From an uncultured Polaribacter sp. (lineage in GTDB: Bacteria; Bacteroidota; Bacteroidia; Flavobacteriales; Flavobacteriaceae): 64,000 nt of DNA. Position 1 is the first letter of the stretch; each line of letters begins with the position of its first letter. Below the pieces are notes generated by a model. The model had not been told where the DNA came from. It saw only the letters and a list, made by a program, of their open reading frames with translations, and did no database searches. Where the stretch lies: positions 71,038-135,037 of the forward strand of contig NZ_CANNFF010000011.1 in the NCBI RefSeq assembly GCF_947503855.1, written 5' to 3'. Below, one piece after another: positions 1 to 64,000 of this stretch. The translations under genes were made by a program, and so were the position numbers.

Positions 1-9
1 TAAACTGCT

Positions 10-2199
10 ATGAAAAAATTAATATTATTACTGCTAACCATACCCATAGTTCTTTTTTCTCAACAAAAACAACCAAAAGTAGGTTTGGTGTTAAGTGGTG
101 GTGGTGCAAAAGGTTTTGCGCATATTGGTGTATTAAAAGAGATAGACAAAGCGGGTATACATTTAGATTATATAGGAGGCACAAGTATGGGTGCTGTTAT
201 TGGTGGTTTATATGCTGCGGGTTATTCTGCAAAGCAAATAGAAGAAATTATTTTAAAAACAGATTTTTTAAAAGTTCTAAGAGATGTACTTCCTAGAAAA
301 TCCGCAACTTTTTTTGAAAAAGAATTTGGCGAAAATACTTTTGTTACCTTACCTGTAAATAAAGGTAAAATTGGTTTGCCTAGAGGTGTTTCTAAAGGAC
401 AAAATGTGTTAAATTTATTATTAGAATTATTCGATCCTTTAGATGGAAATCAAGATTTTACAAAGTTACCTACGCCATTTTTTTGTATTGCTACAGATGT
501 AGAAGATGGTTCTTCCGTTATTTTAGAAAAGGGTACTTTACCCATGGCTTTAAGAGCAAGTGCTTCTTTTCCATCACTCTTAAACCCTGTGGAATATAAA
601 GGTAAATTGTTGGTAGATGGTGGTGTTGCCAATAACTTTCCTGTAAGTATTATGAAAGACAAAGGCATAGACATCGTTATTGGTGCAGATGTAGAAGGGA
701 GGTTGTTTGAAAAAGATAAAATTAACTCTGTTGTGGCACTCTTGAACCAAATTATGAGTTATCAAATGTATCAAAATACAGACCAAGAAATAAAAAAACT
801 AGATGTTTATATTCACCCAGATATCTACAAATATTCTGTAGTAGATTTTGATAAAAAAAATGAAATTTTAGAAAAAGGAATTCTAGAAGCTAAAAAATAC
901 TCAAAAGTTTTTGAAGAAATTGCTGCAAAACAAACCGTAAAAATAGCAAGAAAACCGATAGAGATTAATACAAAAAAAATGCTTATTTCTTACATTGGTA
1001 TAGAGGGCATAAAAAATTATACAAGAGCATATGTATTAGGTAAATTAAATATTATAGAAGGAGACAGCCTTTCTAAGCAAGACTTAACAAAAAAAATACA
1101 TTTACTTTCTGCAACTAGAAACTACAATAAAATAGACTACAACTTAATAAAAAGAATAGATGGTAGTTATTTACTTAACTTTAAATTGAAAGAGTCTAAC
1201 GAAACTGCCAACATAAAATTAGGCCTACATTACGATTATTTGTACAAGTCTAGTTTATTGGCAAACTACAATCATAAATGGTTGTTGGGTAAAAACGATT
1301 TGTTTTCTCTAAATTTAATTTTAGGTGATAATTTACGCTATGATTTAAACTATTTTGTAGATAATGGATTTTACTTTAGTTATGGCTTTAGGTCAAGCTA
1401 CAATCATTTTAAATCTCAAGTACCTTTTAAAGAGGCTTCATCACCAGATATAAACAGTATAAGTTTACGATATTCTGATTTAACAAATCAATTTTTTGTG
1501 CAAACTACCTTTAACAGAAAATTTGCTGTAGGATTAAAAACCGAATTAAAAAGAATAAAAGCAGCAACAGATAATATTACAGATTTAGACGATAAAAATA
1601 TATCAGACAATAGTAATTATTTTAACGTTTCAGGTTATTTAAAACTAGATACCTATGATAAAAGCTATTTTGTAACCAAAGGATTTTATGCAGACTTAGC
1701 GTTTAAATATTATTTATGGTCTTCAGATTTTAATAACGATTTCGAAATGTATCCGCAGGCAAAAGGTACCCTTGGTTTTGCAACTTCTTTTACAGACAAT
1801 TTAACCTTACATACTACAAATGAAGCTGGTTTTTCTTTCAAACAAGTAGCTTCTTCTACTTTCGATTTTTTTCTAGGAGGAAACAATCAAAATTACATTA
1901 ATAATTTTGTGTCTCTTTATGGTTATGAGTTTGCAGAATTGTCTGGTGCTTCTTTTCTAAAATCAGAATTTAATTTAAGATACCAGTTTTACCCAAAACA
2001 TTATTTTTCTGTGATTGCCAATTATGCAAGGTTAGAAGACAATGTTTTTAAAGATATAGACTTGTTTAAAAACGTTAAATCTGGCTATGCAATTGGTTAC
2101 AGTTACAATTCTTTTATTGGGCCTATAGAACTTAAATATGCATGGACACCAGACATTAATAAAAGCGTACTTTTATTTAATTTAGGATTTTGGTTCTAA
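10..2199 (+). CDS. Patatin-like phospholipase fused to POTRA/Omp85-type outer-membrane beta-barrel (PlpD / type Vd-like)
   Basis: Signal peptide MKKLILLLLTIPIVLFSQ. Patatin motifs GGGAKG (oxyanion hole), GTSMG (GxSxG nucleophile) and LVDGGV (catalytic Asp). Long beta-rich C-terminal half ending in aromatic GFWF, as in OM barrels. Confidence 0.85.
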   Translation: MKKLILLLLTIPIVLFSQQKQPKVGLVLSGGGAKGFAHIGVLKEIDKAGIHLDYIGGTSMGAVIGGLYAAGYSAKQIEEIILKTDFLKVLRDVLPRKSATFFEKEFGENTFVTLPVNKGKIGLPRGVSKGQNVLNLLLELFDPLDGNQDFTKLPTPFFCIATDVEDGSSVILEKGTLPMALRASASFPSLLNPVEYKGKLLVDGGVANNFPVSIMKDKGIDIVIGADVEGRLFEKDKINSVVALLNQIMSYQMYQNTDQEIKKLDVYIHPDIYKYSVVDFDKKNEILEKGILEAKKYSKVFEEIAAKQTVKIARKPIEINTKKMLISYIGIEGIKNYTRAYVLGKLNIIEGDSLSKQDLTKKIHLLSATRNYNKIDYNLIKRIDGSYLLNFKLKESNETANIKLGLHYDYLYKSSLLANYNHKWLLGKNDLFSLNLILGDNLRYDLNYFVDNGFYFSYGFRSSYNHFKSQVPFKEASSPDINSISLRYSDLTNQFFVQTTFNRKFAVGLKTELKRIKAATDNITDLDDKNISDNSNYFNVSGYLKLDTYDKSYFVTKGFYADLAFKYYLWSSDFNNDFEMYPQAKGTLGFATSFTDNLTLHTTNEAGFSFKQVASSTFDFFLGGNNQNYINNFVSLYGYEFAELSGASFLKSEFNLRYQFYPKHYFSVIANYARLEDNVFKDIDLFKNVKSGYAIGYSYNSFIGPIELKYAWTPDINKSVLLFNLGFWF

Positions 2200-2200
2200 T

Positions 2201-2233
2201 AAAAAAACCAGTAAAATAATTTACTGGCTTTTA
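2201..2233. terminator. Bidirectional intrinsic terminator hairpin between convergent genes
   Basis: CCAGTAAA-ataa-TTTACTGG (2208-2227) with an A-run before and a T-rich tract after. Confidence 0.6.
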
Positions 2234-2253
2234 TAAAGATATATACTAAAGTT

Positions 2254-4500
2254 TTATTGTTTTGTGGTTAAATGAAACTCTTCGTAAGTCTGTAATAAGT
2301 TCATTAAAGCACTCACTAAATCTTTAGTTTCTAATAATACACTAAAATACAAGGTTGTGTTTTTAGGACTTGTTTCATCGGTTCTAATTCTAGAAACTTG
2401 TTTTTCAATAGAAGTGGAAACATTTATTAAAAGTGTATTTTTTTCTATGATTAGTGCGTTCAAGTCGTCTAACTGTCTATTTTCAAATATTTTAGATTCT
2501 TTTTCTAGAAGTTCAGTAAGTTCTTCATCAATCGTTTTTAAGTCTTTTATTTGTCCTTTTTTTAAATTTTTATGGTTGTTGTTTACGTGCTTGTAACTTG
2601 CTCTAGAAATATAACTTATAGACTGTGCAGCATCTTGTAAATAACCCAATACCATAATATAAAACCTACTTGCTTGTACAGAGGTTTCGTCTAAAGATTT
2701 TATAAAATAGAACACACCATCTTTTAAATCATCAATTTCATCATTTAACTTTTTAACGTGTTTTTCTGTTTTGCGTAGTTTATTTAAATCGTGATTTGCT
2801 AGATCGTTAACAACGTGCGTATACAATTTACTTACACGATAAATTACTTGAGAGATATGGTCTGCACTTTCTTCTATAACACCATTTATAGTAATTAACT
2901 CGGCTCTTTCTAAATATGTTTTCTTTTTAACTTCTTTTGATTTTTTTCTGTGTTTTAAAGTGTTTCTACCAATTAAAACTGCAACTAAAATTAATAATGC
3001 AGGTATAGCAGCAATATGCAAACTAATTAAATAAGCTATAATACCAGCAGCAGTAAAAGCAATAATAGCTGTTAAAAACCAGCCACCAATTACGTTTAAC
3101 ACACCAGCAACTCTATATACTGCACTTTCACGACCCCAAGCTCTATCTGCTAAAGAAGTACCCATAGCCACCATAAAAGTAACATAGGTTGTAGAAAGTG
3201 GTAGTTTCATAGAAGTTGCAATAGAAATTAAAACACTTGCCATTATTAAGTTTACAGAAGCTCTAACCAAATCAAAAGCGGGCATTTCATAAGTTTTGTC
3301 TTTTGGTAATTTTAAAACAGGTTTTTCAAACTTAGTATTTATATAATTCTGCGTTTTTTTTGGAATTAAAAAAGTAATTCCTTGATTTAAAAACATAGAA
3401 ACTCTTACAACAACTCTAGAAATATTATTGGGTTGAAATTTTTCATGCCCTTCTCCTTGTCTAGAAAGATTAATACCAGTTTCTATGACAGATTTTGCTT
3501 TAGAAGATGTCCATAAAGTAACTACCATAATTGCACCTGCTAAAAGTAACAGCCAAATGTTAGAAGGTACTTTTTTAGCCAAACTACCCATAGAAAATAG
3601 CACTGGTTCAACTCCAGAAATACTCCAAGCTTCGTAAGAATTTAAAGCAGCAATAGGCACCCCAATAAAGTTAACCAAATCGTTACCAGCAAAAGCCATG
3701 GCTAAAGAAAACGTACCTACACCAATTATTAAAACTAAAATATTTACTTTTAAAAAACGGATAATTAGGTAGCACAAAGCGGTCCAAATTAAAAAGCTAA
3801 TACCAATAATTTGTGCAGTATTGCCCTCTAAAAGGCTTGCTATATTTCCGTAAAAATCAGTTCCTTTTAAACCTTTAATAATAATAAAGTAAGTGATAGA
3901 GGTTATTGCAAAACCACCAAAAAGAGCGTTAATATAAGTAGCTCTATTTTCAAAATTAAAAGAATAAATTAATCTAGAAAAGTATTGTACAATAGCACCA
4001 ACTGTAAAAGCAACTACTACAGAGAGTAGTATGCCTAAAATAATGTCTGTGGCAGTTTCGTAATTAATATAGTTCCATATAGCAGAAAGGCTTTCTGCAT
4101 CGTTATTAGTAATTTTAATTAATGCAATTACAACTGCAGAACCTAACAATTCAAAAACAATAGAAACTGTGGTAGAGGTTGGCATTCCTAAAGAGTTAAA
4201 AATATCTAACAATAAAATATCAGTAATCATAACTGCCATAAAAATGAACATTACATCTTGAAACACAAACATACTTGGGTTAAAAATTCCTTTACGTGCA
4301 ACTTCCATCATACCACTAGAAGTAACTGCGCCAAAAAACACGCCAACACTGGCAATAATCATGATGTTTTTTACAGAAATTGCTTTAGAACCAATGGCTG
4401 AGTTTAAAAAGTTAACAGCATCATTACTAACACCAACAACTAAATCTACAATGGCTAAAACAGCTAATGCAATTAGCATTAAAATATATGGATCTCCCAT
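2254..4500 (-). CDS. PiT-family inorganic phosphate transporter with C-terminal PhoU-like cytoplasmic domain
   Basis: N-terminus GVSNDAVNFLNSAIGSKA and a later GNDLVNFIGVPIA repeat are PHO4/PiT signatures. Many TM segments. The last ~220 aa are a helical, charged, non-membrane region resembling PhoU-type repeats. Confidence 0.8.
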   Translation of the reverse strand: MGDPYILMLIALAVLAIVDLVVGVSNDAVNFLNSAIGSKAISVKNIMIIASVGVFFGAVTSSGMMEVARKGIFNPSMFVFQDVMFIFMAVMITDILLLDIFNSLGMPTSTTVSIVFELLGSAVVIALIKITNNDAESLSAIWNYINYETATDIILGILLSVVVAFTVGAIVQYFSRLIYSFNFENRATYINALFGGFAITSITYFIIIKGLKGTDFYGNIASLLEGNTAQIIGISFLIWTALCYLIIRFLKVNILVLIIGVGTFSLAMAFAGNDLVNFIGVPIAALNSYEAWSISGVEPVLFSMGSLAKKVPSNIWLLLLAGAIMVVTLWTSSKAKSVIETGINLSRQGEGHEKFQPNNISRVVVRVSMFLNQGITFLIPKKTQNYINTKFEKPVLKLPKDKTYEMPAFDLVRASVNLIMASVLISIATSMKLPLSTTYVTFMVAMGTSLADRAWGRESAVYRVAGVLNVIGGWFLTAIIAFTAAGIIAYLISLHIAAIPALLILVAVLIGRNTLKHRKKSKEVKKKTYLERAELITINGVIEESADHISQVIYRVSKLYTHVVNDLANHDLNKLRKTEKHVKKLNDEIDDLKDGVFYFIKSLDETSVQASRFYIMVLGYLQDAAQSISYISRASYKHVNNNHKNLKKGQIKDLKTIDEELTELLEKESKIFENRQLDDLNALIIEKNTLLINVSTSIEKQVSRIRTDETSPKNTTLYFSVLLETKDLVSALMNLLQTYEEFHLTTKQ

Positions 4501-4560
4501 TTTTATTAAAAATTTTTAATCAGGCAAATTTAAAGACTCAAAAGATGCATAATGTTATCT

Positions 4561-4715
4561 TAACGTTATAATATGCACTATATATCTTTTAGCAAACATA
4601 TCAAAAATAAATCTTATAACTTTTAAAGAATGTAAATCTTTTCTTAACATTAAAACACGCCTTCATAACATTAACTTAACAACCTAATAACTAAAGCATA
4701 ATTTACAACTAACAT
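4561..4715. promoter_or_regulatory. Array of TAAC-core hexamers with ~10.5-11 bp phasing in the divergent PiT / TonB-receptor control region (candidate response-regulator sites)
   Basis: TAAC starts at 4561, 4617, 4645, 4666, 4672, 4677, 4688 and 4710. TAACAT/TAACAA/TAACTA at 4645, 4666, 4677, 4688 and 4710 are spaced 21, 11, 11 and 22 bp. TAACGTTA palindrome at 4561. Confidence 0.3.
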
Positions 4716-4764
4716 AGACTTTACAAAGCTAATAGACTTTTGCACCAGTAAATAAAACATAAAA

Positions 4765-7473
4765 ATGAAGAAAATTCTATTTATTGCTTTAATAGCATTA
4801 AGTCAAGTTTTAACAGCGCAAAACAAGGGTACTTTAAAAGGTTTATTAACAGATAAAGAAACCAATAATGAGCCATTACCTTTTGCAAACGTAGTAATTA
4901 AAGGGACTACAATTGGCGCTACTACAGATTTTGATGGTAACTATTCTATTAAAGTACCAGCAGGTACACATGTAGTACAATTTAGTTTTTTAGGGTATAA
5001 AACCATAGAAAAAACGTTTACCATAAAAGCAGATGAAACAATTGTAATTAATCAATTAATGTCTGCATCAGAAGGTGTTTCTTTAGATGAGATTGTTGTA
5101 AAATCTTCTACAAGTAAAGAAAAAACAAGTGCTTTAATTTTAGAGCAAAAGAAAGCAGTTTCAATTAAAACAAGTATAGGAGCTCAAGAATTATCTGTAA
5201 AAGGTGTTTCTGATGCTGAGGGTGCTGTTACAAAGACAGCAGGTGTTTCTAAAGGTTCTAAAAATATCGTAGTTAGAGGTTTAGGAGATAGATACAACTC
5301 TACAACGTTAAATGGTTTACCATTACCTTCTGATGACCCTGAATACAAAAATATTTCTTTAGATTTTTTTGATACAAGTATCATTAAAAACATAGGTATT
5401 AACAAGGTGTTTACTTCTGAAATTGCTGGTGATGTTGGTGGTGCAAATGTAGATATTGTATCAAAAGAATTAATTAAAAAAAGTTTATTAAATGTTGGTG
5501 TTTCTGCAGGTATAAATACACAATCAGTATCAAAAGAATTTTTAACAATTGATGGTACCAACAGGTTTGGAACTCAAAATTTATCTATACCAGTAAATGA
5601 TTTAGGAAACTATTCTTTTGGAAATTCTTTCAAGCCAAACAGTCAAAACTTTCAAATGAATAATAGCTTCTCTTTTGCTGGAGGAAAAAAGTATGACATT
5701 AAAGATGATAGTTTTAGCTTTTTTGTTGTTGGTGCTTTTGATGCCGGTTATAACTTCTTAGAAGGTAATATTAAACAAACTACAAGTGCAGGAGCTATTT
5801 TTCAGGATCAAGATTTTTCTAAATACGAATACAATGTTTCTCAAGTAGTAATGGCAAACTTAAAATATAAGTTTGATGCCGGTCATAGCATTGCCTACAA
5901 CCACTTATTTATTCATAACAATAAACAATCTATTGGAGATTATTTTGGAGGAGTAAATCCAGAACAAGATGGCGATTTGGAGTTTCAAAGAAGACAACAA
6001 ACAAATAATAATGAGGTCTATGTAAACCAGTTTTTAGCAAACTACAAATTTTCTGATAGATTCAATTTTGAAGCAAAGGGTTCTTTAAACTTTATTAGAG
6101 GAAATGAGCCAGATAGAAGAACAAATAAATATTTATTAAGAGACGGTTTTTATAGTCCACAAACTAGTTCTGCAGGAGAAAATGAACGTTTCTATTCTAA
6201 ATTAGAAGAGAATGATTATGCTGCTAAAGGAAAATTTAGTTATAAATTAAAAGACGATGAAGAAGATATTAGTGTTTTAGAATTTGGTGGAGATTACAGA
6301 TATACAGAACGTTTATTTTCTGCAACAATTTTTAATCATGATTTTTCTACAAGGGTAGCAATAGATATCGAAAATCCAGATGCTGTTTTTAACCAATCTT
6401 CTATTGATAATAATATTTTCGAATTAGAAACTGGTAGAGGTAATGGAAGTAATCCAAATGCTTTTGTACCTTTTACATATAGAGGTAAAAGACAAATATT
6501 TGGTGCTTTTGGTAATGCCGTTTATCAGATAAGTGATAATTTAATAGCTTCAGCTGGATTAAGATTTGAGAAAATTCAACAAAGAGTTACTTTTAATACA
6601 AACATTGCACAATCTTCTGTAGAAGGACCCTCTTTTTTAGATAGAATTTATGTTTTACCAAGTTTTAATATAAAGTATAACTTTAATGAAAATAGTATTT
6701 TTAGATTAGCAGGTAGTCAGACCTATACATTCCCTCAGTTTAAAGAAACAGCACCTTTTAAATATCAAGATGTTACTTTTTCAAGTCAGGGTAATGCTAA
6801 TTTAAAACCCTCTGATACTTATAATTTAGATGCTAAATACGAGTATTATTTCTCATCATCAGAATTAATTACATTTACAGGATTTTATAAATTTATAAAA
6901 GACCCAATTTCTAGAAGTGAAATACCATCTGGAGGTAATACACTTACTTATTTGAATGTTGGTAATGATGCTAGTGTGTATGGTATTGAACTAGAGGCAA
7001 GAAGAAAAGTTGTTGAAAAAGAAGAACAAGATTTAGAAGTTTTTGCAGGTTTAAATACATCTTTCTTAGTATCAAATGTAAATTTAGATAGTGGTTCTGT
7101 AGCTCAATTTACAAACGCAACAAGTGATTTAGAAGGTGCTACACCTTTCTTATTAAATGCAGATATTTCTTTAAATAAAAAAATTAACGATAACACTTTA
7201 ATTTCTTCCTTAGTATTTAATTATTTCAGTGAAAGAGTTTACTCTGTAGGAACAAGAGGGTTTGAAAATGTATTAGAAAAAGGAATTCCAACTTTAGATT
7301 TAGTTTCCTCTTATCAATTTAATAAAAATTATAGTGTAAAACTAAAAGCAACAAATTTATTAAATCCTGATTTCCAATTAACAAGAGCAGGTTTTAATGG
7401 AGGAGATAATGTTGTGTTAAGAAATTATAAAAAAGGTGTTAACCTTAGTTTAGGGTTTACGTATAATTTCTAA
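4765..7473 (+). CDS. TonB-dependent receptor with N-terminal carboxypeptidase-regulatory-like domain
   Basis: Signal peptide. DFDGNYSIKVPAGTHVVQFSFLGYK (CarbopepD_reg-like). Plug motif VVRGLGDRYNSTTLNGLPLPS. Long beta-barrel ending GFTYNF. Confidence 0.9.
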   Translation: MKKILFIALIALSQVLTAQNKGTLKGLLTDKETNNEPLPFANVVIKGTTIGATTDFDGNYSIKVPAGTHVVQFSFLGYKTIEKTFTIKADETIVINQLMSASEGVSLDEIVVKSSTSKEKTSALILEQKKAVSIKTSIGAQELSVKGVSDAEGAVTKTAGVSKGSKNIVVRGLGDRYNSTTLNGLPLPSDDPEYKNISLDFFDTSIIKNIGINKVFTSEIAGDVGGANVDIVSKELIKKSLLNVGVSAGINTQSVSKEFLTIDGTNRFGTQNLSIPVNDLGNYSFGNSFKPNSQNFQMNNSFSFAGGKKYDIKDDSFSFFVVGAFDAGYNFLEGNIKQTTSAGAIFQDQDFSKYEYNVSQVVMANLKYKFDAGHSIAYNHLFIHNNKQSIGDYFGGVNPEQDGDLEFQRRQQTNNNEVYVNQFLANYKFSDRFNFEAKGSLNFIRGNEPDRRTNKYLLRDGFYSPQTSSAGENERFYSKLEENDYAAKGKFSYKLKDDEEDISVLEFGGDYRYTERLFSATIFNHDFSTRVAIDIENPDAVFNQSSIDNNIFELETGRGNGSNPNAFVPFTYRGKRQIFGAFGNAVYQISDNLIASAGLRFEKIQQRVTFNTNIAQSSVEGPSFLDRIYVLPSFNIKYNFNENSIFRLAGSQTYTFPQFKETAPFKYQDVTFSSQGNANLKPSDTYNLDAKYEYYFSSSELITFTGFYKFIKDPISRSEIPSGGNTLTYLNVGNDASVYGIELEARRKVVEKEEQDLEVFAGLNTSFLVSNVNLDSGSVAQFTNATSDLEGATPFLLNADISLNKKINDNTLISSLVFNYFSERVYSVGTRGFENVLEKGIPTLDLVSSYQFNKNYSVKLKATNLLNPDFQLTRAGFNGGDNVVLRNYKKGVNLSLGFTYNF

Positions 7474-7586
7474 TAAAGTAACAAAAACCATAACAATTCT
7501 TTAAGATTTAGATAAAGTAAAAAAAACAGTATAAAATTAGCTTTGTTACAGATAATAACAATAAAATCTAATCAAATTTAAAAAAA

Positions 7587-8762
7587 ATGAAAAAAACAAT
7601 TTTAACAATCGTAGCCATTTCTGCTTTAATATTTACAGGATGTTCTTTAAGTGATGATGATAACATTGGAACTGGAAATAATGGTGGACAAGTTACTTCT
7701 CAAAATTTAGCTGGTAACTTAACAACAGATTTAACGTTAAGATCTGGAGTTGCACATAACTTAATTGGTACATTATTAGTGAAATCTGGATCAACATTAA
7801 CTATAGAAGCTGGTACAACTATAAATGCTTTAGCAGGTGGTACAGATGTTTATATTCTAGTAGAAAGAGGAGGTAAAATTATTGCTGATGGTACTGCAGA
7901 TAACCCAATAAAATTTACATCTAACGCAACTGTTCCTAAACCTGGAGATTGGGGTGGAATTATCATTAACGGTAATGCACCTTTAAGTCGTCAATCTGGT
8001 ACAGATAGTAATGCTGCAACAGAAGTAAACAATGGTATTTTCTTTGGAGGCTCTAATTCTGCTGATGATTCAGGGATTTTAGACTATGTAATTATAGAAT
8101 ATTCTGGAGCAAGAATTGATGATGAAGCAGAACATAATGGTTTAACTTTAAATGGAGTAGGCACAGGAACAACAATTTCTAACATCGCTATTTTTTATGG
8201 TGATGATGATGCAATTGAGTTTTTTGGTGGAACTGTAAATACTGAAAACATATTAGTAGTAAATGCTAAAGATGATATGTTCGATTTTTCTCAAGGTTAT
8301 GCAGGTACTTGTACAAACTTATATGGTGTAAGAGAGAATGGTTATACAGCCGTAACTTCTGACCCAAGAGGTATTGAAGCAGATGGTAATTTAGATGGTA
8401 ATTCACCTTCTGATATTAACGAATCTAACTTTACAGTTAATGGTGTAACTATTATTAATAATGCAGATGGTGTAGAAATGTCTGATGGTATCAAAGTAAG
8501 AAGAGATGCTACTGCAACAATTACAAATGCATATTTAGCATTAGGTGCTGGAGCTATTTTTGGTGATGTGATCGATTTACAAGATAGTAAAACAGATTCA
8601 ACTGATGCTACTTCAGTAACAGCTGTTGCTAATACTGCTAACGGTTTAGATATTACAGATGTTAAAAATACAACATCTGGTGGAGCTACAATAAATCTTT
8701 CTGCAGGAACAACTGGTGGTGCAGATGCTACTGTATTCGCTTGGACAGGTTACCAGTTTTAA
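7587..8762 (+). CDS. TBDR-associated surface lipoprotein of unknown function (repetitive, Gly/Asp-rich, possibly beta-helix-like)
   Basis: Lipobox IFTGC at residue 19. Lies 113 bp downstream of the TBDR on the same strand. Motifs PGDWGGIIINGNA, DDAIEFFGGTV and DDMFDFSQG. No SusD-like features. Confidence 0.7.
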   Translation: MKKTILTIVAISALIFTGCSLSDDDNIGTGNNGGQVTSQNLAGNLTTDLTLRSGVAHNLIGTLLVKSGSTLTIEAGTTINALAGGTDVYILVERGGKIIADGTADNPIKFTSNATVPKPGDWGGIIINGNAPLSRQSGTDSNAATEVNNGIFFGGSNSADDSGILDYVIIEYSGARIDDEAEHNGLTLNGVGTGTTISNIAIFYGDDDAIEFFGGTVNTENILVVNAKDDMFDFSQGYAGTCTNLYGVRENGYTAVTSDPRGIEADGNLDGNSPSDINESNFTVNGVTIINNADGVEMSDGIKVRRDATATITNAYLALGAGAIFGDVIDLQDSKTDSTDATSVTAVANTANGLDITDVKNTTSGGATINLSAGTTGGADATVFAWTGYQF

Positions 8763-8780
8763 GAATTAAATTTAATTAAA

Positions 8781-8807
8781 AAAGCAGGCTTTAAGCCTGC
8801 TTTTTTT
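8781..8807. terminator. Bidirectional intrinsic terminator
   Basis: AGCAGGCT-tta-AGCCTGCT followed by TTTTTTT; A-run upstream. Confidence 0.7.
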
Positions 8808-8822
8808 GTTTTTAATAAAAAA

Positions 8823-9272
8823 TTATTTTGTGCCTTCTGTAGCGCAACAAGCCATTTTACAGTCTTCTTTACATTCTTTTTTAGAAGCCATTTTGTTTTC
8901 GCAATCTTTTTTACAATCTTCAGTACAAGCATGAGCTGTTTTAGTTGAAGTAGAAGTTACTTTAGAACTTTCTAAAGCTTTATACATATCTCCACCTGCA
9001 ATACCCTCTACAAATGCAATTAAATCCTTTTTAGAGGTTGTATTAGCATCAAACTCAATATTTGCAATACTATCTGTAAAAATAACTTTAGCGTCTAAAA
9101 CACCTTCTTTTTTAGATAATTTAGATTGAATGGTTTTTGCACAACCAATTTCACAAGTCATACCAGAAATAGCAAGAGCTATACTTTCTTTTTTAACTGT
9201 TTTGTTTTCTTTGCAAGCTGTTATTACAAACAAGGCAATTGCAAAAGCGTAAAATATTTTTTTTGACATCAT
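8823..9272 (-). CDS. Heavy-metal-associated (HMA) domain lipoprotein with Cys-rich C-terminal tail
   Basis: Lipobox VITAC. HMA-like GMTCEIGCAKTIQSKL (C-x3-C variant). The last 34 aa contain 7 Cys as two C-x3-C-x3-C triads. Confidence 0.75.
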   Translation of the reverse strand: MMSKKIFYAFAIALFVITACKENKTVKKESIALAISGMTCEIGCAKTIQSKLSKKEGVLDAKVIFTDSIANIEFDANTTSKKDLIAFVEGIAGGDMYKALESSKVTSTSTKTAHACTEDCKKDCENKMASKKECKEDCKMACCATEGTK

Positions 9273-9363
9273 AATATTTAGTGATTAAATTATATTGCAA
9301 ATTTATTAATAATCGCCTTTATATTTCAATAATTGTAACATTTTTGCAGTTATAATAAAAATC

Positions 9364-10239
9364 ATGAACAAGCAACAGCAAAAATGGCTATACCTTATCT
9401 TACTTTCATTGGTTTGGGGTAGTTCTTTTATTTTGATGAAAAAAGCATTGTTAGGCGTAACTCCCATACAATTAGGTGCTTTAAGAATGTTGTTTACAGC
9501 CATTTTTTTGCTTTCTATTGCACCAAGATCGTTAAAGAAAATTCAAAAAAAGCATTATAAATATATCTTTTATACTTCGCTTACAGGAACGTTTATACCT
9601 GGTTTTTTGTTTGCTTTTGCCATTACAACTATAGATAGTTCTATTGTTTCTATTTTAAATTCTTTAACACCATTTTTTACACTCATTTTTGGAGCCATAT
9701 TATTTGGTTTTGCATTTAAAAGAAATCAGTTATTAGGTATTTTAATTGGTTTGGTAGGGACTTTAATTTTGATTTTAAAAGGAGCTGAATTAAATCCAAA
9801 TCAGAATTATTGGTATGCTGTATTAATTATTATAGCCTCTTTTGGTTATGCTTTAAATGCCAACATGGTTAAAAAGTATTTGTACGATTTAAATGCATTA
9901 TCTATCGTAACAGGTAATTTTTTATTGTTGCTTGTACCAGCATTTATAGTACTATTTTTTACAGATTTTTTTACCACTTTTCATTTTCAAAATAAAGTTT
10001 TAATGCAGTCTTTAGGATATTTAGTAATTCTCTCTGTGGTTGGTACAGGAATAGCAAAAACTATTTATAATAAGTTAGTACATATTTCAGATCCTGTTTT
10101 TTCATCTTCTGTAACTTATTTAATTCCTTTAGTGGCTATTTTTTGGGGTCTTTTAGATGGCGAAAAGCTAAGTTTAATTCAGATATTTTCGGGTGTAATT
10201 ATTTTGGTGGGTGTTTATTTGGTAAATAAGAAGAAGTAA
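9364..10239 (+). CDS. EamA/DMT-family transporter
   Basis: About 10 TM segments. Duplicated EamA-like halves (LVWGSSFILMKKAL ... GVIILVGVYLV). Confidence 0.8.
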   Translation: MNKQQQKWLYLILLSLVWGSSFILMKKALLGVTPIQLGALRMLFTAIFLLSIAPRSLKKIQKKHYKYIFYTSLTGTFIPGFLFAFAITTIDSSIVSILNSLTPFFTLIFGAILFGFAFKRNQLLGILIGLVGTLILILKGAELNPNQNYWYAVLIIIASFGYALNANMVKKYLYDLNALSIVTGNFLLLLVPAFIVLFFTDFFTTFHFQNKVLMQSLGYLVILSVVGTGIAKTIYNKLVHISDPVFSSSVTYLIPLVAIFWGLLDGEKLSLIQIFSGVIILVGVYLVNKKK

Positions 10240-10296
10240 TTTTAAGTTCAACGTTCAAAGATCAAAGTTTATTTTTTAAAAATTAAAAACAAAAAA

Positions 10297-10324
10297 AGAG
10301 CCAAAAATTAATTTTTGACTCTCT
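10297..10324. terminator. Bidirectional intrinsic terminator
   Basis: AGAGCCAAAAATT/AATTTTTGACTCT inverted repeat (one mismatch) with an A-run upstream, between convergent genes. Confidence 0.55.
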
Positions 10325-10350
10325 GTATTTATTTTGATTTCTAATTTTGA

Positions 10351-12399
10351 TTATTCAAAATCAGCATCAGAAACCCCTTCATTTACTTTTATTTCTTTCA
10401 CAGTAAGATTTAGGTCTACTGGTCCCATTTTGGTTGAAATAGTATGTGGAAACAGAATTCCACTTACTTCTTTATAATCAGAAAAGTTGGTTGGTGTTTT
10501 CCCCTCTTTTCCATCAGGAGTTTTTGTTATTTTAACTTCCTTTATTTTTAAACCAGAAGCCATATCATAAAAAATTTCTGTATCGTTATATTTTAAAACG
10601 ATAGCATTTTCACCTTCAATTGGCTCTATTCTAAGCAATTCTCCTGCATTGTAATGTAAGTCGCTAAACAATGTATTAGACGCTTTAGCTTCTGCAATTT
10701 GTGCTGGTTGCATGTCTATTTTTTGTCCTCTAGCTTCTTGATAACCATTTTCGCCATTAAAAACCATTTTCTGCATTGTGTTTCCCATTACAGAAATAAC
10801 TAAAGATGTTTTGTTTGGTTCTGCAGCCTTTGTAGTCATAACAATTGGAGTACCTTGAATGGTTGCGTTTGCTAAAGTCATCTTAGTTTTTACAGCCATA
10901 ACTTTGTCTTTACCACCAATGGCTTCAAAATACTTATTTACTACAGTTTCAGCAGTCATTCCTTCAGGAATTGGCATTGTCATTGCAGGTTTTTCTGTTG
11001 GGTTTCCTTCTTTGTCAAAATAATTAATTACATAATCTGTTTTTTCAAGATTTTTAAGAACTTCAATTCCCTTTCCTGTAACTACAATTCTTGCTTTATC
11101 TCCTCTAAAGTATTTAATTGCAGCATTTTGTACATCGTCTAAAGTTACGGCTTTTACATTTTTTATGTAGTTTGCATAAAAATCTTTTGGTAAGTTGTAA
11201 CGTGCAATATTTAATGCAAAATTAGCTACCGTTCTTGGTTTTTGAACATCCATTACAAAACCACCAATATATTCTTCTTTAGAATTTTCTAATTCTTCTG
11301 CAGTAACTTTTTGGTAACGTATTCTGTTAATTTCTTTTTGTAATTCTACCACAGAACTATCTGTAACCATATTTCTAACACTAGCAGTTGCTCTAAAAGT
11401 ACCAGCATATCTGCTTTGTCTTAAACTAGAATAAGAGCCATAAGTGTATCCTTTATCTTCTCGTAAATTCATAAATAAACGTGCAGTACCACCACCACCA
11501 AGTATGTTGTTAGCTATTAAAGCAGCATAGTAATCTTTATCTCCTAAAGTTAAATCGACATTGTTAATAATTGCAATTTCAGATTGAACAGCATTGTCCA
11601 TATTTACAAAATTAATTTCTGTAGTAGCAACATTTTTGGTTACTGGCATAGTGTACGCAGGAATTGTTCCTTTTTCCCAATCTGCAAATAGAGATTTTAC
11701 TAATTTTTTTATTTTTTTGGTATCAATATCCCCTTCAATTACTAAATACGCATTGTTGGGTCTGTAATAAGTATTGTAGTTGTTTTTAATGTCTTTTAAG
11801 GTAATTTTTTTCACACTTTCTTTAGATGTAAATTCTCCCAAAGGATGATTTCTACCATATGTTAATACATTTTCTACGCGCCTAGCTGCAGCAGTTACAC
11901 TTTTTTCGCTAGATTTTAAGCCATCTAAAGTAACTTGCACCTCTTTATCAAACTCTTCTTTTGTAAATTGAGAGTTTTTTACACCATCTGCCATTAACTC
12001 TAAGATCTCTGGGAAATATTTTTTTAGAGAAGATGCAAAAGCACCAGAACTAAAAAAAGAAACGTTAGCTCCTAAAAAGTCTACTTTTTCATTAAACTCA
12101 TCTTTAGTAATATTAGAAGTTCCTCTTCCCAATAAACTACCCATCATGCTAGAAACTCCAGCAATTTCTCCTTCTAAATAAGGTTTATTGTCTATAGTTA
12201 AACTTGCAGAAGCTCTTGGTAGTTTGTTGTTTTCTACCATAATTACTTTTAAACCATTTTTTAAGGTAAAAGTTTTTGGTTTTCCTAATTTTATTACAGG
12301 ATCTGGACCAGCTTCTGGCATTTTACTTCTATCTATTTGTGCCTGTACAGTTAAAGACAGCATACATAGTGTTATAAAATATATTATTTTTGTTTTCAT
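10351..12399 (-). CDS. M16-family (pitrilysin-like) peptidase, probably the non-catalytic partner, with ~230-aa C-terminal extension
   Basis: Signal peptide. M16 N- and C-domain-like sequence without an HxxEH zinc motif. Immediately downstream of an HxxEH-containing M16 gene. Confidence 0.75.
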   Translation of the reverse strand: MKTKIIYFITLCMLSLTVQAQIDRSKMPEAGPDPVIKLGKPKTFTLKNGLKVIMVENNKLPRASASLTIDNKPYLEGEIAGVSSMMGSLLGRGTSNITKDEFNEKVDFLGANVSFFSSGAFASSLKKYFPEILELMADGVKNSQFTKEEFDKEVQVTLDGLKSSEKSVTAAARRVENVLTYGRNHPLGEFTSKESVKKITLKDIKNNYNTYYRPNNAYLVIEGDIDTKKIKKLVKSLFADWEKGTIPAYTMPVTKNVATTEINFVNMDNAVQSEIAIINNVDLTLGDKDYYAALIANNILGGGGTARLFMNLREDKGYTYGSYSSLRQSRYAGTFRATASVRNMVTDSSVVELQKEINRIRYQKVTAEELENSKEEYIGGFVMDVQKPRTVANFALNIARYNLPKDFYANYIKNVKAVTLDDVQNAAIKYFRGDKARIVVTGKGIEVLKNLEKTDYVINYFDKEGNPTEKPAMTMPIPEGMTAETVVNKYFEAIGGKDKVMAVKTKMTLANATIQGTPIVMTTKAAEPNKTSLVISVMGNTMQKMVFNGENGYQEARGQKIDMQPAQIAEAKASNTLFSDLHYNAGELLRIEPIEGENAIVLKYNDTEIFYDMASGLKIKEVKITKTPDGKEGKTPTNFSDYKEVSGILFPHTISTKMGPVDLNLTVKEIKVNEGVSDADFE

Positions 12400-12435
12400 A
12401 ATTTATGTCTTTGTGTTATAAATCAGTAATCGATT

Positions 12436-13749
12436 TTATTTTTCTTTTGGTAAATATTCTAACGTTAATCTCTGATTAGGATTTAAATATTTTTTTGCAA
12501 CATCTCTTATTTCTTCTCTAGTAATAGATCTAAAAATATCAATCTCTGTGTTTATTAGATTTGTATCACCATACAAAACATTGTAACGTGCCAAAGAGTT
12601 TGCAATACCTTCTACACTAGAATTAGAGTTTACAAAATTATTTTCGAACTGATTTTGTAATTTTTGATAATCTTTTTCTGAAATTAAATCTGTTTGCATC
12701 TTTACAATTTCTTCGTCGATTTCTTTTATAATATCTGCTAATTTAGTTTCACCTTGTGGTAAACCATATAAAATATAAGTTCCATAATCCTCTTGACTCG
12801 CGTTAATTGCACCTGCTTGCAATGCCATTTTTTTATCATCTACTAATTTTTTGTACAAAACAGAACTTCTACCAGAACTTAAATAAGAAGAAATCATATC
12901 TAAAACTCTAGAGTCTCTAGTTTTCATAGAAGGTGTTCTATAAGCAGCCATAATTGCTGGTATTTGAATATTTGGGTCATATCCTTTAGCCGTCATTGGC
13001 TCTGTAATAGGATCTTCTTTAGGGAAGTTCTTTGTAACCTCTGCACCTCTTGGTATTGGACCAAAATAATCTTCTACCATTTTTTTTGTGGTAGTAAAAT
13101 CTATATCTCCAGCAACAACTAAAGTTGCGTTGTTTGGTACATAAAACTTTTTATTAAAAGCTAAAAATTCATCTAGAGTGGCAGCATCTAAATGCTCCAT
13201 TTTACCAATAGTAGTCCCTTTATAAGGATGTTTTTTAAAGATGTTTTCTTTAACATATTCTAAAAAACGAGAATAAGGTTGATTGTCTACACGTAACCTT
13301 TTTTCTTCTTTTACAACTTCATTCTGTGTATCTACACCCTCTTTTTTTATAATTGGGTGTAACAAACGCTCAGACTCCATCCACAAACCTAATTCTAGTT
13401 TATTAGATGGGAAAATCTCATAATAATACGTTCTATCGTCTGTAGTATTTGCATTATTTCTACCACCATTGGAGGAAACTATTTTAAACCATTCTCCTTT
13501 TTTAATATTTTTAGTTCCTTCAAAAAGAAGGTGTTCAAAAAAGTGAGCCATTCCAGTTCTATCCGATTGCTCGTCTTTTGCACCAACATGATACATTACA
13601 GAGGTTACAACTACTGGTGCAGAAGTGTCTTTGTGCAAAATTACATGCATACCATTATCTAAATCATACTCCTCAAATTCTACTTTCTGTGCATTTGCAG
13701 ACAATGCAATTAACACAGCAAAAGCAAGAGTTAAAATACTTTTTTTCAT
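12436..13749 (-). CDS. M16-family zinc peptidase (catalytic subunit)
   Basis: Signal peptide. Inverted zincin motif HFFEHLLFEG. Confidence 0.85.
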   Translation of the reverse strand: MKKSILTLAFAVLIALSANAQKVEFEEYDLDNGMHVILHKDTSAPVVVTSVMYHVGAKDEQSDRTGMAHFFEHLLFEGTKNIKKGEWFKIVSSNGGRNNANTTDDRTYYYEIFPSNKLELGLWMESERLLHPIIKKEGVDTQNEVVKEEKRLRVDNQPYSRFLEYVKENIFKKHPYKGTTIGKMEHLDAATLDEFLAFNKKFYVPNNATLVVAGDIDFTTTKKMVEDYFGPIPRGAEVTKNFPKEDPITEPMTAKGYDPNIQIPAIMAAYRTPSMKTRDSRVLDMISSYLSSGRSSVLYKKLVDDKKMALQAGAINASQEDYGTYILYGLPQGETKLADIIKEIDEEIVKMQTDLISEKDYQKLQNQFENNFVNSNSSVEGIANSLARYNVLYGDTNLINTEIDIFRSITREEIRDVAKKYLNPNQRLTLEYLPKEK

Positions 13750-13922
13750 TTATTTTTTATTTAATTAATACTTGTTGATTTATTTGACGCCACCAAAATG
13801 AATTTGTTACAATTTGGAAACATATTGTTTGATTTTATCAAAAATAGTAAGAATATTAGTAAGCTAGAAAATTAATAGTATTTATTTGGCTGATTTTAAT
13901 GCTATTATTTTTTTAATCAGTG

Positions 13923-13952
13923 TTGTAGGATTGCAAAAAAAATGTATATTTG
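13923..13952 (+). promoter_or_regulatory. Bacteroidetes-type sigma-A promoter for rplU-rpmA (-33 TTG, -7 TATATTTG)
   Basis: TATATTTG at 13945-13952 matches TAnnTTTG. TTG at 13923-13925 lies 19 nt upstream. Located 60 nt before the rplU ATG. Confidence 0.65.
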
Positions 13953-14011
13953 CACCCGCATTTTAATCAAAAAAATGCAACTAATAAGTATAAATACGCA
14001 AAACAAATAGT

Positions 14012-14554
14012 ATGTACGCAATCGTAGAGATAGCAGGGCAGCAGTTTAAAGTAGCAAAAGACCAAAAAGTATACGTTCATCGTTTACCAGGAGAAGAAGG
14101 ATCAAAAGTAACTTTTGATAACGTTCTTTTAACTGATGATAATGGAACAATATCTATTGGCGCCCCAGCTATAGAAGGAGCCGCAGTAACGGCCAAAATT
14201 TTAGGTCACTTAAAAGGTGATAAAGTAATCGTTTTCAAAAAGAAAAGAAGAAAAGGTTACAGAAAGAAAAATGGACACAGACAAGCTTTAAGTGAGATTC
14301 AGATAGAATCTATTGCTACAAGCGGTGCAAAAAAATCAGCAAAAAAAGAAGCTGCTCCTAAAAAAGAAGTTGCTTCTAAAAAGGTAGCTGCTCCAAAAAA
14401 GGAAGTTGCTCCTAAAGCTGAGGTAAAAGAAGCTGCAACAACAGATTATAGTTCTATGACTGTTGCTCAATTAAAAGTTGCTGCAAAAGAAGCAGGTATC
14501 AAAGGATATACTTCTTTAAAGAAAGCAGAATTAATTGAAGCTTTAACTAAATAA
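14012..14554 (+). CDS. rplU: 50S ribosomal protein L21 with 78-aa C-terminal extension (Lys/Ala/Pro repeats plus Rho_N/SAP-like motif)
   Basis: MYAIVEIAGQQFKV... and GHRQ are the L21 core. Followed by rpmA. Tail is AAPKKEVASKKV/AAPKKEVAPKAEV then MTVAQLKVAAKEAGIKGYTSLKKAELIEAL. Confidence 0.95.
   Translation: MYAIVEIAGQQFKVAKDQKVYVHRLPGEEGSKVTFDNVLLTDDNGTISIGAPAIEGAAVTAKILGHLKGDKVIVFKKKRRKGYRKKNGHRQALSEIQIESIATSGAKKSAKKEAAPKKEVASKKVAAPKKEVAPKAEVKEAATTDYSSMTVAQLKVAAKEAGIKGYTSLKKAELIEALTK
14351..14425 (+). repeat. In-frame tandem 36/39-nt repeat inside the rplU extension
   Basis: GCTGCTCCTAAAAAAGAAGTTGCTTCTAAAAAGGTA followed by GCTGCTCCAAAAAAGGAAGTTGCTCCTAAAGCTGAGGTA. Confidence 0.85.
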
Positions 14555-14581
14555 AAATTTCAATTTTAAAACCATATTATC

Positions 14582-14842
14582 ATGGCACATAAAAAAGGAG
14601 TAGGTAGTTCGAAAAACGGTAGAGAATCAGAATCGAAACGACTTGGAGTAAAAATATTTGGAGGACAAGCTGCAATTGCAGGTAACATTATAGTTCGTCA
14701 AAGAGGTACAACACACAATCCAGGAGAAAACGTTTACATGGGTAAAGATCATACTTTACATGCAAAGGTTGATGGAATTGTAGAATTCGAAAAGAAAAGA
14801 AATAACAGATCTTATGTATCTGTTACTCCATTTGAGGCTTAA
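14582..14842 (+). CDS. rpmA: 50S ribosomal protein L27
   Basis: [24 protein letters not shown]... is the canonical L27 N-terminus. Confidence 0.97.
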
Positions 14843-14865
14843 GAAATAAATTTTAAAAAAATAGT

Positions 14866-14897
14866 AAAGCCCAAACATTTTTAATGTTTGGGCTTTT
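14866..14897 (+). terminator. Intrinsic terminator after rpmA
   Basis: AAAGCCCAAACATT-ttt-AATGTTTGGGCTTT followed by T-rich sequence. Confidence 0.8.
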
Positions 14898-14912
14898 GCT
14901 TTTATAAATAAT

Positions 14913-16226
14913 ATGTTTTGTACTTTTACAGGCATGAAATTCTTGTACAACCTTGCAATTTTTTTAACCTCTATTTTACTACCCATTGTAGCAATTTTTA
15001 GTAAAAAATTAAAACTTTTTGTAGAAGGTAGAAAGCAAACTTTTTCTAAAATAGAGACCTTAAAAAATAAAAAAGTTATTTGGTTTCATGCAGCTTCTTT
15101 AGGCGAATTTGAGCAAGCAAGACCTATCATAGAACAACTTAAAAATAAGGGAAAAAATTATAAAATAGTAGTTACTTTTTTCTCGCCCTCAGGGTATGAG
15201 ATTCGTAAAGATTATCCATTAGCAGATGTAGTTTGTTATTTACCATTAGACACTAAAAAAAACGCTAAAAGATTCATCAAAGAAGTAAATCCAAAACTAG
15301 CCGTTTTTATAAAATATGAATTTTGGCCAAATTTGTTAAACGAACTTAAAAATAAGGAGATTCCTACCATTTTAGTATCTGGTATTTTAAGAGAAAAACA
15401 ACTGTTCTTTAAAAGTTATGGTGGTTTTATGCGAAAATCTTTAAACGCTTTTCATCACTTTTTTGTGCAAGATGTAAATTCAGAAAAATTACTAAATTCC
15501 ATCAATTTTAAAAATGTTACAGTTGCAGGTGATTCTCGTTTTGATAGGGTTTCTAAAATTTTAAAACAAGACAATCATTTAGATTTTATTTCAGCATTTA
15601 AAGACAATAAATACACGATTGTAGCAGGTAGTACCTGGCAAGAAGATGAAGAATTATTAGTACATTATATCAATAATAAAGCCTCAGAAAACGAGAAATT
15701 TATCATTGCACCTCATACTATTAAAAGTGACTCTATTGAAGCTTTACAAAAAGCTATTAATAAAAAAAGTATTCTTTATTCTGATGTTATTTCGAGCTCA
15801 GTTGATAATTTTTTAGAATTAAAAGAAACGCAAGTATTTATCATTGATACCATAGGAATTTTAACCAAAATATACGCTGCTGCAGATTTGGCTTATGTTG
15901 GTGGAGGTTTAAAAACAGGGTTGCATAATATTTTAGAACCTGCAACTTTTGGTATTCCTGTTATGATTGGCTATAAATACGAAAAATTTAAAGAGGCTGT
16001 AGATTTGGTAAATATTGGAGGTTGCATTTCTATTAAAAATCAACAAGAGTTTACAGAAAATTTAGAGCATCTTAAAAATGATGCAAATTTTAGAAAGTTA
16101 ACAGGCACCATCAACAAAAAATATATTGCAGATAATTTAGGTGCCACAAAATTAATTATGAATTATATAAATAATCATTTAACAATGTTAGGTAAAACGC
16201 ATTCTAGCACTCAAAAAAACAAATAA
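14913..16226 (+). CDS. waaA: 3-deoxy-D-manno-octulosonic acid (Kdo) transferase
   Basis: WFHAASLGEFEQARPIIEQLK and the C-terminal GGSL-like region VGGGLKTGLHNILEPATFGIPV are typical of KdtA/WaaA. The start could instead be the ATG at 14934 (MKFLYNL...). Confidence 0.88.
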   Translation: MFCTFTGMKFLYNLAIFLTSILLPIVAIFSKKLKLFVEGRKQTFSKIETLKNKKVIWFHAASLGEFEQARPIIEQLKNKGKNYKIVVTFFSPSGYEIRKDYPLADVVCYLPLDTKKNAKRFIKEVNPKLAVFIKYEFWPNLLNELKNKEIPTILVSGILREKQLFFKSYGGFMRKSLNAFHHFFVQDVNSEKLLNSINFKNVTVAGDSRFDRVSKILKQDNHLDFISAFKDNKYTIVAGSTWQEDEELLVHYINNKASENEKFIIAPHTIKSDSIEALQKAINKKSILYSDVISSSVDNFLELKETQVFIIDTIGILTKIYAAADLAYVGGGLKTGLHNILEPATFGIPVMIGYKYEKFKEAVDLVNIGGCISIKNQQEFTENLEHLKNDANFRKLTGTINKKYIADNLGATKLIMNYINNHLTMLGKTHSSTQKNK

Positions 16227-16228
16227 CT

Positions 16229-16786
16229 ATGGATTTTATATTACAACCTTGGCCTTGGTATGTTGCAGGCCCGTTAATAGCACTTGTACTATTTTTAATG
16301 TTTTATTTTGGTAAAAAATTTGGGGTTTCTACAACCTTAGAAACCTTTTGTACTTTAAGTGGGGCAAACAAATTATCAAACTATTTTAAAAATGATTTAA
16401 AAACACAAAAATGGCGCTTGTTTTTTGCAGCTGGCATCTTTTTAGGTGGTGTTATTGCTGCAAATTTTTTAACTCCAAATCAGTCTGTAAATTTAAACCC
16501 AGATACAGTACTAGAAATGGCAAGTTTAGGTTTTGCAGATGGAGGAAAAACTTTTTTACCAAAAGAAATATTTAGTTTAGAAGCACTCTTATCCGTGAAA
16601 GGTTTTTTAATTTTAATTGGTGCTGGTTTTTTAATCGGTTTTGGGTCACGTTATGCAGGTGGTTGTACTTCTGGGCACTCTATAACTGGCTTAAGTAGTT
16701 TACAAATGCCTTCTTTAATTGCTACAATTGGTTTTTTTGTAGGCGGATTAATTATGACCTGGTTTTTAATTCCTTTAATTTTTTAG
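16229..16786 (+). CDS. YeeE/YedE-family membrane protein (sulfur-compound transport family), first half
   Basis: TM-rich. Conserved [14 protein letters not shown] motif. Starts 2 nt after the waaA stop. Confidence 0.8.
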
Positions 16787-16833
16787 ACTATAATTAAGAT
16801 TTTATAAAATATCATAACTAAAAAAATATTTAA

Positions 16834-17247
16834 ATGAAAAATATCAAACTACTAATTTTAGGAATTTTATTCGGAATCGTCTTAAGCAAAGCAGAAATTA
16901 TATCTTGGTATAGAATTTACGAAATGTTTAAATTTCAATCTTTTCATATGTATGGCATTATTGGAAGTGCTGTTGTAATTTCATTTTTTTTAATGCAATT
17001 ATTTAAAAAAGGAATTATAAAAGATGAAGCTGGAAATAAAATTAAAATACAAGAAAAAGAAAAAGACTTTAAAAGAACTTTTTTTGGAGGAACAATTTTT
17101 GGTTTAGGGTGGGCATTATCAGGTGCTTGTGCAGCCCCATTATTTGCACTTTTAGGCTATAGTTTTTTACCAGCATTCATAGTTTTAATTGGTGCAATTT
17201 TAGGTGCATTTGTATTTGGACTAGTAAGTAAAAAGCTACTTAATTAA
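16834..17247 (+). CDS. YeeE/YedE-family membrane protein, second half
   Basis: TM-rich. GWALSGACAAPLF motif. Its stop TAA overlaps the moaA ATG (TAATG at 17245-17249). Confidence 0.75.
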   Translation: MKNIKLLILGILFGIVLSKAEIISWYRIYEMFKFQSFHMYGIIGSAVVISFFLMQLFKKGIIKDEAGNKIKIQEKEKDFKRTFFGGTIFGLGWALSGACAAPLFALLGYSFLPAFIVLIGAILGAFVFGLVSKKLLN

Positions 17248-18239
17248 TGAGTAAATTAACAGACAATTTTGGTAGACAGATAGAATATGTTCGTCTTGCT
17301 GTTACAGATCGTTGTAATTTGCGTTGCCAATATTGTATGCCTGCTCACGGAATAGAAATTTTACCTAGGCAAGAGTTACTCACCTTTAAAGAAATGTATC
17401 GTTTAATTCGTGTTTTAACAGAATTAGGCGTTAAAAAAGTACGTTTAACTGGTGGCGAACCTTTTGTTCGTAAAGATTTTGTGGGTTTTTTAGAAATGTT
17501 GTCTTACAACGATTTGTTAGATGCCATTAATATTACTACAAATGGCGCTTTAATCTCACATCACCTAGATAAAATTGAGCAACTAAAAAATGTAAAAAAC
17601 ATCAATTTAAGTATTGATAGTTTACAACGAGATAAATTTTTGAAAATAACCAGAAGAGATGTGTTTCCAGAAGTATATAAAACTTTTGAATTGCTAGAAA
17701 AAAGCAACTTAAATTTAAAGTTGAATGTAGTAGTACAGTCAGGCTTTAATACCGATGAAATTGTAGATTTTGTAAGACTCACAAAAGATAAAAATGTAGC
17801 GGTTCGTTTTATTGAAGAAATGCCTTTTAACGGAAAAGGTCAACGTGAAATGCAAGAAAATTGGACGTTTAAAAAAATCCTAGAAGAAATAAAAACCGAG
17901 TTTATAGTTGATGAAATTCAATCAGAAAAATCATCAACTTCTAGAAATTATAAAATAGAAAATCATCTAGGCACTGTAGGGATAATACCTGCATTTACAA
18001 GAACTATTTGTAATGATTGCAACCGAATTCGGATAACAAGCACAGGCACTTTTAAAAACTGTTTGTTTGATGATGGCGTTTTTAATTTGAGAGATTTTAT
18101 AAGAAATGGCGCTAGCAACAACGATTTAAAAGAGCTTTTTTTATCTTTAGTAAAAGAAAAACCAGAAAATGGTTTTATAGCAGAAGTAAATCGTAAAAAA
18201 GGCGATGTTTCTGAGAGTATGAGTACAATTGGAGGTTAG
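17247..18239 (+). CDS. moaA: GTP 3',8-cyclase (radical SAM, Moco biosynthesis)
   Basis: CNLRCQYCMP radical-SAM cluster motif. C-terminal CNDCNRIRITSTG and terminal GG. Confidence 0.93.
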   Translation: MSKLTDNFGRQIEYVRLAVTDRCNLRCQYCMPAHGIEILPRQELLTFKEMYRLIRVLTELGVKKVRLTGGEPFVRKDFVGFLEMLSYNDLLDAINITTNGALISHHLDKIEQLKNVKNINLSIDSLQRDKFLKITRRDVFPEVYKTFELLEKSNLNLKLNVVVQSGFNTDEIVDFVRLTKDKNVAVRFIEEMPFNGKGQREMQENWTFKKILEEIKTEFIVDEIQSEKSSTSRNYKIENHLGTVGIIPAFTRTICNDCNRIRITSTGTFKNCLFDDGVFNLRDFIRNGASNNDLKELFLSLVKEKPENGFIAEVNRKKGDVSESMSTIGG

Positions 18240-18284
18240 AAAAGTGTAATCGTATAAATGTTTAATTTTATAAACCAGTAGCCA

Positions 18285-19475
18285 ATGATTTCAGTAGAAG
18301 AGGCAAAAAATATCATTTTAAACGCAACTCAAAATTTTGGAGTTGAAGAAATTCCATTTATAAAATCTGTAGGTAGAATTTTAAAAGAAACTATTGTTGC
18401 AGACAGAGATTTTCCACCATTCAATAGAGTTTCTATGGATGGTATTGCGATTGATTTTAATGTTTTCCAAAACGGACAAAGAGCCTTTAAAATTCAAGCA
18501 ATTCAACCTGCAGGAAGTCCACAAATTACACTACAAAACAAAGAAAACTGTTTAGAAGTAATGACAGGTGCAGTATTGCCCAATAATACAAATGTGGTTA
18601 TTAGATATGAAGATGTAGTTATCAAAAATGGAGTTGCATCAATTCAAGTTAACGAGGTTAAAGAATTACAAAATATTCATCAAAAAGGAAAAGATAGAAA
18701 GTCTGGAGATGTTTTAATCAACAAAAATAAAGTTATTTCTGCAGCAGAAATTGGGGTGTTAGCAACCGTTGGCAAATCAAACATAAAAGTTGCAAAACTA
18801 CCCAAAGTTATAATTATTTCTACTGGAGATGAATTGGTAAAAGTTACAGCAAATCCTTTGCCACATCAAATTAGAAGATCTAATGTGTTTACTTTAGTTT
18901 CTTTATTAGAGCGATTGAATATTTCTTCAGAAACAGATCATATTACAGATGATAAACCCATTTTAAAACAAAAAATCGTAAACTATTTAAAACAATTTGA
19001 TGTGTTGCTTTTTAGTGGGGCAGTTAGCAAAGGAAAATTTGATTTTTTACCAGAAGTTTTTACAGAATTAGGGGTAGAAAAATTATTTCATAAAGTAACA
19101 CAAAGACCAGGAAAACCATTTTGGTTCGGGCAAACTGAGAATTGTAAAATTTTTGCATTTCCAGGGAATCCAAATTCAACGTTTGTAAATTGTTTAGCGT
19201 ATTTTTATCCATGGTATTACAAATCTGTTGGGGTAGAAGTGCAAGAAGAAACCGCCATTTTAAAGGAAGATGTTACTTTTAAACCGAATTTAACCTACTT
19301 TTTACAAGTACAATTAAGTGATAAATTCGGGCATTTATTAGCAACACCCATTCAGGGAAATGGTTCTGGAGATTTAGCAAGTTTGGTAAATGCAGATGCT
19401 TTTATTCAGTTGCCAAAAACAGAGAAGTCACTTTTTAGACAAGGTGATAATTTTCCAATTATAAGATATAGATAA
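18285..19475 (+). CDS. moeA: Molybdopterin molybdenumtransferase
   Basis: N-terminus ...DFPPFNRVSMDGIAI and ISTGDEL motifs typical of MoeA. Confidence 0.9.
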   Translation: MISVEEAKNIILNATQNFGVEEIPFIKSVGRILKETIVADRDFPPFNRVSMDGIAIDFNVFQNGQRAFKIQAIQPAGSPQITLQNKENCLEVMTGAVLPNNTNVVIRYEDVVIKNGVASIQVNEVKELQNIHQKGKDRKSGDVLINKNKVISAAEIGVLATVGKSNIKVAKLPKVIIISTGDELVKVTANPLPHQIRRSNVFTLVSLLERLNISSETDHITDDKPILKQKIVNYLKQFDVLLFSGAVSKGKFDFLPEVFTELGVEKLFHKVTQRPGKPFWFGQTENCKIFAFPGNPNSTFVNCLAYFYPWYYKSVGVEVQEETAILKEDVTFKPNLTYFLQVQLSDKFGHLLATPIQGNGSGDLASLVNADAFIQLPKTEKSLFRQGDNFPIIRYR

Positions 19476-19948
19476 TGAGCAATTTTACCCACATCAACAA
19501 AAAAGGAAACCCTAAAATGGTAAATGTTTCTGACAAGAAAATTACCAAAAGAACTGCTATGGCAAAAGCAACTATGTTTTTAGGAAAAGAGGTTATTTCT
19601 AATTTTACAAATAATGAATTAAACACCAAAAAGGGGCCCGTTTTTCAAACAGCAATTATAGCAGGAATACAAGGTGTTAAAAAAACTTCTGAGCTAATTC
19701 CTATGTGTCATCCTTTGTTAATTAATGGTGTAGATATTACCATAAATATTGCAGATGATGAATGTATAGAGGTGTTTTGTAAAGTGACTATTGAAGGGAA
19801 AACAGGAGTAGAAATGGAAGCTTTAACAGGCGTAAATATCACCTGTTTAACTATTTATGATATGTGTAAAAGTATCAGTCAACAAATGGTGTTTAAAGAA
19901 GTAAAATTGATAGAGAAAACAGGAGGAAAATCGGATATAAAGAATTAA
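19475..19948 (+). CDS. moaC: Cyclic pyranopterin monophosphate synthase
   Basis: LIPMCHPL and GVEMEALTGV motifs. ATG overlaps the moeA stop (TAATG). Confidence 0.92.
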   Translation: MSNFTHINKKGNPKMVNVSDKKITKRTAMAKATMFLGKEVISNFTNNELNTKKGPVFQTAIIAGIQGVKKTSELIPMCHPLLINGVDITINIADDECIEVFCKVTIEGKTGVEMEALTGVNITCLTIYDMCKSISQQMVFKEVKLIEKTGGKSDIKN

Positions 19949-20001
19949 AATGTCTCCTCGAGCCCAGTCGCTAGATTAAAAGAAAAAACTGCAACACAAA
20001 A

Positions 20002-21108
20002 ATGGAAAACCACAAAAAACATACAAATTTAAAAAGAAGAGATAATGATAACTTTGCACCTAACGAAATTGCAATTTTAGGAACAAATTGTACTACAATT
20101 TCTAATTTAGTAATTAAAGTTTCACAAAAATTATCCAATTTTAAATTAGCTTATTTTGATGCTTCTCATGTAAAAGATGTTGAAAAAAATATATTATCTG
20201 AATATACTTTTCACCACAAAGGAAATGTACAAATAACCACTTCTGGAAAGCTAAATAAATACCAACAACGTTTAGATTTTGCACAATTTGATTCTGTGTT
20301 TATCAATGGAAACCATTACCAAGCAGCAAAACAAATTCTAGTTTTAGATGAAGCAAAAGAAGCTTCTGTGTTAAAAAGATTAGAGCAATTAGATTGTATA
20401 CAGTTTATTGTAAAACTGAAAAAAGAAACTGAGTTTTTCGATTTTTTAGTTGAAAAATATCCAAACATAAAAAACAAGATTTGTTATACCATTGATCAAG
20501 TTGATCAAATAGCACATCATATTCATAATTTGATTCAAGAAAAAATTGCCCCCATAAAAGGTTTGGTTTTGGTAGGTGGAAAAAGCACCAGAATGGGACA
20601 AGATAAATCTGAACTTGATTATTTTGGAAAACCTCAAAAAGAAGTTGCTAAAGAATTATTGGAAAACAACAATTTAAAAACGTTTTATTCTGTTGAAAAA
20701 GCCACAAATAATGTAAATGAAATTTCAGATAAATTCTACAATTTAGGTCCATTTGGTGGCATTTGTTCTGCGTTTCAGAAAGATCCAAATTCGGCTTGGT
20801 TTGTTTTGGCAACAGATTTACCTTTTGTAAATAATAAAGTAATAGAGTTCTTATTAAACCATAGAAATCCAAGTAAAGTTGCCACGGCAATTAAAGGAAA
20901 AACTAAGCAATTTGTAGAGCCATTAATTACAATTTACGAACCAAAAGCGTATCCTATTTTATTGCAATATTTAGCACAAGGCTATTCATGTGCGCGTAAA
21001 ATGCTTATCAATTCTGATGTAGAAATCGTAGAAATTGATGATGGTTTGATTAGAAATGTAAATACACCTGAAGAGTTTGAAATGGCTATAAAAGAGATTG
21101 TAAAGTAA
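20002..21108 (+). CDS. mobA: Molybdenum cofactor guanylyltransferase (MobA) with N-terminal MobB-like domain lacking a Walker A motif
   Basis: C-terminal half GLVLVGGKSTRMGQDKSEL is the MobA NTP-transferase signature. N-terminal ~185 aa align by eye to MobB (IAILGTNCTTISNLV where MobB has GxxGSGKT). Confidence 0.8.
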   Translation: MENHKKHTNLKRRDNDNFAPNEIAILGTNCTTISNLVIKVSQKLSNFKLAYFDASHVKDVEKNILSEYTFHHKGNVQITTSGKLNKYQQRLDFAQFDSVFINGNHYQAAKQILVLDEAKEASVLKRLEQLDCIQFIVKLKKETEFFDFLVEKYPNIKNKICYTIDQVDQIAHHIHNLIQEKIAPIKGLVLVGGKSTRMGQDKSELDYFGKPQKEVAKELLENNNLKTFYSVEKATNNVNEISDKFYNLGPFGGICSAFQKDPNSAWFVLATDLPFVNNKVIEFLLNHRNPSKVATAIKGKTKQFVEPLITIYEPKAYPILLQYLAQGYSCARKMLINSDVEIVEIDDGLIRNVNTPEEFEMAIKEIVK

Positions 21109-22208
21109 TGAACAAAAACCAACTTTTCAAACGTCAAATTACTTTATCAGAGATAGGCGAAATTGGACAAGAAAAATTACAAAATGCATCAGTTTTAGTA
21201 GTTGGTTGTGGTGGTTTGGGCAGTCTTATTGCAGTGTATTTGGCTTCGAGCGGAATTGGAAAACTACATTTGGTAGATTTTGATACAGTAGATATTACCA
21301 ATTTGCATAGGCAGGTTTTTTATACTTTAGAAGATGTTGGCAAACCAAAAGCAGCAATTTTACGAACGTTTATAGAACAAAGAGCACCTTTTACTGAAGT
21401 TAGTTTTACCAATAAACCAGTTACAAAAGAAAATGTTTTCGAATTGATTGAAAATGTAGATATTGTAGTAGATGGAACAGATTCTTTGCCCACAAAATAT
21501 TTATTAAACGATGCTTGTGTTCTCAAAAACAAACCTTTGGTATATGGCTCTTTGTATAAGTTTGATGGTTATGTAGCAACTTTTAATGTGTTGCAAAAAG
21601 ATGAAAGTTATTCAGCAAATTTAAGAGATGCTTTTCCAGAAATGGCAACAGAAATTCCTAATTGTGAAGAAGCAGGAACACTAAACTCTATTGTAGGTTT
21701 GATTGCTATACAACAAGTAAATGAGGTTTTAAAACTGGTTACAAAAACAGGAAAACCTTTAACAAATGAGTTGTTAATTTATAATTCGCTACAAAATACA
21801 CAGTTAAAAATAAAGTTAAAACCAAGTGTTTTAGAAGCTAACATTGCCAAGATTTTTAACATGCAAACCTATGTTGATGCTTTATGCGTAGGTCAAAATC
21901 CTGATTTGCAAATATCATCACAAGAATTAAAAGAACAACTATCTATTCAATCAGCATCTAAAAACTTAGAAATTATTGCAGTTTTAAATAATTTAGATGT
22001 GCCTTTTAAGGTTGATAAAACCATACATATTAATGATTTTGATGCAGAAAAGATAGCGGTAGATTTTAATAAAACTTATGTAATGATTTGTCAAAGAGGG
22101 CTTAACAGTTACAAAGCTACAGAAAGGCTAAAAAAGAAATATCCAGATTTAAAAGTACTAAATTTAACGGGTGGAATTTCTACATACAAAACACAAGTAA
22201 GCTCATGA
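21108..22208 (+). CDS. moeB: Molybdopterin-synthase adenylyltransferase (ThiF/MoeB/HesA family) with C-terminal rhodanese-like domain
   Basis: VLVVGCGGLGS dinucleotide fold, PNCEEAGTL, C-terminal YVMICQRGLNSYKA rhodanese-type Cys loop. ATG overlaps the mobA stop. Confidence 0.88.
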   Translation: MNKNQLFKRQITLSEIGEIGQEKLQNASVLVVGCGGLGSLIAVYLASSGIGKLHLVDFDTVDITNLHRQVFYTLEDVGKPKAAILRTFIEQRAPFTEVSFTNKPVTKENVFELIENVDIVVDGTDSLPTKYLLNDACVLKNKPLVYGSLYKFDGYVATFNVLQKDESYSANLRDAFPEMATEIPNCEEAGTLNSIVGLIAIQQVNEVLKLVTKTGKPLTNELLIYNSLQNTQLKIKLKPSVLEANIAKIFNMQTYVDALCVGQNPDLQISSQELKEQLSIQSASKNLEIIAVLNNLDVPFKVDKTIHINDFDAEKIAVDFNKTYVMICQRGLNSYKATERLKKKYPDLKVLNLTGGISTYKTQVSS

Positions 22209-23974
22209 AAAACCCTTTAAAATTTTACTCAAAAAGACTAAAAAAACTAGAAGAAAAAGCAGCCGATTTAAAAAAGAAGTCTGTAAACTTAAGTATTTTT
22301 AGGTTTGCTGTGTTTTTAGGAACTTGCTTTTTAGTTTACCTAACTTTTGGGACTTATCCAGATGTTTTTATCATTGCTTTTTTAGGAGTTGTCTTGTTTG
22401 CTTTTTTGGTTGTTAAACATCTAGATTTAAAAAGGAAACAAAATATAGTCTCTAAAAAAATAGATATAAATACTACAGAAATTAAAGTTTTACATCGAGA
22501 GTTTTATCACTTAAAAACAGGTAAAGAATTTATAAATTCTAGACATTTTTACAGCAATGATATAGATTTGTTTGGTGTAGGTTCTTTTTTTCAATATCTA
22601 AATAGAACCGTAACAAAAGATGGTAAAAAAGAGTTGGCAACTCTTTTAACAGCAAATAAAACCGATGAAATTTTAGCCAAACAAGAAGTTGTAAAAGAGC
22701 TATCAAAAAAAACAAAATGGAGGCAACATTTTAATGCCATAACTAGTTTGGTAACTGTAAAAAATACTTCTAATTTTATTACAAATTGGATTGTAAATTA
22801 CAAACAAACATTACCCAATGTTTTAAACATTTTCACAAAAGTGTTTTCTGTTATTTCTGTATTGTTGATTGGTTTGGTTTCTGTTGGTTTTCTATCTTTC
22901 AATTATATGCTTGCCTGGTTTTTCTTTGGCTTGTTTATAACCGGAATATTTTTAAAAAAGACTAGTAAATTATATGCAGAAACAGATAAAGTTAGAGAAA
23001 CATTTAAACAATATTACGAATTGTTAAATGAGATCGAAAACGAAGAATTTACCTCAGAAATTCTTCTACAAAAGCAAAAAATTATTACATCAGAACATAA
23101 AAATGCCTCTACAATTTTTAAAAAATTTGCTAGAATTTTAGATGCTTTTGACCAGAGAAATAACATTATAATTGCTGTTTTTGGCAATGGCTTATTCTTA
23201 TCTGAAATTGCGAACGCACACAAAGTAGAAAAGTGGATTGCAACTTATAAACATACTGTAAAAAAATGGTTTGAAGTAGTTGCTTTTTTTGATACACAAA
23301 ACGCATTAGCTAATTTTCATTTTAATCATCCAAAATTTATTTTTCCAGAGATAACTACACAAAAACAAATTATAAAAGCTACCAATTTAGGGCATCCATT
23401 ATTGAATGCAAAAAAAAGAATAGACAATAATTTTACAATTGATAAAGCACAATTTTTTATTGTTACAGGAGCAAATATGGCTGGTAAAAGCACGTTTTTA
23501 AGAACAGTTTCCCTATCAATAGTAATGGCAAATTGTGGCTTGCCAGTTTGTGCTTCAAGTTTTAAATATCATCCTATAAAACTAATTACAAGTATGAGAA
23601 CTACAGATTCTTTAACAGAAGATGAGAGTTATTTTTACTCGGAGTTAAAACGATTAAAGTTTATTGTTGATGAAATTGCACAAGAAGATTACTTTATCAT
23701 TTTAGACGAAATTTTAAAAGGAACCAATAGCAAAGACAAGGCAATTGGCTCTAAAAAATTTGTAGAAAAACTAACAAAATCAAAATCTACAGGAATTATT
23801 GCAACACACGATGTAAGTTTATGCGAATTAGAAAATGAGTTTTCTAGCATAGAAAACTATTATTTTGATGCAGAAATTACAAACAATGAATTACATTTTG
23901 ATTACACTCTAAAAAGCGGTGTTTGTAAAAATATGAATGCTTCTTTTTTATTGAAGAAAATGGAGATTGTTTAG
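22205..23974 (+). CDS. Membrane-anchored MutS-family ATPase (domain V only; no mismatch-binding or Smr domain)
   Basis: Two pairs of hydrophobic segments in the N-terminal 250 aa. Walker A TGANMAGKSTFLRTV, Walker B FIILDEILKGTN, then ATHD. ATG overlaps the moeB TGA (ATGA at 22205-22208). Confidence 0.8.
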   Translation: MKNPLKFYSKRLKKLEEKAADLKKKSVNLSIFRFAVFLGTCFLVYLTFGTYPDVFIIAFLGVVLFAFLVVKHLDLKRKQNIVSKKIDINTTEIKVLHREFYHLKTGKEFINSRHFYSNDIDLFGVGSFFQYLNRTVTKDGKKELATLLTANKTDEILAKQEVVKELSKKTKWRQHFNAITSLVTVKNTSNFITNWIVNYKQTLPNVLNIFTKVFSVISVLLIGLVSVGFLSFNYMLAWFFFGLFITGIFLKKTSKLYAETDKVRETFKQYYELLNEIENEEFTSEILLQKQKIITSEHKNASTIFKKFARILDAFDQRNNIIIAVFGNGLFLSEIANAHKVEKWIATYKHTVKKWFEVVAFFDTQNALANFHFNHPKFIFPEITTQKQIIKATNLGHPLLNAKKRIDNNFTIDKAQFFIVTGANMAGKSTFLRTVSLSIVMANCGLPVCASSFKYHPIKLITSMRTTDSLTEDESYFYSELKRLKFIVDEIAQEDYFIILDEILKGTNSKDKAIGSKKFVEKLTKSKSTGIIATHDVSLCELENEFSSIENYYFDAEITNNELHFDYTLKSGVCKNMNASFLLKKMEIV

Positions 23975-23993
23975 AGAAAGCAATTAAGACTTT

Positions 23994-24545
23994 TTAGGGT
24001 ATCCATTTGGTCGTTTCTATTAACTTTAAAATATCTTTTTTAAGATATGCTATTGCAGGTAGAATAGAATCATAATTGGGTTTTGCATAAAAGTACAAAG
24101 AGCCTTTTAAGAAGTTTTTAGTGCTATCTGTAGCGTGAAATTGTATATGAGAAGCTGCATTACCCGTAATTTCGTAAATACTAGCAAATACTCTTTTTTG
24201 GGAATTTGTATAATCTTTAGGAATTATTTGCTCTGCTTTTATAGCGTGTTTAAATACCAGTTTCTCTGCCTCTGTTAAAAGCTCTTTTATGTTATTATTT
24301 ACAGGTCTATAAGTAATATCTATTGATGCTTTTAAGTTTGGGTACTTAATGGTAAGCCAATTGTTGGGTTCATTAATTACTTTGGTATTTTTTAAAACAT
24401 CAAAACTGTAAGGTCTTTTTAACTTTAGTTTTTGGTAGTTTTTTTTTGGATATTTTAGACTTAAATAGGCTGTTGGTTTTGGTAAAGTATCTTCTTTACA
24501 TCCTAAAAAAATCAATACAAAAAAAAAGAAAAAAAGGTTACGCAT
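23994..24545 (-). CDS. gldD: Gliding motility lipoprotein GldD
   Basis: Lipobox FLGC followed by KEDTLPKPTAYLSLKYP. About 180 aa. Overlaps the gldE stop by 8 nt. The mutY-ssb-gldE-gldD order is the synteny I recall from Flavobacterium johnsoniae. Confidence 0.8.
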   Translation of the reverse strand: MRNLFFFFFVLIFLGCKEDTLPKPTAYLSLKYPKKNYQKLKLKRPYSFDVLKNTKVINEPNNWLTIKYPNLKASIDITYRPVNNNIKELLTEAEKLVFKHAIKAEQIIPKDYTNSQKRVFASIYEITGNAASHIQFHATDSTKNFLKGSLYFYAKPNYDSILPAIAYLKKDILKLIETTKWIP

Positions 24546-25866
24546 TTCTGGTTGCTTTTACTTGTTTTATGCGTTTTTTATCTAACGCCTCTATGGTAAA
24601 CGTATAATTCTTAAAGTTTATTTTCTCTCCCTTTTTTGGAAATTTCCTAGAAATTTCTAAAATAAAACCTGCTAGGGTTTCGCTTTCTCCTTTTTCTTCT
24701 TCAAAAATTTCTTCATTTTCATCATCTAAAACTCGGCAAAAATCTTTTATGCTTGTTTTTCCTTCAAAAATAAAGTTGTTGGCGTCTATTTTAGAGTAGG
24801 TTAAATCATCGTCATCAAATTCATCGTTAATATCACCAACAATTTCTTCTATTACATCTTCTAAAGTAACCAAACCACTTGTACCACCATATTCATCAAC
24901 AACAATGGCTAGGTGATTTTTTATGGCTCTAAAATCGCTTAATAAATCGTCTAATTTTTTGTTTTCTGGAACAAAAAAAGGCTCTCTTAAAAGGTTTTGC
25001 CATTTAAAAGATTTTTTATTGAGGTGTTCTAATAAATCTTTAGCATATAAAATACCAATAATATTGTCGATATTTTCTTTATAAACAGGGTTTCTAGAAT
25101 ACCCGTTTTCTAATATTTTTTTTAAAACTACTTCATAAGGCTCTTCATCAGAAATGGCAAAAATATCTATTCTAGGTTTCATTATTTGCACGGTTTCTGT
25201 GTTACCAAAATTTACAATTCCTTGTAAAATTTTTTGTTCGTCTTTACTTGTAGCACCTTGTGATGTAAGTTCTAACGCTTGTGATAAGGTTTCTACAGAA
25301 AAGTTTGTGCCTTTGCTGCCTAGTTTTTTTTCTATCCATTTTGTTAGGCTAATTAAAGGCAAACTAAAAGGAGTTAATAATACACTTACAAAATTGATAA
25401 ATTTAGACATGGTTTTAGAAAAAGTAAGCGCATTTCTAGAAGCATACACTTTTGGTAAAACTTCGCCAAATAATAAAATTAAAAAAGTTACTAATATAAT
25501 TTCTATTAAAAAACGAACGGGTACTGTAAAATAATAGAGGTCTATATCTAAGTTAAAATCGCCAAAAAGGGTTTCTGCCATAGATGCGAATAACAATACA
25601 ATTAAAATATTTATAAAATTGTTTGTAATTAATATGGTTGCTAATAATTTTCTGGGGCTTTCTAAAAGAGTAACGACAATGTTTTCTTGTTTTCCGTTAT
25701 TAGAAAGTTCGTTTAAATCTGTTTGCGATAAAGAAAAAAAAGCAACTTCTGTTCCAGAAACCAACGCAGAACTTATGAATAACGCAATTAATAAAATTCC
25801 ATTTATGGTGGTTATAAAATCGAAAGAGGCTAATAGAAAATATAAAGATTCGGGATCTGGATCCAA
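24538..25866 (-). CDS. gldE: Gliding motility-associated GldE (DUF21/CNNM - CBS pair - CorC_HlyC family)
   Basis: N-terminal TM DUF21 region, CBS pair, C-terminal CorC/HlyC transporter-associated domain. Position immediately upstream of gldD. Confidence 0.82.
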   Translation of the reverse strand: MDPDPESLYFLLASFDFITTINGILLIALFISSALVSGTEVAFFSLSQTDLNELSNNGKQENIVVTLLESPRKLLATILITNNFINILIVLLFASMAETLFGDFNLDIDLYYFTVPVRFLIEIILVTFLILLFGEVLPKVYASRNALTFSKTMSKFINFVSVLLTPFSLPLISLTKWIEKKLGSKGTNFSVETLSQALELTSQGATSKDEQKILQGIVNFGNTETVQIMKPRIDIFAISDEEPYEVVLKKILENGYSRNPVYKENIDNIIGILYAKDLLEHLNKKSFKWQNLLREPFFVPENKKLDDLLSDFRAIKNHLAIVVDEYGGTSGLVTLEDVIEEIVGDINDEFDDDDLTYSKIDANNFIFEGKTSIKDFCRVLDDENEEIFEEEKGESETLAGFILEISRKFPKKGEKINFKNYTFTIEALDKKRIKQVKATRNA

Positions 25867-25885
25867 AATTTATGAGTTTAAATGG

Positions 25886-26323
25886 TTAAAAAGGTAAATC
25901 GTCATTTTCTTCAGATGTAATAGACGGTGTTTGCTCTGCTTTAGTTGGCTTGCTTTCTTGTGGTGCAGCAGTATTTGTATCTGCATTCTTTTTTGTTGTT
26001 AACATGGTCATTTCTGTTACAACAACCTCTGTTGAGTAGCGTTTAATACCATCTTGTTCCCACTGTCTGTTTTTTAATTTGCCTTCTACGTATACTTTAT
26101 CTCCTTTTGCCAAGTATTTTTCACATACTTTAGCCAACCCATTTCTAACAACAATATTGTGCCAATCTGTATTGGTTACTTTTTCGCCACTTTGTTTGTT
26201 GGTATAACTCTCTGAGGTTGCAATAGGAAAACGACCTACACAATTTTGATCATCAAAATAATGCATTTTTACATCATCGCCTAAATTACCTATTAAAATT
26301 ACTTTGTTTATTGTTCCTGCCAT
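25886..26323 (-). CDS. ssb: Single-stranded DNA-binding protein
   Basis: MAGTINKVILIGNLGDDV OB-fold N-terminus and acidic tip ...NDDLPF. Confidence 0.95.
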   Translation of the reverse strand: MAGTINKVILIGNLGDDVKMHYFDDQNCVGRFPIATSESYTNKQSGEKVTNTDWHNIVVRNGLAKVCEKYLAKGDKVYVEGKLKNRQWEQDGIKRYSTEVVVTEMTMLTTKKNADTNTAAPQESKPTKAEQTPSITSEENDDLPF

Positions 26324-26359
26324 AGCTTGTTAAATTAGATATCAAAAGTACTAAAAATA

Positions 26360-27406
26360 TCAATTACTTTTTAGTCGATATTCCTTTAGAAAATTCGCAA
26401 TTAAAATAGGTACAGGATAATCTTCTATATTTTCCCAAGAAATAGAAGCCTCTTTTAATGAGCTGGTTTCTACAATCCAAAATTGAGTGTATAAATGTTG
26501 ATGAGATAATTTATGAATAATTTCTTTTTTGTTAAATAATGAAAGGGTAGTTTCTGCTGGGAATAAATTTTGAAATTCCTCTGAAGCTACAATTTCTTTT
26601 TGATTGCTGATGTTTTTTGTTTCTATTAAAGGAAATTGATACAAACCTTGCCAAATACCTTTGCCTTTTCTTTCTTTTAAGATTGTTTTATGATCATCCG
26701 TTTTTATCACCAAAAAATTAAAATATCGTTTTGTGATTTTTATTTTTTTTTCTTTTACAGGTAATTCTTTAGTTAATTTTTTTTCTAAAGCAACACAACT
26801 ATTTGCAAAAGGGCAAGTATCACAAAGCGTATTTTGGGGTTTACAATGCATTGCGCCAAAATCCATTAAAGCTTGATTATAAGTCCCCGGTTGCTTCGTG
26901 TCTAAAAGCGATTGCGCTAATGCTTTAAACTCTTTAATCCCTGCAGATGAGTTTATAGGTGTTGCAATGCCAAAATAGCGAGAAAGTACTCTGTAAACGT
27001 TTCCATCTACTACAGCCGTGGGTTCGTTAAAACAAATAGAGGCAATTGCAGAGGCTGTATAATCGCCAACACCTTTTAGTTTAATAATTTCTTTATAGGT
27101 TGATGGAAATTCGCCATTTAGCTCATTTGCAATGTATTTGGCGCTAAAATGTAAATTTCTTGCTCTAGAATAATAACCTAGACCTTGCCACATTTTTAAA
27201 ACAGTACTTTCATCTGCTTTTGCAAGGTCAAAAACAGTCGGAAATTCTTCCGTAAATTTTAAATAATAGGCCAAACCTTGAGCAACTCTTGTTTGCTGAA
27301 GCATGATTTCGCTTAACCAAATAAAATAAGGATGCTTACTTTTACGCCAAGGTAATGCTCTTTTATTTTGTAAATACCAGTATATTAGTGTATTAGAAAA
27401 TTTCAT
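26360..27406 (-). CDS. mutY: A/G-specific adenine DNA glycosylase
   Basis: LPWRK..PYFIWLSEIMLQQTRV, HhH-GPD region GVGDYTASAI, 4Fe-4S Cys cluster C-x6-C-x2-C-x5-C (CKPQNTLCDTCPFANSC), NUDIX-like C-terminal domain. Confidence 0.93.
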   Translation of the reverse strand: MKFSNTLIYWYLQNKRALPWRKSKHPYFIWLSEIMLQQTRVAQGLAYYLKFTEEFPTVFDLAKADESTVLKMWQGLGYYSRARNLHFSAKYIANELNGEFPSTYKEIIKLKGVGDYTASAIASICFNEPTAVVDGNVYRVLSRYFGIATPINSSAGIKEFKALAQSLLDTKQPGTYNQALMDFGAMHCKPQNTLCDTCPFANSCVALEKKLTKELPVKEKKIKITKRYFNFLVIKTDDHKTILKERKGKGIWQGLYQFPLIETKNISNQKEIVASEEFQNLFPAETTLSLFNKKEIIHKLSHQHLYTQFWIVETSSLKEASISWENIEDYPVPILIANFLKEYRLKSN

Positions 27407-27469
27407 TTGTTATAAATAGATTTGCAATATTACATTTAAAAATTCAGATAATTTTAAGGTTTAATTTTT

Positions 27470-27497
27470 TTGGAATTGATTAATTATCATATATTTG
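27470..27497 (+). promoter_or_regulatory. Bacteroidetes-type promoter for hup (-7 TATATTTG)
   Basis: TATATTTG at 27490-27497. TTG at 27470-27472. The downstream GCATCCGCATTTTT is nearly identical to the rplU promoter region. Confidence 0.6.
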
Positions 27498-27547
27498 CAT
27501 CCGCATTTTTGAAATTAAATTAATAAAAATATAGTAAAAATAGAGAC

Positions 27548-27838
27548 ATGACGAAAGCAGATATCGTATCAAAAATTTCAGATAAATCAGGAATCGAAAA
27601 AACAGATGTTTTAGCAACTGTAGAGGCATTTATGACTGAAGTAAAGGATGCATTAGAAAATGGCGACAACGTTTATTTAAGAGGTTTTGGTAGTTTTATT
27701 ATCAAAACTAGAGCAGAAAAAACAGGTAGAAATATTTCTAAAAATACAACTATTAAGATTCCGGCTCATAATATTCCAGCATTTAAACCAGCAAAAACTT
27801 TTACAGAAGGTGTAAAAAGTAAAGTAGCTGTTAAATAA
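27548..27838 (+). CDS. hup: HU-family DNA-binding protein
   Basis: MTKADIVSKISDKSG...VYLRGFGSF..K.RAEKTGRNI...IPA...P.FKP, the typical HU/IHF fold sequence. Confidence 0.92.
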   Translation: MTKADIVSKISDKSGIEKTDVLATVEAFMTEVKDALENGDNVYLRGFGSFIIKTRAEKTGRNISKNTTIKIPAHNIPAFKPAKTFTEGVKSKVAVK

Positions 27839-27885
27839 CAAAATACTAATCTAAACCTTAACTGGTTTAAAAAACAACAGACATT

Positions 27886-27975
27886 ATGCCAAGTGGTAAA
27901 AAAAGAAAGAGAGCTAAGATCTCTACACACAAAAGAAAGAAAAGAGCTAGAGCAAATAGACATAAGAAAAAGTAA
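27886..27975 (+). CDS. Unannotated 29-aa hyperbasic ORF, probable bS22-type (AURKAIP1/COX24-like) small ribosomal protein
   Basis: ATG at 27886, TAA at 27973-27975. Peptide MPSGKKRKRAKISTHKRKKRARANRHKKK has 19 of 29 residues K/R/H. Followed directly by a terminator hairpin. Resembles mycobacterial bS22 (..[20 protein letters not shown]..) from memory. Confidence 0.6.
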   Translation: MPSGKKRKRAKISTHKRKKRARANRHKKK

Positions 27976-27992
27976 GCATTTGCTTACTTTTT
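27970..27992 (+). terminator. Intrinsic terminator after the mini-ORF
   Basis: AGTAAGCA-tt-TGCTTACT followed by TTTT. Confidence 0.65.
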
Positions 27993-28047
27993 CGTTTATT
28001 GTTTAACGAAAAAGAAAAACCAACCCCAAAAAAGTTCATTGACATTT

Positions 28048-28137
28048 GAAAATTTACACGCTGTGTAAGGCAGTAAATTTTCTAACGGTATTACAAAATA
28101 CCTGACAATATTAATCCATCTGCACAACGAAGTGCAG
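28048..28137 (+). promoter_or_regulatory. Structured 5' leader of the RNase E/G gene (three consecutive hairpins)
   Basis: GAAAATTTAC...GTAAATTTTC (28048-28082, 10 bp). GGTATT-acaa-AATACC (28087-28102). CTGCAC-aacgaa-GTGCAG (28120-28137). ATG at 28157. Confidence 0.45.
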
Positions 28138-28156
28138 TGTTAAAACCAAATTCAGC

Positions 28157-29686
28157 ATGAAAACAGAATTAATAATTCGTTCGAATTCATCTGATATTGA
28201 TTTTGCCTTATTAAGAGATGGAAAACTTATTGAATTAAATAATGAAACAACTGGTAACAAATTTTCTGTTGGCGATATATTTTTAGCCAAAATAGGAAAA
28301 GTGTTAACAGGTTTAAATGCAGCCTTTGTAAATGTAGGATACCCAAAAGATGGGTTTTTACATTATCACGATTTAGGTGCGCAAGTAAACTCATTAAATA
28401 CATTCATTAAGAAAGTAAGCACAGGTAAGTATAAAGAATTCACTTTAAAAAACTTCCGTTTTGAGGAAGACATTAACAAAGACGGTAGTATTAACAACGT
28501 ACTAAAATCGGGGCAAAACCTGTTAGTACAAATTGTTAAAGAACCAATTTCTACAAAAGGCCCAAGATTAAGTTCTGAGTTGTCTATAGCAGGTAGATTT
28601 TTGGTTTTAGTTCCTTTTTCTAACAGAGTATCTGTATCTCAAAAGATTGCAGATCCAAAAGAAAAAGAACGATTAAAAAGATTAGCAAAAAGCATAAAGC
28701 CAAAAGGTTTTGGCGTTATTTTAAGAACTGTTGCAGAAGGTAAAAAAGTAGCAGAATTAGATAAAGATTTGCAAAACTCCTTAGAACGTTGGAAAACCAT
28801 GTGTAAGCGTATTGCTAACACAAATACACCAACTAAAATTTTAAGCGAACTTAACAGAGCATCTTCTATACTAAGAGATGTTATGAATGATAGTTTTACA
28901 AGTATCATAACCAATGATGAAACTTTAAAAGTAGAAATTAAAGAATATCTACAAGAAATTTACCCTGAAAAGGAAAAAATTGTAAAGTTGCATAGGTCTG
29001 ATATTCCAATTTTTGAAAAATATGGAATTGAAAGACAAATAAAAACATCGTTTGGTAAAACAGTTTCTATGAGTAAAGGTGCCTATTTGGTAATAGAGCA
29101 CACAGAAGCATTACACGTTATTGATGTAAATAGCGGAAACCGTTCTAATAAAGCAGGTTCTCAAGAAGATACAGCATTAGAAGTTAATTTAATTTCTGCC
29201 ACAGAAATTGCACGTCAATTACAATTACGTGATATGGGTGGTATAATCGTTGTAGATTTTATAGACATGCATAAAGCTGAAAATAGAAACAAACTTTATC
29301 AGCATTTAAAAGAACAAATGGCTTTGGATAGAACAAAGCACAAAATATTACCTCCAAGTAAATTTGGTTTGGTGCAAATTACAAGACAAAGGGTTAGACC
29401 AGAGTTAAGTATAAAAACTACCGAGACCAACCCAAATAAAAATGGAGAAGTAGAAGCGCCCATTGTCTTGTTAGACAAAATAGAAGCAGATTTAGAAAAA
29501 TTTATTTCTAATCCAAAAAATAAAAAGATACAATTACACTTGCATCCTTTTATCGCTGCTTATTTACTAAAAGGCGTAAATTCTATACGTTTTAAATGGT
29601 ATTTAAAACACAAAAAGTGGATTACTATTATACCTAGAGATGCTTACACATACTTACACTATAAATTTAAATCTGTAAAAGATTAA
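28157..29686 (+). CDS. rng: Ribonuclease E/G family endoribonuclease
   Basis: S1-like N-terminus (GDIFLAKIGKVLTGLNAAFVNVG). Catalytic region HVIDVNSG and GGIIVVDFIDM, typical of Rne/Rng. Confidence 0.9.
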   Translation: MKTELIIRSNSSDIDFALLRDGKLIELNNETTGNKFSVGDIFLAKIGKVLTGLNAAFVNVGYPKDGFLHYHDLGAQVNSLNTFIKKVSTGKYKEFTLKNFRFEEDINKDGSINNVLKSGQNLLVQIVKEPISTKGPRLSSELSIAGRFLVLVPFSNRVSVSQKIADPKEKERLKRLAKSIKPKGFGVILRTVAEGKKVAELDKDLQNSLERWKTMCKRIANTNTPTKILSELNRASSILRDVMNDSFTSIITNDETLKVEIKEYLQEIYPEKEKIVKLHRSDIPIFEKYGIERQIKTSFGKTVSMSKGAYLVIEHTEALHVIDVNSGNRSNKAGSQEDTALEVNLISATEIARQLQLRDMGGIIVVDFIDMHKAENRNKLYQHLKEQMALDRTKHKILPPSKFGLVQITRQRVRPELSIKTTETNPNKNGEVEAPIVLLDKIEADLEKFISNPKNKKIQLHLHPFIAAYLLKGVNSIRFKWYLKHKKWITIIPRDAYTYLHYKFKSVKD

Positions 29687-29723
29687 TTTTTATACATGTA
29701 GAAGGCAATAATTTATTATCAAT

Positions 29724-29758
29724 AAAAACCCAAAACTTATAAGTTTTGGGTTTTTTTT
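29724..29758. terminator. Bidirectional intrinsic terminator
   Basis: AAAAACCCAAAACTTA/TAAGTTTTGGGTTTTT perfect palindrome with flanking A- and T-runs. Confidence 0.8.
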
Positions 29759-29776
29759 ATTTTTAAAAATAAATTT

Positions 29777-30835
29777 TTATTTTTTCTCTTTAATGAGATA
29801 CATATATACAGGAAAATGATCTGAGTAACCCCCTGTATAACCTCCTTTAGAAAAGCTTCTAAAAGGATAGCCTTTGTATCTACCTTTTTTCTGAGTTAAA
29901 AAACGTTTATTAAAAATGTTTGCTTGATACATTTTATAAGTAGTATAATCTTTTGTTCTTTTGTTTAGTAAAGGGGCAGAAATTAAAATCATATCAAAGA
30001 GGTTTAAATTATCTCTGTAAGCTAATGTGTTAAAGCCTCTTCTATGTAAGTCTTCATAAGGGTTGTAAATATCGTTTTCATTTACATCTCTTTTTCTACT
30101 TTTGGTTTTTAAAACTTTTTTAAAACTAGAGTTTATAGGATCATCATTAAAATCGCCCATAGTTAAAATCTTAGCATTGGGGTCTTTTTGTCTAATTTTT
30201 TCTATAATTTTTGTGTTTTGGTAAGCCGCTTTTTCACGCAAAGGTCTACTTTTTGCTTCACCACCACTTCTAGAGGGCCAGTGGTTGACTATTAAATGAA
30301 TTAACTCGTCATCTAAATACCCAGAGACTAATAGTTGATCTCTAGTATAAACTTTGTAACCATCTCTATAAATATTTGGGTTAAAAGCTTCGTGATACAC
30401 AGGTTTAAAATATTTTTTTTGATATAATAAAGCTACATCAATACCTCTTTTATCAGACGAATTATAATGTATAATACCATAATGCTGTTTTGTCAAATGT
30501 TTAGATTTCACTAAATCTTCTAAAACACTTAAGTTTTCCACTTCAGAAACCCCAATTATTGCAGGACTCGTTTTTGCTTTATCCAGTCCAATTTGAGCAA
30601 TGGTACTTCCTAGTTTATCTATCTTATCCCAATAGACTTTTGATCTGTTGGTTTTTAGCTTCATTATTGGGCTTGCTCCATCATTGATAGAGGTATCATT
30701 TATAGTGTCAAAAAGATTTTCTAAATTGTAAAAAGCAATAGTTCTAATTGTGTATTTTTTTTCTTTTTTCTGAGAAAAAAATACTGTATTTGTAGAAATT
30801 AGAAATACAATAAGTAGGGTTACTTTTCTTTTCAT
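29777..30835 (-). CDS. Secreted endonuclease/exonuclease/phosphatase (EEP) family protein, probable extracellular nuclease
   Basis: Signal peptide MKRKVTLLIVFLISTNTVFFSQ from the ATG at 30835; the ORF track starts 10 codons earlier at 30865. EEP strand motifs AFYNLENLFD, GVSEVEN, MGDFND and GYSDHFPV. Confidence 0.8.
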   Translation of the reverse strand: MKRKVTLLIVFLISTNTVFFSQKKEKKYTIRTIAFYNLENLFDTINDTSINDGASPIMKLKTNRSKVYWDKIDKLGSTIAQIGLDKAKTSPAIIGVSEVENLSVLEDLVKSKHLTKQHYGIIHYNSSDKRGIDVALLYQKKYFKPVYHEAFNPNIYRDGYKVYTRDQLLVSGYLDDELIHLIVNHWPSRSGGEAKSRPLREKAAYQNTKIIEKIRQKDPNAKILTMGDFNDDPINSSFKKVLKTKSRKRDVNENDIYNPYEDLHRRGFNTLAYRDNLNLFDMILISAPLLNKRTKDYTTYKMYQANIFNKRFLTQKKGRYKGYPFRSFSKGGYTGGYSDHFPVYMYLIKEKK

Positions 30836-30954
30836 TTGTGCTTTTTCTTTCTGTAAAAATATCAAACATAATTTATAATTTACTAATAAAATAGGTTTAT
30901 TGTTGAAAATAACCTAAATTTAAATGCTAAATTGAATGAAAAAAAGAGAAAGTT

Positions 30955-33705
30955 ATGGTAAAATTTATTTTATCTACAATTTTTGTGATGCTATTTTTTA
31001 TAGAAACAAATGCACAAAATATTGTAAAAGGTATTGTTATAGATAACAATACAGAAAACCCCTTAGTTAACGTTCTCATACACGTTAAAAATACAATTAT
31101 CAACAAAAAAACGCAACTAAATGGTGTTTTTATTATTGATAAACTTCCCAATGGAAAGTATCTTTTAGAGATTTCTATTAATGGTTACGAAACTCAAGTT
31201 TTTCCAATTCAACTTAATGGAAAACCAATTAATTTAGGTACAATTTATCTTTTTAAAGATATTACAGAAGACCAAGACTTAAGTATTATAACCATTACAG
31301 ATGATGAGTTAAATGACGATGCAAGTGCTGCAGATAACATATCGGGTTTATTACAAGCAACAAAAGATGTCTTTTTAAGGTCTGCTGCGTTCGAGTTTAG
31401 TTCTTCTTTTTTTAGAATTAAAGGGCTAGATTCTGGAAATGGTAAAGTACTTATTAACGGAATTGAAATGAACAAAATTTATGATGGAAGAGCACAATGG
31501 AGTAATTGGGGTGGTTTAAATGATGTTTTACGAAACCAAGAATTTAGTAATGGATTAGCACCTTCTAACTACACTTTTGGCGGTGTTTTAGGTTCTACTA
31601 ACATTAATACTAGAGCTTCTCAACAAAGACCAGGAACCAGAATTTCATATTCATCATCTAACAGAAGTTATGTGCATAGGTTAATGGCAACCCACTCTAC
31701 AGGTGTTTTAGAAGGAGATTGGGCAATAACAGTTTCTGGAAGTAGAAGAGCAGGCTTAGAAGGTTTTAACGAAGGTACTTCCTACAATGCATACTCATTA
31801 TTTTCATCCGTAGAAAAAAAGATTAACGAAAACCATAGTATAAACTTTACATCTATTTTTACACCAAACAGAAGAGGTAAATCTTCTCCAAATACCCAAG
31901 AAGTATTTGATTTAAAAGGAATAGCTTATAATGATTATTGGGGCTATTTAAATGGAAGAAAGGTAAACTCTAGAATAAAAGAGGTAAAAGAGCCAATTTT
32001 AATGTTAAACCATTATTGGGATTTATCTGATAATAGCACATTGCAAACTAATATATCTTATCAATTTGGTAAAATAGGTAACAGTCGTTTAGATTTTAAT
32101 GGTGGTGCAAACCCAAGCCCAACTTATTATCAATATTTACCAAGTTTTCAACTTAGAAATGAGGATTTAGCAGGAGCTTACACATCAAGAGAAAATTTTC
32201 AAGAAGATGGTCAATTAGATTGGAATAGAATTTTTGATGCAAACATTACAAATGCAAATGCAGGTATAGAAAATGCTTATGTACTTTATGAAGATAGAAG
32301 TGATGATAAGCAATTAACAGTAAACACTATTTTTAACTCAGACATTACAAACAACATTACTTTAAGTGGTAAATTAGAATACAGAAGATTACGTTCTAAT
32401 AGTTTTGCAGAAGTTATAGATTTATTAGGTGGTAAAGGTTATTTAGATATCAACCCTTTTGCAGATACAGAAATCCAACAACAAAATGATATCTTAAATC
32501 CTAATAGAGTTGTTGGAGAAAGAGATGCTTTTAGATACAACTACAATTTAAATTCAAATATGGCAAGTGCTTTTTTACAAGCACAATTTAAGTATAAAAA
32601 AGTAGATTTTTTTACCGCATTTAGTGTTTCCAATACTACACATCAAAGAGAAGGTTTATACCAAAATGGTAGATTTGAAAATAATTCTTTAGGAAAATCT
32701 AAAAAATTAGACTTTATAAACTTTGGTGCAAAAGCAGGTGCAACTTATAAAATTACAGGACGCCATTTAATAGATGCAAATGTAGCTTATGTAACCAATG
32801 CACCTACAATTAGAAACTCTTTTGCAAATTCTAGAGAAAATAATTTTGTGGTAGATGATTTGGTTAGCGAAAAAGTATTTTCATCAGATATAAGTTATAT
32901 TGTTAGAAGCCCAATAATTACCTCTAGATTAACTGGTTACTATACCAATGTACAAGATGCAACAGAAATATCTTTTTATTTTGCAGATGGTATTGGTGGC
33001 GATAATACAGCTTTTGTACAAGAAATACTTTCTGGTATCAACAAACAACACATAGGTTTAGAACTAGGTATAGAGGCGCAAGTTACACCAACTATAAAGT
33101 TAAAAGGTGCAGCAGCTATTGGGCAACATACTTACAGCAATAATCCAGATTTATATTTAACATCAGATGTAGCTAATAATGGTGGTTTTGATGCAGACTT
33201 TAGATCTAAAGATTATGTGTCAAATTTAAAAAACTACAAATTGGCTTCTGGTCCACAAAATGCTTATTCTGTTGGTTTCGAGTACAGAGATCCAGATTAT
33301 TGGTGGGTTGGTGCTACCACAAATTTCTTTTCAAATATTTATGTTGATGTTGCTCCATTAAATAGGTCTTCAAACTTTTTTGAAGACGCAGATGGTTTAC
33401 CATTTGCAGATTACGATCCAGATTTAGCAAGAGAATTATTGCAACAAGAAAAATTTGACGATTATACGGTTGTAAATTTAATTGGTGGTAAATCATGGAA
33501 AATAGGCGATAAATATATTAGTCTATTTGCAACAGTAAATAACTTATTAGGAGAAGAGTACAAGTCTGGTGGTTTTGAACAAGGTAGAAATGCCAACTTT
33601 AGACAATTAAGAGACGACAAAGCACTAGATACACCCGTTTTTGGTAATAAATATTGGTACGGAAGAGGTACAACCTACTTTTTAAATTTAAATATATCAT
33701 TCTAA
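30955..33705 (+). CDS. TonB-dependent receptor with carboxypeptidase-regulatory-like N-domain (no SusD partner)
   Basis: Signal peptide. NGKYLLEISINGYETQ CarbopepD_reg-like. Plug region. ~700-aa barrel ending LNLNISF. Confidence 0.88.
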   Translation: MVKFILSTIFVMLFFIETNAQNIVKGIVIDNNTENPLVNVLIHVKNTIINKKTQLNGVFIIDKLPNGKYLLEISINGYETQVFPIQLNGKPINLGTIYLFKDITEDQDLSIITITDDELNDDASAADNISGLLQATKDVFLRSAAFEFSSSFFRIKGLDSGNGKVLINGIEMNKIYDGRAQWSNWGGLNDVLRNQEFSNGLAPSNYTFGGVLGSTNINTRASQQRPGTRISYSSSNRSYVHRLMATHSTGVLEGDWAITVSGSRRAGLEGFNEGTSYNAYSLFSSVEKKINENHSINFTSIFTPNRRGKSSPNTQEVFDLKGIAYNDYWGYLNGRKVNSRIKEVKEPILMLNHYWDLSDNSTLQTNISYQFGKIGNSRLDFNGGANPSPTYYQYLPSFQLRNEDLAGAYTSRENFQEDGQLDWNRIFDANITNANAGIENAYVLYEDRSDDKQLTVNTIFNSDITNNITLSGKLEYRRLRSNSFAEVIDLLGGKGYLDINPFADTEIQQQNDILNPNRVVGERDAFRYNYNLNSNMASAFLQAQFKYKKVDFFTAFSVSNTTHQREGLYQNGRFENNSLGKSKKLDFINFGAKAGATYKITGRHLIDANVAYVTNAPTIRNSFANSRENNFVVDDLVSEKVFSSDISYIVRSPIITSRLTGYYTNVQDATEISFYFADGIGGDNTAFVQEILSGINKQHIGLELGIEAQVTPTIKLKGAAAIGQHTYSNNPDLYLTSDVANNGGFDADFRSKDYVSNLKNYKLASGPQNAYSVGFEYRDPDYWWVGATTNFFSNIYVDVAPLNRSSNFFEDADGLPFADYDPDLARELLQQEKFDDYTVVNLIGGKSWKIGDKYISLFATVNNLLGEEYKSGGFEQGRNANFRQLRDDKALDTPVFGNKYWYGRGTTYFLNLNISF

Positions 33706-33720
33706 AAAAAAATAATTAAA

Positions 33721-35145
33721 ATGAAAACAAATAAAATAATCATCATATTACTAGCCTTTGTATCTAGCATTTCTTTTACCTCTTGTGTAGAAGATGGATA
33801 CTTTACAGTACCCCAAAATTTAGGAGTAGAAGAAAATGAAAATTTAAATGCACTTTTAGATAGCATAAATCAAGGTTTCGTAGAATTAAAGTCTATAAAA
33901 GATTTAAAAAAAATCTATATTTCTGGTAGTAACCCTATAGAAATAGTGTCTAATATCGCTGTAAAAGGATATGTTATTTCTTCAGATGAAAATGGTAATT
34001 TCTTTAGAGAATTTTATATACAAGACCAACCAGAAAACCCAACTTCTGGAATTAAAGTAGCTATAAATTTAACTAATATTAATACCAAATTTAATTTTGG
34101 AAGGGAAGTTTATGTAAGATTAAAAGGTTTATATATTGGAGAAACAAATTCTGGTGATGGTGTAACTACAATTGGGGGTAAAGTAAAATTAGTAGATAAT
34201 AGAGAGATAGATAATATTACTGTAAATAAATCTTTAAATCAATTTTTTAGATCAAAAACTATAGCTGAAATTATTCCTAAAATTGTAACCCTAGGAGATA
34301 TAAACAATCCAGAAAATCTTTGTACCTATGTTAGTGTAGAAAATGCTTATTTTGCTGGAAATACAGAAGGTAAGACATATATAGATCCTACAGAAGATTT
34401 TGATACCAAAAGAACTATAGAAACTTGCCAAGGTCCTGGCATTGTAGAGGCTTTTGTAGAAACAAGTTCTTTTGCAGACTTTGCTAATTTAGCGTTACCA
34501 AAAGGAGGAGGTTTTTTAAATGCGGTTGTTTCTAAAGATTTTCCTGGAGATTTTACAGTACTAGTTTTAAATTCAGCAGATGGTGTAAATATGAACGGAA
34601 CAAAGTGTACTCCTGAATCACTATCAGATTTTTCAACAATTTTATTAAATGAAAATTTTGAGACAACTTCTGGAGATATAAATATTGCTGGTTGGACAAA
34701 TTACAGTGAAAAAGGCACTAAACTTTGGCGTTCTTATTTTGATAATGATGTACAAAGTAGAGCTGCAAATATTGGTTCTTTTAGATCTGGAAATGCTTCA
34801 ACAATATCGTGGTTAATTACAAAAGGTATAGATTTAGATACAACATCAGAAGAATATTTTTCTTTTGATACTTCTACATCTTTTGCAGATAGTAGTACTT
34901 TAGAGGTTTTAATATCATCTAACTGGGATGGTTTAGAAACAACAATTACGAGTGCTAATTGGGAAAAACTACCTGCAAGAATAGCATCAAATAGTGATGA
35001 CTTTAGAACTTTTATTAACTCAACTTACATTAATTTATCAAATTATACAGGTACAGTTTACATCGCATTTAAATATATAGGGAGTGGAGATGAAGATTTT
35101 GATGGAACTTATGAGATAGATAATGTAGTAATTAACGCAAAATAA
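33721..35145 (+). CDS. Surface lipoprotein: N-terminal YhcR/ExeM-like OB-fold (DUF5689-like) plus C-terminal choice-of-anchor-J-like domain
   Basis: Lipobox SFTSC. VKGYVISSDENGNFFREFYIQDQPENPTSGIKVAI...GREVYVRLKGLYIGE resembles the OB-fold preceding the EEP domain in extracellular nucleases. C-terminal LLNENFE...WTNY...WLITKGIDL...YEIDNVVI. Starts 15 nt after the TBDR stop. Confidence 0.65.
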   Translation: MKTNKIIIILLAFVSSISFTSCVEDGYFTVPQNLGVEENENLNALLDSINQGFVELKSIKDLKKIYISGSNPIEIVSNIAVKGYVISSDENGNFFREFYIQDQPENPTSGIKVAINLTNINTKFNFGREVYVRLKGLYIGETNSGDGVTTIGGKVKLVDNREIDNITVNKSLNQFFRSKTIAEIIPKIVTLGDINNPENLCTYVSVENAYFAGNTEGKTYIDPTEDFDTKRTIETCQGPGIVEAFVETSSFADFANLALPKGGGFLNAVVSKDFPGDFTVLVLNSADGVNMNGTKCTPESLSDFSTILLNENFETTSGDINIAGWTNYSEKGTKLWRSYFDNDVQSRAANIGSFRSGNASTISWLITKGIDLDTTSEEYFSFDTSTSFADSSTLEVLISSNWDGLETTITSANWEKLPARIASNSDDFRTFINSTYINLSNYTGTVYIAFKYIGSGDEDFDGTYEIDNVVINAK

Positions 35146-35154
35146 TAACTTATT

Positions 35155-35188
35155 AAAACCAGTAAAGATTTTTCTTTACTGGTTTTTT
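35155..35188 (+). terminator. Intrinsic terminator
   Basis: CCAGTAAAGA-tttt-TCTTTACTGG followed by TTTTTT. Confidence 0.8.
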
Positions 35189-35201
35189 CTATTTTTACAC
35201 T

Positions 35202-35603
35202 ATGGATAAAATAGAACACATTGGTATTGCAGTTAAAAACTTAGAGGAATCTAACAAGCTATTTGCATCATTATTTGGTAAAACACATTACAAAGTAGAA
35301 GAAGTGGCTTCAGAAGGTGTTAAAACCTCTTTCTTTAACACAGGCCCTAATAAAATAGAATTATTACAAGCTACAAATGTAGATAGTCCCATTGCAAAAT
35401 TTATAGAAAAAAAAGGAGAAGGCATTCATCATATTGCCTTTGCAGTTTCTGATATTAAAACTGAAATTAAAAGATTAAAAAACGAAGGTTTTGTTGTGTT
35501 AAATGAAGAACCAAAAAAAGGAGCCGATAATAAATTAGTGGCTTTTTTACATCCAAAAACTACTAATGGTGTTTTAATTGAGCTGTGCCAAGAAATCAAT
35601 TAG
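35202..35603 (+). CDS. mce: Methylmalonyl-CoA epimerase (VOC/glyoxalase family)
   Basis: IEHIGIAVKNLEES..., IELLQ, GEGIHHIAFAV and GVLIELCQ are typical of Mce. Confidence 0.85.
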   Translation: MDKIEHIGIAVKNLEESNKLFASLFGKTHYKVEEVASEGVKTSFFNTGPNKIELLQATNVDSPIAKFIEKKGEGIHHIAFAVSDIKTEIKRLKNEGFVVLNEEPKKGADNKLVAFLHPKTTNGVLIELCQEIN

Positions 35604-35679
35604 TTAAAATACTGCAAAGACGCACTGTCAACTAATTTCTTATTATTATCTTGCCAACAGTTTAAAAGTTACCATAAAA

Positions 35680-36558
35680 ATGCCTTCAAAGTTTGAAACA
35701 TACCAAAAAAGACGTTTAGCATCTTCTTATATTTCTGTTGTAATTAGTATTGCTTTGGTGCTCTTTATGGTAGGTATTTTAGGACTCATGCTTTTAAAAT
35801 CTGCCTTGGTAGCAAATAGAGTAAAAGAAAAAGTAGCCATTACTTTATTTTTAAAAGATAAGGTAACTAGCAAACAAATAAATGGTTTTAAAGCTTCTTT
35901 ACAAAAAGAAAATTTTACAAAACGAATTATTTACACCTCTAAAAAACAAGCAGCAAAACAATACAGTAAAGAAATTGGCGAAGATTTTTTAAATTTTTTG
36001 GGAGAAAATCCGCTTAAAAACGGAATAGATATTTACTTAAAAGCAGATTTTGTTACTCCAGGAAAAATAGAAGAATTAGAAACAAAATTTCTAAAAAATG
36101 CATTTGTTGCAGATGTATCTTACGATAAATTATTGATAAACTTACTAACAAAAAATATTAAAAAAATTAGTTTTTGGTTGTTAATATTAAGTGGTTTTGT
36201 GGGTTTTATAGCCATTATTTTAATAAATAGCTCTATTAGGTTATCTATTTACTCTAAAAGATTTAACATAAAAACCATGCAAATGGTTGGTGCTACAAAA
36301 GGTTTTATTAGAAAACCTTTTATTTGGCAAAGTATAAAATTAGGGTTGGTTGCTGCAATTATTGCACTTTTAGGTTTAGCAGTTGTAATTTATTATGCAG
36401 ATAAATTTGCACCTAGTTTAGGCTTTTTAAAAGACTATATTTCTTTAGCATATTTAACAGGTGGTGTACTTTTAACAGCATTTATTATAACTTGGTTAAG
36501 TACCTTTTTTGCCACACAACGTTTTTTAAATTTACGAACAGACGAACTTTATTATTAA
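35680..36558 (+). CDS. ftsX: Cell division protein FtsX-like permease
   Basis: N-terminal TM, periplasmic loop, three C-terminal TMs, FtsX family layout. MQMVGATKGFIRKPF motif. Confidence 0.82.
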   Translation: MPSKFETYQKRRLASSYISVVISIALVLFMVGILGLMLLKSALVANRVKEKVAITLFLKDKVTSKQINGFKASLQKENFTKRIIYTSKKQAAKQYSKEIGEDFLNFLGENPLKNGIDIYLKADFVTPGKIEELETKFLKNAFVADVSYDKLLINLLTKNIKKISFWLLILSGFVGFIAIILINSSIRLSIYSKRFNIKTMQMVGATKGFIRKPFIWQSIKLGLVAAIIALLGLAVVIYYADKFAPSLGFLKDYISLAYLTGGVLLTAFIITWLSTFFATQRFLNLRTDELYY

Positions 36559-36562
36559 AAAC

Positions 36563-36805
36563 ATGAAAGAAGAACAACTACAAAAACCAGCATTTATTTT
36601 TGGAAAAAAGAATTATATTTTCATGATTATTGGTATCCTATGTATTGCTTTAGGATTTATTTTTATGGCAGGTGGTGGTAGTAACGACCCCAATTTTTTT
36701 AATAAAGAAATTTACAATTGGCAAAGAATACGTTTAGCACCCACCCTAGTAATTGTTGGTTTAGGTATAGAAATTTATGCTATTTTACTAAATCCTAAAA
36801 AATAA
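36563..36805 (+). CDS. Small membrane protein (DUF3098-like)
   Basis: 80 aa, two TM segments. Sits in the conserved Bacteroidetes ftsX-uppP position. Confidence 0.7.
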   Translation: MKEEQLQKPAFIFGKKNYIFMIIGILCIALGFIFMAGGGSNDPNFFNKEIYNWQRIRLAPTLVIVGLGIEIYAILLNPKK

Positions 36806-36807
36806 AT

Positions 36808-37602
36808 ATGGATATTTTAGAAGCCATTATTCTTGGTATTATTCAGGGTGTAACAGAATTTTTACCAGTCTCCTCTAGTGGTCATTTAGAGTTAGCAAAA
36901 GCCATTTTAGGCGATACTTCTCTACCAGAAGAAAGTTTAACATTTACAGTGGTTTTACATTTTGCAACAGCATTAAGTACCATCCTAATTTTTAGAAAAG
37001 AAATTTTTGACATTATAAAAGGTTTGTTTCAATTTAAATGGAATGATGAATTTAAGTTTTCATTAAAAATTATCATTTCTATGATACCTGCAGTGATTAT
37101 AGGCTTACTTTTTGAAGACGAATTAGAATCTTTTTTTGGCGGAAAAATATTATTAGTAGGTGTCATGTTGTGGGTTACAGCACTATTATTGTTGCTAGCA
37201 GATAAAGCAAAAAATACCAATAAAAAAGTTTCATTTAGTAATTCTGTAATTATTGGTATTTCTCAAGCCATTGCTATGCTACCAGGTATTTCTAGATCTG
37301 GTGCTACCATTTCTACATCGGTTTTATTAGGTATTGATAGAACTAAAGCAGCCCGTTTTTCATTTTTAATGGTGGTTCCGTTAATTTTTGGTAAAATTGG
37401 TAAAGATGTTTTAAGTGGCGATTTAAATTTCCAAGCGTCAGAAACTACCCCAATTATGGCAGGCTTTGTAGCTGCTTTTGTAGCGGGTTTATTAGCGTGT
37501 AAATGGATGATTTCATTAGTAAAAAATAGTAAACTTTCTTACTTTTCCATTTACTGTGGTATTGTTGGTGCTATGGCTATAGGTTATGCGCTTTTAAATT
37601 AA
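36808..37602 (+). CDS. uppP: Undecaprenyl-diphosphate phosphatase
   Basis: GIIQGVTEFLPVSSSGHL and PGISRSGATI signatures. Confidence 0.93.
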   Translation: MDILEAIILGIIQGVTEFLPVSSSGHLELAKAILGDTSLPEESLTFTVVLHFATALSTILIFRKEIFDIIKGLFQFKWNDEFKFSLKIIISMIPAVIIGLLFEDELESFFGGKILLVGVMLWVTALLLLLADKAKNTNKKVSFSNSVIIGISQAIAMLPGISRSGATISTSVLLGIDRTKAARFSFLMVVPLIFGKIGKDVLSGDLNFQASETTPIMAGFVAAFVAGLLACKWMISLVKNSKLSYFSIYCGIVGAMAIGYALLN

Positions 37603-37697
37603 TAAAATTCAATTTTTAATAGTATTAAAATTGATGTTTGAACTAGCTCTACTATTAAGCAGCCTCTTTAATTAAACCTACTGAAAGAATTTTATAA

Positions 37698-38390
37698 ATG
37701 ACAGAAGAAGACTACAAAAACGGACAAGTTTTATTAATTGATAAACCACTTACTTGGACCTCTTTTCAAGTTGTAAATAAACTGCGTTGGGAAATTAAAC
37801 AACAATTTAATCTTAAAAAGATAAAAGTGGGTCATGCAGGTACTTTAGATCCTTTAGCAACGGGTTTATTAATTATTTGTACAGGCAAACAAACCAAACA
37901 AATAAATACCTATCAGGGGCAAATTAAAGAATATACAGGTACTTTTACAATTGGGGCAACTACACCAAGTTACGATTTAGAAACAGAAGTAGATAAAACA
38001 TATCCAACAGCGCATATTTCTGAATCGCTTTTAAAAGAAACTACCCAACAATTTATTGGAGAAATTCAGCAAAAACCACCCATTTTTTCTGCAATTAAAA
38101 AAGACGGTAAACGCTTATACGAATTAGCAAGAAAAGGAGAAACTACAGAAATTAAAACAAGAGCAGTTACTATTTTTGAATTTGAAATTACAAAAACCCA
38201 TTTGCCAAAAGTAGATTTTAGAGTAGTTTGTAGTAAGGGAACTTATATTCGTTCTTTAGCTTTCGATTTTGGAAATGCCCTAAAATCTGGAGCTCATTTA
38301 TCTGCACTTAGAAGAACAAAAATTGGTGATTTTTCTGTGGATAATGCACTTTCTGTGGAGGAATTTATTCAACAATTAAAAGATAATTAA
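37698..38390 (+). CDS. truB: tRNA pseudouridine(55) synthase
   Basis: KVGHAGTLDPLATGLL catalytic Asp motif. About 230 aa. Confidence 0.93.
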   Translation: MTEEDYKNGQVLLIDKPLTWTSFQVVNKLRWEIKQQFNLKKIKVGHAGTLDPLATGLLIICTGKQTKQINTYQGQIKEYTGTFTIGATTPSYDLETEVDKTYPTAHISESLLKETTQQFIGEIQQKPPIFSAIKKDGKRLYELARKGETTEIKTRAVTIFEFEITKTHLPKVDFRVVCSKGTYIRSLAFDFGNALKSGAHLSALRRTKIGDFSVDNALSVEEFIQQLKDN

Positions 38391-38479
38391 TTAAGCTTTT
38401 TGTTTCAGGTGAATTATTTAACGCTGTTAGTTTGTGTGGTTATCCTTATCTGCGTATTTATATCGGTAACTTATCATTA

Positions 38480-40147
38480 TTAAAAATCTGCAGGAACACA
38501 AAAACTAATTTTCTCGTTAGTCTTCGGATGTAAAAATTCGATAAATTCTGCATGTAAATGTAATCTGTTTGCTTTTTTACCATACAAATCATCGCCAATA
38601 ATAGGTGTGTTTAGTCCGTTTTTATGAGCAGCATGCACTCTTAATTGATGCGTTCTACCAGTTACAGGATAAAAATAGACACGTGTTTTGTCTTTTTCAA
38701 TATCAATAACTTCCCAATTAGTTTCTGCATTTTTACCATATGTAAAATCTACTAATTGTTTGGGTCTGTCATCTAAATCTACACGTAAAGGCAATTGTAT
38801 AGAGCCTTTTTTGTCAGTTAAAACACCATCTAATAAGGCTATATAGCGTTTTTTTACAGTCCTATTTATAAACTGACTTTGTAACGCTTTATTAGCTTCT
38901 TTCGTTTTTGTTAATACTAAAATACCAGAAGTAGACATGTCTAATCTATGCACAATTAAAGGCCCAGTTGCATTTGGGTATTGTTGTTGTATTCTCGTGT
39001 ATACAGAGTCTGAAATACTTTTACCTGGTACCGATAAAAACTCTGCTGGTTTATTTACGACAAGCAACACGTCATCCTCAAAAATAATTTTTAATTCTTT
39101 ATTTTTAGATAAGTTTTTAATCAACAAATTTTCTTCTACATCTAAACCCTGTAACATATGTGTTAAAATGGGTTTACATCTGCTTTGGCAAGCAGGATAG
39201 TAATTTTTATGTTTTCTAATAGCCGAGTTAGGCGAAATTCCCCACCAAAATTCTGCCATTGTCACTGGTGTTAAGTTATTTAGAAAAGCATATTGCAATA
39301 ATTTGGGTGCAGCACATTCACCTGAACCTGCAGGAGGTTTTACAGCAGGATTATTAAAAATATCTAACAAACTTTTTTCTTCTTTAGCAACATTTAAAAA
39401 AGCGTATTTGCTAAATAAGGTTTGTTGCAAATAGTTAGATGTTGCTTTTCTTTCTTTTTTTAGTGATGTAATTTCGTCTTCAAAAACAGTAATTTGTTGC
39501 TTAATTTTATCAATTTTCGCATCATAATACAACTGTAATTCTTTTAAAAAAAATTGCTGATTGTAACTTTCTTGTTTTAATTGAGTAGTTAGTTTTTTAA
39601 AATCATCATTATTTAAAACCTTTATTGCTTCTTGTTTTTTCTGCTTTCTAGCAAGCTTAGCTTGTTTTAATTTTAATTTTTGTGCTTTTAAGTCGTTTTG
39701 AATCTTTGTAGTTAAAATTGTAAAATATTTTTTTAAAGCAATGTAATTTTCATTGTTTACCAATTGATCCAATGCTAAATTTATGGCATCTAACTCAGCT
39801 TCACCTTTTACATAAAAACTGTTTTCTGCACGCATATTAAATACAGGAGGAACAAATTTTTTTGGCAAACTATGGTCGTTTAATTTCCCAGAAAAAGCAG
39901 CTAAATAACCAATTTTCCCTTCTTTATTTTTAACCACTAAAACACCAAACATTTTTCCGATTGCATTTTCCTTCTGGTTTTCTAATCCAAAATTATGAGT
40001 AAAATCGGTTTGAGTTTTTAAATATTCTTGAAGCTCAGAAGTTGCAATTTTAGCCAATTTATGGGGTTTGTAATAAAAAGGAAATGTAAACTTTTTAGGA
40101 AGTTTAATTTTAGAAATATCAGTAGAAAAATCTTGCAAATAACTCAA
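38480..40147 (-). CDS. RluA-family pseudouridine synthase with ~345-aa N-terminal module of unknown function
   Basis: C-terminal 210 aa have VVNKPAEFLSVPG and HRLDMSTSGILVL (RluA catalytic motif). N-terminal module has GKMFGVLVV...GYLAAFSG, a long Lys/Gln-rich coiled-coil-like stretch, then GSGECAAPKLL and YYPACQSRCKPIL. Confidence 0.85.
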   Translation of the reverse strand: MSYLQDFSTDISKIKLPKKFTFPFYYKPHKLAKIATSELQEYLKTQTDFTHNFGLENQKENAIGKMFGVLVVKNKEGKIGYLAAFSGKLNDHSLPKKFVPPVFNMRAENSFYVKGEAELDAINLALDQLVNNENYIALKKYFTILTTKIQNDLKAQKLKLKQAKLARKQKKQEAIKVLNNDDFKKLTTQLKQESYNQQFFLKELQLYYDAKIDKIKQQITVFEDEITSLKKERKATSNYLQQTLFSKYAFLNVAKEEKSLLDIFNNPAVKPPAGSGECAAPKLLQYAFLNNLTPVTMAEFWWGISPNSAIRKHKNYYPACQSRCKPILTHMLQGLDVEENLLIKNLSKNKELKIIFEDDVLLVVNKPAEFLSVPGKSISDSVYTRIQQQYPNATGPLIVHRLDMSTSGILVLTKTKEANKALQSQFINRTVKKRYIALLDGVLTDKKGSIQLPLRVDLDDRPKQLVDFTYGKNAETNWEVIDIEKDKTRVYFYPVTGRTHQLRVHAAHKNGLNTPIIGDDLYGKKANRLHLHAEFIEFLHPKTNEKISFCVPADF

Positions 40148-40195
40148 TGTTGAATAAAAATTAAATATACTTGTAAATGATTGTTATAAGGTAAT

Positions 40196-41353
40196 TTATC
40201 CATTATTTTTATAAAAAAGTTGTCTAATAGCAGCAATAAAAAAAGTTTTTATAGGCAAGCTTTTCATAATATAAATATCCTCTAGAAAAGTACTTTGGTT
40301 GCCTAAAAATGCTAAGATTTTTTGGGCAGATATTTTTTGAAACATTCTGGTAAAAATTTCTTTTCCACTAAGTTTTTCTGATAAAATAACTGCGATTAAG
40401 GTTCTGTCATACCAATGATAAATCTTGTCTCTAAAACTTGTTTTTAAATGGGGCTTTTTGCCCAATTTTATTTGATTTACAATTTCTGAAACATTTTTTT
40501 GTATAAACTGAAATGTATAACCACTACTAGCTTTGGTAAAACCTCCAGAAGTGCCTAGGTTGATTACATTTTCTAATGGATAATTTTTAAATGCAGCTAA
40601 AGACATTGGTATAATACCAAATTCTTTATGTACAATCGTATAATTTTCTAGTTGTAACTCGTCTGAAATATATTTTTTAAGTGCTGCAGTATATTTTTCT
40701 TTTGGAAGTATTTTTGGGCTAAATAAGGTATATTCAACTAAAGCTTCTGTACTAGATGTGGGTAAAACATACATAAAAGTAGCTCCATTTTCTTGCGATA
40801 GCCTAAAATCCATCAACCTACCAACTTTTGTATTAAAAAAAGGTTGTTCTGTTTTAATAACCCAACCTTTAAAATGTTGTAAAAGCGAGTTTTCTTCAGT
40901 AATTTTAGGGTTAAAAATAGGTGTAGAGTTAAATACTGTTTTAGCTCTATAACTATTTTTTTCTGTTTTTACAGAGGCCTCATTCTTTGTAGAAGTTATC
41001 TCTAAAACAGTCTCTTTTAAAAACGTAACATTGCTAAAATTTTTGGCAAAACTGATTACAAAATTATAAAAATCAATTCCTTGAATCATTTTGTAGGTAT
41101 AAGTACCTAAGTCTAATTTTTTTTCAAAATTGGTAGATAAAAATTCTAAAGTGTTCCATTTTGCGTATACAATTTCTTCAAAAATACCTGCTTCTTTTTC
41201 CCAGTAACACCAAGTTCTGTCATTATTATTTTTGTGGTCTTTATCAATTACTAAAATAGTAGCATCTTGCAATGTTGGTTCTTTTAAAATAGCATAAAGT
41301 AAGCTTAAACCAGCACAACCAGAACCTGCAATAATATAATCGTATGTTTTCAT
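40196..41353 (-). CDS. crtY: Lycopene cyclase family protein (CrtY-type)
   Basis: FAD fold YDYIIAGSGCAGLSLL and NDRTWCYWE motif. About 385 aa. Confidence 0.8.
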   Translation of the reverse strand: MKTYDYIIAGSGCAGLSLLYAILKEPTLQDATILVIDKDHKNNNDRTWCYWEKEAGIFEEIVYAKWNTLEFLSTNFEKKLDLGTYTYKMIQGIDFYNFVISFAKNFSNVTFLKETVLEITSTKNEASVKTEKNSYRAKTVFNSTPIFNPKITEENSLLQHFKGWVIKTEQPFFNTKVGRLMDFRLSQENGATFMYVLPTSSTEALVEYTLFSPKILPKEKYTAALKKYISDELQLENYTIVHKEFGIIPMSLAAFKNYPLENVINLGTSGGFTKASSGYTFQFIQKNVSEIVNQIKLGKKPHLKTSFRDKIYHWYDRTLIAVILSEKLSGKEIFTRMFQKISAQKILAFLGNQSTFLEDIYIMKSLPIKTFFIAAIRQLFYKNNG

Positions 41354-41354
41354 T

Positions 41355-41840
41355 TTATTTTAAAAATCTACTATACCAACTGTCTTCAATAGGAATTTCC
41401 CAAAAATTATCAAAATCTTGTTTGGTAGTTATAAGGTTGTCAAAAACAATGGTTTTTGCAGTAACAGCTTTATTTTTTAATAACTTTTTAAAGTCTTTTA
41501 AATCTTTGTATTGTACATATTCGCCTTGTTTAAAGCAAACATTCATTTTATCTAAAAGCGCTACTTTATAAATTTGTTGTAACTCTAATATAAAAGAAAC
41601 ACTAGCATCTATATCTACACTTAATAATTTTGTAGAAACATCATCTGCAGCTAAAACTATAAACCTGTTGTAAAGTATTTTAAAAGATGCTTTAAAATCT
41701 TCATCTTCAGATTTCCATTGTGTTACAAAATCTTTTACACTTTGTGTTACTTCTTCTATTTCATTAGGATAAAACTTTCTACTAGATGGATAAATCCAAA
41801 TTTTAGCATCTTCTGGAATGGAATGGAATTCTACAAACAT
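41355..41840 (-). CDS. Conserved hypothetical protein, 161 aa, coupled to crtY
   Basis: Clean ORF. Its stop at 41355-41357 is 1 nt from the crtY ATG at 41353. No motif I recognise. Confidence 0.6.
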   Translation of the reverse strand: MFVEFHSIPEDAKIWIYPSSRKFYPNEIEEVTQSVKDFVTQWKSEDEDFKASFKILYNRFIVLAADDVSTKLLSVDIDASVSFILELQQIYKVALLDKMNVCFKQGEYVQYKDLKDFKKLLKNKAVTAKTIVFDNLITTKQDFDNFWEIPIEDSWYSRFLK

Positions 41841-41874
41841 TTGTTTCTTTTAAAATACAAATATAACCAAAAGA

Positions 41875-41906
41875 AAAACCGTAAGCTTATATAAACTTAC
41901 GGTTTT
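41875..41906 (-). terminator. Intrinsic terminator after the thioredoxin-like gene
   Basis: AAAACCGTAAG...CTTACGGTTTT inverted repeat. Confidence 0.7.
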
Positions 41907-41920
41907 ATAAATGTCGAGTT

Positions 41921-42541
41921 TTAAAAGATTATTTTTTTTTCTGAAAAGCGATGTATTAGCAAACTAACAATATCTTCTTGTACGCTTTTACCTTTATCTT
42001 TATTGTACCAAACTTGTAGGTCTTGCTTAAATTGAGCATCTAAATTACCGTTTTTTGCTTTGTAGTCTGCCACCATTTTTGTGGCTACAGAAGGCCTTGG
42101 TCCCCAAGTAAATATCACATTATGTTCTGTATCTAATGCAATTAATTTTGGAATTGCTCTACCACCGTTGGTTAAAAATAAATCCATGAGTTCTAAATTT
42201 TCGTCTCTTAAAACTACTTTTAAATTGATGTTTGGGTTTATAGCAGCAATTTTGTTAATTACAGGTAAATTTTGTGCGGCATCTCCACACCAACCCTCTG
42301 TTATTGTTAACCAAGTTTGTGGTTCTTTTATGCTATTTATAGTAGTAATTGTATCTTCAGAAATTTGAAGCGTTTTATCTAGGCGTTTCATTCTTCTATC
42401 GTTTAACAAGCTGTAGTTTGTTAAGGCTTCTGATTGTAGGGGACCTGTTGCTTTACCATTTGCTAATAAATTACTTACTAAAGTTCTGTAAGTTTCGTAA
42501 GAAATAGCATTTTGTAAACTTTTTTCTAAACTATTTTTCAT
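41921..42541 (-). CDS. Thioredoxin-fold family protein (monothiol WCGDA variant)
   Basis: TITEGWCGDAAQNLP sits where thioredoxins have WCGPC. About 200 aa. Confidence 0.7.
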   Translation of the reverse strand: MKNSLEKSLQNAISYETYRTLVSNLLANGKATGPLQSEALTNYSLLNDRRMKRLDKTLQISEDTITTINSIKEPQTWLTITEGWCGDAAQNLPVINKIAAINPNINLKVVLRDENLELMDLFLTNGGRAIPKLIALDTEHNVIFTWGPRPSVATKMVADYKAKNGNLDAQFKQDLQVWYNKDKGKSVQEDIVSLLIHRFSEKKIIF

Positions 42542-42646
42542 CTTTTTTATTTTAAATAAAGGTAATTTTTATACTTATTTTTCTTGGTAACCTTTGTTAC
42601 AATTGGGTTTTTTATTAAGACGAAATATACACTAATTTCTTACAAT

Positions 42647-43588
42647 TTATTTTTTAAGATTTATAAGAATATCTTTTGTTATCGCTGCCAAATCAAATTG
42701 ATGTTTCCAATTCCAATCTTTTCTTGCTTCAGAATCGTTAATGTTAGAAGGCCAACTATCTGCTATTTGCTGTCTAAAATCTGGATTGTAGGTAATTGTA
42801 AAATCTGGAACATGTTTTTTAATTTCTTCAAAAATTTCTTTTGGTGTAAAATCTATAGCAGCTAAATTGTAAGAAGTTCTAACTTTAATAGCCTCTGATT
42901 TAGCTTGCATTAATTGGATGGTTGCATTTACAGCATCATCCATATACATCATTGGTAAACGTGTATTTTCTGATAAAAAACAATTAAAATTACCATCTTC
43001 TAATGCTTTAAAATAAATATCTACAGCATAATCTGTAGTACCTCCTCCTGGTTTTGATTTCCAAGAAATAATACCAGGAAAGCGTAAACTTCTAACATCT
43101 ACACCATATTTTTTATGATAATAATTACACCAAAATTCTCCAGAAAGTTTACTAATACCGTAAACTGTAGAAGGTTCCATAATTGTTTTTTGTGGTGTGT
43201 TTTCTTTTGGAGTTGTTGGGCCAAAAACCGCAATAGAACTAGGCCAATATACTTGTTTTATGTGGTTTTCTTTTGCTAAATCTAACACAGCTAATAAAGA
43301 GTTCATGTTTAAGTTCCAAGCTTTCTGTGGATATTTTTCTGCAGTTGCAGATAACATTGCGGCTAATAAATATACTTGTGTTACTTTGTATTTTTTAACT
43401 GTTTTTAAAATGGTTTCTTTATCAGTTGCATCTATAATTTCAAATGGGCCAGATGCCATTATAGCAGCATTTCCACCTCTAATATCTGAGGCAATAACTT
43501 GCTTTTTGCCATACACTGAACGTAGCTTTTCTGTTAACTCGGTTCCTATTTGACCACTAGCACCTAAAACTAATATGGTTTCGTTCAT
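42647..43588 (-). CDS. tdh: L-threonine 3-dehydrogenase, extended-SDR (UDP-glucose 4-epimerase-like) type
   Basis: ILVLGASGQIGTEL Rossmann motif and YGISK catalytic YxxxK. About 313 aa. Close resemblance to the short-chain TDH family known from Flavobacterium and animals. Confidence 0.75.
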   Translation of the reverse strand: MNETILVLGASGQIGTELTEKLRSVYGKKQVIASDIRGGNAAIMASGPFEIIDATDKETILKTVKKYKVTQVYLLAAMLSATAEKYPQKAWNLNMNSLLAVLDLAKENHIKQVYWPSSIAVFGPTTPKENTPQKTIMEPSTVYGISKLSGEFWCNYYHKKYGVDVRSLRFPGIISWKSKPGGGTTDYAVDIYFKALEDGNFNCFLSENTRLPMMYMDDAVNATIQLMQAKSEAIKVRTSYNLAAIDFTPKEIFEEIKKHVPDFTITYNPDFRQQIADSWPSNINDSEARKDWNWKHQFDLAAITKDILINLKK

Positions 43589-43765
43589 ATATTGAATTCA
43601 ATTAAAATTAAAAACAAAGGTACTTAATTTAATTATTCGTAATTATATTTTAAATAAATAATCATTCAATAATTTTAACGCTTTATTTTTTTGTTTTGTT
43701 AGGGTTTTCTTAAAAACGAAAACGGTGCAAGATATTTATGTATTTTTACTTTTTTAAACAAAGTT

Positions 43766-44389
43766 GTGAAATATTTATACATTTTATTGTTATTACTTCT
43801 TGTAATTTCTTGTGGAGATAAACAAGAAAAAGAAGTAGCGGTTAAAACTGCAAAGCCTTTAATGAGTTTGGTTACCAAACACAATGCTACAAAATCGGTA
43901 GCTCCAAAGTTCTTAAACGATGTTGTAGGTTGGCAAAAATTAAAATTGGTAGATTCTTTTTTTGTGAATTACAGAAATATATCGCCTAACGAAGCCTTAA
44001 ATAATGCTGTAGAATTAAAAGATTTGGTAAAAAGTTTAAATGATAGCATTCCAAAAAAATTTAACATTGCGTCTTTTAAGGCTAGAGTAAATGTTTTATA
44101 TAATGAAACCTTAAGGTTGGCAGATTTAAAAGATATTCCTGCAATAAAAGCAACAGAAGTAAATGTACAAGTAGATAAAACCATTGAAGCTTTTTCTGCT
44201 GTAAATATTAAAGTTAATACCATTTTACAGAAACAACGTTTTGAAGATTTAATTGATGTAGATGTTAGTTTTATCGGTTTAGATACCACAAAAATTGATA
44301 ATTTTTCAAAAAAAACAATAGATTTAAAGTTAAAAGAAAAGTTCATCAATAAAAATAATTTAGATAAAGGAGCCTTAAAAAGGCAATAG
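43766..44389 (+). CDS. Hypothetical lipoprotein
   Basis: GTG start. Lipobox LVISCGDK. No recognisable domain. Confidence 0.6.
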   Translation: MKYLYILLLLLLVISCGDKQEKEVAVKTAKPLMSLVTKHNATKSVAPKFLNDVVGWQKLKLVDSFFVNYRNISPNEALNNAVELKDLVKSLNDSIPKKFNIASFKARVNVLYNETLRLADLKDIPAIKATEVNVQVDKTIEAFSAVNIKVNTILQKQRFEDLIDVDVSFIGLDTTKIDNFSKKTIDLKLKEKFINKNNLDKGALKRQ

Positions 44390-44394
44390 TATTG

Positions 44395-44904
44395 ATGAGA
44401 AAATTAGGAATTATATTAAGTGTTTCATTATTGTTTTTTGCTTGTCAATAACTTCCAAAAAAAGTAAGTATTACTTCAGAAAAAGCAACCATAGATAGTG
44501 TTTTGATAAATTGGCACAAAGCAGCTTCAAATGCAAATTACACCAATTATTTTGGTACTTTAGATAGTAGTGCAGTATATATTGGAACAGCTGCAGAAGA
44601 AATTTGGTCTAAAAAACAGTTTTCTAATTTTAGCAAACCTTATTTTGATAGAGGCAAAGCATGGGATTTTAAAACTCTTGAAAGAAATGTATACCTTAAT
44701 GAAATTGGAGATTTTGCTTGGTTTGATGAACTTTTAAATACTTGGATGGGAACTTGCAGAGGTTCTGGAGTATTAGAAAAGAAAAACAATACTTGGAAAA
44801 TTAAACAATATGTATTGTCTGTTGCCATACCAAATGATGATATAAAAGCTGTAATTACTGCAAAAAAGAAAAACGATTCTATTTTTTTAAATAAATATAA
44901 GTAA
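44395..44904 (+). pseudogene. NTF2/SnoaL-like lipoprotein gene interrupted by an in-frame TAA directly after the lipobox
   Basis: ATG 44395 encodes MRKLGIILSVSLLFFACQ, then TAA at 44449-44451. The same frame continues without further stops (LPKKVSITSEKATIDSVL) into the 133-aa ORF that the track starts at TTG 44503. Confidence 0.6.
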
Positions 44905-44908
44905 TCAT

Positions 44909-45385
44909 TTATGCGCTAATTATTTCGTTAACCACTTTATAAATTAATTCGCTTTCAAATCCTTTTCGCATTAAAAAACCAGTTAGTTTTTGTTTTCTTT
45001 TATGGATGTTTGATTCAGAAATAACAGCATTTCTATTTTCTGTAATTCTGTAAATAGTTGTATGGTATTCTTCATCATCAATTTCTTTTAGAGCCGATTT
45101 TATATTGTAGGTAGAAATATCTTTAAACTTTAATTCTCTTACAATTCGTTGTTTGCCCCATTTTTTTATTCTAAACTTTCCTCTAGCAAAACTTTTTGCA
45201 AAGCGTTCTTCGTTTAAAAAATTATCTTTCATTAAGTCTAAAAGAATCAATTCTCTCGCTTCAGGAATTAATTTGTATTCCTTCATTTTTTGCTCTACTT
45301 CTTTATGACATCGATCTTGATAGATACAGTATTGCTCCAGTTTTCGTTTTATTTGGTTTACTGTAAAAGAGGGTTTTTGTAACAT
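44909..45385 (-). CDS. recX: Regulatory protein RecX
   Basis: About 158 aa, repeated three-helix units. N-terminal KLEQYCIYQDRCHKEV is typical of Bacteroidetes RecX. Confidence 0.8.
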   Translation of the reverse strand: MLQKPSFTVNQIKRKLEQYCIYQDRCHKEVEQKMKEYKLIPEARELILLDLMKDNFLNEERFAKSFARGKFRIKKWGKQRIVRELKFKDISTYNIKSALKEIDDEEYHTTIYRITENRNAVISESNIHKRKQKLTGFLMRKGFESELIYKVVNEIISA

Positions 45386-45400
45386 GATTTCGAAAATACA

Positions 45401-45435
45401 AAAAGGATTGAAATCTTAAGACTTCAATCCTTTTT
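45401..45435 (-). terminator. Intrinsic terminator after the RND efflux operon
   Basis: AAAGGATTGAA...TTCAATCCTTTTT inverted repeat between the RND stop (45458) and the recX start. Confidence 0.75.
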
Positions 45436-45457
45436 AATTTAGTTTTATTAAATGGTT

Positions 45458-48400
45458 TTATCTAATTTCTAAATTTTCTAAACTTTTAGAACCTTTTATC
45501 CACATCTTTAATTGTGTAATTAAGTAGAATAAAATTGGTACTACAACCAATGTTAAAAAAGTTGCTACAAATAAACCATAAATAACTGTCCAGGCTAAAG
45601 GACCCCAGAAAATTACATTATCTCCACCCATATAAATGTTAGCATCAAACTCATTAAACAATGTAAAGAAGTTGATGTTTAAGCCAATTGCTAACGGAAT
45701 TAACCCTAAAATAGTAGTAATTGCTGTTAATAATACCGGACGTAAACGAGCCTTTCCTGCTTTTACCACAGCTTCAAAAAGATATTCTTTAGGTAAATAC
45801 GCTGTATCTTCTAAATCTAGTTCTTCCTTTTTTCTGTCGATTAATAATTGGGTGTAATCAAGTAGAACAACTCCGTTATTTACTACAATTCCTGCAAGCG
45901 AAATTATCCCCATCATGGTCATCATAATAACAAAAGAACTCCCTGTAATTACAATACCTCCAAAAACACCAATAAAGCTTAAGAAAATAGCAATCATAAT
46001 AATGGCAGGTTTAGAAACTGAGTTAAACTGAAAAATCAAAATAAAGAAAATTAACGCCAAACCTTTAAAGAAAGCACCCATTAAGAAGGCTTGTTGTTTG
46101 TTTTGTTCTTCTATTTGACCTGTATAATCAATACGAATGCTGGCTGGTTTTTCAGTAAAGTTTTTCATTTCTTCTTTAATCTGATTTACCACAGCTGCAG
46201 CATCTACATAACCAGGAGCTAATTGAGAATATACTGTAACAACACGTTTGGTGTCTTTGTGTTTTATCGCACTAAAACCAGAACTATTAGATTGTTTTGC
46301 AATTGCAGAAATAGGAACTGCTTTTACTTGCCCAGTATTGTCTCTAAACGTAATTGTTTGGTTAAATAATGCACTTTTGTTATATCTAATATCTTCATTA
46401 AAACGAACGTTGATGTCGTAATCATCTCCATCTTCTTTATAAATTCCCGCTTTTGCTCCAAAAATAGAGTTTCTTAATTGTTGGCCAACTTGTCCTGTGG
46501 CTACCCCTAATTCACCCGCTTTTTTTCGATCAACTTCTACTTTCATAGAAGGTTTGTCTTTGTTTACATCTATCTTTAGCTCATCAACACCAGGAACGTT
46601 TTTAGAGTTTACAAAAGCACGCATTTTTTCTGCAGTGGCTATTAATTCTTCATAATCTTTTCCTTCTAATTCGATATTTATAGGCGCTCCAGCAGGTGGT
46701 CCATTCGCATCTTTTTCAACAGAAATTAAGACTCCTGGGTAAATTCCTGTTAGGGCTTCTTGTACTTTTTGACGTAATTTTTCACTATCTAAACCACGTC
46801 TGTATTTATACTGACGCATAGAGGCTGTAATTTTACCTTTATGTGGCATTTCTGCAGCAGAACCACCATCTGTTTGCGGATTTCCAGCACCTTCACCCAC
46901 TTGAGAAACAGCACTTTCTACCATGAAGTTTTTACCATTATCCATATACATCTCTTGGTTTAAGATGCCATACACACGTTGCTCAATTTCTTTGGTAATT
47001 TTATTGGTTTCGTCAATATCTGTTCCTTGTGGATATTCGATATATACCACAACTTGATTGGGTTTGTTGTCTGGGAAAAACTCTATTTTTGTTCTTTGTG
47101 ATGCAACAGATGCACCAAAGCCTCCAAAAGCTGCAAATAATAAGATAAAAGTACCTACTGTAATTGCAATTGGTTTCCATCCACTTAAAGCCGCTTTTAA
47201 TGTTTTTTCATAAGTGTTTTCTAACCAAACCAATGTGTTTTTTTGAAAATAATTAGCGGCTTTTCTTAAGAATAATCTGTACACCCACAACATAATTGCA
47301 GTAAATACCATAACAGAGCCTAAACCTCTATACTCGCCTCCTACTAGTAAAATTACAATACCAAACAACCCTACAATTGCAGAAATGGTAATGATTCTTT
47401 TGATGGGCATATCTTTATCTTCGGTGGTCATAAACTGAGAAACCAAAACAGAATTAAAGAAAATAGCCACTACTAAAGAAGAACCTAAAACTACAGATAA
47501 TGTAATTGGGAAATAAATCATAAACTGCCCAAAAAGCCCAGGCCATAAACCTAAAGGTACAAAGGCTGCAACTGTAGTTACAGTAGAAATTATAATAGGA
47601 AACGCAATTTCTCCAATCCCTTTTTTGGCTGCTTCGATTCTAGATAAACCTTCTTCATCCATTAAGCGATATACGTTTTCTACCACTACAATTCCGTTAT
47701 CAACCAACATTCCAAGTCCCATAATTAGTCCAAACAGAATCATGGTATTTAGGGTATAACCAATGGCGCCTAAAATCATTAAAGACATAAACATAGACAT
47801 TGGAATAGCAAAACCAACAAATAGGGCGTTTTTAAATCCTAAAAAGAACATTAAAACAGTAACTACTAAGATAATTCCGAAAATAATATTGTTCACCAAA
47901 TCATCTACTTGACCAATGGTTTTGTCAGATAAATCGTTGGTAATGCTTACTTCTAAATTCTTTGGAAAATACTCGTCTTTGGCTTTATCGACAATGATTT
48001 TTATTTCATCTGCAGCAGCAACCATGTTTTTTCCAGCACGTTTTTTTACATCTAACATAACCACTAGTTTACCATCTTTTCTAGCAAATGTGGTTTTGTC
48101 TTTTTCTTTAAAACTTATGGTTGCAACATCTTTTAAGTAGATAGAATTCCCTTTTTCAGACTTAATTACAAAGTTTTTTAAGTCTGATGGTTTTTCGATT
48201 TCTCCTAAAATTCTTATGGTTCTTCTTTGCCCACTTGCAATTAAATTACCAGCAGAAGAGGTAATGTTTCCATTCTGGATAGCACCTACAATATCGTTAA
48301 AGCTTACTTGCATAGCCATCATTTTATAAATGTCTACAGCCACTTCAACCTCTCTGTCTTGCACACCTCTTATGTCTGCTTGTTTTACTTCATTTAAATC

Positions 48401-48940
48401 TTCAATTTCATCTTGTAAATATTCTGCAAACTCTTTTAGTTTTTGCAGTGGATAATCACCAGAAATATTAATATTTAAAAAAGGAATCTCTTCTGACATA
48501 CTTAAATCAAAAGCATTTGGGTCTACTTTTGCACCATTAAACGTAGGCCAATCTTCAGATGCTTTTTCGGTATCTAATTTGTCTTTTACCCGTTGTTTGG
48601 CAACTTCTACATCCATGTCATCATCAAATTCTACAATAATCATAGAATAATCTTCTTGAGAAGTTGAGGTAATTTCTACAACACCACTCAACCCTTTTAA
48701 TTGGTCTTCTAGCGGATCTGTAATTAGTTTTTCTATATCTTCTGCAGTGTTTCCAGGATAGAGAGTGCTAATGTATATTTTGGTTTCTTTAATCTCAGGG
48801 AAATCTTCTCGAGGCATACTAAAATATGCAGAAATACCTAAAATTAGAATCAAGAAAATAGCAACATACATCGTGGTTTTATTTGATATGGCCCACGAGG
48901 ATAGTTTAAATTCCTTGTCAGTTTTTTTGATTTTAGTCAT
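45458..48940 (-). CDS. RND efflux transporter permease (AcrB/HAE family)
   Basis: 1160 aa, 12-TM / two large periplasmic loop layout. AcrB-like N-terminus SSWAISNKTTMYVAIFLILILG. Confidence 0.93.
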   Translation of the reverse strand: MTKIKKTDKEFKLSSWAISNKTTMYVAIFLILILGISAYFSMPREDFPEIKETKIYISTLYPGNTAEDIEKLITDPLEDQLKGLSGVVEITSTSQEDYSMIIVEFDDDMDVEVAKQRVKDKLDTEKASEDWPTFNGAKVDPNAFDLSMSEEIPFLNINISGDYPLQKLKEFAEYLQDEIEDLNEVKQADIRGVQDREVEVAVDIYKMMAMQVSFNDIVGAIQNGNITSSAGNLIASGQRRTIRILGEIEKPSDLKNFVIKSEKGNSIYLKDVATISFKEKDKTTFARKDGKLVVMLDVKKRAGKNMVAAADEIKIIVDKAKDEYFPKNLEVSITNDLSDKTIGQVDDLVNNIIFGIILVVTVLMFFLGFKNALFVGFAIPMSMFMSLMILGAIGYTLNTMILFGLIMGLGMLVDNGIVVVENVYRLMDEEGLSRIEAAKKGIGEIAFPIIISTVTTVAAFVPLGLWPGLFGQFMIYFPITLSVVLGSSLVVAIFFNSVLVSQFMTTEDKDMPIKRIITISAIVGLFGIVILLVGGEYRGLGSVMVFTAIMLWVYRLFLRKAANYFQKNTLVWLENTYEKTLKAALSGWKPIAITVGTFILLFAAFGGFGASVASQRTKIEFFPDNKPNQVVVYIEYPQGTDIDETNKITKEIEQRVYGILNQEMYMDNGKNFMVESAVSQVGEGAGNPQTDGGSAAEMPHKGKITASMRQYKYRRGLDSEKLRQKVQEALTGIYPGVLISVEKDANGPPAGAPINIELEGKDYEELIATAEKMRAFVNSKNVPGVDELKIDVNKDKPSMKVEVDRKKAGELGVATGQVGQQLRNSIFGAKAGIYKEDGDDYDINVRFNEDIRYNKSALFNQTITFRDNTGQVKAVPISAIAKQSNSSGFSAIKHKDTKRVVTVYSQLAPGYVDAAAVVNQIKEEMKNFTEKPASIRIDYTGQIEEQNKQQAFLMGAFFKGLALIFFILIFQFNSVSKPAIIMIAIFLSFIGVFGGIVITGSSFVIMMTMMGIISLAGIVVNNGVVLLDYTQLLIDRKKEELDLEDTAYLPKEYLFEAVVKAGKARLRPVLLTAITTILGLIPLAIGLNINFFTLFNEFDANIYMGGDNVIFWGPLAWTVIYGLFVATFLTLVVVPILFYLITQLKMWIKGSKSLENLEIR

Positions 48941-48960
48941 TAGTCTGTGGTCTTTAGACG

Positions 48961-49332
48961 TTAGTCTTTGGTTAGGTTTAAATATTTTAATAAAGCTGTA
49001 ATCATTTTTGATAATTCAGCTAATTTTTCTCTTAATATCAAGCTTTCATTTTTTGTAATGAAATTTTGATTATTGACAATAGTTACACATACAACACATT
49101 CTTTAATTGAGCCTAAAGAGATTTTAAAAAACCTGCTAAATTGTGGGTTTGTATCTCCAGATTCTTCAGCTATATTTAAAGATATTGATGTTGCTGCTCT
49201 TATAAATTGAGAAGTTAATCTATAGTTTTCTTCTGATAGAAATTGTTTTGTAGTATTGTAAACTGTATCAACAAAATCAAGAGATTTTTGATAAACTTTT
49301 AAATCTTCAAATTTGAATTTTATTGTTTTCAT
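48961..49332 (-). CDS. Four-helix-bundle protein (23S rRNA intervening-sequence protein / Avd-like family)
   Basis: 123 aa. F.DL.VYQKSLDFVD.VY and SI.LNIAE motifs typical of this family. Wedged between the MFP and RND genes with 25-nt and 20-nt spacers. Confidence 0.8.
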   Translation of the reverse strand: MKTIKFKFEDLKVYQKSLDFVDTVYNTTKQFLSEENYRLTSQFIRAATSISLNIAEESGDTNPQFSRFFKISLGSIKECVVCVTIVNNQNFITKNESLILREKLAELSKMITALLKYLNLTKD

Positions 49333-49357
49333 AATTCTACAATCTACAGTCTAAAAA

Positions 49358-50524
49358 CTACTGACTAATCTTAACTTCTTGCCCGTCTTTAACGGTTCTA
49401 GCTCCAGCTTCAATTAATTGGTCTCCAACTGAAATACCCTCTAAAATTTCGATAATATCTCCTTGTGTTTTTCCTGTTTTAACAACGGTTTGCATAGCAG
49501 TACCAATATTGTTTTTAATATTTTTTACTACGTATACATACTGTTTGCCTTCAGCATTTTCTGATATAATACTTTGTGGAATTAAAATAGCTTTTGGACT
49601 CGTGTAATCGTTAATTTTTAACTTTGCTGTTAAGTTTGGTTTAATACTTCTATCTTGGTTAGGTACTCCAATTTCTACTTTGAAAGTACGATTTGATGGA
49701 TTGATAAAATTACCAGTTTGACGCACTTTAGTTTCTATAGTTTTGCCTAAAACAGGAAATTGAATTTCTACATCTTTCCCTTTGGTAATATTGGTGATAT
49801 AGGTTTCTGGCACATCTGCCTCTATATACATGTTGCTAAGATTTACAATTCTAAATATTGCTGAACCTGGACCAGGAGAAACTACGTTACCTTGGTTTTT
49901 GATAACTTCATCAATAATACCAGAAAATGGAGCTCTAATGGTAGATTTATCCAATTGTTTTTTTAACTGAGCTAACGTGTTTTTTTGCGCTTCGTAGTTG
50001 GTTTTAGTTTGTAAAAACTGAATTTCTGAACCAATTTTCTGTCCCCATAATCTTTTCTGACGTTCGTAGGTTGTTTTAGCGAGTGCAGTTGTGGCCTCTA
50101 ACTGAGCTACTTGTTGTGCCATACCACCATCATCAATTTTAGCTAAAATTTGTCCTTTTGCTACTTTTTGTCCTTCTTTAACCAAAACCTTTTCTAAGGT
50201 ACCTGGCATTTCTGGGTAGATTAACACATTTTGTTTTGTTTTTACATTTCCTTGTAATTCTAAAAAATGTGTAAAAACTTCATTTTTAATTGAGAAAGCA
50301 GTTACCAAAGGAGTTTTTTTTATAGTATCTAATTTTTCAATTTCTTTGTTAATTTTCTTGATTTTTTGAGAAATATCTGCTAATTGTTTGTCTAACTCAG
50401 ATTTTTTATTTCTAATTTCTTTTAAATTTTTTGTAGCGATAACATCATCTAAAGATTGTTCTTTTTTCTCTCCACAAGAAGCTAAAATAAGTGTAGTTAA
50501 AAGTGCTAAATATATTTTTTTCAT
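49358..50524 (-). CDS. RND efflux periplasmic adaptor (membrane fusion protein), lipoprotein
   Basis: Lipobox LASCGEK, coiled-coil hairpin, lipoyl/beta-barrel regions (GQILAKIDD). Confidence 0.9.
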   Translation of the reverse strand: MKKIYLALLTTLILASCGEKKEQSLDDVIATKNLKEIRNKKSELDKQLADISQKIKKINKEIEKLDTIKKTPLVTAFSIKNEVFTHFLELQGNVKTKQNVLIYPEMPGTLEKVLVKEGQKVAKGQILAKIDDGGMAQQVAQLEATTALAKTTYERQKRLWGQKIGSEIQFLQTKTNYEAQKNTLAQLKKQLDKSTIRAPFSGIIDEVIKNQGNVVSPGPGSAIFRIVNLSNMYIEADVPETYITNITKGKDVEIQFPVLGKTIETKVRQTGNFINPSNRTFKVEIGVPNQDRSIKPNLTAKLKINDYTSPKAILIPQSIISENAEGKQYVYVVKNIKNNIGTAMQTVVKTGKTQGDIIEILEGISVGDQLIEAGARTVKDGQEVKISQ

Positions 50525-50532
50525 GATTTTTT

Positions 50533-51867
50533 TTATTTTGTGATTGGTAAGTTTAAGGCGTTTTCTAAGGTTGCTTTTTTAGCAATAACATCTAACATAG
50601 ATTGAATGTAATTTTGCTGTTGTGTATATAGTTGGTTTTGTGCTTGAAGTAAATCGAAACTAGTAGAAATACCTTCAAAAAACTTAATACGTTGTTTCTT
50701 TTCTATGCGTTCTGCTAAACCCACATTTTTCTTTGCAGTATTGTAGTTTTCAATACTTAGTTGGTAATCGTTTTTCGCTTTTTTAGCTTGTAAACTCAAT
50801 CTTTGTTTGGTTTCCTCTAAACGTAAATCTGCAGTTTCTAAAGCTATTTTAGCTTGAGCCGTTTTTGCGGTTCTACCCAAACTACTAAAAATAGGTATGT
50901 TTAAACTAACACCAAATAATGATGATTGAAACCATCGTTGTTCACTAGTAAAAAAAGTAAACGAGTTAGAAAAACCTTGGGTACCATAATTCATGAAAGC
51001 ATTTAAACTTGGCAACGCTTTGCTTTGTTCTAACTTTACCATTAATCTCTTAGTTTCTCTATCGTTCTCTGCAATTTTAAAGTCTATATGATTATTAAAG
51101 TTAAACTCTTGAGCTATTAGATCTAAATTTATATTAGTTTCTGTTAAAGAGTCTAGCGTATCTGTTAATATAAGTTTTGTGTTTATAGGATTTCCTATAG
51201 AAAGATTTAACATTTGATATGCAATTTCTTTCATTCTAATAACATTGTTTAACTGATTTTTTAAATTACCCAAAGTAATTTCTAATTGCTCTACATCTTC
51301 TTCTTCATTCAATCCGTTTTCATAAATCTTTTTAGCATCATTATAATTCTTCTGAAGAATTTTTATGTTTCCTTGTAAAATAGCAATACTATTTTCTGTT
51401 ACTAAAACATTTCCGTAAGCATTTACAACTGCTTCTCTGGTTAAGAGCTCTGTTTTTTCTTGTGCCTGATTAGAAATTTTTAAATATGTTTTAGAGGCTT
51501 GCAAACCTACTAAATAGGAGCCATCAAATAGTAATTGTGTTAGCGTAACAGAAGCATTTATATTTTGTTTTGTTCCAAAAACAAACTCTTCATCTACACC
51601 ATCTCCATTAATGTCTGCAACAGAAATAGGTTGTTTTAAAAAATTTTGATAATCTACATTAGCATTAAGTTGCGGCAATCCAATGGTAGTAGTTTCCCAA
51701 ACTTTTTCTTTGGCAGAATTGATATCGTTTCTAGCGGCTTTTGTGTTGTAGCTATGCTCTAGAGCGTATGCAATAGCTTCATCTAGAGAGAGACTCATTT
51801 CCTTTTCTTGTGCATTAAAAGCGGTAAGCAAAAAGAAAGTACATATAGCCAATATTGTTTTTTTCAT
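50533..51867 (-). CDS. TolC-family outer-membrane efflux protein
   Basis: Signal peptide. Two OEP repeats with long helical segments. About 444 aa. Confidence 0.9.
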   Translation of the reverse strand: MKKTILAICTFFLLTAFNAQEKEMSLSLDEAIAYALEHSYNTKAARNDINSAKEKVWETTTIGLPQLNANVDYQNFLKQPISVADINGDGVDEEFVFGTKQNINASVTLTQLLFDGSYLVGLQASKTYLKISNQAQEKTELLTREAVVNAYGNVLVTENSIAILQGNIKILQKNYNDAKKIYENGLNEEEDVEQLEITLGNLKNQLNNVIRMKEIAYQMLNLSIGNPINTKLILTDTLDSLTETNINLDLIAQEFNFNNHIDFKIAENDRETKRLMVKLEQSKALPSLNAFMNYGTQGFSNSFTFFTSEQRWFQSSLFGVSLNIPIFSSLGRTAKTAQAKIALETADLRLEETKQRLSLQAKKAKNDYQLSIENYNTAKKNVGLAERIEKKQRIKFFEGISTSFDLLQAQNQLYTQQQNYIQSMLDVIAKKATLENALNLPITK

Positions 51868-51871
51868 TTGG

Positions 51872-52474
51872 TTATTGTTTCTGTGTTAATTGATTTTGTA
51901 GTTCTTGTAATCCTTTTTCTGTAGCAATGCCACTAATATGATATTCTAAATAGTTGTTCATAAGCTCATTCATAGAAAAGTTGGTTAACGGAAAAATCTC
52001 TTGATCTTTAATGGCAATCATTCCATAAAAATAAATTCTAGAAATAAACTCTACATTAATACTTTCTCTAAAAAGTTCTAATCCTATACCTCTTAAAAGA
52101 TTCTCTTTAATTGTCTTTTGCATAACATGAAATTGTTTTTGCTTTAAAGAGGCATAAATTTTAGGGTAATATTTTTGCAGCTGGTATTGTGGAGATGATT
52201 TTTCGTCTTTAAGATGTTTCATTACCATCCTTTTAATAGAAAAAATTTCTTCAATTGGATTTAGTTTTTGCCCACAAACATCATCAATACCACAACAAAT
52301 AGCAGTAAACATATAGTCTGTAACACCCGCAACTAAATCAGTTTTGTTTTTAAAGTACTTATAGATGGTTTTTTTAGAAACTCCCAAATTACTCGCAATT
52401 TCATCCATAGTAACACTCTTAAACCCTAGGTTTAAAAATAAGTCTTTAGATATGTCTAATATTTTTTCTCTCAT
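51872..52474 (-). CDS. TetR/AcrR-family transcriptional regulator
   Basis: HTH ILDISKDLFLNLGFKSVTMDEIASNLGVSKKTIYKYF. I prefer the ATG at 52474 (MREKILD...) over the track start at 52528. Confidence 0.88.
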   Translation of the reverse strand: MREKILDISKDLFLNLGFKSVTMDEIASNLGVSKKTIYKYFKNKTDLVAGVTDYMFTAICCGIDDVCGQKLNPIEEIFSIKRMVMKHLKDEKSSPQYQLQKYYPKIYASLKQKQFHVMQKTIKENLLRGIGLELFRESINVEFISRIYFYGMIAIKDQEIFPLTNFSMNELMNNYLEYHISGIATEKGLQELQNQLTQKQ

Positions 52475-52550
52475 AAGTAAAGACGCAAATCTACAAAAGG
52501 AAACTTTAGAAACAAAAAAAGTTTCCAAAGTTTTAAATATTTTTTAACAT

Positions 52551-53573
52551 TTGAATTATTTATTGAAAATTCTTTACATTATTTTTACAAAAAAATACAA
52601 TTTGGACATTTTACATTATCAAAAAGAATTTCTAAGCTACTTAGAATCTAAAAAATGGGTGAGAGAACCTAAAAATCTTTACGAGCCAATAGATTATATT
52701 TTACAATTAGGAGGTAAAAGAATAAGACCTGTACTTACTTTAATGGCTGCAGATATTTTTTCTGGTGATTTTAAAAAAGCTTTGCCAGCAGCTTTGGCTG
52801 TTGAAGTTTTTCATAATTTTACGTTGGTTCATGATGATATTATGGATGCTGCACCTTTAAGAAGAGGGCAAAAAACAGTACACGAAAAATGGAATATTAA
52901 TACAGGAATTCTTTCTGGGGATGCGATGTTGATTTTGGCCTATCAATATTTTGAAAATTACGATGCAGATGTTTTTCAAAAATTAGCAAAATTATTTAGC
53001 AAAACTGCTTTAGAGGTTTGTGATGGACAACAGCTAGATGTAGATTTTGAAACAAGAACAGACGTAACCATAGCCCAGTATGTTAATATGATTTGCTTAA
53101 AAACTTCTGTTTTAGTAGCAGCAGCCCTAAAAATGGGTGCAATAGTTGCAAAAACATCCGAAGAAAATGCTAATTTAATTTACGATTTTGGTTTAAATCT
53201 AGGGTTGGCATTTCAATTACAAGACGATTTTTTAGACACCTTTGGAGATCCAAAAACCTTTGGAAAACAAGTGGGAGGAGATATTATAGAGAACAAAAAA
53301 ACATACCTGTATTTAAAGGCTTTAGAAGTAGCAAATGAAAACGATGGCGGGAAACTAAAATACTTGTACAGAAAAAAATTAAAAGAAAATACTATTAAGA
53401 TTGCAGATGTTAGAAGAATTTTTGAACGGAATGATATTCCTAGCCTTATTAAGCAAGAAATAGAGAGGTATACAGAAAAAGCTTTTGAAACTTTAACTAA
53501 AATGGATATTAAAGATGCTGATAAAGAGCGCTTAAAAAGTTTTGGTTTGTGGTTAATGAAAAGAACCGTTTAA
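52551..53573 (+). CDS. Polyprenyl diphosphate synthase (FPP/GGPP synthase family)
   Basis: First and second Asp-rich motifs LVHDDIMD and FQLQDDFLD. Start uncertain: TTG at 52551 or TTG at 52602, with no early ATG. Confidence 0.88.
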   Translation: MNYLLKILYIIFTKKYNLDILHYQKEFLSYLESKKWVREPKNLYEPIDYILQLGGKRIRPVLTLMAADIFSGDFKKALPAALAVEVFHNFTLVHDDIMDAAPLRRGQKTVHEKWNINTGILSGDAMLILAYQYFENYDADVFQKLAKLFSKTALEVCDGQQLDVDFETRTDVTIAQYVNMICLKTSVLVAAALKMGAIVAKTSEENANLIYDFGLNLGLAFQLQDDFLDTFGDPKTFGKQVGGDIIENKKTYLYLKALEVANENDGGKLKYLYRKKLKENTIKIADVRRIFERNDIPSLIKQEIERYTEKAFETLTKMDIKDADKERLKSFGLWLMKRTV

Positions 53574-53611
53574 GTTTTTTATTTTTTATTGTAAGATTTT
53601 AAAATAAATAG

Positions 53612-53619
53612 TACATTTG
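53612..53619 (+). promoter_or_regulatory. -7 promoter element TACATTTG upstream of the tRNA
   Basis: Matches TAnnTTTG, followed by CACCC as at rplU. Lies 15 nt before the tRNA 5' end. Confidence 0.6.
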
Positions 53620-53633
53620 CACCCAATAATTTT

Positions 53634-53707
53634 GGTCCCATAGCTCAGTTGGTTAGAGCACCTGACTCATAATCAGGTGGTCCTTGGTTCGAGCCCAAGT
53701 GGGACCA
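53634..53707 (+). tRNA. tRNA with CAT anticodon (Met, or Ile2 read via lysidine)
   Basis: Hand-folded cloverleaf. Acceptor GGTCCCA/TGGGACC, D stem GCTC/GAGC, anticodon stem CCTGA/TCAGG with loop CTCATAA, T stem CTTGG/CCAAG with loop TTCGAGC. Discriminator A. No encoded CCA. Confidence 0.93.
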
Positions 53708-53708
53708 C

Positions 53709-53739
53709 AAAAACCATCCTATTTAAGGATGGTTTTTTT
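53709..53739 (+). terminator. Intrinsic terminator after the tRNA
   Basis: ACCATCCT-attta-AGGATGGT followed by TTTTTT. Confidence 0.8.
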
Positions 53740-54022
53740 GTGAATTAGGTTAATTTTAAATAACTGATATTAAGCAGTTAATTAATTATTAATTTCCTTT
53801 TTAGCTTCTATTATTCATAAATTTCCACTTCATACTTAAGACAAGTCAACGGTTATGCATTTTTAGATTTTTGTCAATATTGTCCAATATTTGTTCTTTT
53901 TATCATATTTATTTGCAAATTGAAAACATATGTGTATGATGTTAATTTTTAAATTAAGTCATATTTTGTGATTATCTTATACTCGTTGTACATCTTAAAT
54001 TGTTTTGTAGGAATTACAATTT

Positions 54023-54038
54023 ACTGTTATATAACAGT
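54023..54038. promoter_or_regulatory. Perfect 16-bp palindrome ACTGTTATATAACAGT, candidate operator upstream of the hexuronate operon
   Basis: Exact inverted repeat. Its right arm runs into CAGTTTGCAC, which is -7-box-like. Lies 155 nt upstream of the uxuB ATG. Confidence 0.4.
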
Positions 54039-54192
54039 TTGCACAACTTTTTCTAGATGCACAATGTGTTGGTTTAATTAATCTTAAAGTAATTATGATA
54101 AAAAAAGGTTGGAAACAAGGATAGTACAGGATATTTAAACTTAATTTGTTTTTTATTTTCACATTTTAAAAAAATAAGAAATCAATAAAATA

Positions 54193-55020
54193 ATGAGCAA
54201 AACAATTGTTTTAACAGGAGCAGGAGGTGTGCTTTGTAGCACACTAGCCAAAGCATTAGCTAAAGAGGGGAATAAAATTGCAGTATTAGATTTACGTAAA
54301 GAGGCAGCAAGTAAAGTTGCCCAAGAAATTATTGATGAAGGTGGAGAAGCAATTGGTGTTGCAGCCAATGTCTTAGAAAAAGAATCACTAGAAAAAGCAA
54401 AACAAACAATAAATAATGCTTTTGGTAAAGTGGATATTTTAGTAAATGGAGCAGGAGGCAATCATCCTTTAGGCACTACTTCTAATCCGTTTTTAGAAAC
54501 AGAAGATTTATTAAATAAAACAGAAGGATTTAAAACTTTTTTTGATTTAGACCCAAAAGGAATCGAATTTACATTTAACTTAAACTTTCTAGGAACGTTA
54601 ATACCAACACAGATTTTTGGTAAAGATATGGTAGGTAGAGAAGGATGTTCTGTACTAAACATTTCTTCTATGAATGCCTTTACACCGTTAACAAAAATAC
54701 CTGCTTACAGTGGTGCAAAAGCAGCTGTTTCTAATTTTACGCAATGGTTGGCAGTACATTTTTCTAAAGTAGGTATTCGCGTAAACGCTTTGGCTCCAGG
54801 TTTTTTCTTAACCGATCAAAACAGAACTTTATTAACCAATGAAGATGGAAGTTTAACACAAAGAGGTCAACAAATTATAGATCAAACTCCTATGAGTAGA
54901 TATGGAGAACCAGAAGATTTAATAGGTACAACTTTATGGTTATGTGGAGAGGGTTCTAAATTTGTAACAGGAGTTGTAGTACCCATAGATGGTGGTTTCG
55001 CAGCATATAGTGGAGTTTAA
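54193..55020 (+). CDS. uxuB: SDR-family oxidoreductase, probable D-mannonate oxidoreductase (Bacteroidetes UxuB type)
   Basis: TGAGGVLCS Rossmann motif and YSGAKAAV catalytic YxxxK. Immediately upstream of uxuA. Confidence 0.65.
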   Translation: MSKTIVLTGAGGVLCSTLAKALAKEGNKIAVLDLRKEAASKVAQEIIDEGGEAIGVAANVLEKESLEKAKQTINNAFGKVDILVNGAGGNHPLGTTSNPFLETEDLLNKTEGFKTFFDLDPKGIEFTFNLNFLGTLIPTQIFGKDMVGREGCSVLNISSMNAFTPLTKIPAYSGAKAAVSNFTQWLAVHFSKVGIRVNALAPGFFLTDQNRTLLTNEDGSLTQRGQQIIDQTPMSRYGEPEDLIGTTLWLCGEGSKFVTGVVVPIDGGFAAYSGV

Positions 55021-55051
55021 GAATTGCTAATTTTTAAAGATAAAATAAAAA

Positions 55052-56239
55052 ATGATCCAAAATTTAGAACAAACATGGCGTTGGTATGGACCCAATGATC
55101 CAGTTTCTTTATCAGATATAAAACAATCAGGAGCAACAGGAATTGTTTCTGCATTGCACCACATTCCAAATGGAGAAGTTTGGACAGTTGAAGAAATTAC
55201 CAAAAGAAAAAAAACCATAGAAAATGTTGGTTTAAATTGGTCTGTGGTAGAATCTGTACCCATTCACGAAAATATTAAAACCAAATCTGGCGATTATCAA
55301 AAATATATAGAAAACTACAAACAAACACTTTTAAATTTAGGTGTTTGTGGTATTGATATCGTTTGTTATAACTTTATGCCAGTTTTAGATTGGACACGTA
55401 CCAATTTAGATTACGAAGTATCTGATCAATCTACAGCATTGCGTTTTGAAGCGGCTGCTTTTGCTGCTTTCGAATTGTATTTGTTAAAAAGACCTGGTGC
55501 AGAAAACGAATATTCTGTGGCGCAAAAACAAAAAGCGGCTGAGTTTATCAAAAGTTCATCAAAAGAAGAACAAACCAGATTAATTAGGAATATTATTGCT
55601 GGTTTACCAGGTGCTGAAGAAGGATATTCTTTGGAGGAATTCAATCAGATTTTAGCTACTTACAAAAATATTGGTTCTAAAGAATTAAAAGCAAATTTAT
55701 TTTCTTTCTTGTCAGAAATTATTCCAGCTGCAGAACAAGCAGGTGTATTAATGTGCATTCATCCTGATGACCCTCCATTTCCAATTTTAGGCTTACCAAG
55801 AGTAGTTTCTACAGAACAAGATATCGAAGATATTTACAACGCAGTACAATCTCCAAACAATGGTTTAACCTTTTGTACAGGTTCTTTTGGTGTAAGAGCA
55901 GATAATGATTTAGCAGGAATGGTAGAACGTTTAGGAGATAGAATTCATTTTATTCATTTACGTGCTACAAAACGTGATGCAGAAGGAAATTTTCATGAAG
56001 CAGATCATCTAGAAGGCGATGTAGATATGTATGCTGTACTAAAAGCGTTAATTTTAGAGCAACAAAAAAGAATTGCAGCAGGAAGACAAGATGTAAGAAT
56101 GCCTTTTAGACCCGATCATGGTCATAAAATGTTAGACGATTTAAATAAGAAAACAAATCCTGGATATTCAGGGATTGGACGTTTACGTGGTTTGGCTGAA
56201 TTAAGAGGCTTAGAACTAGGGATTAGACGTTCATTATAA
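55052..56239 (+). CDS. uxuA: Mannonate dehydratase
   Basis: N-terminus [28 protein letters not shown] is the UxuA signature. About 395 aa. Confidence 0.93.
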
Positions 56240-56243
56240 AATC

Positions 56244-56290
56244 GATTAGATTTTAATGCTGAACTTGATTCAGTATCTAATCAATCAAGT
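56244..56290 (+). promoter_or_regulatory. Intercistronic nested hairpin with an alternative pairing (uxuA-kduI spacer)
   Basis: GATTAGAT (56244-51) pairs with ATCTAATC (56275-82), enclosing CTGAA/TTCAG. ACTTGATT (56263-70) can instead pair with AATCAAGT (56283-90). Confidence 0.35.
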
Positions 56291-56318
56291 TACAATCAAA
56301 AAATAAAAAACAAATACT

Positions 56319-57161
56319 ATGGCAACAACTTTCGAAACAAGATACGCTTCAAATCCGCAAGCAGTAAAAAAATACGACACACAAGAAATAAGAGATGAAT
56401 TTTTAGTTCCAGATTTAATGCAACCAGGAATTATTAAATGGGTATATACGCATTATGATAGATATATGGCTGGTGGAGCTGTACCAACTTCAGGAGCTCT
56501 TACCTTAGAAACTATAGATCCTTTAAAAGCTGAATACTTTTTAGAAAGAAGAGAAGTTGGTGTTATTAATGCAGGAGGAAAAGGAACTATTATAGCTGAT
56601 GGTGAAGAATTTAAAATGTTACATAAAGATGCATTGTATCTTGGTAAAGGGGTTAAAGAGGTTGTTTTTAAAAGTGATGATGCTAACAACCCTGCAAAAT
56701 TCTATATGAATTCTGCACCTGCGCATACAGCTTATCCAACAAAACAAGTTACAAAAGCAGAAGCAAACAAAATAGAATTGGGTAGTTTAGAAACTGCAAA
56801 TCATAGAACTGTAAACCAAATGATTATTGGCGGAATTGTAACAACTTGCCAATTACAAATGGGAATGACAGAATTAAAAACAGGTTCTGTTTGGAACACC
56901 ATGCCAGCTCACGTGCACGATAGAAGAATGGAAATCTATTACTATATGGATATTATGGATGAACAAGCTGTTTGTCATTTTATGGGAGAACCACAAGAAA
57001 CACGTCATATTTGGATGCAAAATCACGAAGCAGTAATTTCTCCACCTTGGTCTATTCACTCTGGTTCTGGTACTTCAAACTACACATTTATTTGGGGTAT
57101 GGCTGGTGAAAACCTAGATTACAATGATATGGATGTTGCAAAAATTACAGATTTAAGATAA
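56319..57161 (+). CDS. kduI: 5-dehydro-4-deoxy-D-glucuronate isomerase
   Basis: About 280 aa cupin. N-terminal ETRYASNP...KKYDT.EIRDEFLV and the HxH..E metal region MPAHVHDRRMEIYYY are typical of KduI. Confidence 0.92.
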   Translation: MATTFETRYASNPQAVKKYDTQEIRDEFLVPDLMQPGIIKWVYTHYDRYMAGGAVPTSGALTLETIDPLKAEYFLERREVGVINAGGKGTIIADGEEFKMLHKDALYLGKGVKEVVFKSDDANNPAKFYMNSAPAHTAYPTKQVTKAEANKIELGSLETANHRTVNQMIIGGIVTTCQLQMGMTELKTGSVWNTMPAHVHDRRMEIYYYMDIMDEQAVCHFMGEPQETRHIWMQNHEAVISPPWSIHSGSGTSNYTFIWGMAGENLDYNDMDVAKITDLR

Positions 57162-57165
57162 CAGT

Positions 57166-57960
57166 ATGTCTCAAGCATTATTTGATATTACAGGGAAAGT
57201 AGCTTTAGTAACGGGCTCTACACACGGTTTAGGAATGTCTATGGCTATGGGATTAGGAAAGGCTGGTGCTACCATTGTTGTGAATGGAAATTCATCACAA
57301 GAAAAAATAGACAAAGCAGTTGAATTGTATAAAGCAGCAGGAATTAATGCTGTGGGTTACAAGTTTAATGTTGCAGATGAAGCTCAGGTAATTGAAAACA
57401 TCAAAAAAATTGAAACTAAAGTAGGTAATATCGATATTTTAGTCAACAACGCAGGAATCATCAAAAGAACACCATTGGCAGAAATGGAAGTTGAAGATTT
57501 TAAACAAGTTATTGATATCGATTTGGTAAGTCCTTTTATTGTTTCTAAACACGTTATCAAAGGAATGATGGAACGCAAAGCAGGAAAAATCATCAACATT
57601 TGTTCTATGATGAGCGAATTAGGTAGAAATACAGTTGGAGCTTACGCAGCCGCTAAAGGCGGTTTGGTAATGCTAACTAAAAATATGGCTACAGAGTGGG
57701 CACGTTTTGGTGTACAAGTAAACGGAATTGGACCTGGGTATTTTGCAACTTCACAGACGGCTCCTATTCGAGTTGATGGACATCCTTTTAATGATTTTAT
57801 CGTGAACAGAACACCTGCAAAAAAATGGGGAGACCCAAATGATTTAGCAGGAGCAGCAGTGTTTTTATCCTCTAAAGCAAGTGATTTTGTAAATGGACAT
57901 ATTTTATATGTAGATGGAGGAATCTTAGCAACTATTGGGAAACCTTCTAACGAAGAATAA
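57166..57960 (+). CDS. kduD: 2-dehydro-3-deoxy-D-gluconate 5-dehydrogenase (SDR)
   Basis: LFDITGKVALVTGSTHGLG, NNAGI and YAAAKGG. Follows kduI after a 4-nt spacer. Confidence 0.85.
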   Translation: MSQALFDITGKVALVTGSTHGLGMSMAMGLGKAGATIVVNGNSSQEKIDKAVELYKAAGINAVGYKFNVADEAQVIENIKKIETKVGNIDILVNNAGIIKRTPLAEMEVEDFKQVIDIDLVSPFIVSKHVIKGMMERKAGKIINICSMMSELGRNTVGAYAAAKGGLVMLTKNMATEWARFGVQVNGIGPGYFATSQTAPIRVDGHPFNDFIVNRTPAKKWGDPNDLAGAAVFLSSKASDFVNGHILYVDGGILATIGKPSNEE

Positions 57961-57975
57961 ATATTAAAAATTCAG

Positions 57976-58004
57976 ACCTTTCAGGTTTCTAAAACCTGAA
58001 AGGT
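57976..58004 (+). other. 13-bp perfect stem-loop between kduD and the DUF4861-like gene (no T-tract)
   Basis: ACCTTTCAGGTTT-cta-AAACCTGAAAGGT. Confidence 0.5.
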
Positions 58005-58021
58005 TTAAACAATCAATCTAA

Positions 58022-59185
58022 ATGAAAAAAATAGTTCTCTTTTTTCTTACGGTTTCTCTTTTTGTCAATTGTGATAAAAAAGCTGAAATCATTTCAACAG
58101 TAACAGTAAAAAATACTTTAAATATTGATAGAGATTTTGAAACTGTTGAAGTAGATATATCTGAAGTAGCAGCAGAAAAACAAGCTGATGTAGTAGTTTT
58201 AGATGCTGATAATAAAGTTGTTACTTCTCAAATTATAGATACAGATTTAGATGGTAAAAATGATGTGATTTTGTTTCAACCATCAATTAAAGCAAACGCT
58301 ACAAAAACATATAAGTTATCAATTTTTGATAAAAAACAAGACTCAGTAATTAATTACTGTTTTTCACGTTTTGTACCAGAAAGAACAGATGATTATACAT
58401 GGGAAAACAATAGAGTTGCTTTTAGAACTTTTGGTCCAGTAGCCCAAAAAATGGTAGAAGATGGTGTAAAAGGAGGAACCTTGTCTAGCGGAATAGATGC
58501 TTGGTTAAAACGTGTTGAATATCCAATTATCAACACTTGGTACAAAAGAAACGATGTTAAAAAAGGAGCCTATCATAAAGATCATGGAGAAGGTTTAGAT
58601 AATTTTCATGTTGGTGTAAGTAGAGGTATAGGAGGTACAGCCGTAAAAGTTGATACATCTTTTTACTTTTCTAAGAACTTTACCTCTTACAAAACCATTA
58701 CCACAGGTCCGTTAAGAACCAGTTTTGTGTTAACCTATGCTACTTGGGATGCTAATGGTAAACAAATCGATGAAACCAAACACATCTCTTTAGATTATGG
58801 TCAAAACTTATCTCGTTTTGAAATTGATGTAAAAGGAACAGAAACCATTGCAGCTGGAATAACTTTACACGATAAAAAAGGCGTTACCAATCAAAATGAC
58901 GCTAACTTTTGGGTTAGTCATTGGGAAACCTTAGACGACTCTGAAGTAGGAACAGGAATTGTAACTACAGAACCCTATTTTTCAGGTTCAGAAAAGTTTG
59001 TTACATCTAGAAAAGACGAAAGCAATCACTTTTTACACTTAAATGTAGTTGATGACAAAGTTGTTTTCTATAGTGGTTTTGGATGGAAAAAAAGTAAACA
59101 GTTTACAACTCAACAAGAATGGGAAAATTATTTGTCAGATTTCTCAAAAAAAATAAATACTCCATTAATAGTAACCAAAAACTAA
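58022..59185 (+). CDS. DUF4861-like lipoprotein of unknown function
   Basis: Lipobox LFVNCDKK. I recognise this ~385-aa family as the uncharacterised protein that accompanies kduI/kduD in Bacteroidetes uronate loci. Identification is from memory. Confidence 0.6.
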   Translation: MKKIVLFFLTVSLFVNCDKKAEIISTVTVKNTLNIDRDFETVEVDISEVAAEKQADVVVLDADNKVVTSQIIDTDLDGKNDVILFQPSIKANATKTYKLSIFDKKQDSVINYCFSRFVPERTDDYTWENNRVAFRTFGPVAQKMVEDGVKGGTLSSGIDAWLKRVEYPIINTWYKRNDVKKGAYHKDHGEGLDNFHVGVSRGIGGTAVKVDTSFYFSKNFTSYKTITTGPLRTSFVLTYATWDANGKQIDETKHISLDYGQNLSRFEIDVKGTETIAAGITLHDKKGVTNQNDANFWVSHWETLDDSEVGTGIVTTEPYFSGSEKFVTSRKDESNHFLHLNVVDDKVVFYSGFGWKKSKQFTTQQEWENYLSDFSKKINTPLIVTKN

Positions 59186-59198
59186 TCACCCTTAAACA

Positions 59199-60185
59199 AT
59201 GAAGAAGCAAAACTTTTTTCAATCCATATTTGTTTTAACTATTTTGTTATTCTTTTTGGGTTGTCAATCAAACACTTCAGTATCAACTTTACGCTTAGGA
59301 CATTCTTTGGACACGCAACACCCAGTGCATAAAGCAATGGTTATTTTTGGTGAAGAGTTAGAAAAACAGTCACAAGGAAAACTCAAAGTAAACATTTATC
59401 CAAGTGGTCAATTAGGTGGCGAAAGAGAATGTTTGGAATTATTGCAAATTGGTAGTTTAGATATTACTAAAGTTTCTGCAGCAGTTTTAGAAAACTTTAT
59501 ACCAGAATATAAAGTATTTAGTGTGCCTTATATGTTTAGAGATAAAGCACATACATTTAGCGTTTTTGATAGTGAAATTGGTGAAAGTTTATTGTTAAAG
59601 GGAGAAAAATTTAGACTTCGTGGATTAACATTTTATGATGCTGGAAGTAGAAGTTTTTATATGAAAGAAGCACCTATAAAGTCTCCTGCAGATTTAAAAG
59701 GAAAAAAAATTAGAGTACAAAAAAGTAATATGGCTGTGGCTATGGTGAATGATTTAGGAGGTTCTCCAACACCCATTTCTTGGGGAGAATTATATACAGC
59801 ATTACAACAAGGAGTTGTTGATGGCGCAGAAAACAATCCACCAAGCTTTTATACCTCTAAACATTATGAGGTTTGTAAGTATTATTCTTTAGATGAACAT
59901 ACAGCTGTACCTGATGTTTTATTAATAGGTACAGATACTTGGAGCCGTTTAAATAATCAACAGAAAGATTGGGTAAGAAAAGCGGTTAAAGTAAGTACTA
60001 TTGCACAAAGAAAATTATGGGCAGATTCAGAAAAAGCATCTTTAGAAGCAGTAAAAAAAGCAGGTGTACAAGTTGTTTATCCTGATAAAAAACCTTTTGA
60101 AGAACAAACCAAAGGAATTTTAAAAATGTTTGATGGAAATGAGGAGATGAAGTCTTTAATAACTTCGATTAAAAATCAACAATAA
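59199..60185 (+). CDS. TRAP transporter substrate-binding protein (DctP family), lipoprotein form
   Basis: Lipobox FFLGCQSN. DctP-type body (LRLGHSL...HP.HKA, FYDAGSRSFY). Confidence 0.88.
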   Translation: MKKQNFFQSIFVLTILLFFLGCQSNTSVSTLRLGHSLDTQHPVHKAMVIFGEELEKQSQGKLKVNIYPSGQLGGERECLELLQIGSLDITKVSAAVLENFIPEYKVFSVPYMFRDKAHTFSVFDSEIGESLLLKGEKFRLRGLTFYDAGSRSFYMKEAPIKSPADLKGKKIRVQKSNMAVAMVNDLGGSPTPISWGELYTALQQGVVDGAENNPPSFYTSKHYEVCKYYSLDEHTAVPDVLLIGTDTWSRLNNQQKDWVRKAVKVSTIAQRKLWADSEKASLEAVKKAGVQVVYPDKKPFEEQTKGILKMFDGNEEMKSLITSIKNQQ

Positions 60186-60655
60186 TGAGAGCAAAAATAG
60201 ATAGCGTTTTAGAAAAATTAGTACTTTTTATTTTAGTATTAATGCTTGCTAGTGTCGTTTGGCAAGTCTTTTCGAGATTTGTGTTAAGAGCACCAAGTAC
60301 CATTACTGATGAAATTTCTAGTTTCTCATTAATTTGGGTGGGTTTGTTAGGAGCAGCCTATGCAGCAGGTAAAAATTTGCATTTGGCAATTGATTTAATT
60401 CCAGAAGATGTTATTAAAAAAAGACAAGGGTTGTTTAACGGAATTGTATTTATATCGATAGCAGTTTTTGCATTAACAGTAATGATTATTGGTGGATTTA
60501 GATTGGTGCAATTGAGTTTTCAATTTGGCCAAACATCAGCAACCCTAGAAATTCCTTTAGGATTTATTTATATGGTAGTTCCAATTTCTGGAGTTTTAAT
60601 TTGCTACTATAGTATCGATACATTAATCAATTTAAGAAAATTAAATAAAGCATAA
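60185..60655 (+). CDS. TRAP transporter small permease (DctQ family)
   Basis: 156 aa, 4 TM. ATG overlaps the preceding stop (TAATG). Confidence 0.85.
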   Translation: MRAKIDSVLEKLVLFILVLMLASVVWQVFSRFVLRAPSTITDEISSFSLIWVGLLGAAYAAGKNLHLAIDLIPEDVIKKRQGLFNGIVFISIAVFALTVMIIGGFRLVQLSFQFGQTSATLEIPLGFIYMVVPISGVLICYYSIDTLINLRKLNKA

Positions 60656-60657
60656 TT

Positions 60658-61956
60658 ATGAATTTAGTAGAAGTCCTTATTTTAGTTATTAGCTTTTTGG
60701 TTTTCTTATCATTAAGAGTACCTATAGCGTTTGCAATTGGTTTAGCTGCTTTATTTACCTTATTAAGTGCTATGCCGTTTTTACCATCGGTAACTACATT
60801 GGCGCAAAGAATGGCAACCTCTTTAGATAGTTTTACACTCTCTGCAATCCCGTTTTTTATCTTAGCAGGTCAAATTATGAACAGAGGAGGAATTGCAGTT
60901 CGGCTTATCAATTTTGCCAAAGCCATAGTTGGACCACTTCCTGGTGGATTGGCTTTTGTAAACATTATTTCTTGTATGTTATTTGGCGCAATTTCTGGTT
61001 CTGCAGTAGCTGCAGCATCAGCCATTGGTGGGTTTATGAATCCGATGATGGAAAAAGATGGGTATGACAAATCGTTTAGTGCAGCAGTAAATATTACGAG
61101 TGCAACAACAGGTTTAATTATTCCGCCTAGTAACGTACTTATTGTATATTCTTTAGCAAGTGGTGGAGTTTCTATTGCAGCCTTGTTTATTGCAGGTTAT
61201 GTTCCGGGTTTATTAATCGGTTTGGCATTAATGATTGTAGCTTTAATCTACTCAATCATTAAAAAATATCCAACAGACAAGTTAGTAGGTTTTAAAGAAT
61301 TTTTTAAAAGATTTGTAGATGCTTTTCCAAGTTTGATGTTGTTAGTTGTTGTAATTGGAGGAATTGTAGCTGGTATTTTTACAGCCACAGAAGCTTCAGC
61401 TATTGCAGTAATTTACACGCTATTTTTAGGTTTTGTATATAAAGAAATTACCTTTAAAGATATTTCTCCAATATTGCTAGAAACTGTAAAAACCTCAGCA
61501 ATTGTTTTGTTGTTAGTTTCAACATCTATAGCAATGTCTTGGGTAATGAGTTATGAAAATATTCCACAAGAAATTAGTAATACATTACTATCTATTAGCG
61601 ATAATCCCATTGTCATTTTAATTATCATCAACTTAATTCTATTGTTTGTAGGTGTTTTTATGGATATGACTCCAGCGGTTTTAATCTTTACACCCATCTT
61701 TTTACCAATTGTTACAGAATTAGGTATGAATCCAATTCACTTTGGAATTATAATGATTATGAACTTATGTATTGGTTTATGTACGCCACCTGTAGGTTCT
61801 GTGCTCTTTGTAGGATGTAGTGTGGCCGATTTAAAAATACAGCAAGTTATAAAGCCATTATTGCCATTATTTTTAGTAATGATAGGTGTGTTGCTCTTAA
61901 TTACGTATTTCCCAGATTTAACATTGTGGTTACCAAGACAATTTGATTTATTGTAA
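60658..61956 (+). CDS. TRAP transporter large permease (DctM family)
   Basis: 432 aa, about 12 TM. FFILAG.IMN.GG and CTPPVGS motifs. Confidence 0.9.
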   Translation: MNLVEVLILVISFLVFLSLRVPIAFAIGLAALFTLLSAMPFLPSVTTLAQRMATSLDSFTLSAIPFFILAGQIMNRGGIAVRLINFAKAIVGPLPGGLAFVNIISCMLFGAISGSAVAAASAIGGFMNPMMEKDGYDKSFSAAVNITSATTGLIIPPSNVLIVYSLASGGVSIAALFIAGYVPGLLIGLALMIVALIYSIIKKYPTDKLVGFKEFFKRFVDAFPSLMLLVVVIGGIVAGIFTATEASAIAVIYTLFLGFVYKEITFKDISPILLETVKTSAIVLLLVSTSIAMSWVMSYENIPQEISNTLLSISDNPIVILIIINLILLFVGVFMDMTPAVLIFTPIFLPIVTELGMNPIHFGIIMIMNLCIGLCTPPVGSVLFVGCSVADLKIQQVIKPLLPLFLVMIGVLLLITYFPDLTLWLPRQFDLL

Positions 61957-62007
61957 GAATATAGTGTAATTTTGTGCTCTTATATCAATTGAAGATTACA
62001 ATAATCA

Positions 62008-62850
62008 ATGACACAAAATAAAGCGATTTTATATATGGTTTTTAGTGCAATAGCATTTGCGCTAATGGGTTCTGTTGTAAAATATTTAAGTACATTTAAT
62101 GTGTATCAAGTTGTGTTTTTTAGATCTGTAGGAACTTTATTGTTTACAATTCCTTTAGTTTTAAAACAGAAAGTTCCTTTTTTGGGAAACAATAAAAAAT
62201 GGTTATTCATAAGAGGTGTTACAGGTGTAATTTCTTTAACCTGCTTTTTTCAATCTTTAAATTATTTATCTATTGGCACTGCAGTTTCTTTACGTTATAC
62301 AGCACCTATATTTGCAGCTATTTTTGCACTTTTATTTTTAAAAGAAAAAATTAAACCAATACAATGGTTCTTGTTTTTTATCGCTTTTTTAGGAGTTTTA
62401 ATCATCAAAGGTTTTGGTGCAGATGTAGCAACTTTAGGTTTGCTTTTTGTGTTATTTTCTGCTATTTTTTTAGGGATAATTTTTGTTGTAATTCGTAAAA
62501 TAGGGAATACCGAACATCCATTAGTGATCATAAACTATTTTATGATTATGGCTTTTGTTTTTGGTGGGTTACTATCTATAAAATATTGGATTCAGCCTAA
62601 CTTAATAGAATGGATTCTTTTTATAAGTACAGGTGTTTTTGGTTATTTTGGTCAGTTGTATATGACCAAAGCCTTTCAAGCAGAAGAAACCAATCTAGTT
62701 GCTCCCATAAAATATTTGGAGGTAATTATTACCATAATTATCGGAACATTTTGGTTTGGAGATATCTATAATGGTTGGACAATCTTAGGAATTGTATTGA
62801 TTCTTTCTGGGTTGATTTACAATATCTACATCAAAAGAAAAACAACCTAA
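62008..62850 (+). CDS. EamA/DMT-family transporter
   Basis: 10 TM, duplicated EamA halves. Confidence 0.8.
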   Translation: MTQNKAILYMVFSAIAFALMGSVVKYLSTFNVYQVVFFRSVGTLLFTIPLVLKQKVPFLGNNKKWLFIRGVTGVISLTCFFQSLNYLSIGTAVSLRYTAPIFAAIFALLFLKEKIKPIQWFLFFIAFLGVLIIKGFGADVATLGLLFVLFSAIFLGIIFVVIRKIGNTEHPLVIINYFMIMAFVFGGLLSIKYWIQPNLIEWILFISTGVFGYFGQLYMTKAFQAEETNLVAPIKYLEVIITIIIGTFWFGDIYNGWTILGIVLILSGLIYNIYIKRKTT

Positions 62851-62863
62851 ATTTCTATCGATT

Positions 62864-63832
62864 TTAGCTTGTAAATTTATCCAATATTTTCATTACTTCA
62901 ACGCCATCTTTAACTGTACAAGGATTTTTTGCATTTCCTAAAAAGTAATTTACCGTTTGCTCGATTAAGGGTTGTTGTACGTGTGCAGGATTTTCGAATG
63001 AAAAAACTTCTTCCTTATCAGTAGTATTTAAAAACACTTCTTCTCCGTAAAAAGAGAAGGTAATTGTACCATTTTCACCGTAAATTCTACATTCGTCTTT
63101 TACATCTTTTTCAGAAGCTATAAAATTCCAAATTCCTCTAAATTGTACCCCGTTTTCAAATGCAATAATTCCGTTTACAATATCTGCTACTTTATTGTTT
63201 TGGGTTGAGGTTGAAAATCCTTCCGCTTTTTCGATTTTACCAAAATAATGATACATCAAATCTATTTGATGAGGGCCAATATCGTGAAAATAGCCACCAC
63301 CTGAGGTTTCTGGTTTTAAACGCCAATTGTCATCCGTTTTAGCAATAACATTATTTGTTGTTGATTGTAAAATGGTAATATCCGCAAACAATACTTTCCC
63401 TATACAGTTTGCGTCTAGTAATTCTTTTACTTTTTGAAAGGCAGGTAAATTTCTTCTGTAATGTGCAACTACTATTTTATCATTTTCATTTACCAATGCT
63501 TTCAGCTCTAAGGCTTCATCAGTATTTATGGTCATAGGTTTTTCTAAATACACAAATTTGCCAGCTGCTAAACATTTTTTCGCAATTTCTAAATGTGTAG
63601 AGGGTGGAGTTGCAATATACAGCGCATTTATTTCTGGATGATTGATAATAGCATCAACAGAATTATAAAAAAAAGGCACATTGTGTCTTTCAGCAAAATC
63701 TTTCGCTTTTTCGCCATTTCTTCGCATTACAGCAACCAATTCGGAGTTTGCTACCTTTTGAAAAGCAGGACCACTTTTTACTTCTGCAACATCACCACAA
63801 CCAATAATTCCCCATTTTATAGAAGTATTCAT
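62864..63832 (-). CDS. Gfo/Idh/MocA-family oxidoreductase
   Basis: IKWGIIGCGDVAE Rossmann N-terminus and EKPM motif (YLEKPMT). Confidence 0.85.
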   Translation of the reverse strand: MNTSIKWGIIGCGDVAEVKSGPAFQKVANSELVAVMRRNGEKAKDFAERHNVPFFYNSVDAIINHPEINALYIATPPSTHLEIAKKCLAAGKFVYLEKPMTINTDEALELKALVNENDKIVVAHYRRNLPAFQKVKELLDANCIGKVLFADITILQSTTNNVIAKTDDNWRLKPETSGGGYFHDIGPHQIDLMYHYFGKIEKAEGFSTSTQNNKVADIVNGIIAFENGVQFRGIWNFIASEKDVKDECRIYGENGTITFSFYGEEVFLNTTDKEEVFSFENPAHVQQPLIEQTVNYFLGNAKNPCTVKDGVEVMKILDKFTS

Positions 63833-63838
63833 ATAAAT

Positions 63839-64000
63839 TTATTTAAAGTTAAAATAGTTTTTTGCATTATGATAACAAATATTACTTACAATTTTACCTA
63901 AAAAAGCTTCATCAGCTGGTAACTCTCCATTTTCAACATCAGTTCCAATTACATTACATAAAATACGTCTAAAGTATTCGTGCCTTGGAAAAGATAAAAA
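63839..64000 (-). CDS. uxaC: Glucuronate isomerase, C-terminal 53 codons (gene continues beyond the window)
   Basis: Reverse-strand translation [53 protein letters not shown] matches the UxaC C-terminus (E. coli ...[14 protein letters not shown]...GE.P.DEA.L..MV.DIC..NA..YF). Stop lies 6 nt before the Gfo/Idh/MocA ATG. Not in the ORF track. Confidence 0.9.

Follow-up and report, generated by a model that had tools for sequence, protein, structure and literature searches.

A Polaribacter Locus Probably Orthologous to the Core of the ddb DNA-Import System of Bacteroides and Riemerella

Described DNA-Import Loci and the Polaribacter Locus

In Bacteroides thetaiotaomicron, deletion of ddbABCDEF abolishes the depletion of exogenous DNA, and the locus is needed for nucleobase production (Sharan et al. 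2025, PNAS, PMC12478041). The same study reported that DdbB degrades DNA in vitro, assigned this enzyme to the periplasm, and described DNA as a poor sole source of C, N or P for the species. A related locus is known from Riemerella anatipestifer (NC_017045:1014432..1020133; PMC12478041), where natural transformation requires both the gene for a barrel (RA0C_RS04915) and the gene for a lipoprotein (RA0C_RS04920), as shown by Huang et al. 2021 (PMC8459023). Deletion of tonBA and of tonBB also lowers transformation in Riemerella (PMC8383284).

The locus considered here lies in a 64-kb window (the whole stretch of Polaribacter DNA that was analysed) and comprises a nuclease gene of the EEP superfamily, a divergent gene for an outer-membrane transporter and a gene for a lipoprotein. 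A sequence-only reading had proposed that these genes serve the capture and import of nucleic acids by a system for which no experimental description was known. The functional part of this proposal was largely right: homology to the ddb system supports nucleic-acid capture and import built on a TonB-dependent-type barrel that lacks a SusD partner. The claim of novelty was not, as two experimental papers exist (PMC8459023 from 2021 and PMC12478041 from 2025), and the former already tabulates homologs from Polaribacter (Table 4 and supplement), with 35.1% identity to RA0C_RS04915 and 28.8% to RA0C_RS04920. The ddb/RA0C_RS04910-20 system was thus published earlier, and the trio is of an already known kind rather than a discovery.

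We consider it probable that the locus is the Polaribacter copy, or ortholog, of the core ddbB-ddbC-ddbD(E) (RA0C_RS04910-04915-04920 in R. anatipestifer), which would capture extracellular dsDNA and import it into the periplasm. Membership in the ddb family follows from the homology of the barrel, the EEP protein and the lipoprotein, and by analogy with the species studied, R. anatipestifer and B. thetaiotaomicron, a role in DNA handling would be expected for Polaribacter.

Gene Layout and Transcription Signals

The EEP nuclease gene (29777..30835, minus strand, 352 aa) is separated by a divergent promoter spacer (30836..30954), measuring 119 bp between the two start codons, from the barrel gene (30955..33705, plus strand, 916 aa), which is followed after a gap of 15 nt by the lipoprotein gene (33721..35145, plus strand, 474 aa). 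Spacer, receptor length and gap all agree with the layout described from the sequence alone. In the list of open reading frames the EEP gene has an extended, TTG-initiated form (29777..30865, minus strand). The ATG at 30835 is favoured because orthologous N-termini all start with a signal peptide at this point, and because a Bacteroidota-type -7 box of the form TAnnTTTG (TATGTTTG, minus strand), the end of which lies 27 nt upstream of this ATG, falls inside the extended reading. Orthologous divergent spacers measure 115-186 bp (median 137), and several of them carry -7 boxes in both directions. An Rfam search of the divergent spacer returned no match.

Two terminator-like hairpins bracket the locus. 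One (29724..29755), with a 14-pair stem and a T-run, separates the EEP gene, at its 3' end, from an RNase E/G-like gene; the other (35155..35186, plus strand), 10 nt past the lipoprotein stop codon, would close a two-gene barrel-lipoprotein unit. Co-transcription of the barrel and lipoprotein genes is likewise proposed here, as suggested by this arrangement and by the co-transcription of their Riemerella counterparts, where a transposon insertion has a polar effect.

The Outer-Membrane Transporter

The 916-aa protein is a DdbC-like outer-membrane transporter by homology. In BLASTP comparisons it shares 33% identity with Bt2 DdbC over 938 columns (E 1e-147) and 31% with Bt1 DdbC (WP_008762511.1) over 835 columns (E 3e-113). 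It consists, in order, of an SPI signal, a CarboxypepD_reg N-terminal extension (residues 24-90), a Plug domain (106-183), a divergent barrel and a C-terminal Phe. The extension is also present in Bt2 DdbC and in the Riemerella barrel, whereas Bt1 DdbC is without it. The Plug model PF07715 scored 28.6 bits (cutoff 23.9) and was also matched in 17 of 17 orthologs. A candidate TonB box, LSIITITDDEL (about 109-119), is conserved and strand-like, and its counterpart in the alignment with Bt1 DdbC is SFTFTESQL, close to the start of the mature protein; D117, E118, L119 and D122 are invariant among the orthologs. The barrel region matched neither PF00593 nor other Pfam barrel models, and beyond the N-terminal extension no match to canonical TonB-dependent transporters was obtained in PDB sequence or hhalign comparisons. 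A barrel would agree with its size, with the C-terminal Phe and with the way DdbC is annotated in the literature.

SusCD loci resemble this arrangement, as they also pair a TonB-dependent barrel with a following surface lipoprotein that presents a polymer, with periplasmic hydrolases alongside. They differ in that the window encodes no SusD-like (TPR) protein and its barrel, unseen by the Pfam barrel models, has no SusC/RagA signature, while a tandem OB fold takes the place of the ligand-binding partner and a nuclease that of the enzyme. Membership in a SusC/SusD pair was rejected on these grounds: no NCBIfam SusC/RagA model matched the barrel protein, and the adjacent downstream gene encodes a DUF5689 protein rather than a SusD-like one, which bears out the earlier description of a receptor without a SusD partner.

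The Surface Lipoprotein

The lipoprotein, in which the motif VKGYVISSDENGNFFREFYIQD...GREVYVRLKGLYIGE quoted earlier was found, corresponds to DdbD combined with the core of DdbE. It carries a lipobox (..FTS-C22) followed by the export signal C-V-E-D, in agreement with the rule C(x/xx)(D/E)(D/E) reported for surface export (PMC12478041), and all orthologs inspected have a lipobox and C-V-(E/Q)-D-(D/G)-D. From the lipobox and this motif the protein is predicted to be exposed at the cell surface.

Two domains were recognised, DUF5689 (residues 56-287, E 1.5e-54) and choice-of-anchor J (308-471, E 6e-18), the latter in accordance with the assignment proposed earlier for the C-terminal half. A predicted structure of residues 24-300 (pLDDT 93, pTM 0.90) supports the OB fold suggested for the N-terminal half, although the DUF5689 region (about 56-300) in fact contains two OB folds in tandem, the first of which is basic (pI 9.1). 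The top Foldseek matches of this model were the HIN domains of p202, p204, IFI16 and AIM2, reproducing the likeness between DUF5689 and the p202 HIN domain noted in the Bacteroides paper; OB folds of MCM, aminoacyl-tRNA synthetase, BRCA2 and MCM10 came next. The HIN match is modest (probability up to 0.99, E 4e-4, TM 0.33/0.42). HIN-200 domains likewise consist of two tandem OB folds and bind dsDNA by its backbone, irrespective of sequence, but they share 8-13% identity with the DUF5689 model, with TM values of 0.3-0.4, an rmsd of about 8 A and no detectable sequence homology. They belong, moreover, to eukaryotic cytosolic immune sensors. The likeness is one of fold class and does not establish membership. 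On the predicted model, the DUF5689 region is a HIN-like tandem OB of the nucleic-acid type; this assignment concerns the fold class, from which DNA binding would follow as a suggestion.

The C-terminal part (about 305-474) is a choice-of-anchor-J/DUF5017 beta-sandwich, which in a fold search resembled MAM, ephrin-receptor and gingipain adhesin domains. With DdbD of the Bt1 locus the lipoprotein shares DUF5689 (pairwise E 2e-7 over the N-terminal 137 residues). It aligns end to end with NCBIfam NF052645, the Riemerella-named M949_1556 family (E 4e-52; residues 6-471 of 474 on model positions 7-456 of 457), with 177.5 bits against a curated cutoff of 475, and by this comparison it is homologous to the family while falling outside its Riemerella/Weeksellaceae subfamily. 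M949_1556, the namesake of the lipoprotein family, was first reported through a phenotype in LPS, antigenicity and virulence.

The sequence-only reading had likened the N-terminal half to the OB fold of YhcR (Bacillus) and ExeM (Shewanella) and proposed that modules fused in those nucleases are split here. YhcR and ExeM/NucH (Shewanella, Aeromonas) are indeed envelope nucleic-acid proteins that combine OB and/or lamin-tail domains with a nuclease of the EEP superfamily or a related one, but they are single secreted enzymes and not transporter loci. The proposed split found no support: the search gave no sequence link to a YhcR-type OB, as DUF5689 was the sole Pfam match at E<=1 and no Pfam OB family reached that level, and none of ten long DUF5689 relatives, in which DUF5689 occurs in several copies and in some cases along with lamin-tail domains, was fused to a nuclease. 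The shuffling of modules runs the opposite way, because DdbD and the choice-of-anchor-J core of DdbE, which have a gene each in Bacteroides, form one protein here, with the DdbE core at the C-terminus of DdbD. The Riemerella lipoprotein shows the same fusion of DUF5689 with DUF5017/choice-of-anchor J. This fusion provides a simple argument that DdbE, the function of which is unknown, acts together with DdbD.

The EEP Nuclease

The 352-aa protein encoded by the ddbB-like gene matches PF19580 (Exo_endo_phos_3) over residues 32-349 (E 3e-103), while PF03372, the EEP family named in the sequence-only reading, remained just under its cutoff (22.6 against 24.5 bits). The motifs quoted earlier, AFYNLENLFD, MGDFND and SDHFPV, are all present. 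In a Bacteroides locus (L085), ddbC has a divergent PF19580 neighbour, to which identity amounts to 42% over 351 columns, full length (E 8e-92). This locus, the DdbC of which is 91% identical to the published DdbC, does not come from the identical strain; it has the same divergent PF19580/barrel/DUF5689 order as the window. The assignment as a nuclease agrees with the DNase activity of DdbB, a member of the same family (PMC12478041).

Invariant residues in 17 EEP orthologs include N37, E98/E100, H185, D228-x-N230, D281 and D339-H340, so that the His/Asp/Glu set expected of such an enzyme is retained. Judged from its sequence, the protein carries a DNase-I-type (EEP superfamily) catalytic set, in which residues other than H185 and GDFN were placed by motif. 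An hhalign comparison with bovine DNase I was weak (probability 6%) and placed H185 on H134 and GDFN on GDFN.

An SPI signal peptide with cleavage at about FFS|Q21, lacking a lipobox Cys, was predicted for the EEP protein, and an SPI-type signal was found in all orthologs inspected. The mature protein has a pI of 9.7. A T9SS C-terminal domain would not fit, because PF19580 already fills residues 32-349 of 352. The nuclease is therefore probably periplasmic, like DdbB, and hydrolysis would more likely take place after import.

These features run counter to the earlier model of a secreted or surface-active EEP nuclease, in which DNA or RNA bound by the lipoprotein is cut locally outside the cell and the oligonucleotides pass through the barrel, mainly for P or N scavenging. 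The Bacteroides ddb system works partly in this way, with the lipoprotein surface nucleases DdbA and DdbF, and P limitation is common for marine Flavobacteriaceae. In addition, Fjoh_3841, a pf13620-only "orphan" TBDT of F. johnsoniae that may or may not belong to the barrel family, is strongly induced by phosphate starvation; with about 120 kDa it is larger than the window barrel (about 103 kDa). The nuclease of the window, however, is of the periplasmic DdbB type and not of the DdbA/DdbF type, and neither the window nor any of 83 related loci gave a tblastn match to DdbA or DdbF (Endonuclease_NS). Phocaeicola Pv2 loci without a secreted nuclease deplete DNA minimally, and inspection of the 119-bp spacer revealed no Pho-related element. 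We therefore regard the model of surface hydrolysis as unlikely. The absence of surface nucleases from the Flavobacteriaceae form points instead to import before hydrolysis.

Conservation of the Trio

To assess synteny, the lipoprotein was used to collect 80 loci from Flavobacteriaceae (39-72% identity). In 77 of them the barrel gene was located directly upstream of the lipoprotein gene, and the other three are truncated at a contig end. A divergent EEP gene was present upstream in 74 loci; five are truncated in the same way and one (L049) was truly without an EEP gene, and in L050 this gene was displaced by two small ORFs. The trio is thus syntenic in 74 of the 75 loci that are informative, and also in three loci of more distant origin. 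It is kept together where every flanking gene differs, and its arrangement is far beyond chance. The family is near-universal in Flavobacteriaceae, with 3674 representative clusters.

The strict co-conservation of a DNase-family gene is one of several points against a substrate other than DNA, such as an LPS-related glycan, RNA, polyphosphate or another surface or polyanionic polymer, with a secondary association of the nuclease. In R. anatipestifer CH3 an M949_1556 mutant was attenuated and lost reactivity with anti-LPS antibody, the C-terminal domain of the lipoprotein resembles carbohydrate-binding and adhesin beta-sandwiches, and EEP enzymes are able to act on RNA and other phosphoesters. 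Since DNA phenotypes are known in two distant species, the DUF5689 fold is like that of dsDNA-binding HIN domains and the DNase-I-type catalytic set is invariant, a non-DNA substrate appears very improbable.

Each gene of the locus has its homolog in the Bacteroides core, where DdbB (PF19580, SPI) is divergent from DdbC, which is followed by DdbD, a DUF5689 lipoprotein with an export signal. The six-gene Bt1 form additionally contains the surface nucleases DdbA and DdbF and a separate DdbE, all three of which are missing as such from the window. The absence of DdbA and DdbF marks a subtype and not an exclusion from the family, as the Riemerella-type core is also without them. The Riemerella locus shares the three-gene layout, with RA0C_RS04910 upstream (5.70 kb, compared to 5.37 kb here), although identity to Polaribacter is only about 29% for the lipoprotein and 35% for the barrel according to the published table. 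In Riemerella comEC and recA lie a few genes away, whereas the 64-kb window contains neither; dprA and comF were not found within the window either.

Proposed Mechanism and Role

According to the mechanism proposed here, the lipoprotein would receive its lipid at C22 and be flipped, by means of its C-V-E-D signal, to the outside of the cell, and its HIN-like tandem OB module, with the basic first OB, may bind DNA without sequence specificity. The lipoprotein may sit on the DdbC-type barrel as SusD does on SusC, in line with an AlphaFold3 prediction for DdbCD in the literature. TonB energy would then pull the plug, so that DNA or large fragments reach the periplasm, as suggested by the effect of the tonB deletions in Riemerella. 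There the very basic, SPI-exported EEP nuclease would cut the imported DNA, as expected from the DNase activity of its Bacteroides homolog. The products may proceed to ComEC for recombination, as in Riemerella-like transformation, or to phosphatases and nucleoside transporters, as in B. thetaiotaomicron-like nutrition.

Scavenging of P, N or nucleotides, as put forward in the sequence-only reading, is one of the two documented uses, but the architecture is closer to the transformation-type locus of Riemerella. The layout is assigned to this type because of the fused lipoprotein, the N-terminal extension of the barrel and the lack of a locus-encoded surface nuclease, and it makes the import of long DNA somewhat likelier than the uptake of pre-digested oligonucleotides. 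The same importer might nevertheless have a purely nutritional role, in which DNA that has reached the periplasm is completely broken down to yield phosphate, nucleosides or nucleobases and the cells are not transformable. This alternative is quite plausible, if short of an even chance. It is favoured by the role demonstrated in Bacteroides, which is DNA depletion and nucleobase production and not transformation, by the near-universal presence of the family in Flavobacteriaceae, most of which have never been observed to be competent, and by a predicted periplasmic nuclease that is always co-encoded. On the other hand, the layout is of the Riemerella transformation type, DNA is a poor nutrient source even in B. 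thetaiotaomicron, and nutrition and transformation are not mutually exclusive.

More tentatively, and with less confidence than the nutritional role, the minimal, nuclease-poor locus with its fused lipoprotein may be a competence-type importer of long DNA that has been kept in almost every sampled Flavobacteriaceae genome. If this competence reading is true, natural transformation in Polaribacter and other abundant marine flavobacteria associated with blooms would proceed through a TonB-dependent barrel and not a type IV pilus, with the DdbD-DdbE fusion acting as a single DNA-capture lid. Marine Flavobacteriaceae, nearly all of which have the core trio in tight synteny, rank among the main consumers of organic matter from blooms, and TonB-dependent DNA import could therefore matter for the turnover of dissolved DNA in the ocean or for gene flow.

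Gene organization and conservation

The locus consists of three genes: an EEP-type nuclease gene on the minus strand (ORF 29777..30865, 352 aa when read from the ATG at 30835), an outer-membrane barrel on the plus strand (30955..33705, 916 aa) and a lipoprotein on the plus strand (33721..35145, 474 aa). The ORF check agreed with the positions given by the sequence-only reading of this DNA, and all peptide motifs quoted there were found in the translations. The starts of the EEP and barrel genes are 119 bp apart, the lipoprotein gene follows the barrel gene after 15 nt, and terminator-like hairpins are located on both flanks of the locus (29724-29755 and 35155-35186). For the EEP gene, the ATG at 30835 is to be preferred as the start. 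A signal peptide opens every EEP ortholog at the matching position, and on the minus strand a -7 box of the Bacteroidota type (TATGTTTG) ends 27 nt before this ATG, within the TTG-extended reading. The G+C content of the window is about 30%, and a search for RNA elements found none.

Eighty Flavobacteriaceae loci were retrieved via the lipoprotein (39-72% identity), from genera such as Polaribacter, Tenacibaculum, Bizionia, Winogradskyella, Kordia, Lacinutrix, Psychroserpens and Pontimicrobium. The barrel gene was located directly upstream of the lipoprotein gene in 77 of these loci, the remaining three being cut by contig ends, while the EEP gene was divergent upstream in 74, with five loci cut by contig ends. 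Among the 80 loci only two exceptions to this synteny were observed: in one (L049), a 932-aa regulator-like ORF (1248-4046) upstream of the barrel gene replaces the EEP gene, and in the other (L050), the EEP gene is separated from the barrel gene by two small ORFs (233 and 240 aa; 1973-3974). Outside Polaribacter the flanking genes are wholly different. The three genes are also present in unrelated surroundings in three more distant loci, namely in Aequorivita, in Neptunitalea, and in a third locus with a 729-aa lipoprotein carrying a double DUF5689.

Relation to published DNA-uptake systems

A literature search on DUF5689 led to two experimental papers, Huang et al. (2021) and Sharan et al. 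(2025). Following a transposon screen in Riemerella anatipestifer, the targeted work of Huang et al. showed that natural transformation requires both RA0C_RS04915 and the co-transcribed RA0C_RS04920 (PMC8459023). The former, a barrel of the outer membrane, carries a CarboxypepD_reg domain, the latter combines DUF5689 with DUF5017/choice-of-anchor J, and it was proposed that dsDNA is bound by the lipoprotein and carried through the outer membrane by the barrel (PMC8459023). Deletions of tonBA and tonBB in Riemerella were reported to lower transformation (PMC8383284). Bacteroides thetaiotaomicron needs the genes ddbABCDEF to deplete exogenous DNA and to produce uracil and xanthine (PMC12478041). 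In vitro, DNase activity was shown for DdbA, DdbB and DdbF; the locus further encodes a TonB-dependent transporter (DdbC) and a DUF5689 protein (DdbD), whose AlphaFold model is similar to the dsDNA-binding HIN domain of p202 (PMC12478041). A ddbB homolog also adjoins the Riemerella genes (PMC12478041).

These papers overtake the statement of the sequence-only reading that no TonB-dependent receptor system of this kind had been described experimentally. Not only is the system known, its Polaribacter homologs have also been tabulated, the lipoprotein at 28.8% identity and 98% cover and the barrel at 35.1% and 99% (Table 4 and supplement of PMC8459023); a similar DNA-uptake system was suggested for the genera listed there (PMC8459023).

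Two Bacteroides loci were obtained for comparison by DdbC search and contig retrieval. In the first (L084), a DdbC identical to the published one is followed by a 277-aa DUF5689 protein (DdbD). The second (L085), whose DdbC shares 91% identity with the published protein, shows the complete six-gene layout: DdbA (BACON and Endonuclease_NS), DdbB (PF19580, 341 aa, divergent from ddbC), DdbC (barrel, 846 aa), DdbD (DUF5689, 278 aa), DdbE (DUF6359 and CBM_4_9, 530 aa) and DdbF (Endonuclease_NS).

The barrel of the window carries an N-terminal CarboxypepD_reg domain and a Plug domain, and matched none of the Pfam barrel models or NCBIfam SusC/RagA models. Against the DdbC sequences of two B. thetaiotaomicron ddb forms, taken from the bioRxiv supplement, it showed 33% identity over 938 columns (Bt2; E 1e-147) and 31% over 835 columns (Bt1, WP_008762511.1; E 3e-113). 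Homology to the canonical TonB-dependent receptor of the same window was undetectable by sequence, and sequence comparison gave no tie to canonical TonB-dependent barrels. The EEP protein is 42% identical to the DdbB-type protein of L085 across its whole length (E 8e-92), and an SPI signal ending in S|Q is common to both. The alignment of the lipoprotein with DdbD spans the signal peptide and the first OB fold (E 2e-7). Taken together, the DdbC, DdbB and DdbD matches identify all three genes as members of the published ddb system. Stepping-stone searches for the Riemerella proteins reached Aequorivita, Mesonia and Ulvibacter, not Weeksellaceae; the link to Riemerella consequently rests on the NF052645 model (see below), the published homolog tables and the DdbC sequences of the supplement.

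The EEP nuclease

Profile searches bore out the domain assignments of the sequence-only reading. In the EEP protein, PF19580 (Exo_endo_phos_3) matched residues 32-349 of 352 (E 3e-103), with PF03372 slightly under threshold, and the DNase-I-type catalytic residues N37, E98/E100, H185, D228, N230, D281, D339 and H340 were invariant in 17 orthologs. PDB sequence searches with the protein and with its profile returned no match. An hhalign comparison of the profile with bovine DNase I (sequence checked beforehand against 1dnk_A) placed H185 on H134 and GDFN on GDFN; the alignment was too weak to serve as proof.

The mature protein is strongly basic (pI 9.7, net charge +22). Its signal is of the SPI type, it has no lipobox Cys, and no space is left for a T9SS C-terminal domain. 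Hydrolysis at the cell surface followed by uptake of oligonucleotides had been proposed earlier; these features instead point to an enzyme that, like DdbB, is probably periplasmic. A surface nuclease of the DdbA or DdbF type is encoded neither in the 64-kb window nor in any of the related flanks.

The lipoprotein: surface signal, fold and origin

The lipoprotein comprises a DUF5689 domain (residues 56-287) and a choice-of-anchor J domain (residues 308-471), and belongs to a family of 3674 representative clusters at E<=1e-3. Its lipobox is followed by the export signal C-V-E-D, in line with the C(x/xx)(D/E)(D/E) rule, and on the basis of these motifs the protein should be surface-exposed.

A PDB sequence search with the lipoprotein gave no match. 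The full-length model, poor in the N-terminal DUF5689 half (pLDDT 67), was replaced by one of residues 24-300 alone, for which a deeper alignment of 61 sequences was used; this domain model showed two beta-barrel units (pLDDT 93, pTM 0.90). The best matches of this model in a PDB fold search were the HIN domains of p202, p204, IFI16 and AIM2, several of them solved with dsDNA. OB folds ranked next (MCM, Asp- and Lys-tRNA synthetases, BRCA2 and MCM10); the search gave probabilities of up to 0.99, with E 4e-4 and TM 0.33/0.42. The published DdbD result is thus reproduced, and, as regards fold class, the predicted structure upholds the OB fold previously suggested for this half. The lipoprotein has a basic first OB unit (pI 9.1), whereas its remainder is acidic (pI about 4.1-4.4). 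The C-terminal domain resembles the beta-sandwiches of MAM, ephrin-receptor, gingipain-adhesin and CBM domains.

Two origins can be considered for this combination of domains. According to the sequence-only reading, a nuclease of the YhcR/ExeM type would have been split into modules. DUF5689 could not be linked specifically to the OB domains of YhcR or ExeM, and none of ten long DUF5689 relatives (2-5 copies each, some with lamin-tail domains) contained a DUF5689-nuclease fusion; this origin was rejected as lacking any sequence evidence. The relatives P0147, P0211, P0162 and P0243 are arrays of 3-5 DUF5689 modules of up to 1386 aa, with lamin-tail domains in two. Lamin-tail domains are also known from extracellular nucleases of the ExeM/NucH type.

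The comparison with Bacteroides points to a fusion instead. The lipoprotein aligned end to end with NF052645, the Riemerella-type "M949_1556 family lipoprotein" model (457 positions, named after an R. anatipestifer gene), with 177 bits against a subfamily cutoff of 475. Positions 4-274 of this model are covered by DdbD, and positions 293-455 by residues 187-354 of DdbE, above the choice-of-anchor-J cutoff. The C-terminal domain of the lipoprotein is 27% identical to residues 202-357 of DdbE (E 4e-11), a relation repeated by tblastn in 66 of 84 subjects. Coverage of one model by both proteins indicates that the lipoprotein of Flavobacteriaceae and Riemerella corresponds to DdbD fused to the DdbE core; as judged by sequence, the window lipoprotein (33721-35145) is such a fusion of two proteins encoded by adjacent genes in Bacteroides (L085 10571-13020). 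This relation, on which the main text of Sharan et al. is silent, suggests that DdbD and DdbE, a protein of unknown function, work together.

Proposed mechanism and role

The most likely order of events is surface capture, TonB-dependent import and periplasmic cleavage: the tandem OB module of the lipoprotein would capture dsDNA at the surface, the DdbC-type barrel would import it in a TonB-dependent manner, and the imported DNA would be cleaved in the periplasm. The functional idea of the earlier reading, DNA capture and import, was largely right, in contrast to its claims of novelty, surface hydrolysis and a YhcR/ExeM split.

Among known systems, the Riemerella transformation locus is the nearest precedent. 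It has the layout seen here: a fused lipoprotein, an N-terminal extension of the barrel and no surface nucleases. No comEC, dprA, comF or nucleotide-scavenging genes were found in the window, and a literature search yielded no report of competence in Polaribacter. A nutritional role, as shown in Bacteroides, is equally possible in Polaribacter and need not exclude transformation. M949_1556 of R. anatipestifer CH3, the namesake of NF052645, was first reported for lost anti-LPS antibody reactivity and attenuated virulence, a phenotype in LPS, antigenicity and virulence that the DNA-uptake model does not explain.

Other observations

In L085, genes for a Porin_O_P protein (phosphate-selective porin) and a CYTH-domain protein (2611-4144) are located 3-5 kb upstream of ddbA, and a gene for a TonB_C-domain protein (15536-16504) lies downstream of the ddb locus; TonB_C/BlaR-like genes follow the three genes in Neptunitalea (L083). 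These neighbours may be coincidental or may hint at a linkage to phosphate or TonB. In Flavobacterium johnsoniae, the "orphan" TonB-dependent transporter Fjoh_3841 (pf13620 only) and its uncharacterised 40.5-kDa neighbour Fjoh_3840 are strongly induced by phosphate depletion (PMC8115612). The transporter has a similarly sparse Pfam signature, and the pair may be related to the family described here, although the transporter differs in size (about 120 kDa).

Elsewhere in the window, a second TonB-dependent receptor (4765-7473, 902 aa; CarboxypepD_reg, Plug and a canonical PF00593 barrel) is followed by a 391-aa ORF without Pfam match (7587-8762), forming another non-SusD receptor-partner pair. 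Just upstream of this receptor, a PHO4-family phosphate transporter of unusual length (748 aa) with a two-stretch match is encoded on the minus strand (2254-4500), and a 729-aa patatin-like phospholipase fused to an Omp85-superfamily barrel is found at 10-2199 on the plus strand. A uronate/5-keto-4-deoxyuronate cluster (54193-61956) comprises a short-chain dehydrogenase, UxuA, KduI, DUF4861 and the TRAP components DctP and DctM. An RND efflux operon on the minus strand (45458-52528; outer-membrane factor, membrane-fusion protein and a 1160-aa AcrB-type pump) is adjoined by a TetR-family regulator. Finally, a molybdenum-cofactor biosynthesis cluster (17247-22208, plus strand; MoaA-like radical SAM, MoeA, MobA-like and ThiF/MoeB-like proteins) is followed by the gene for a MutS-domain-V protein (22205-23974).
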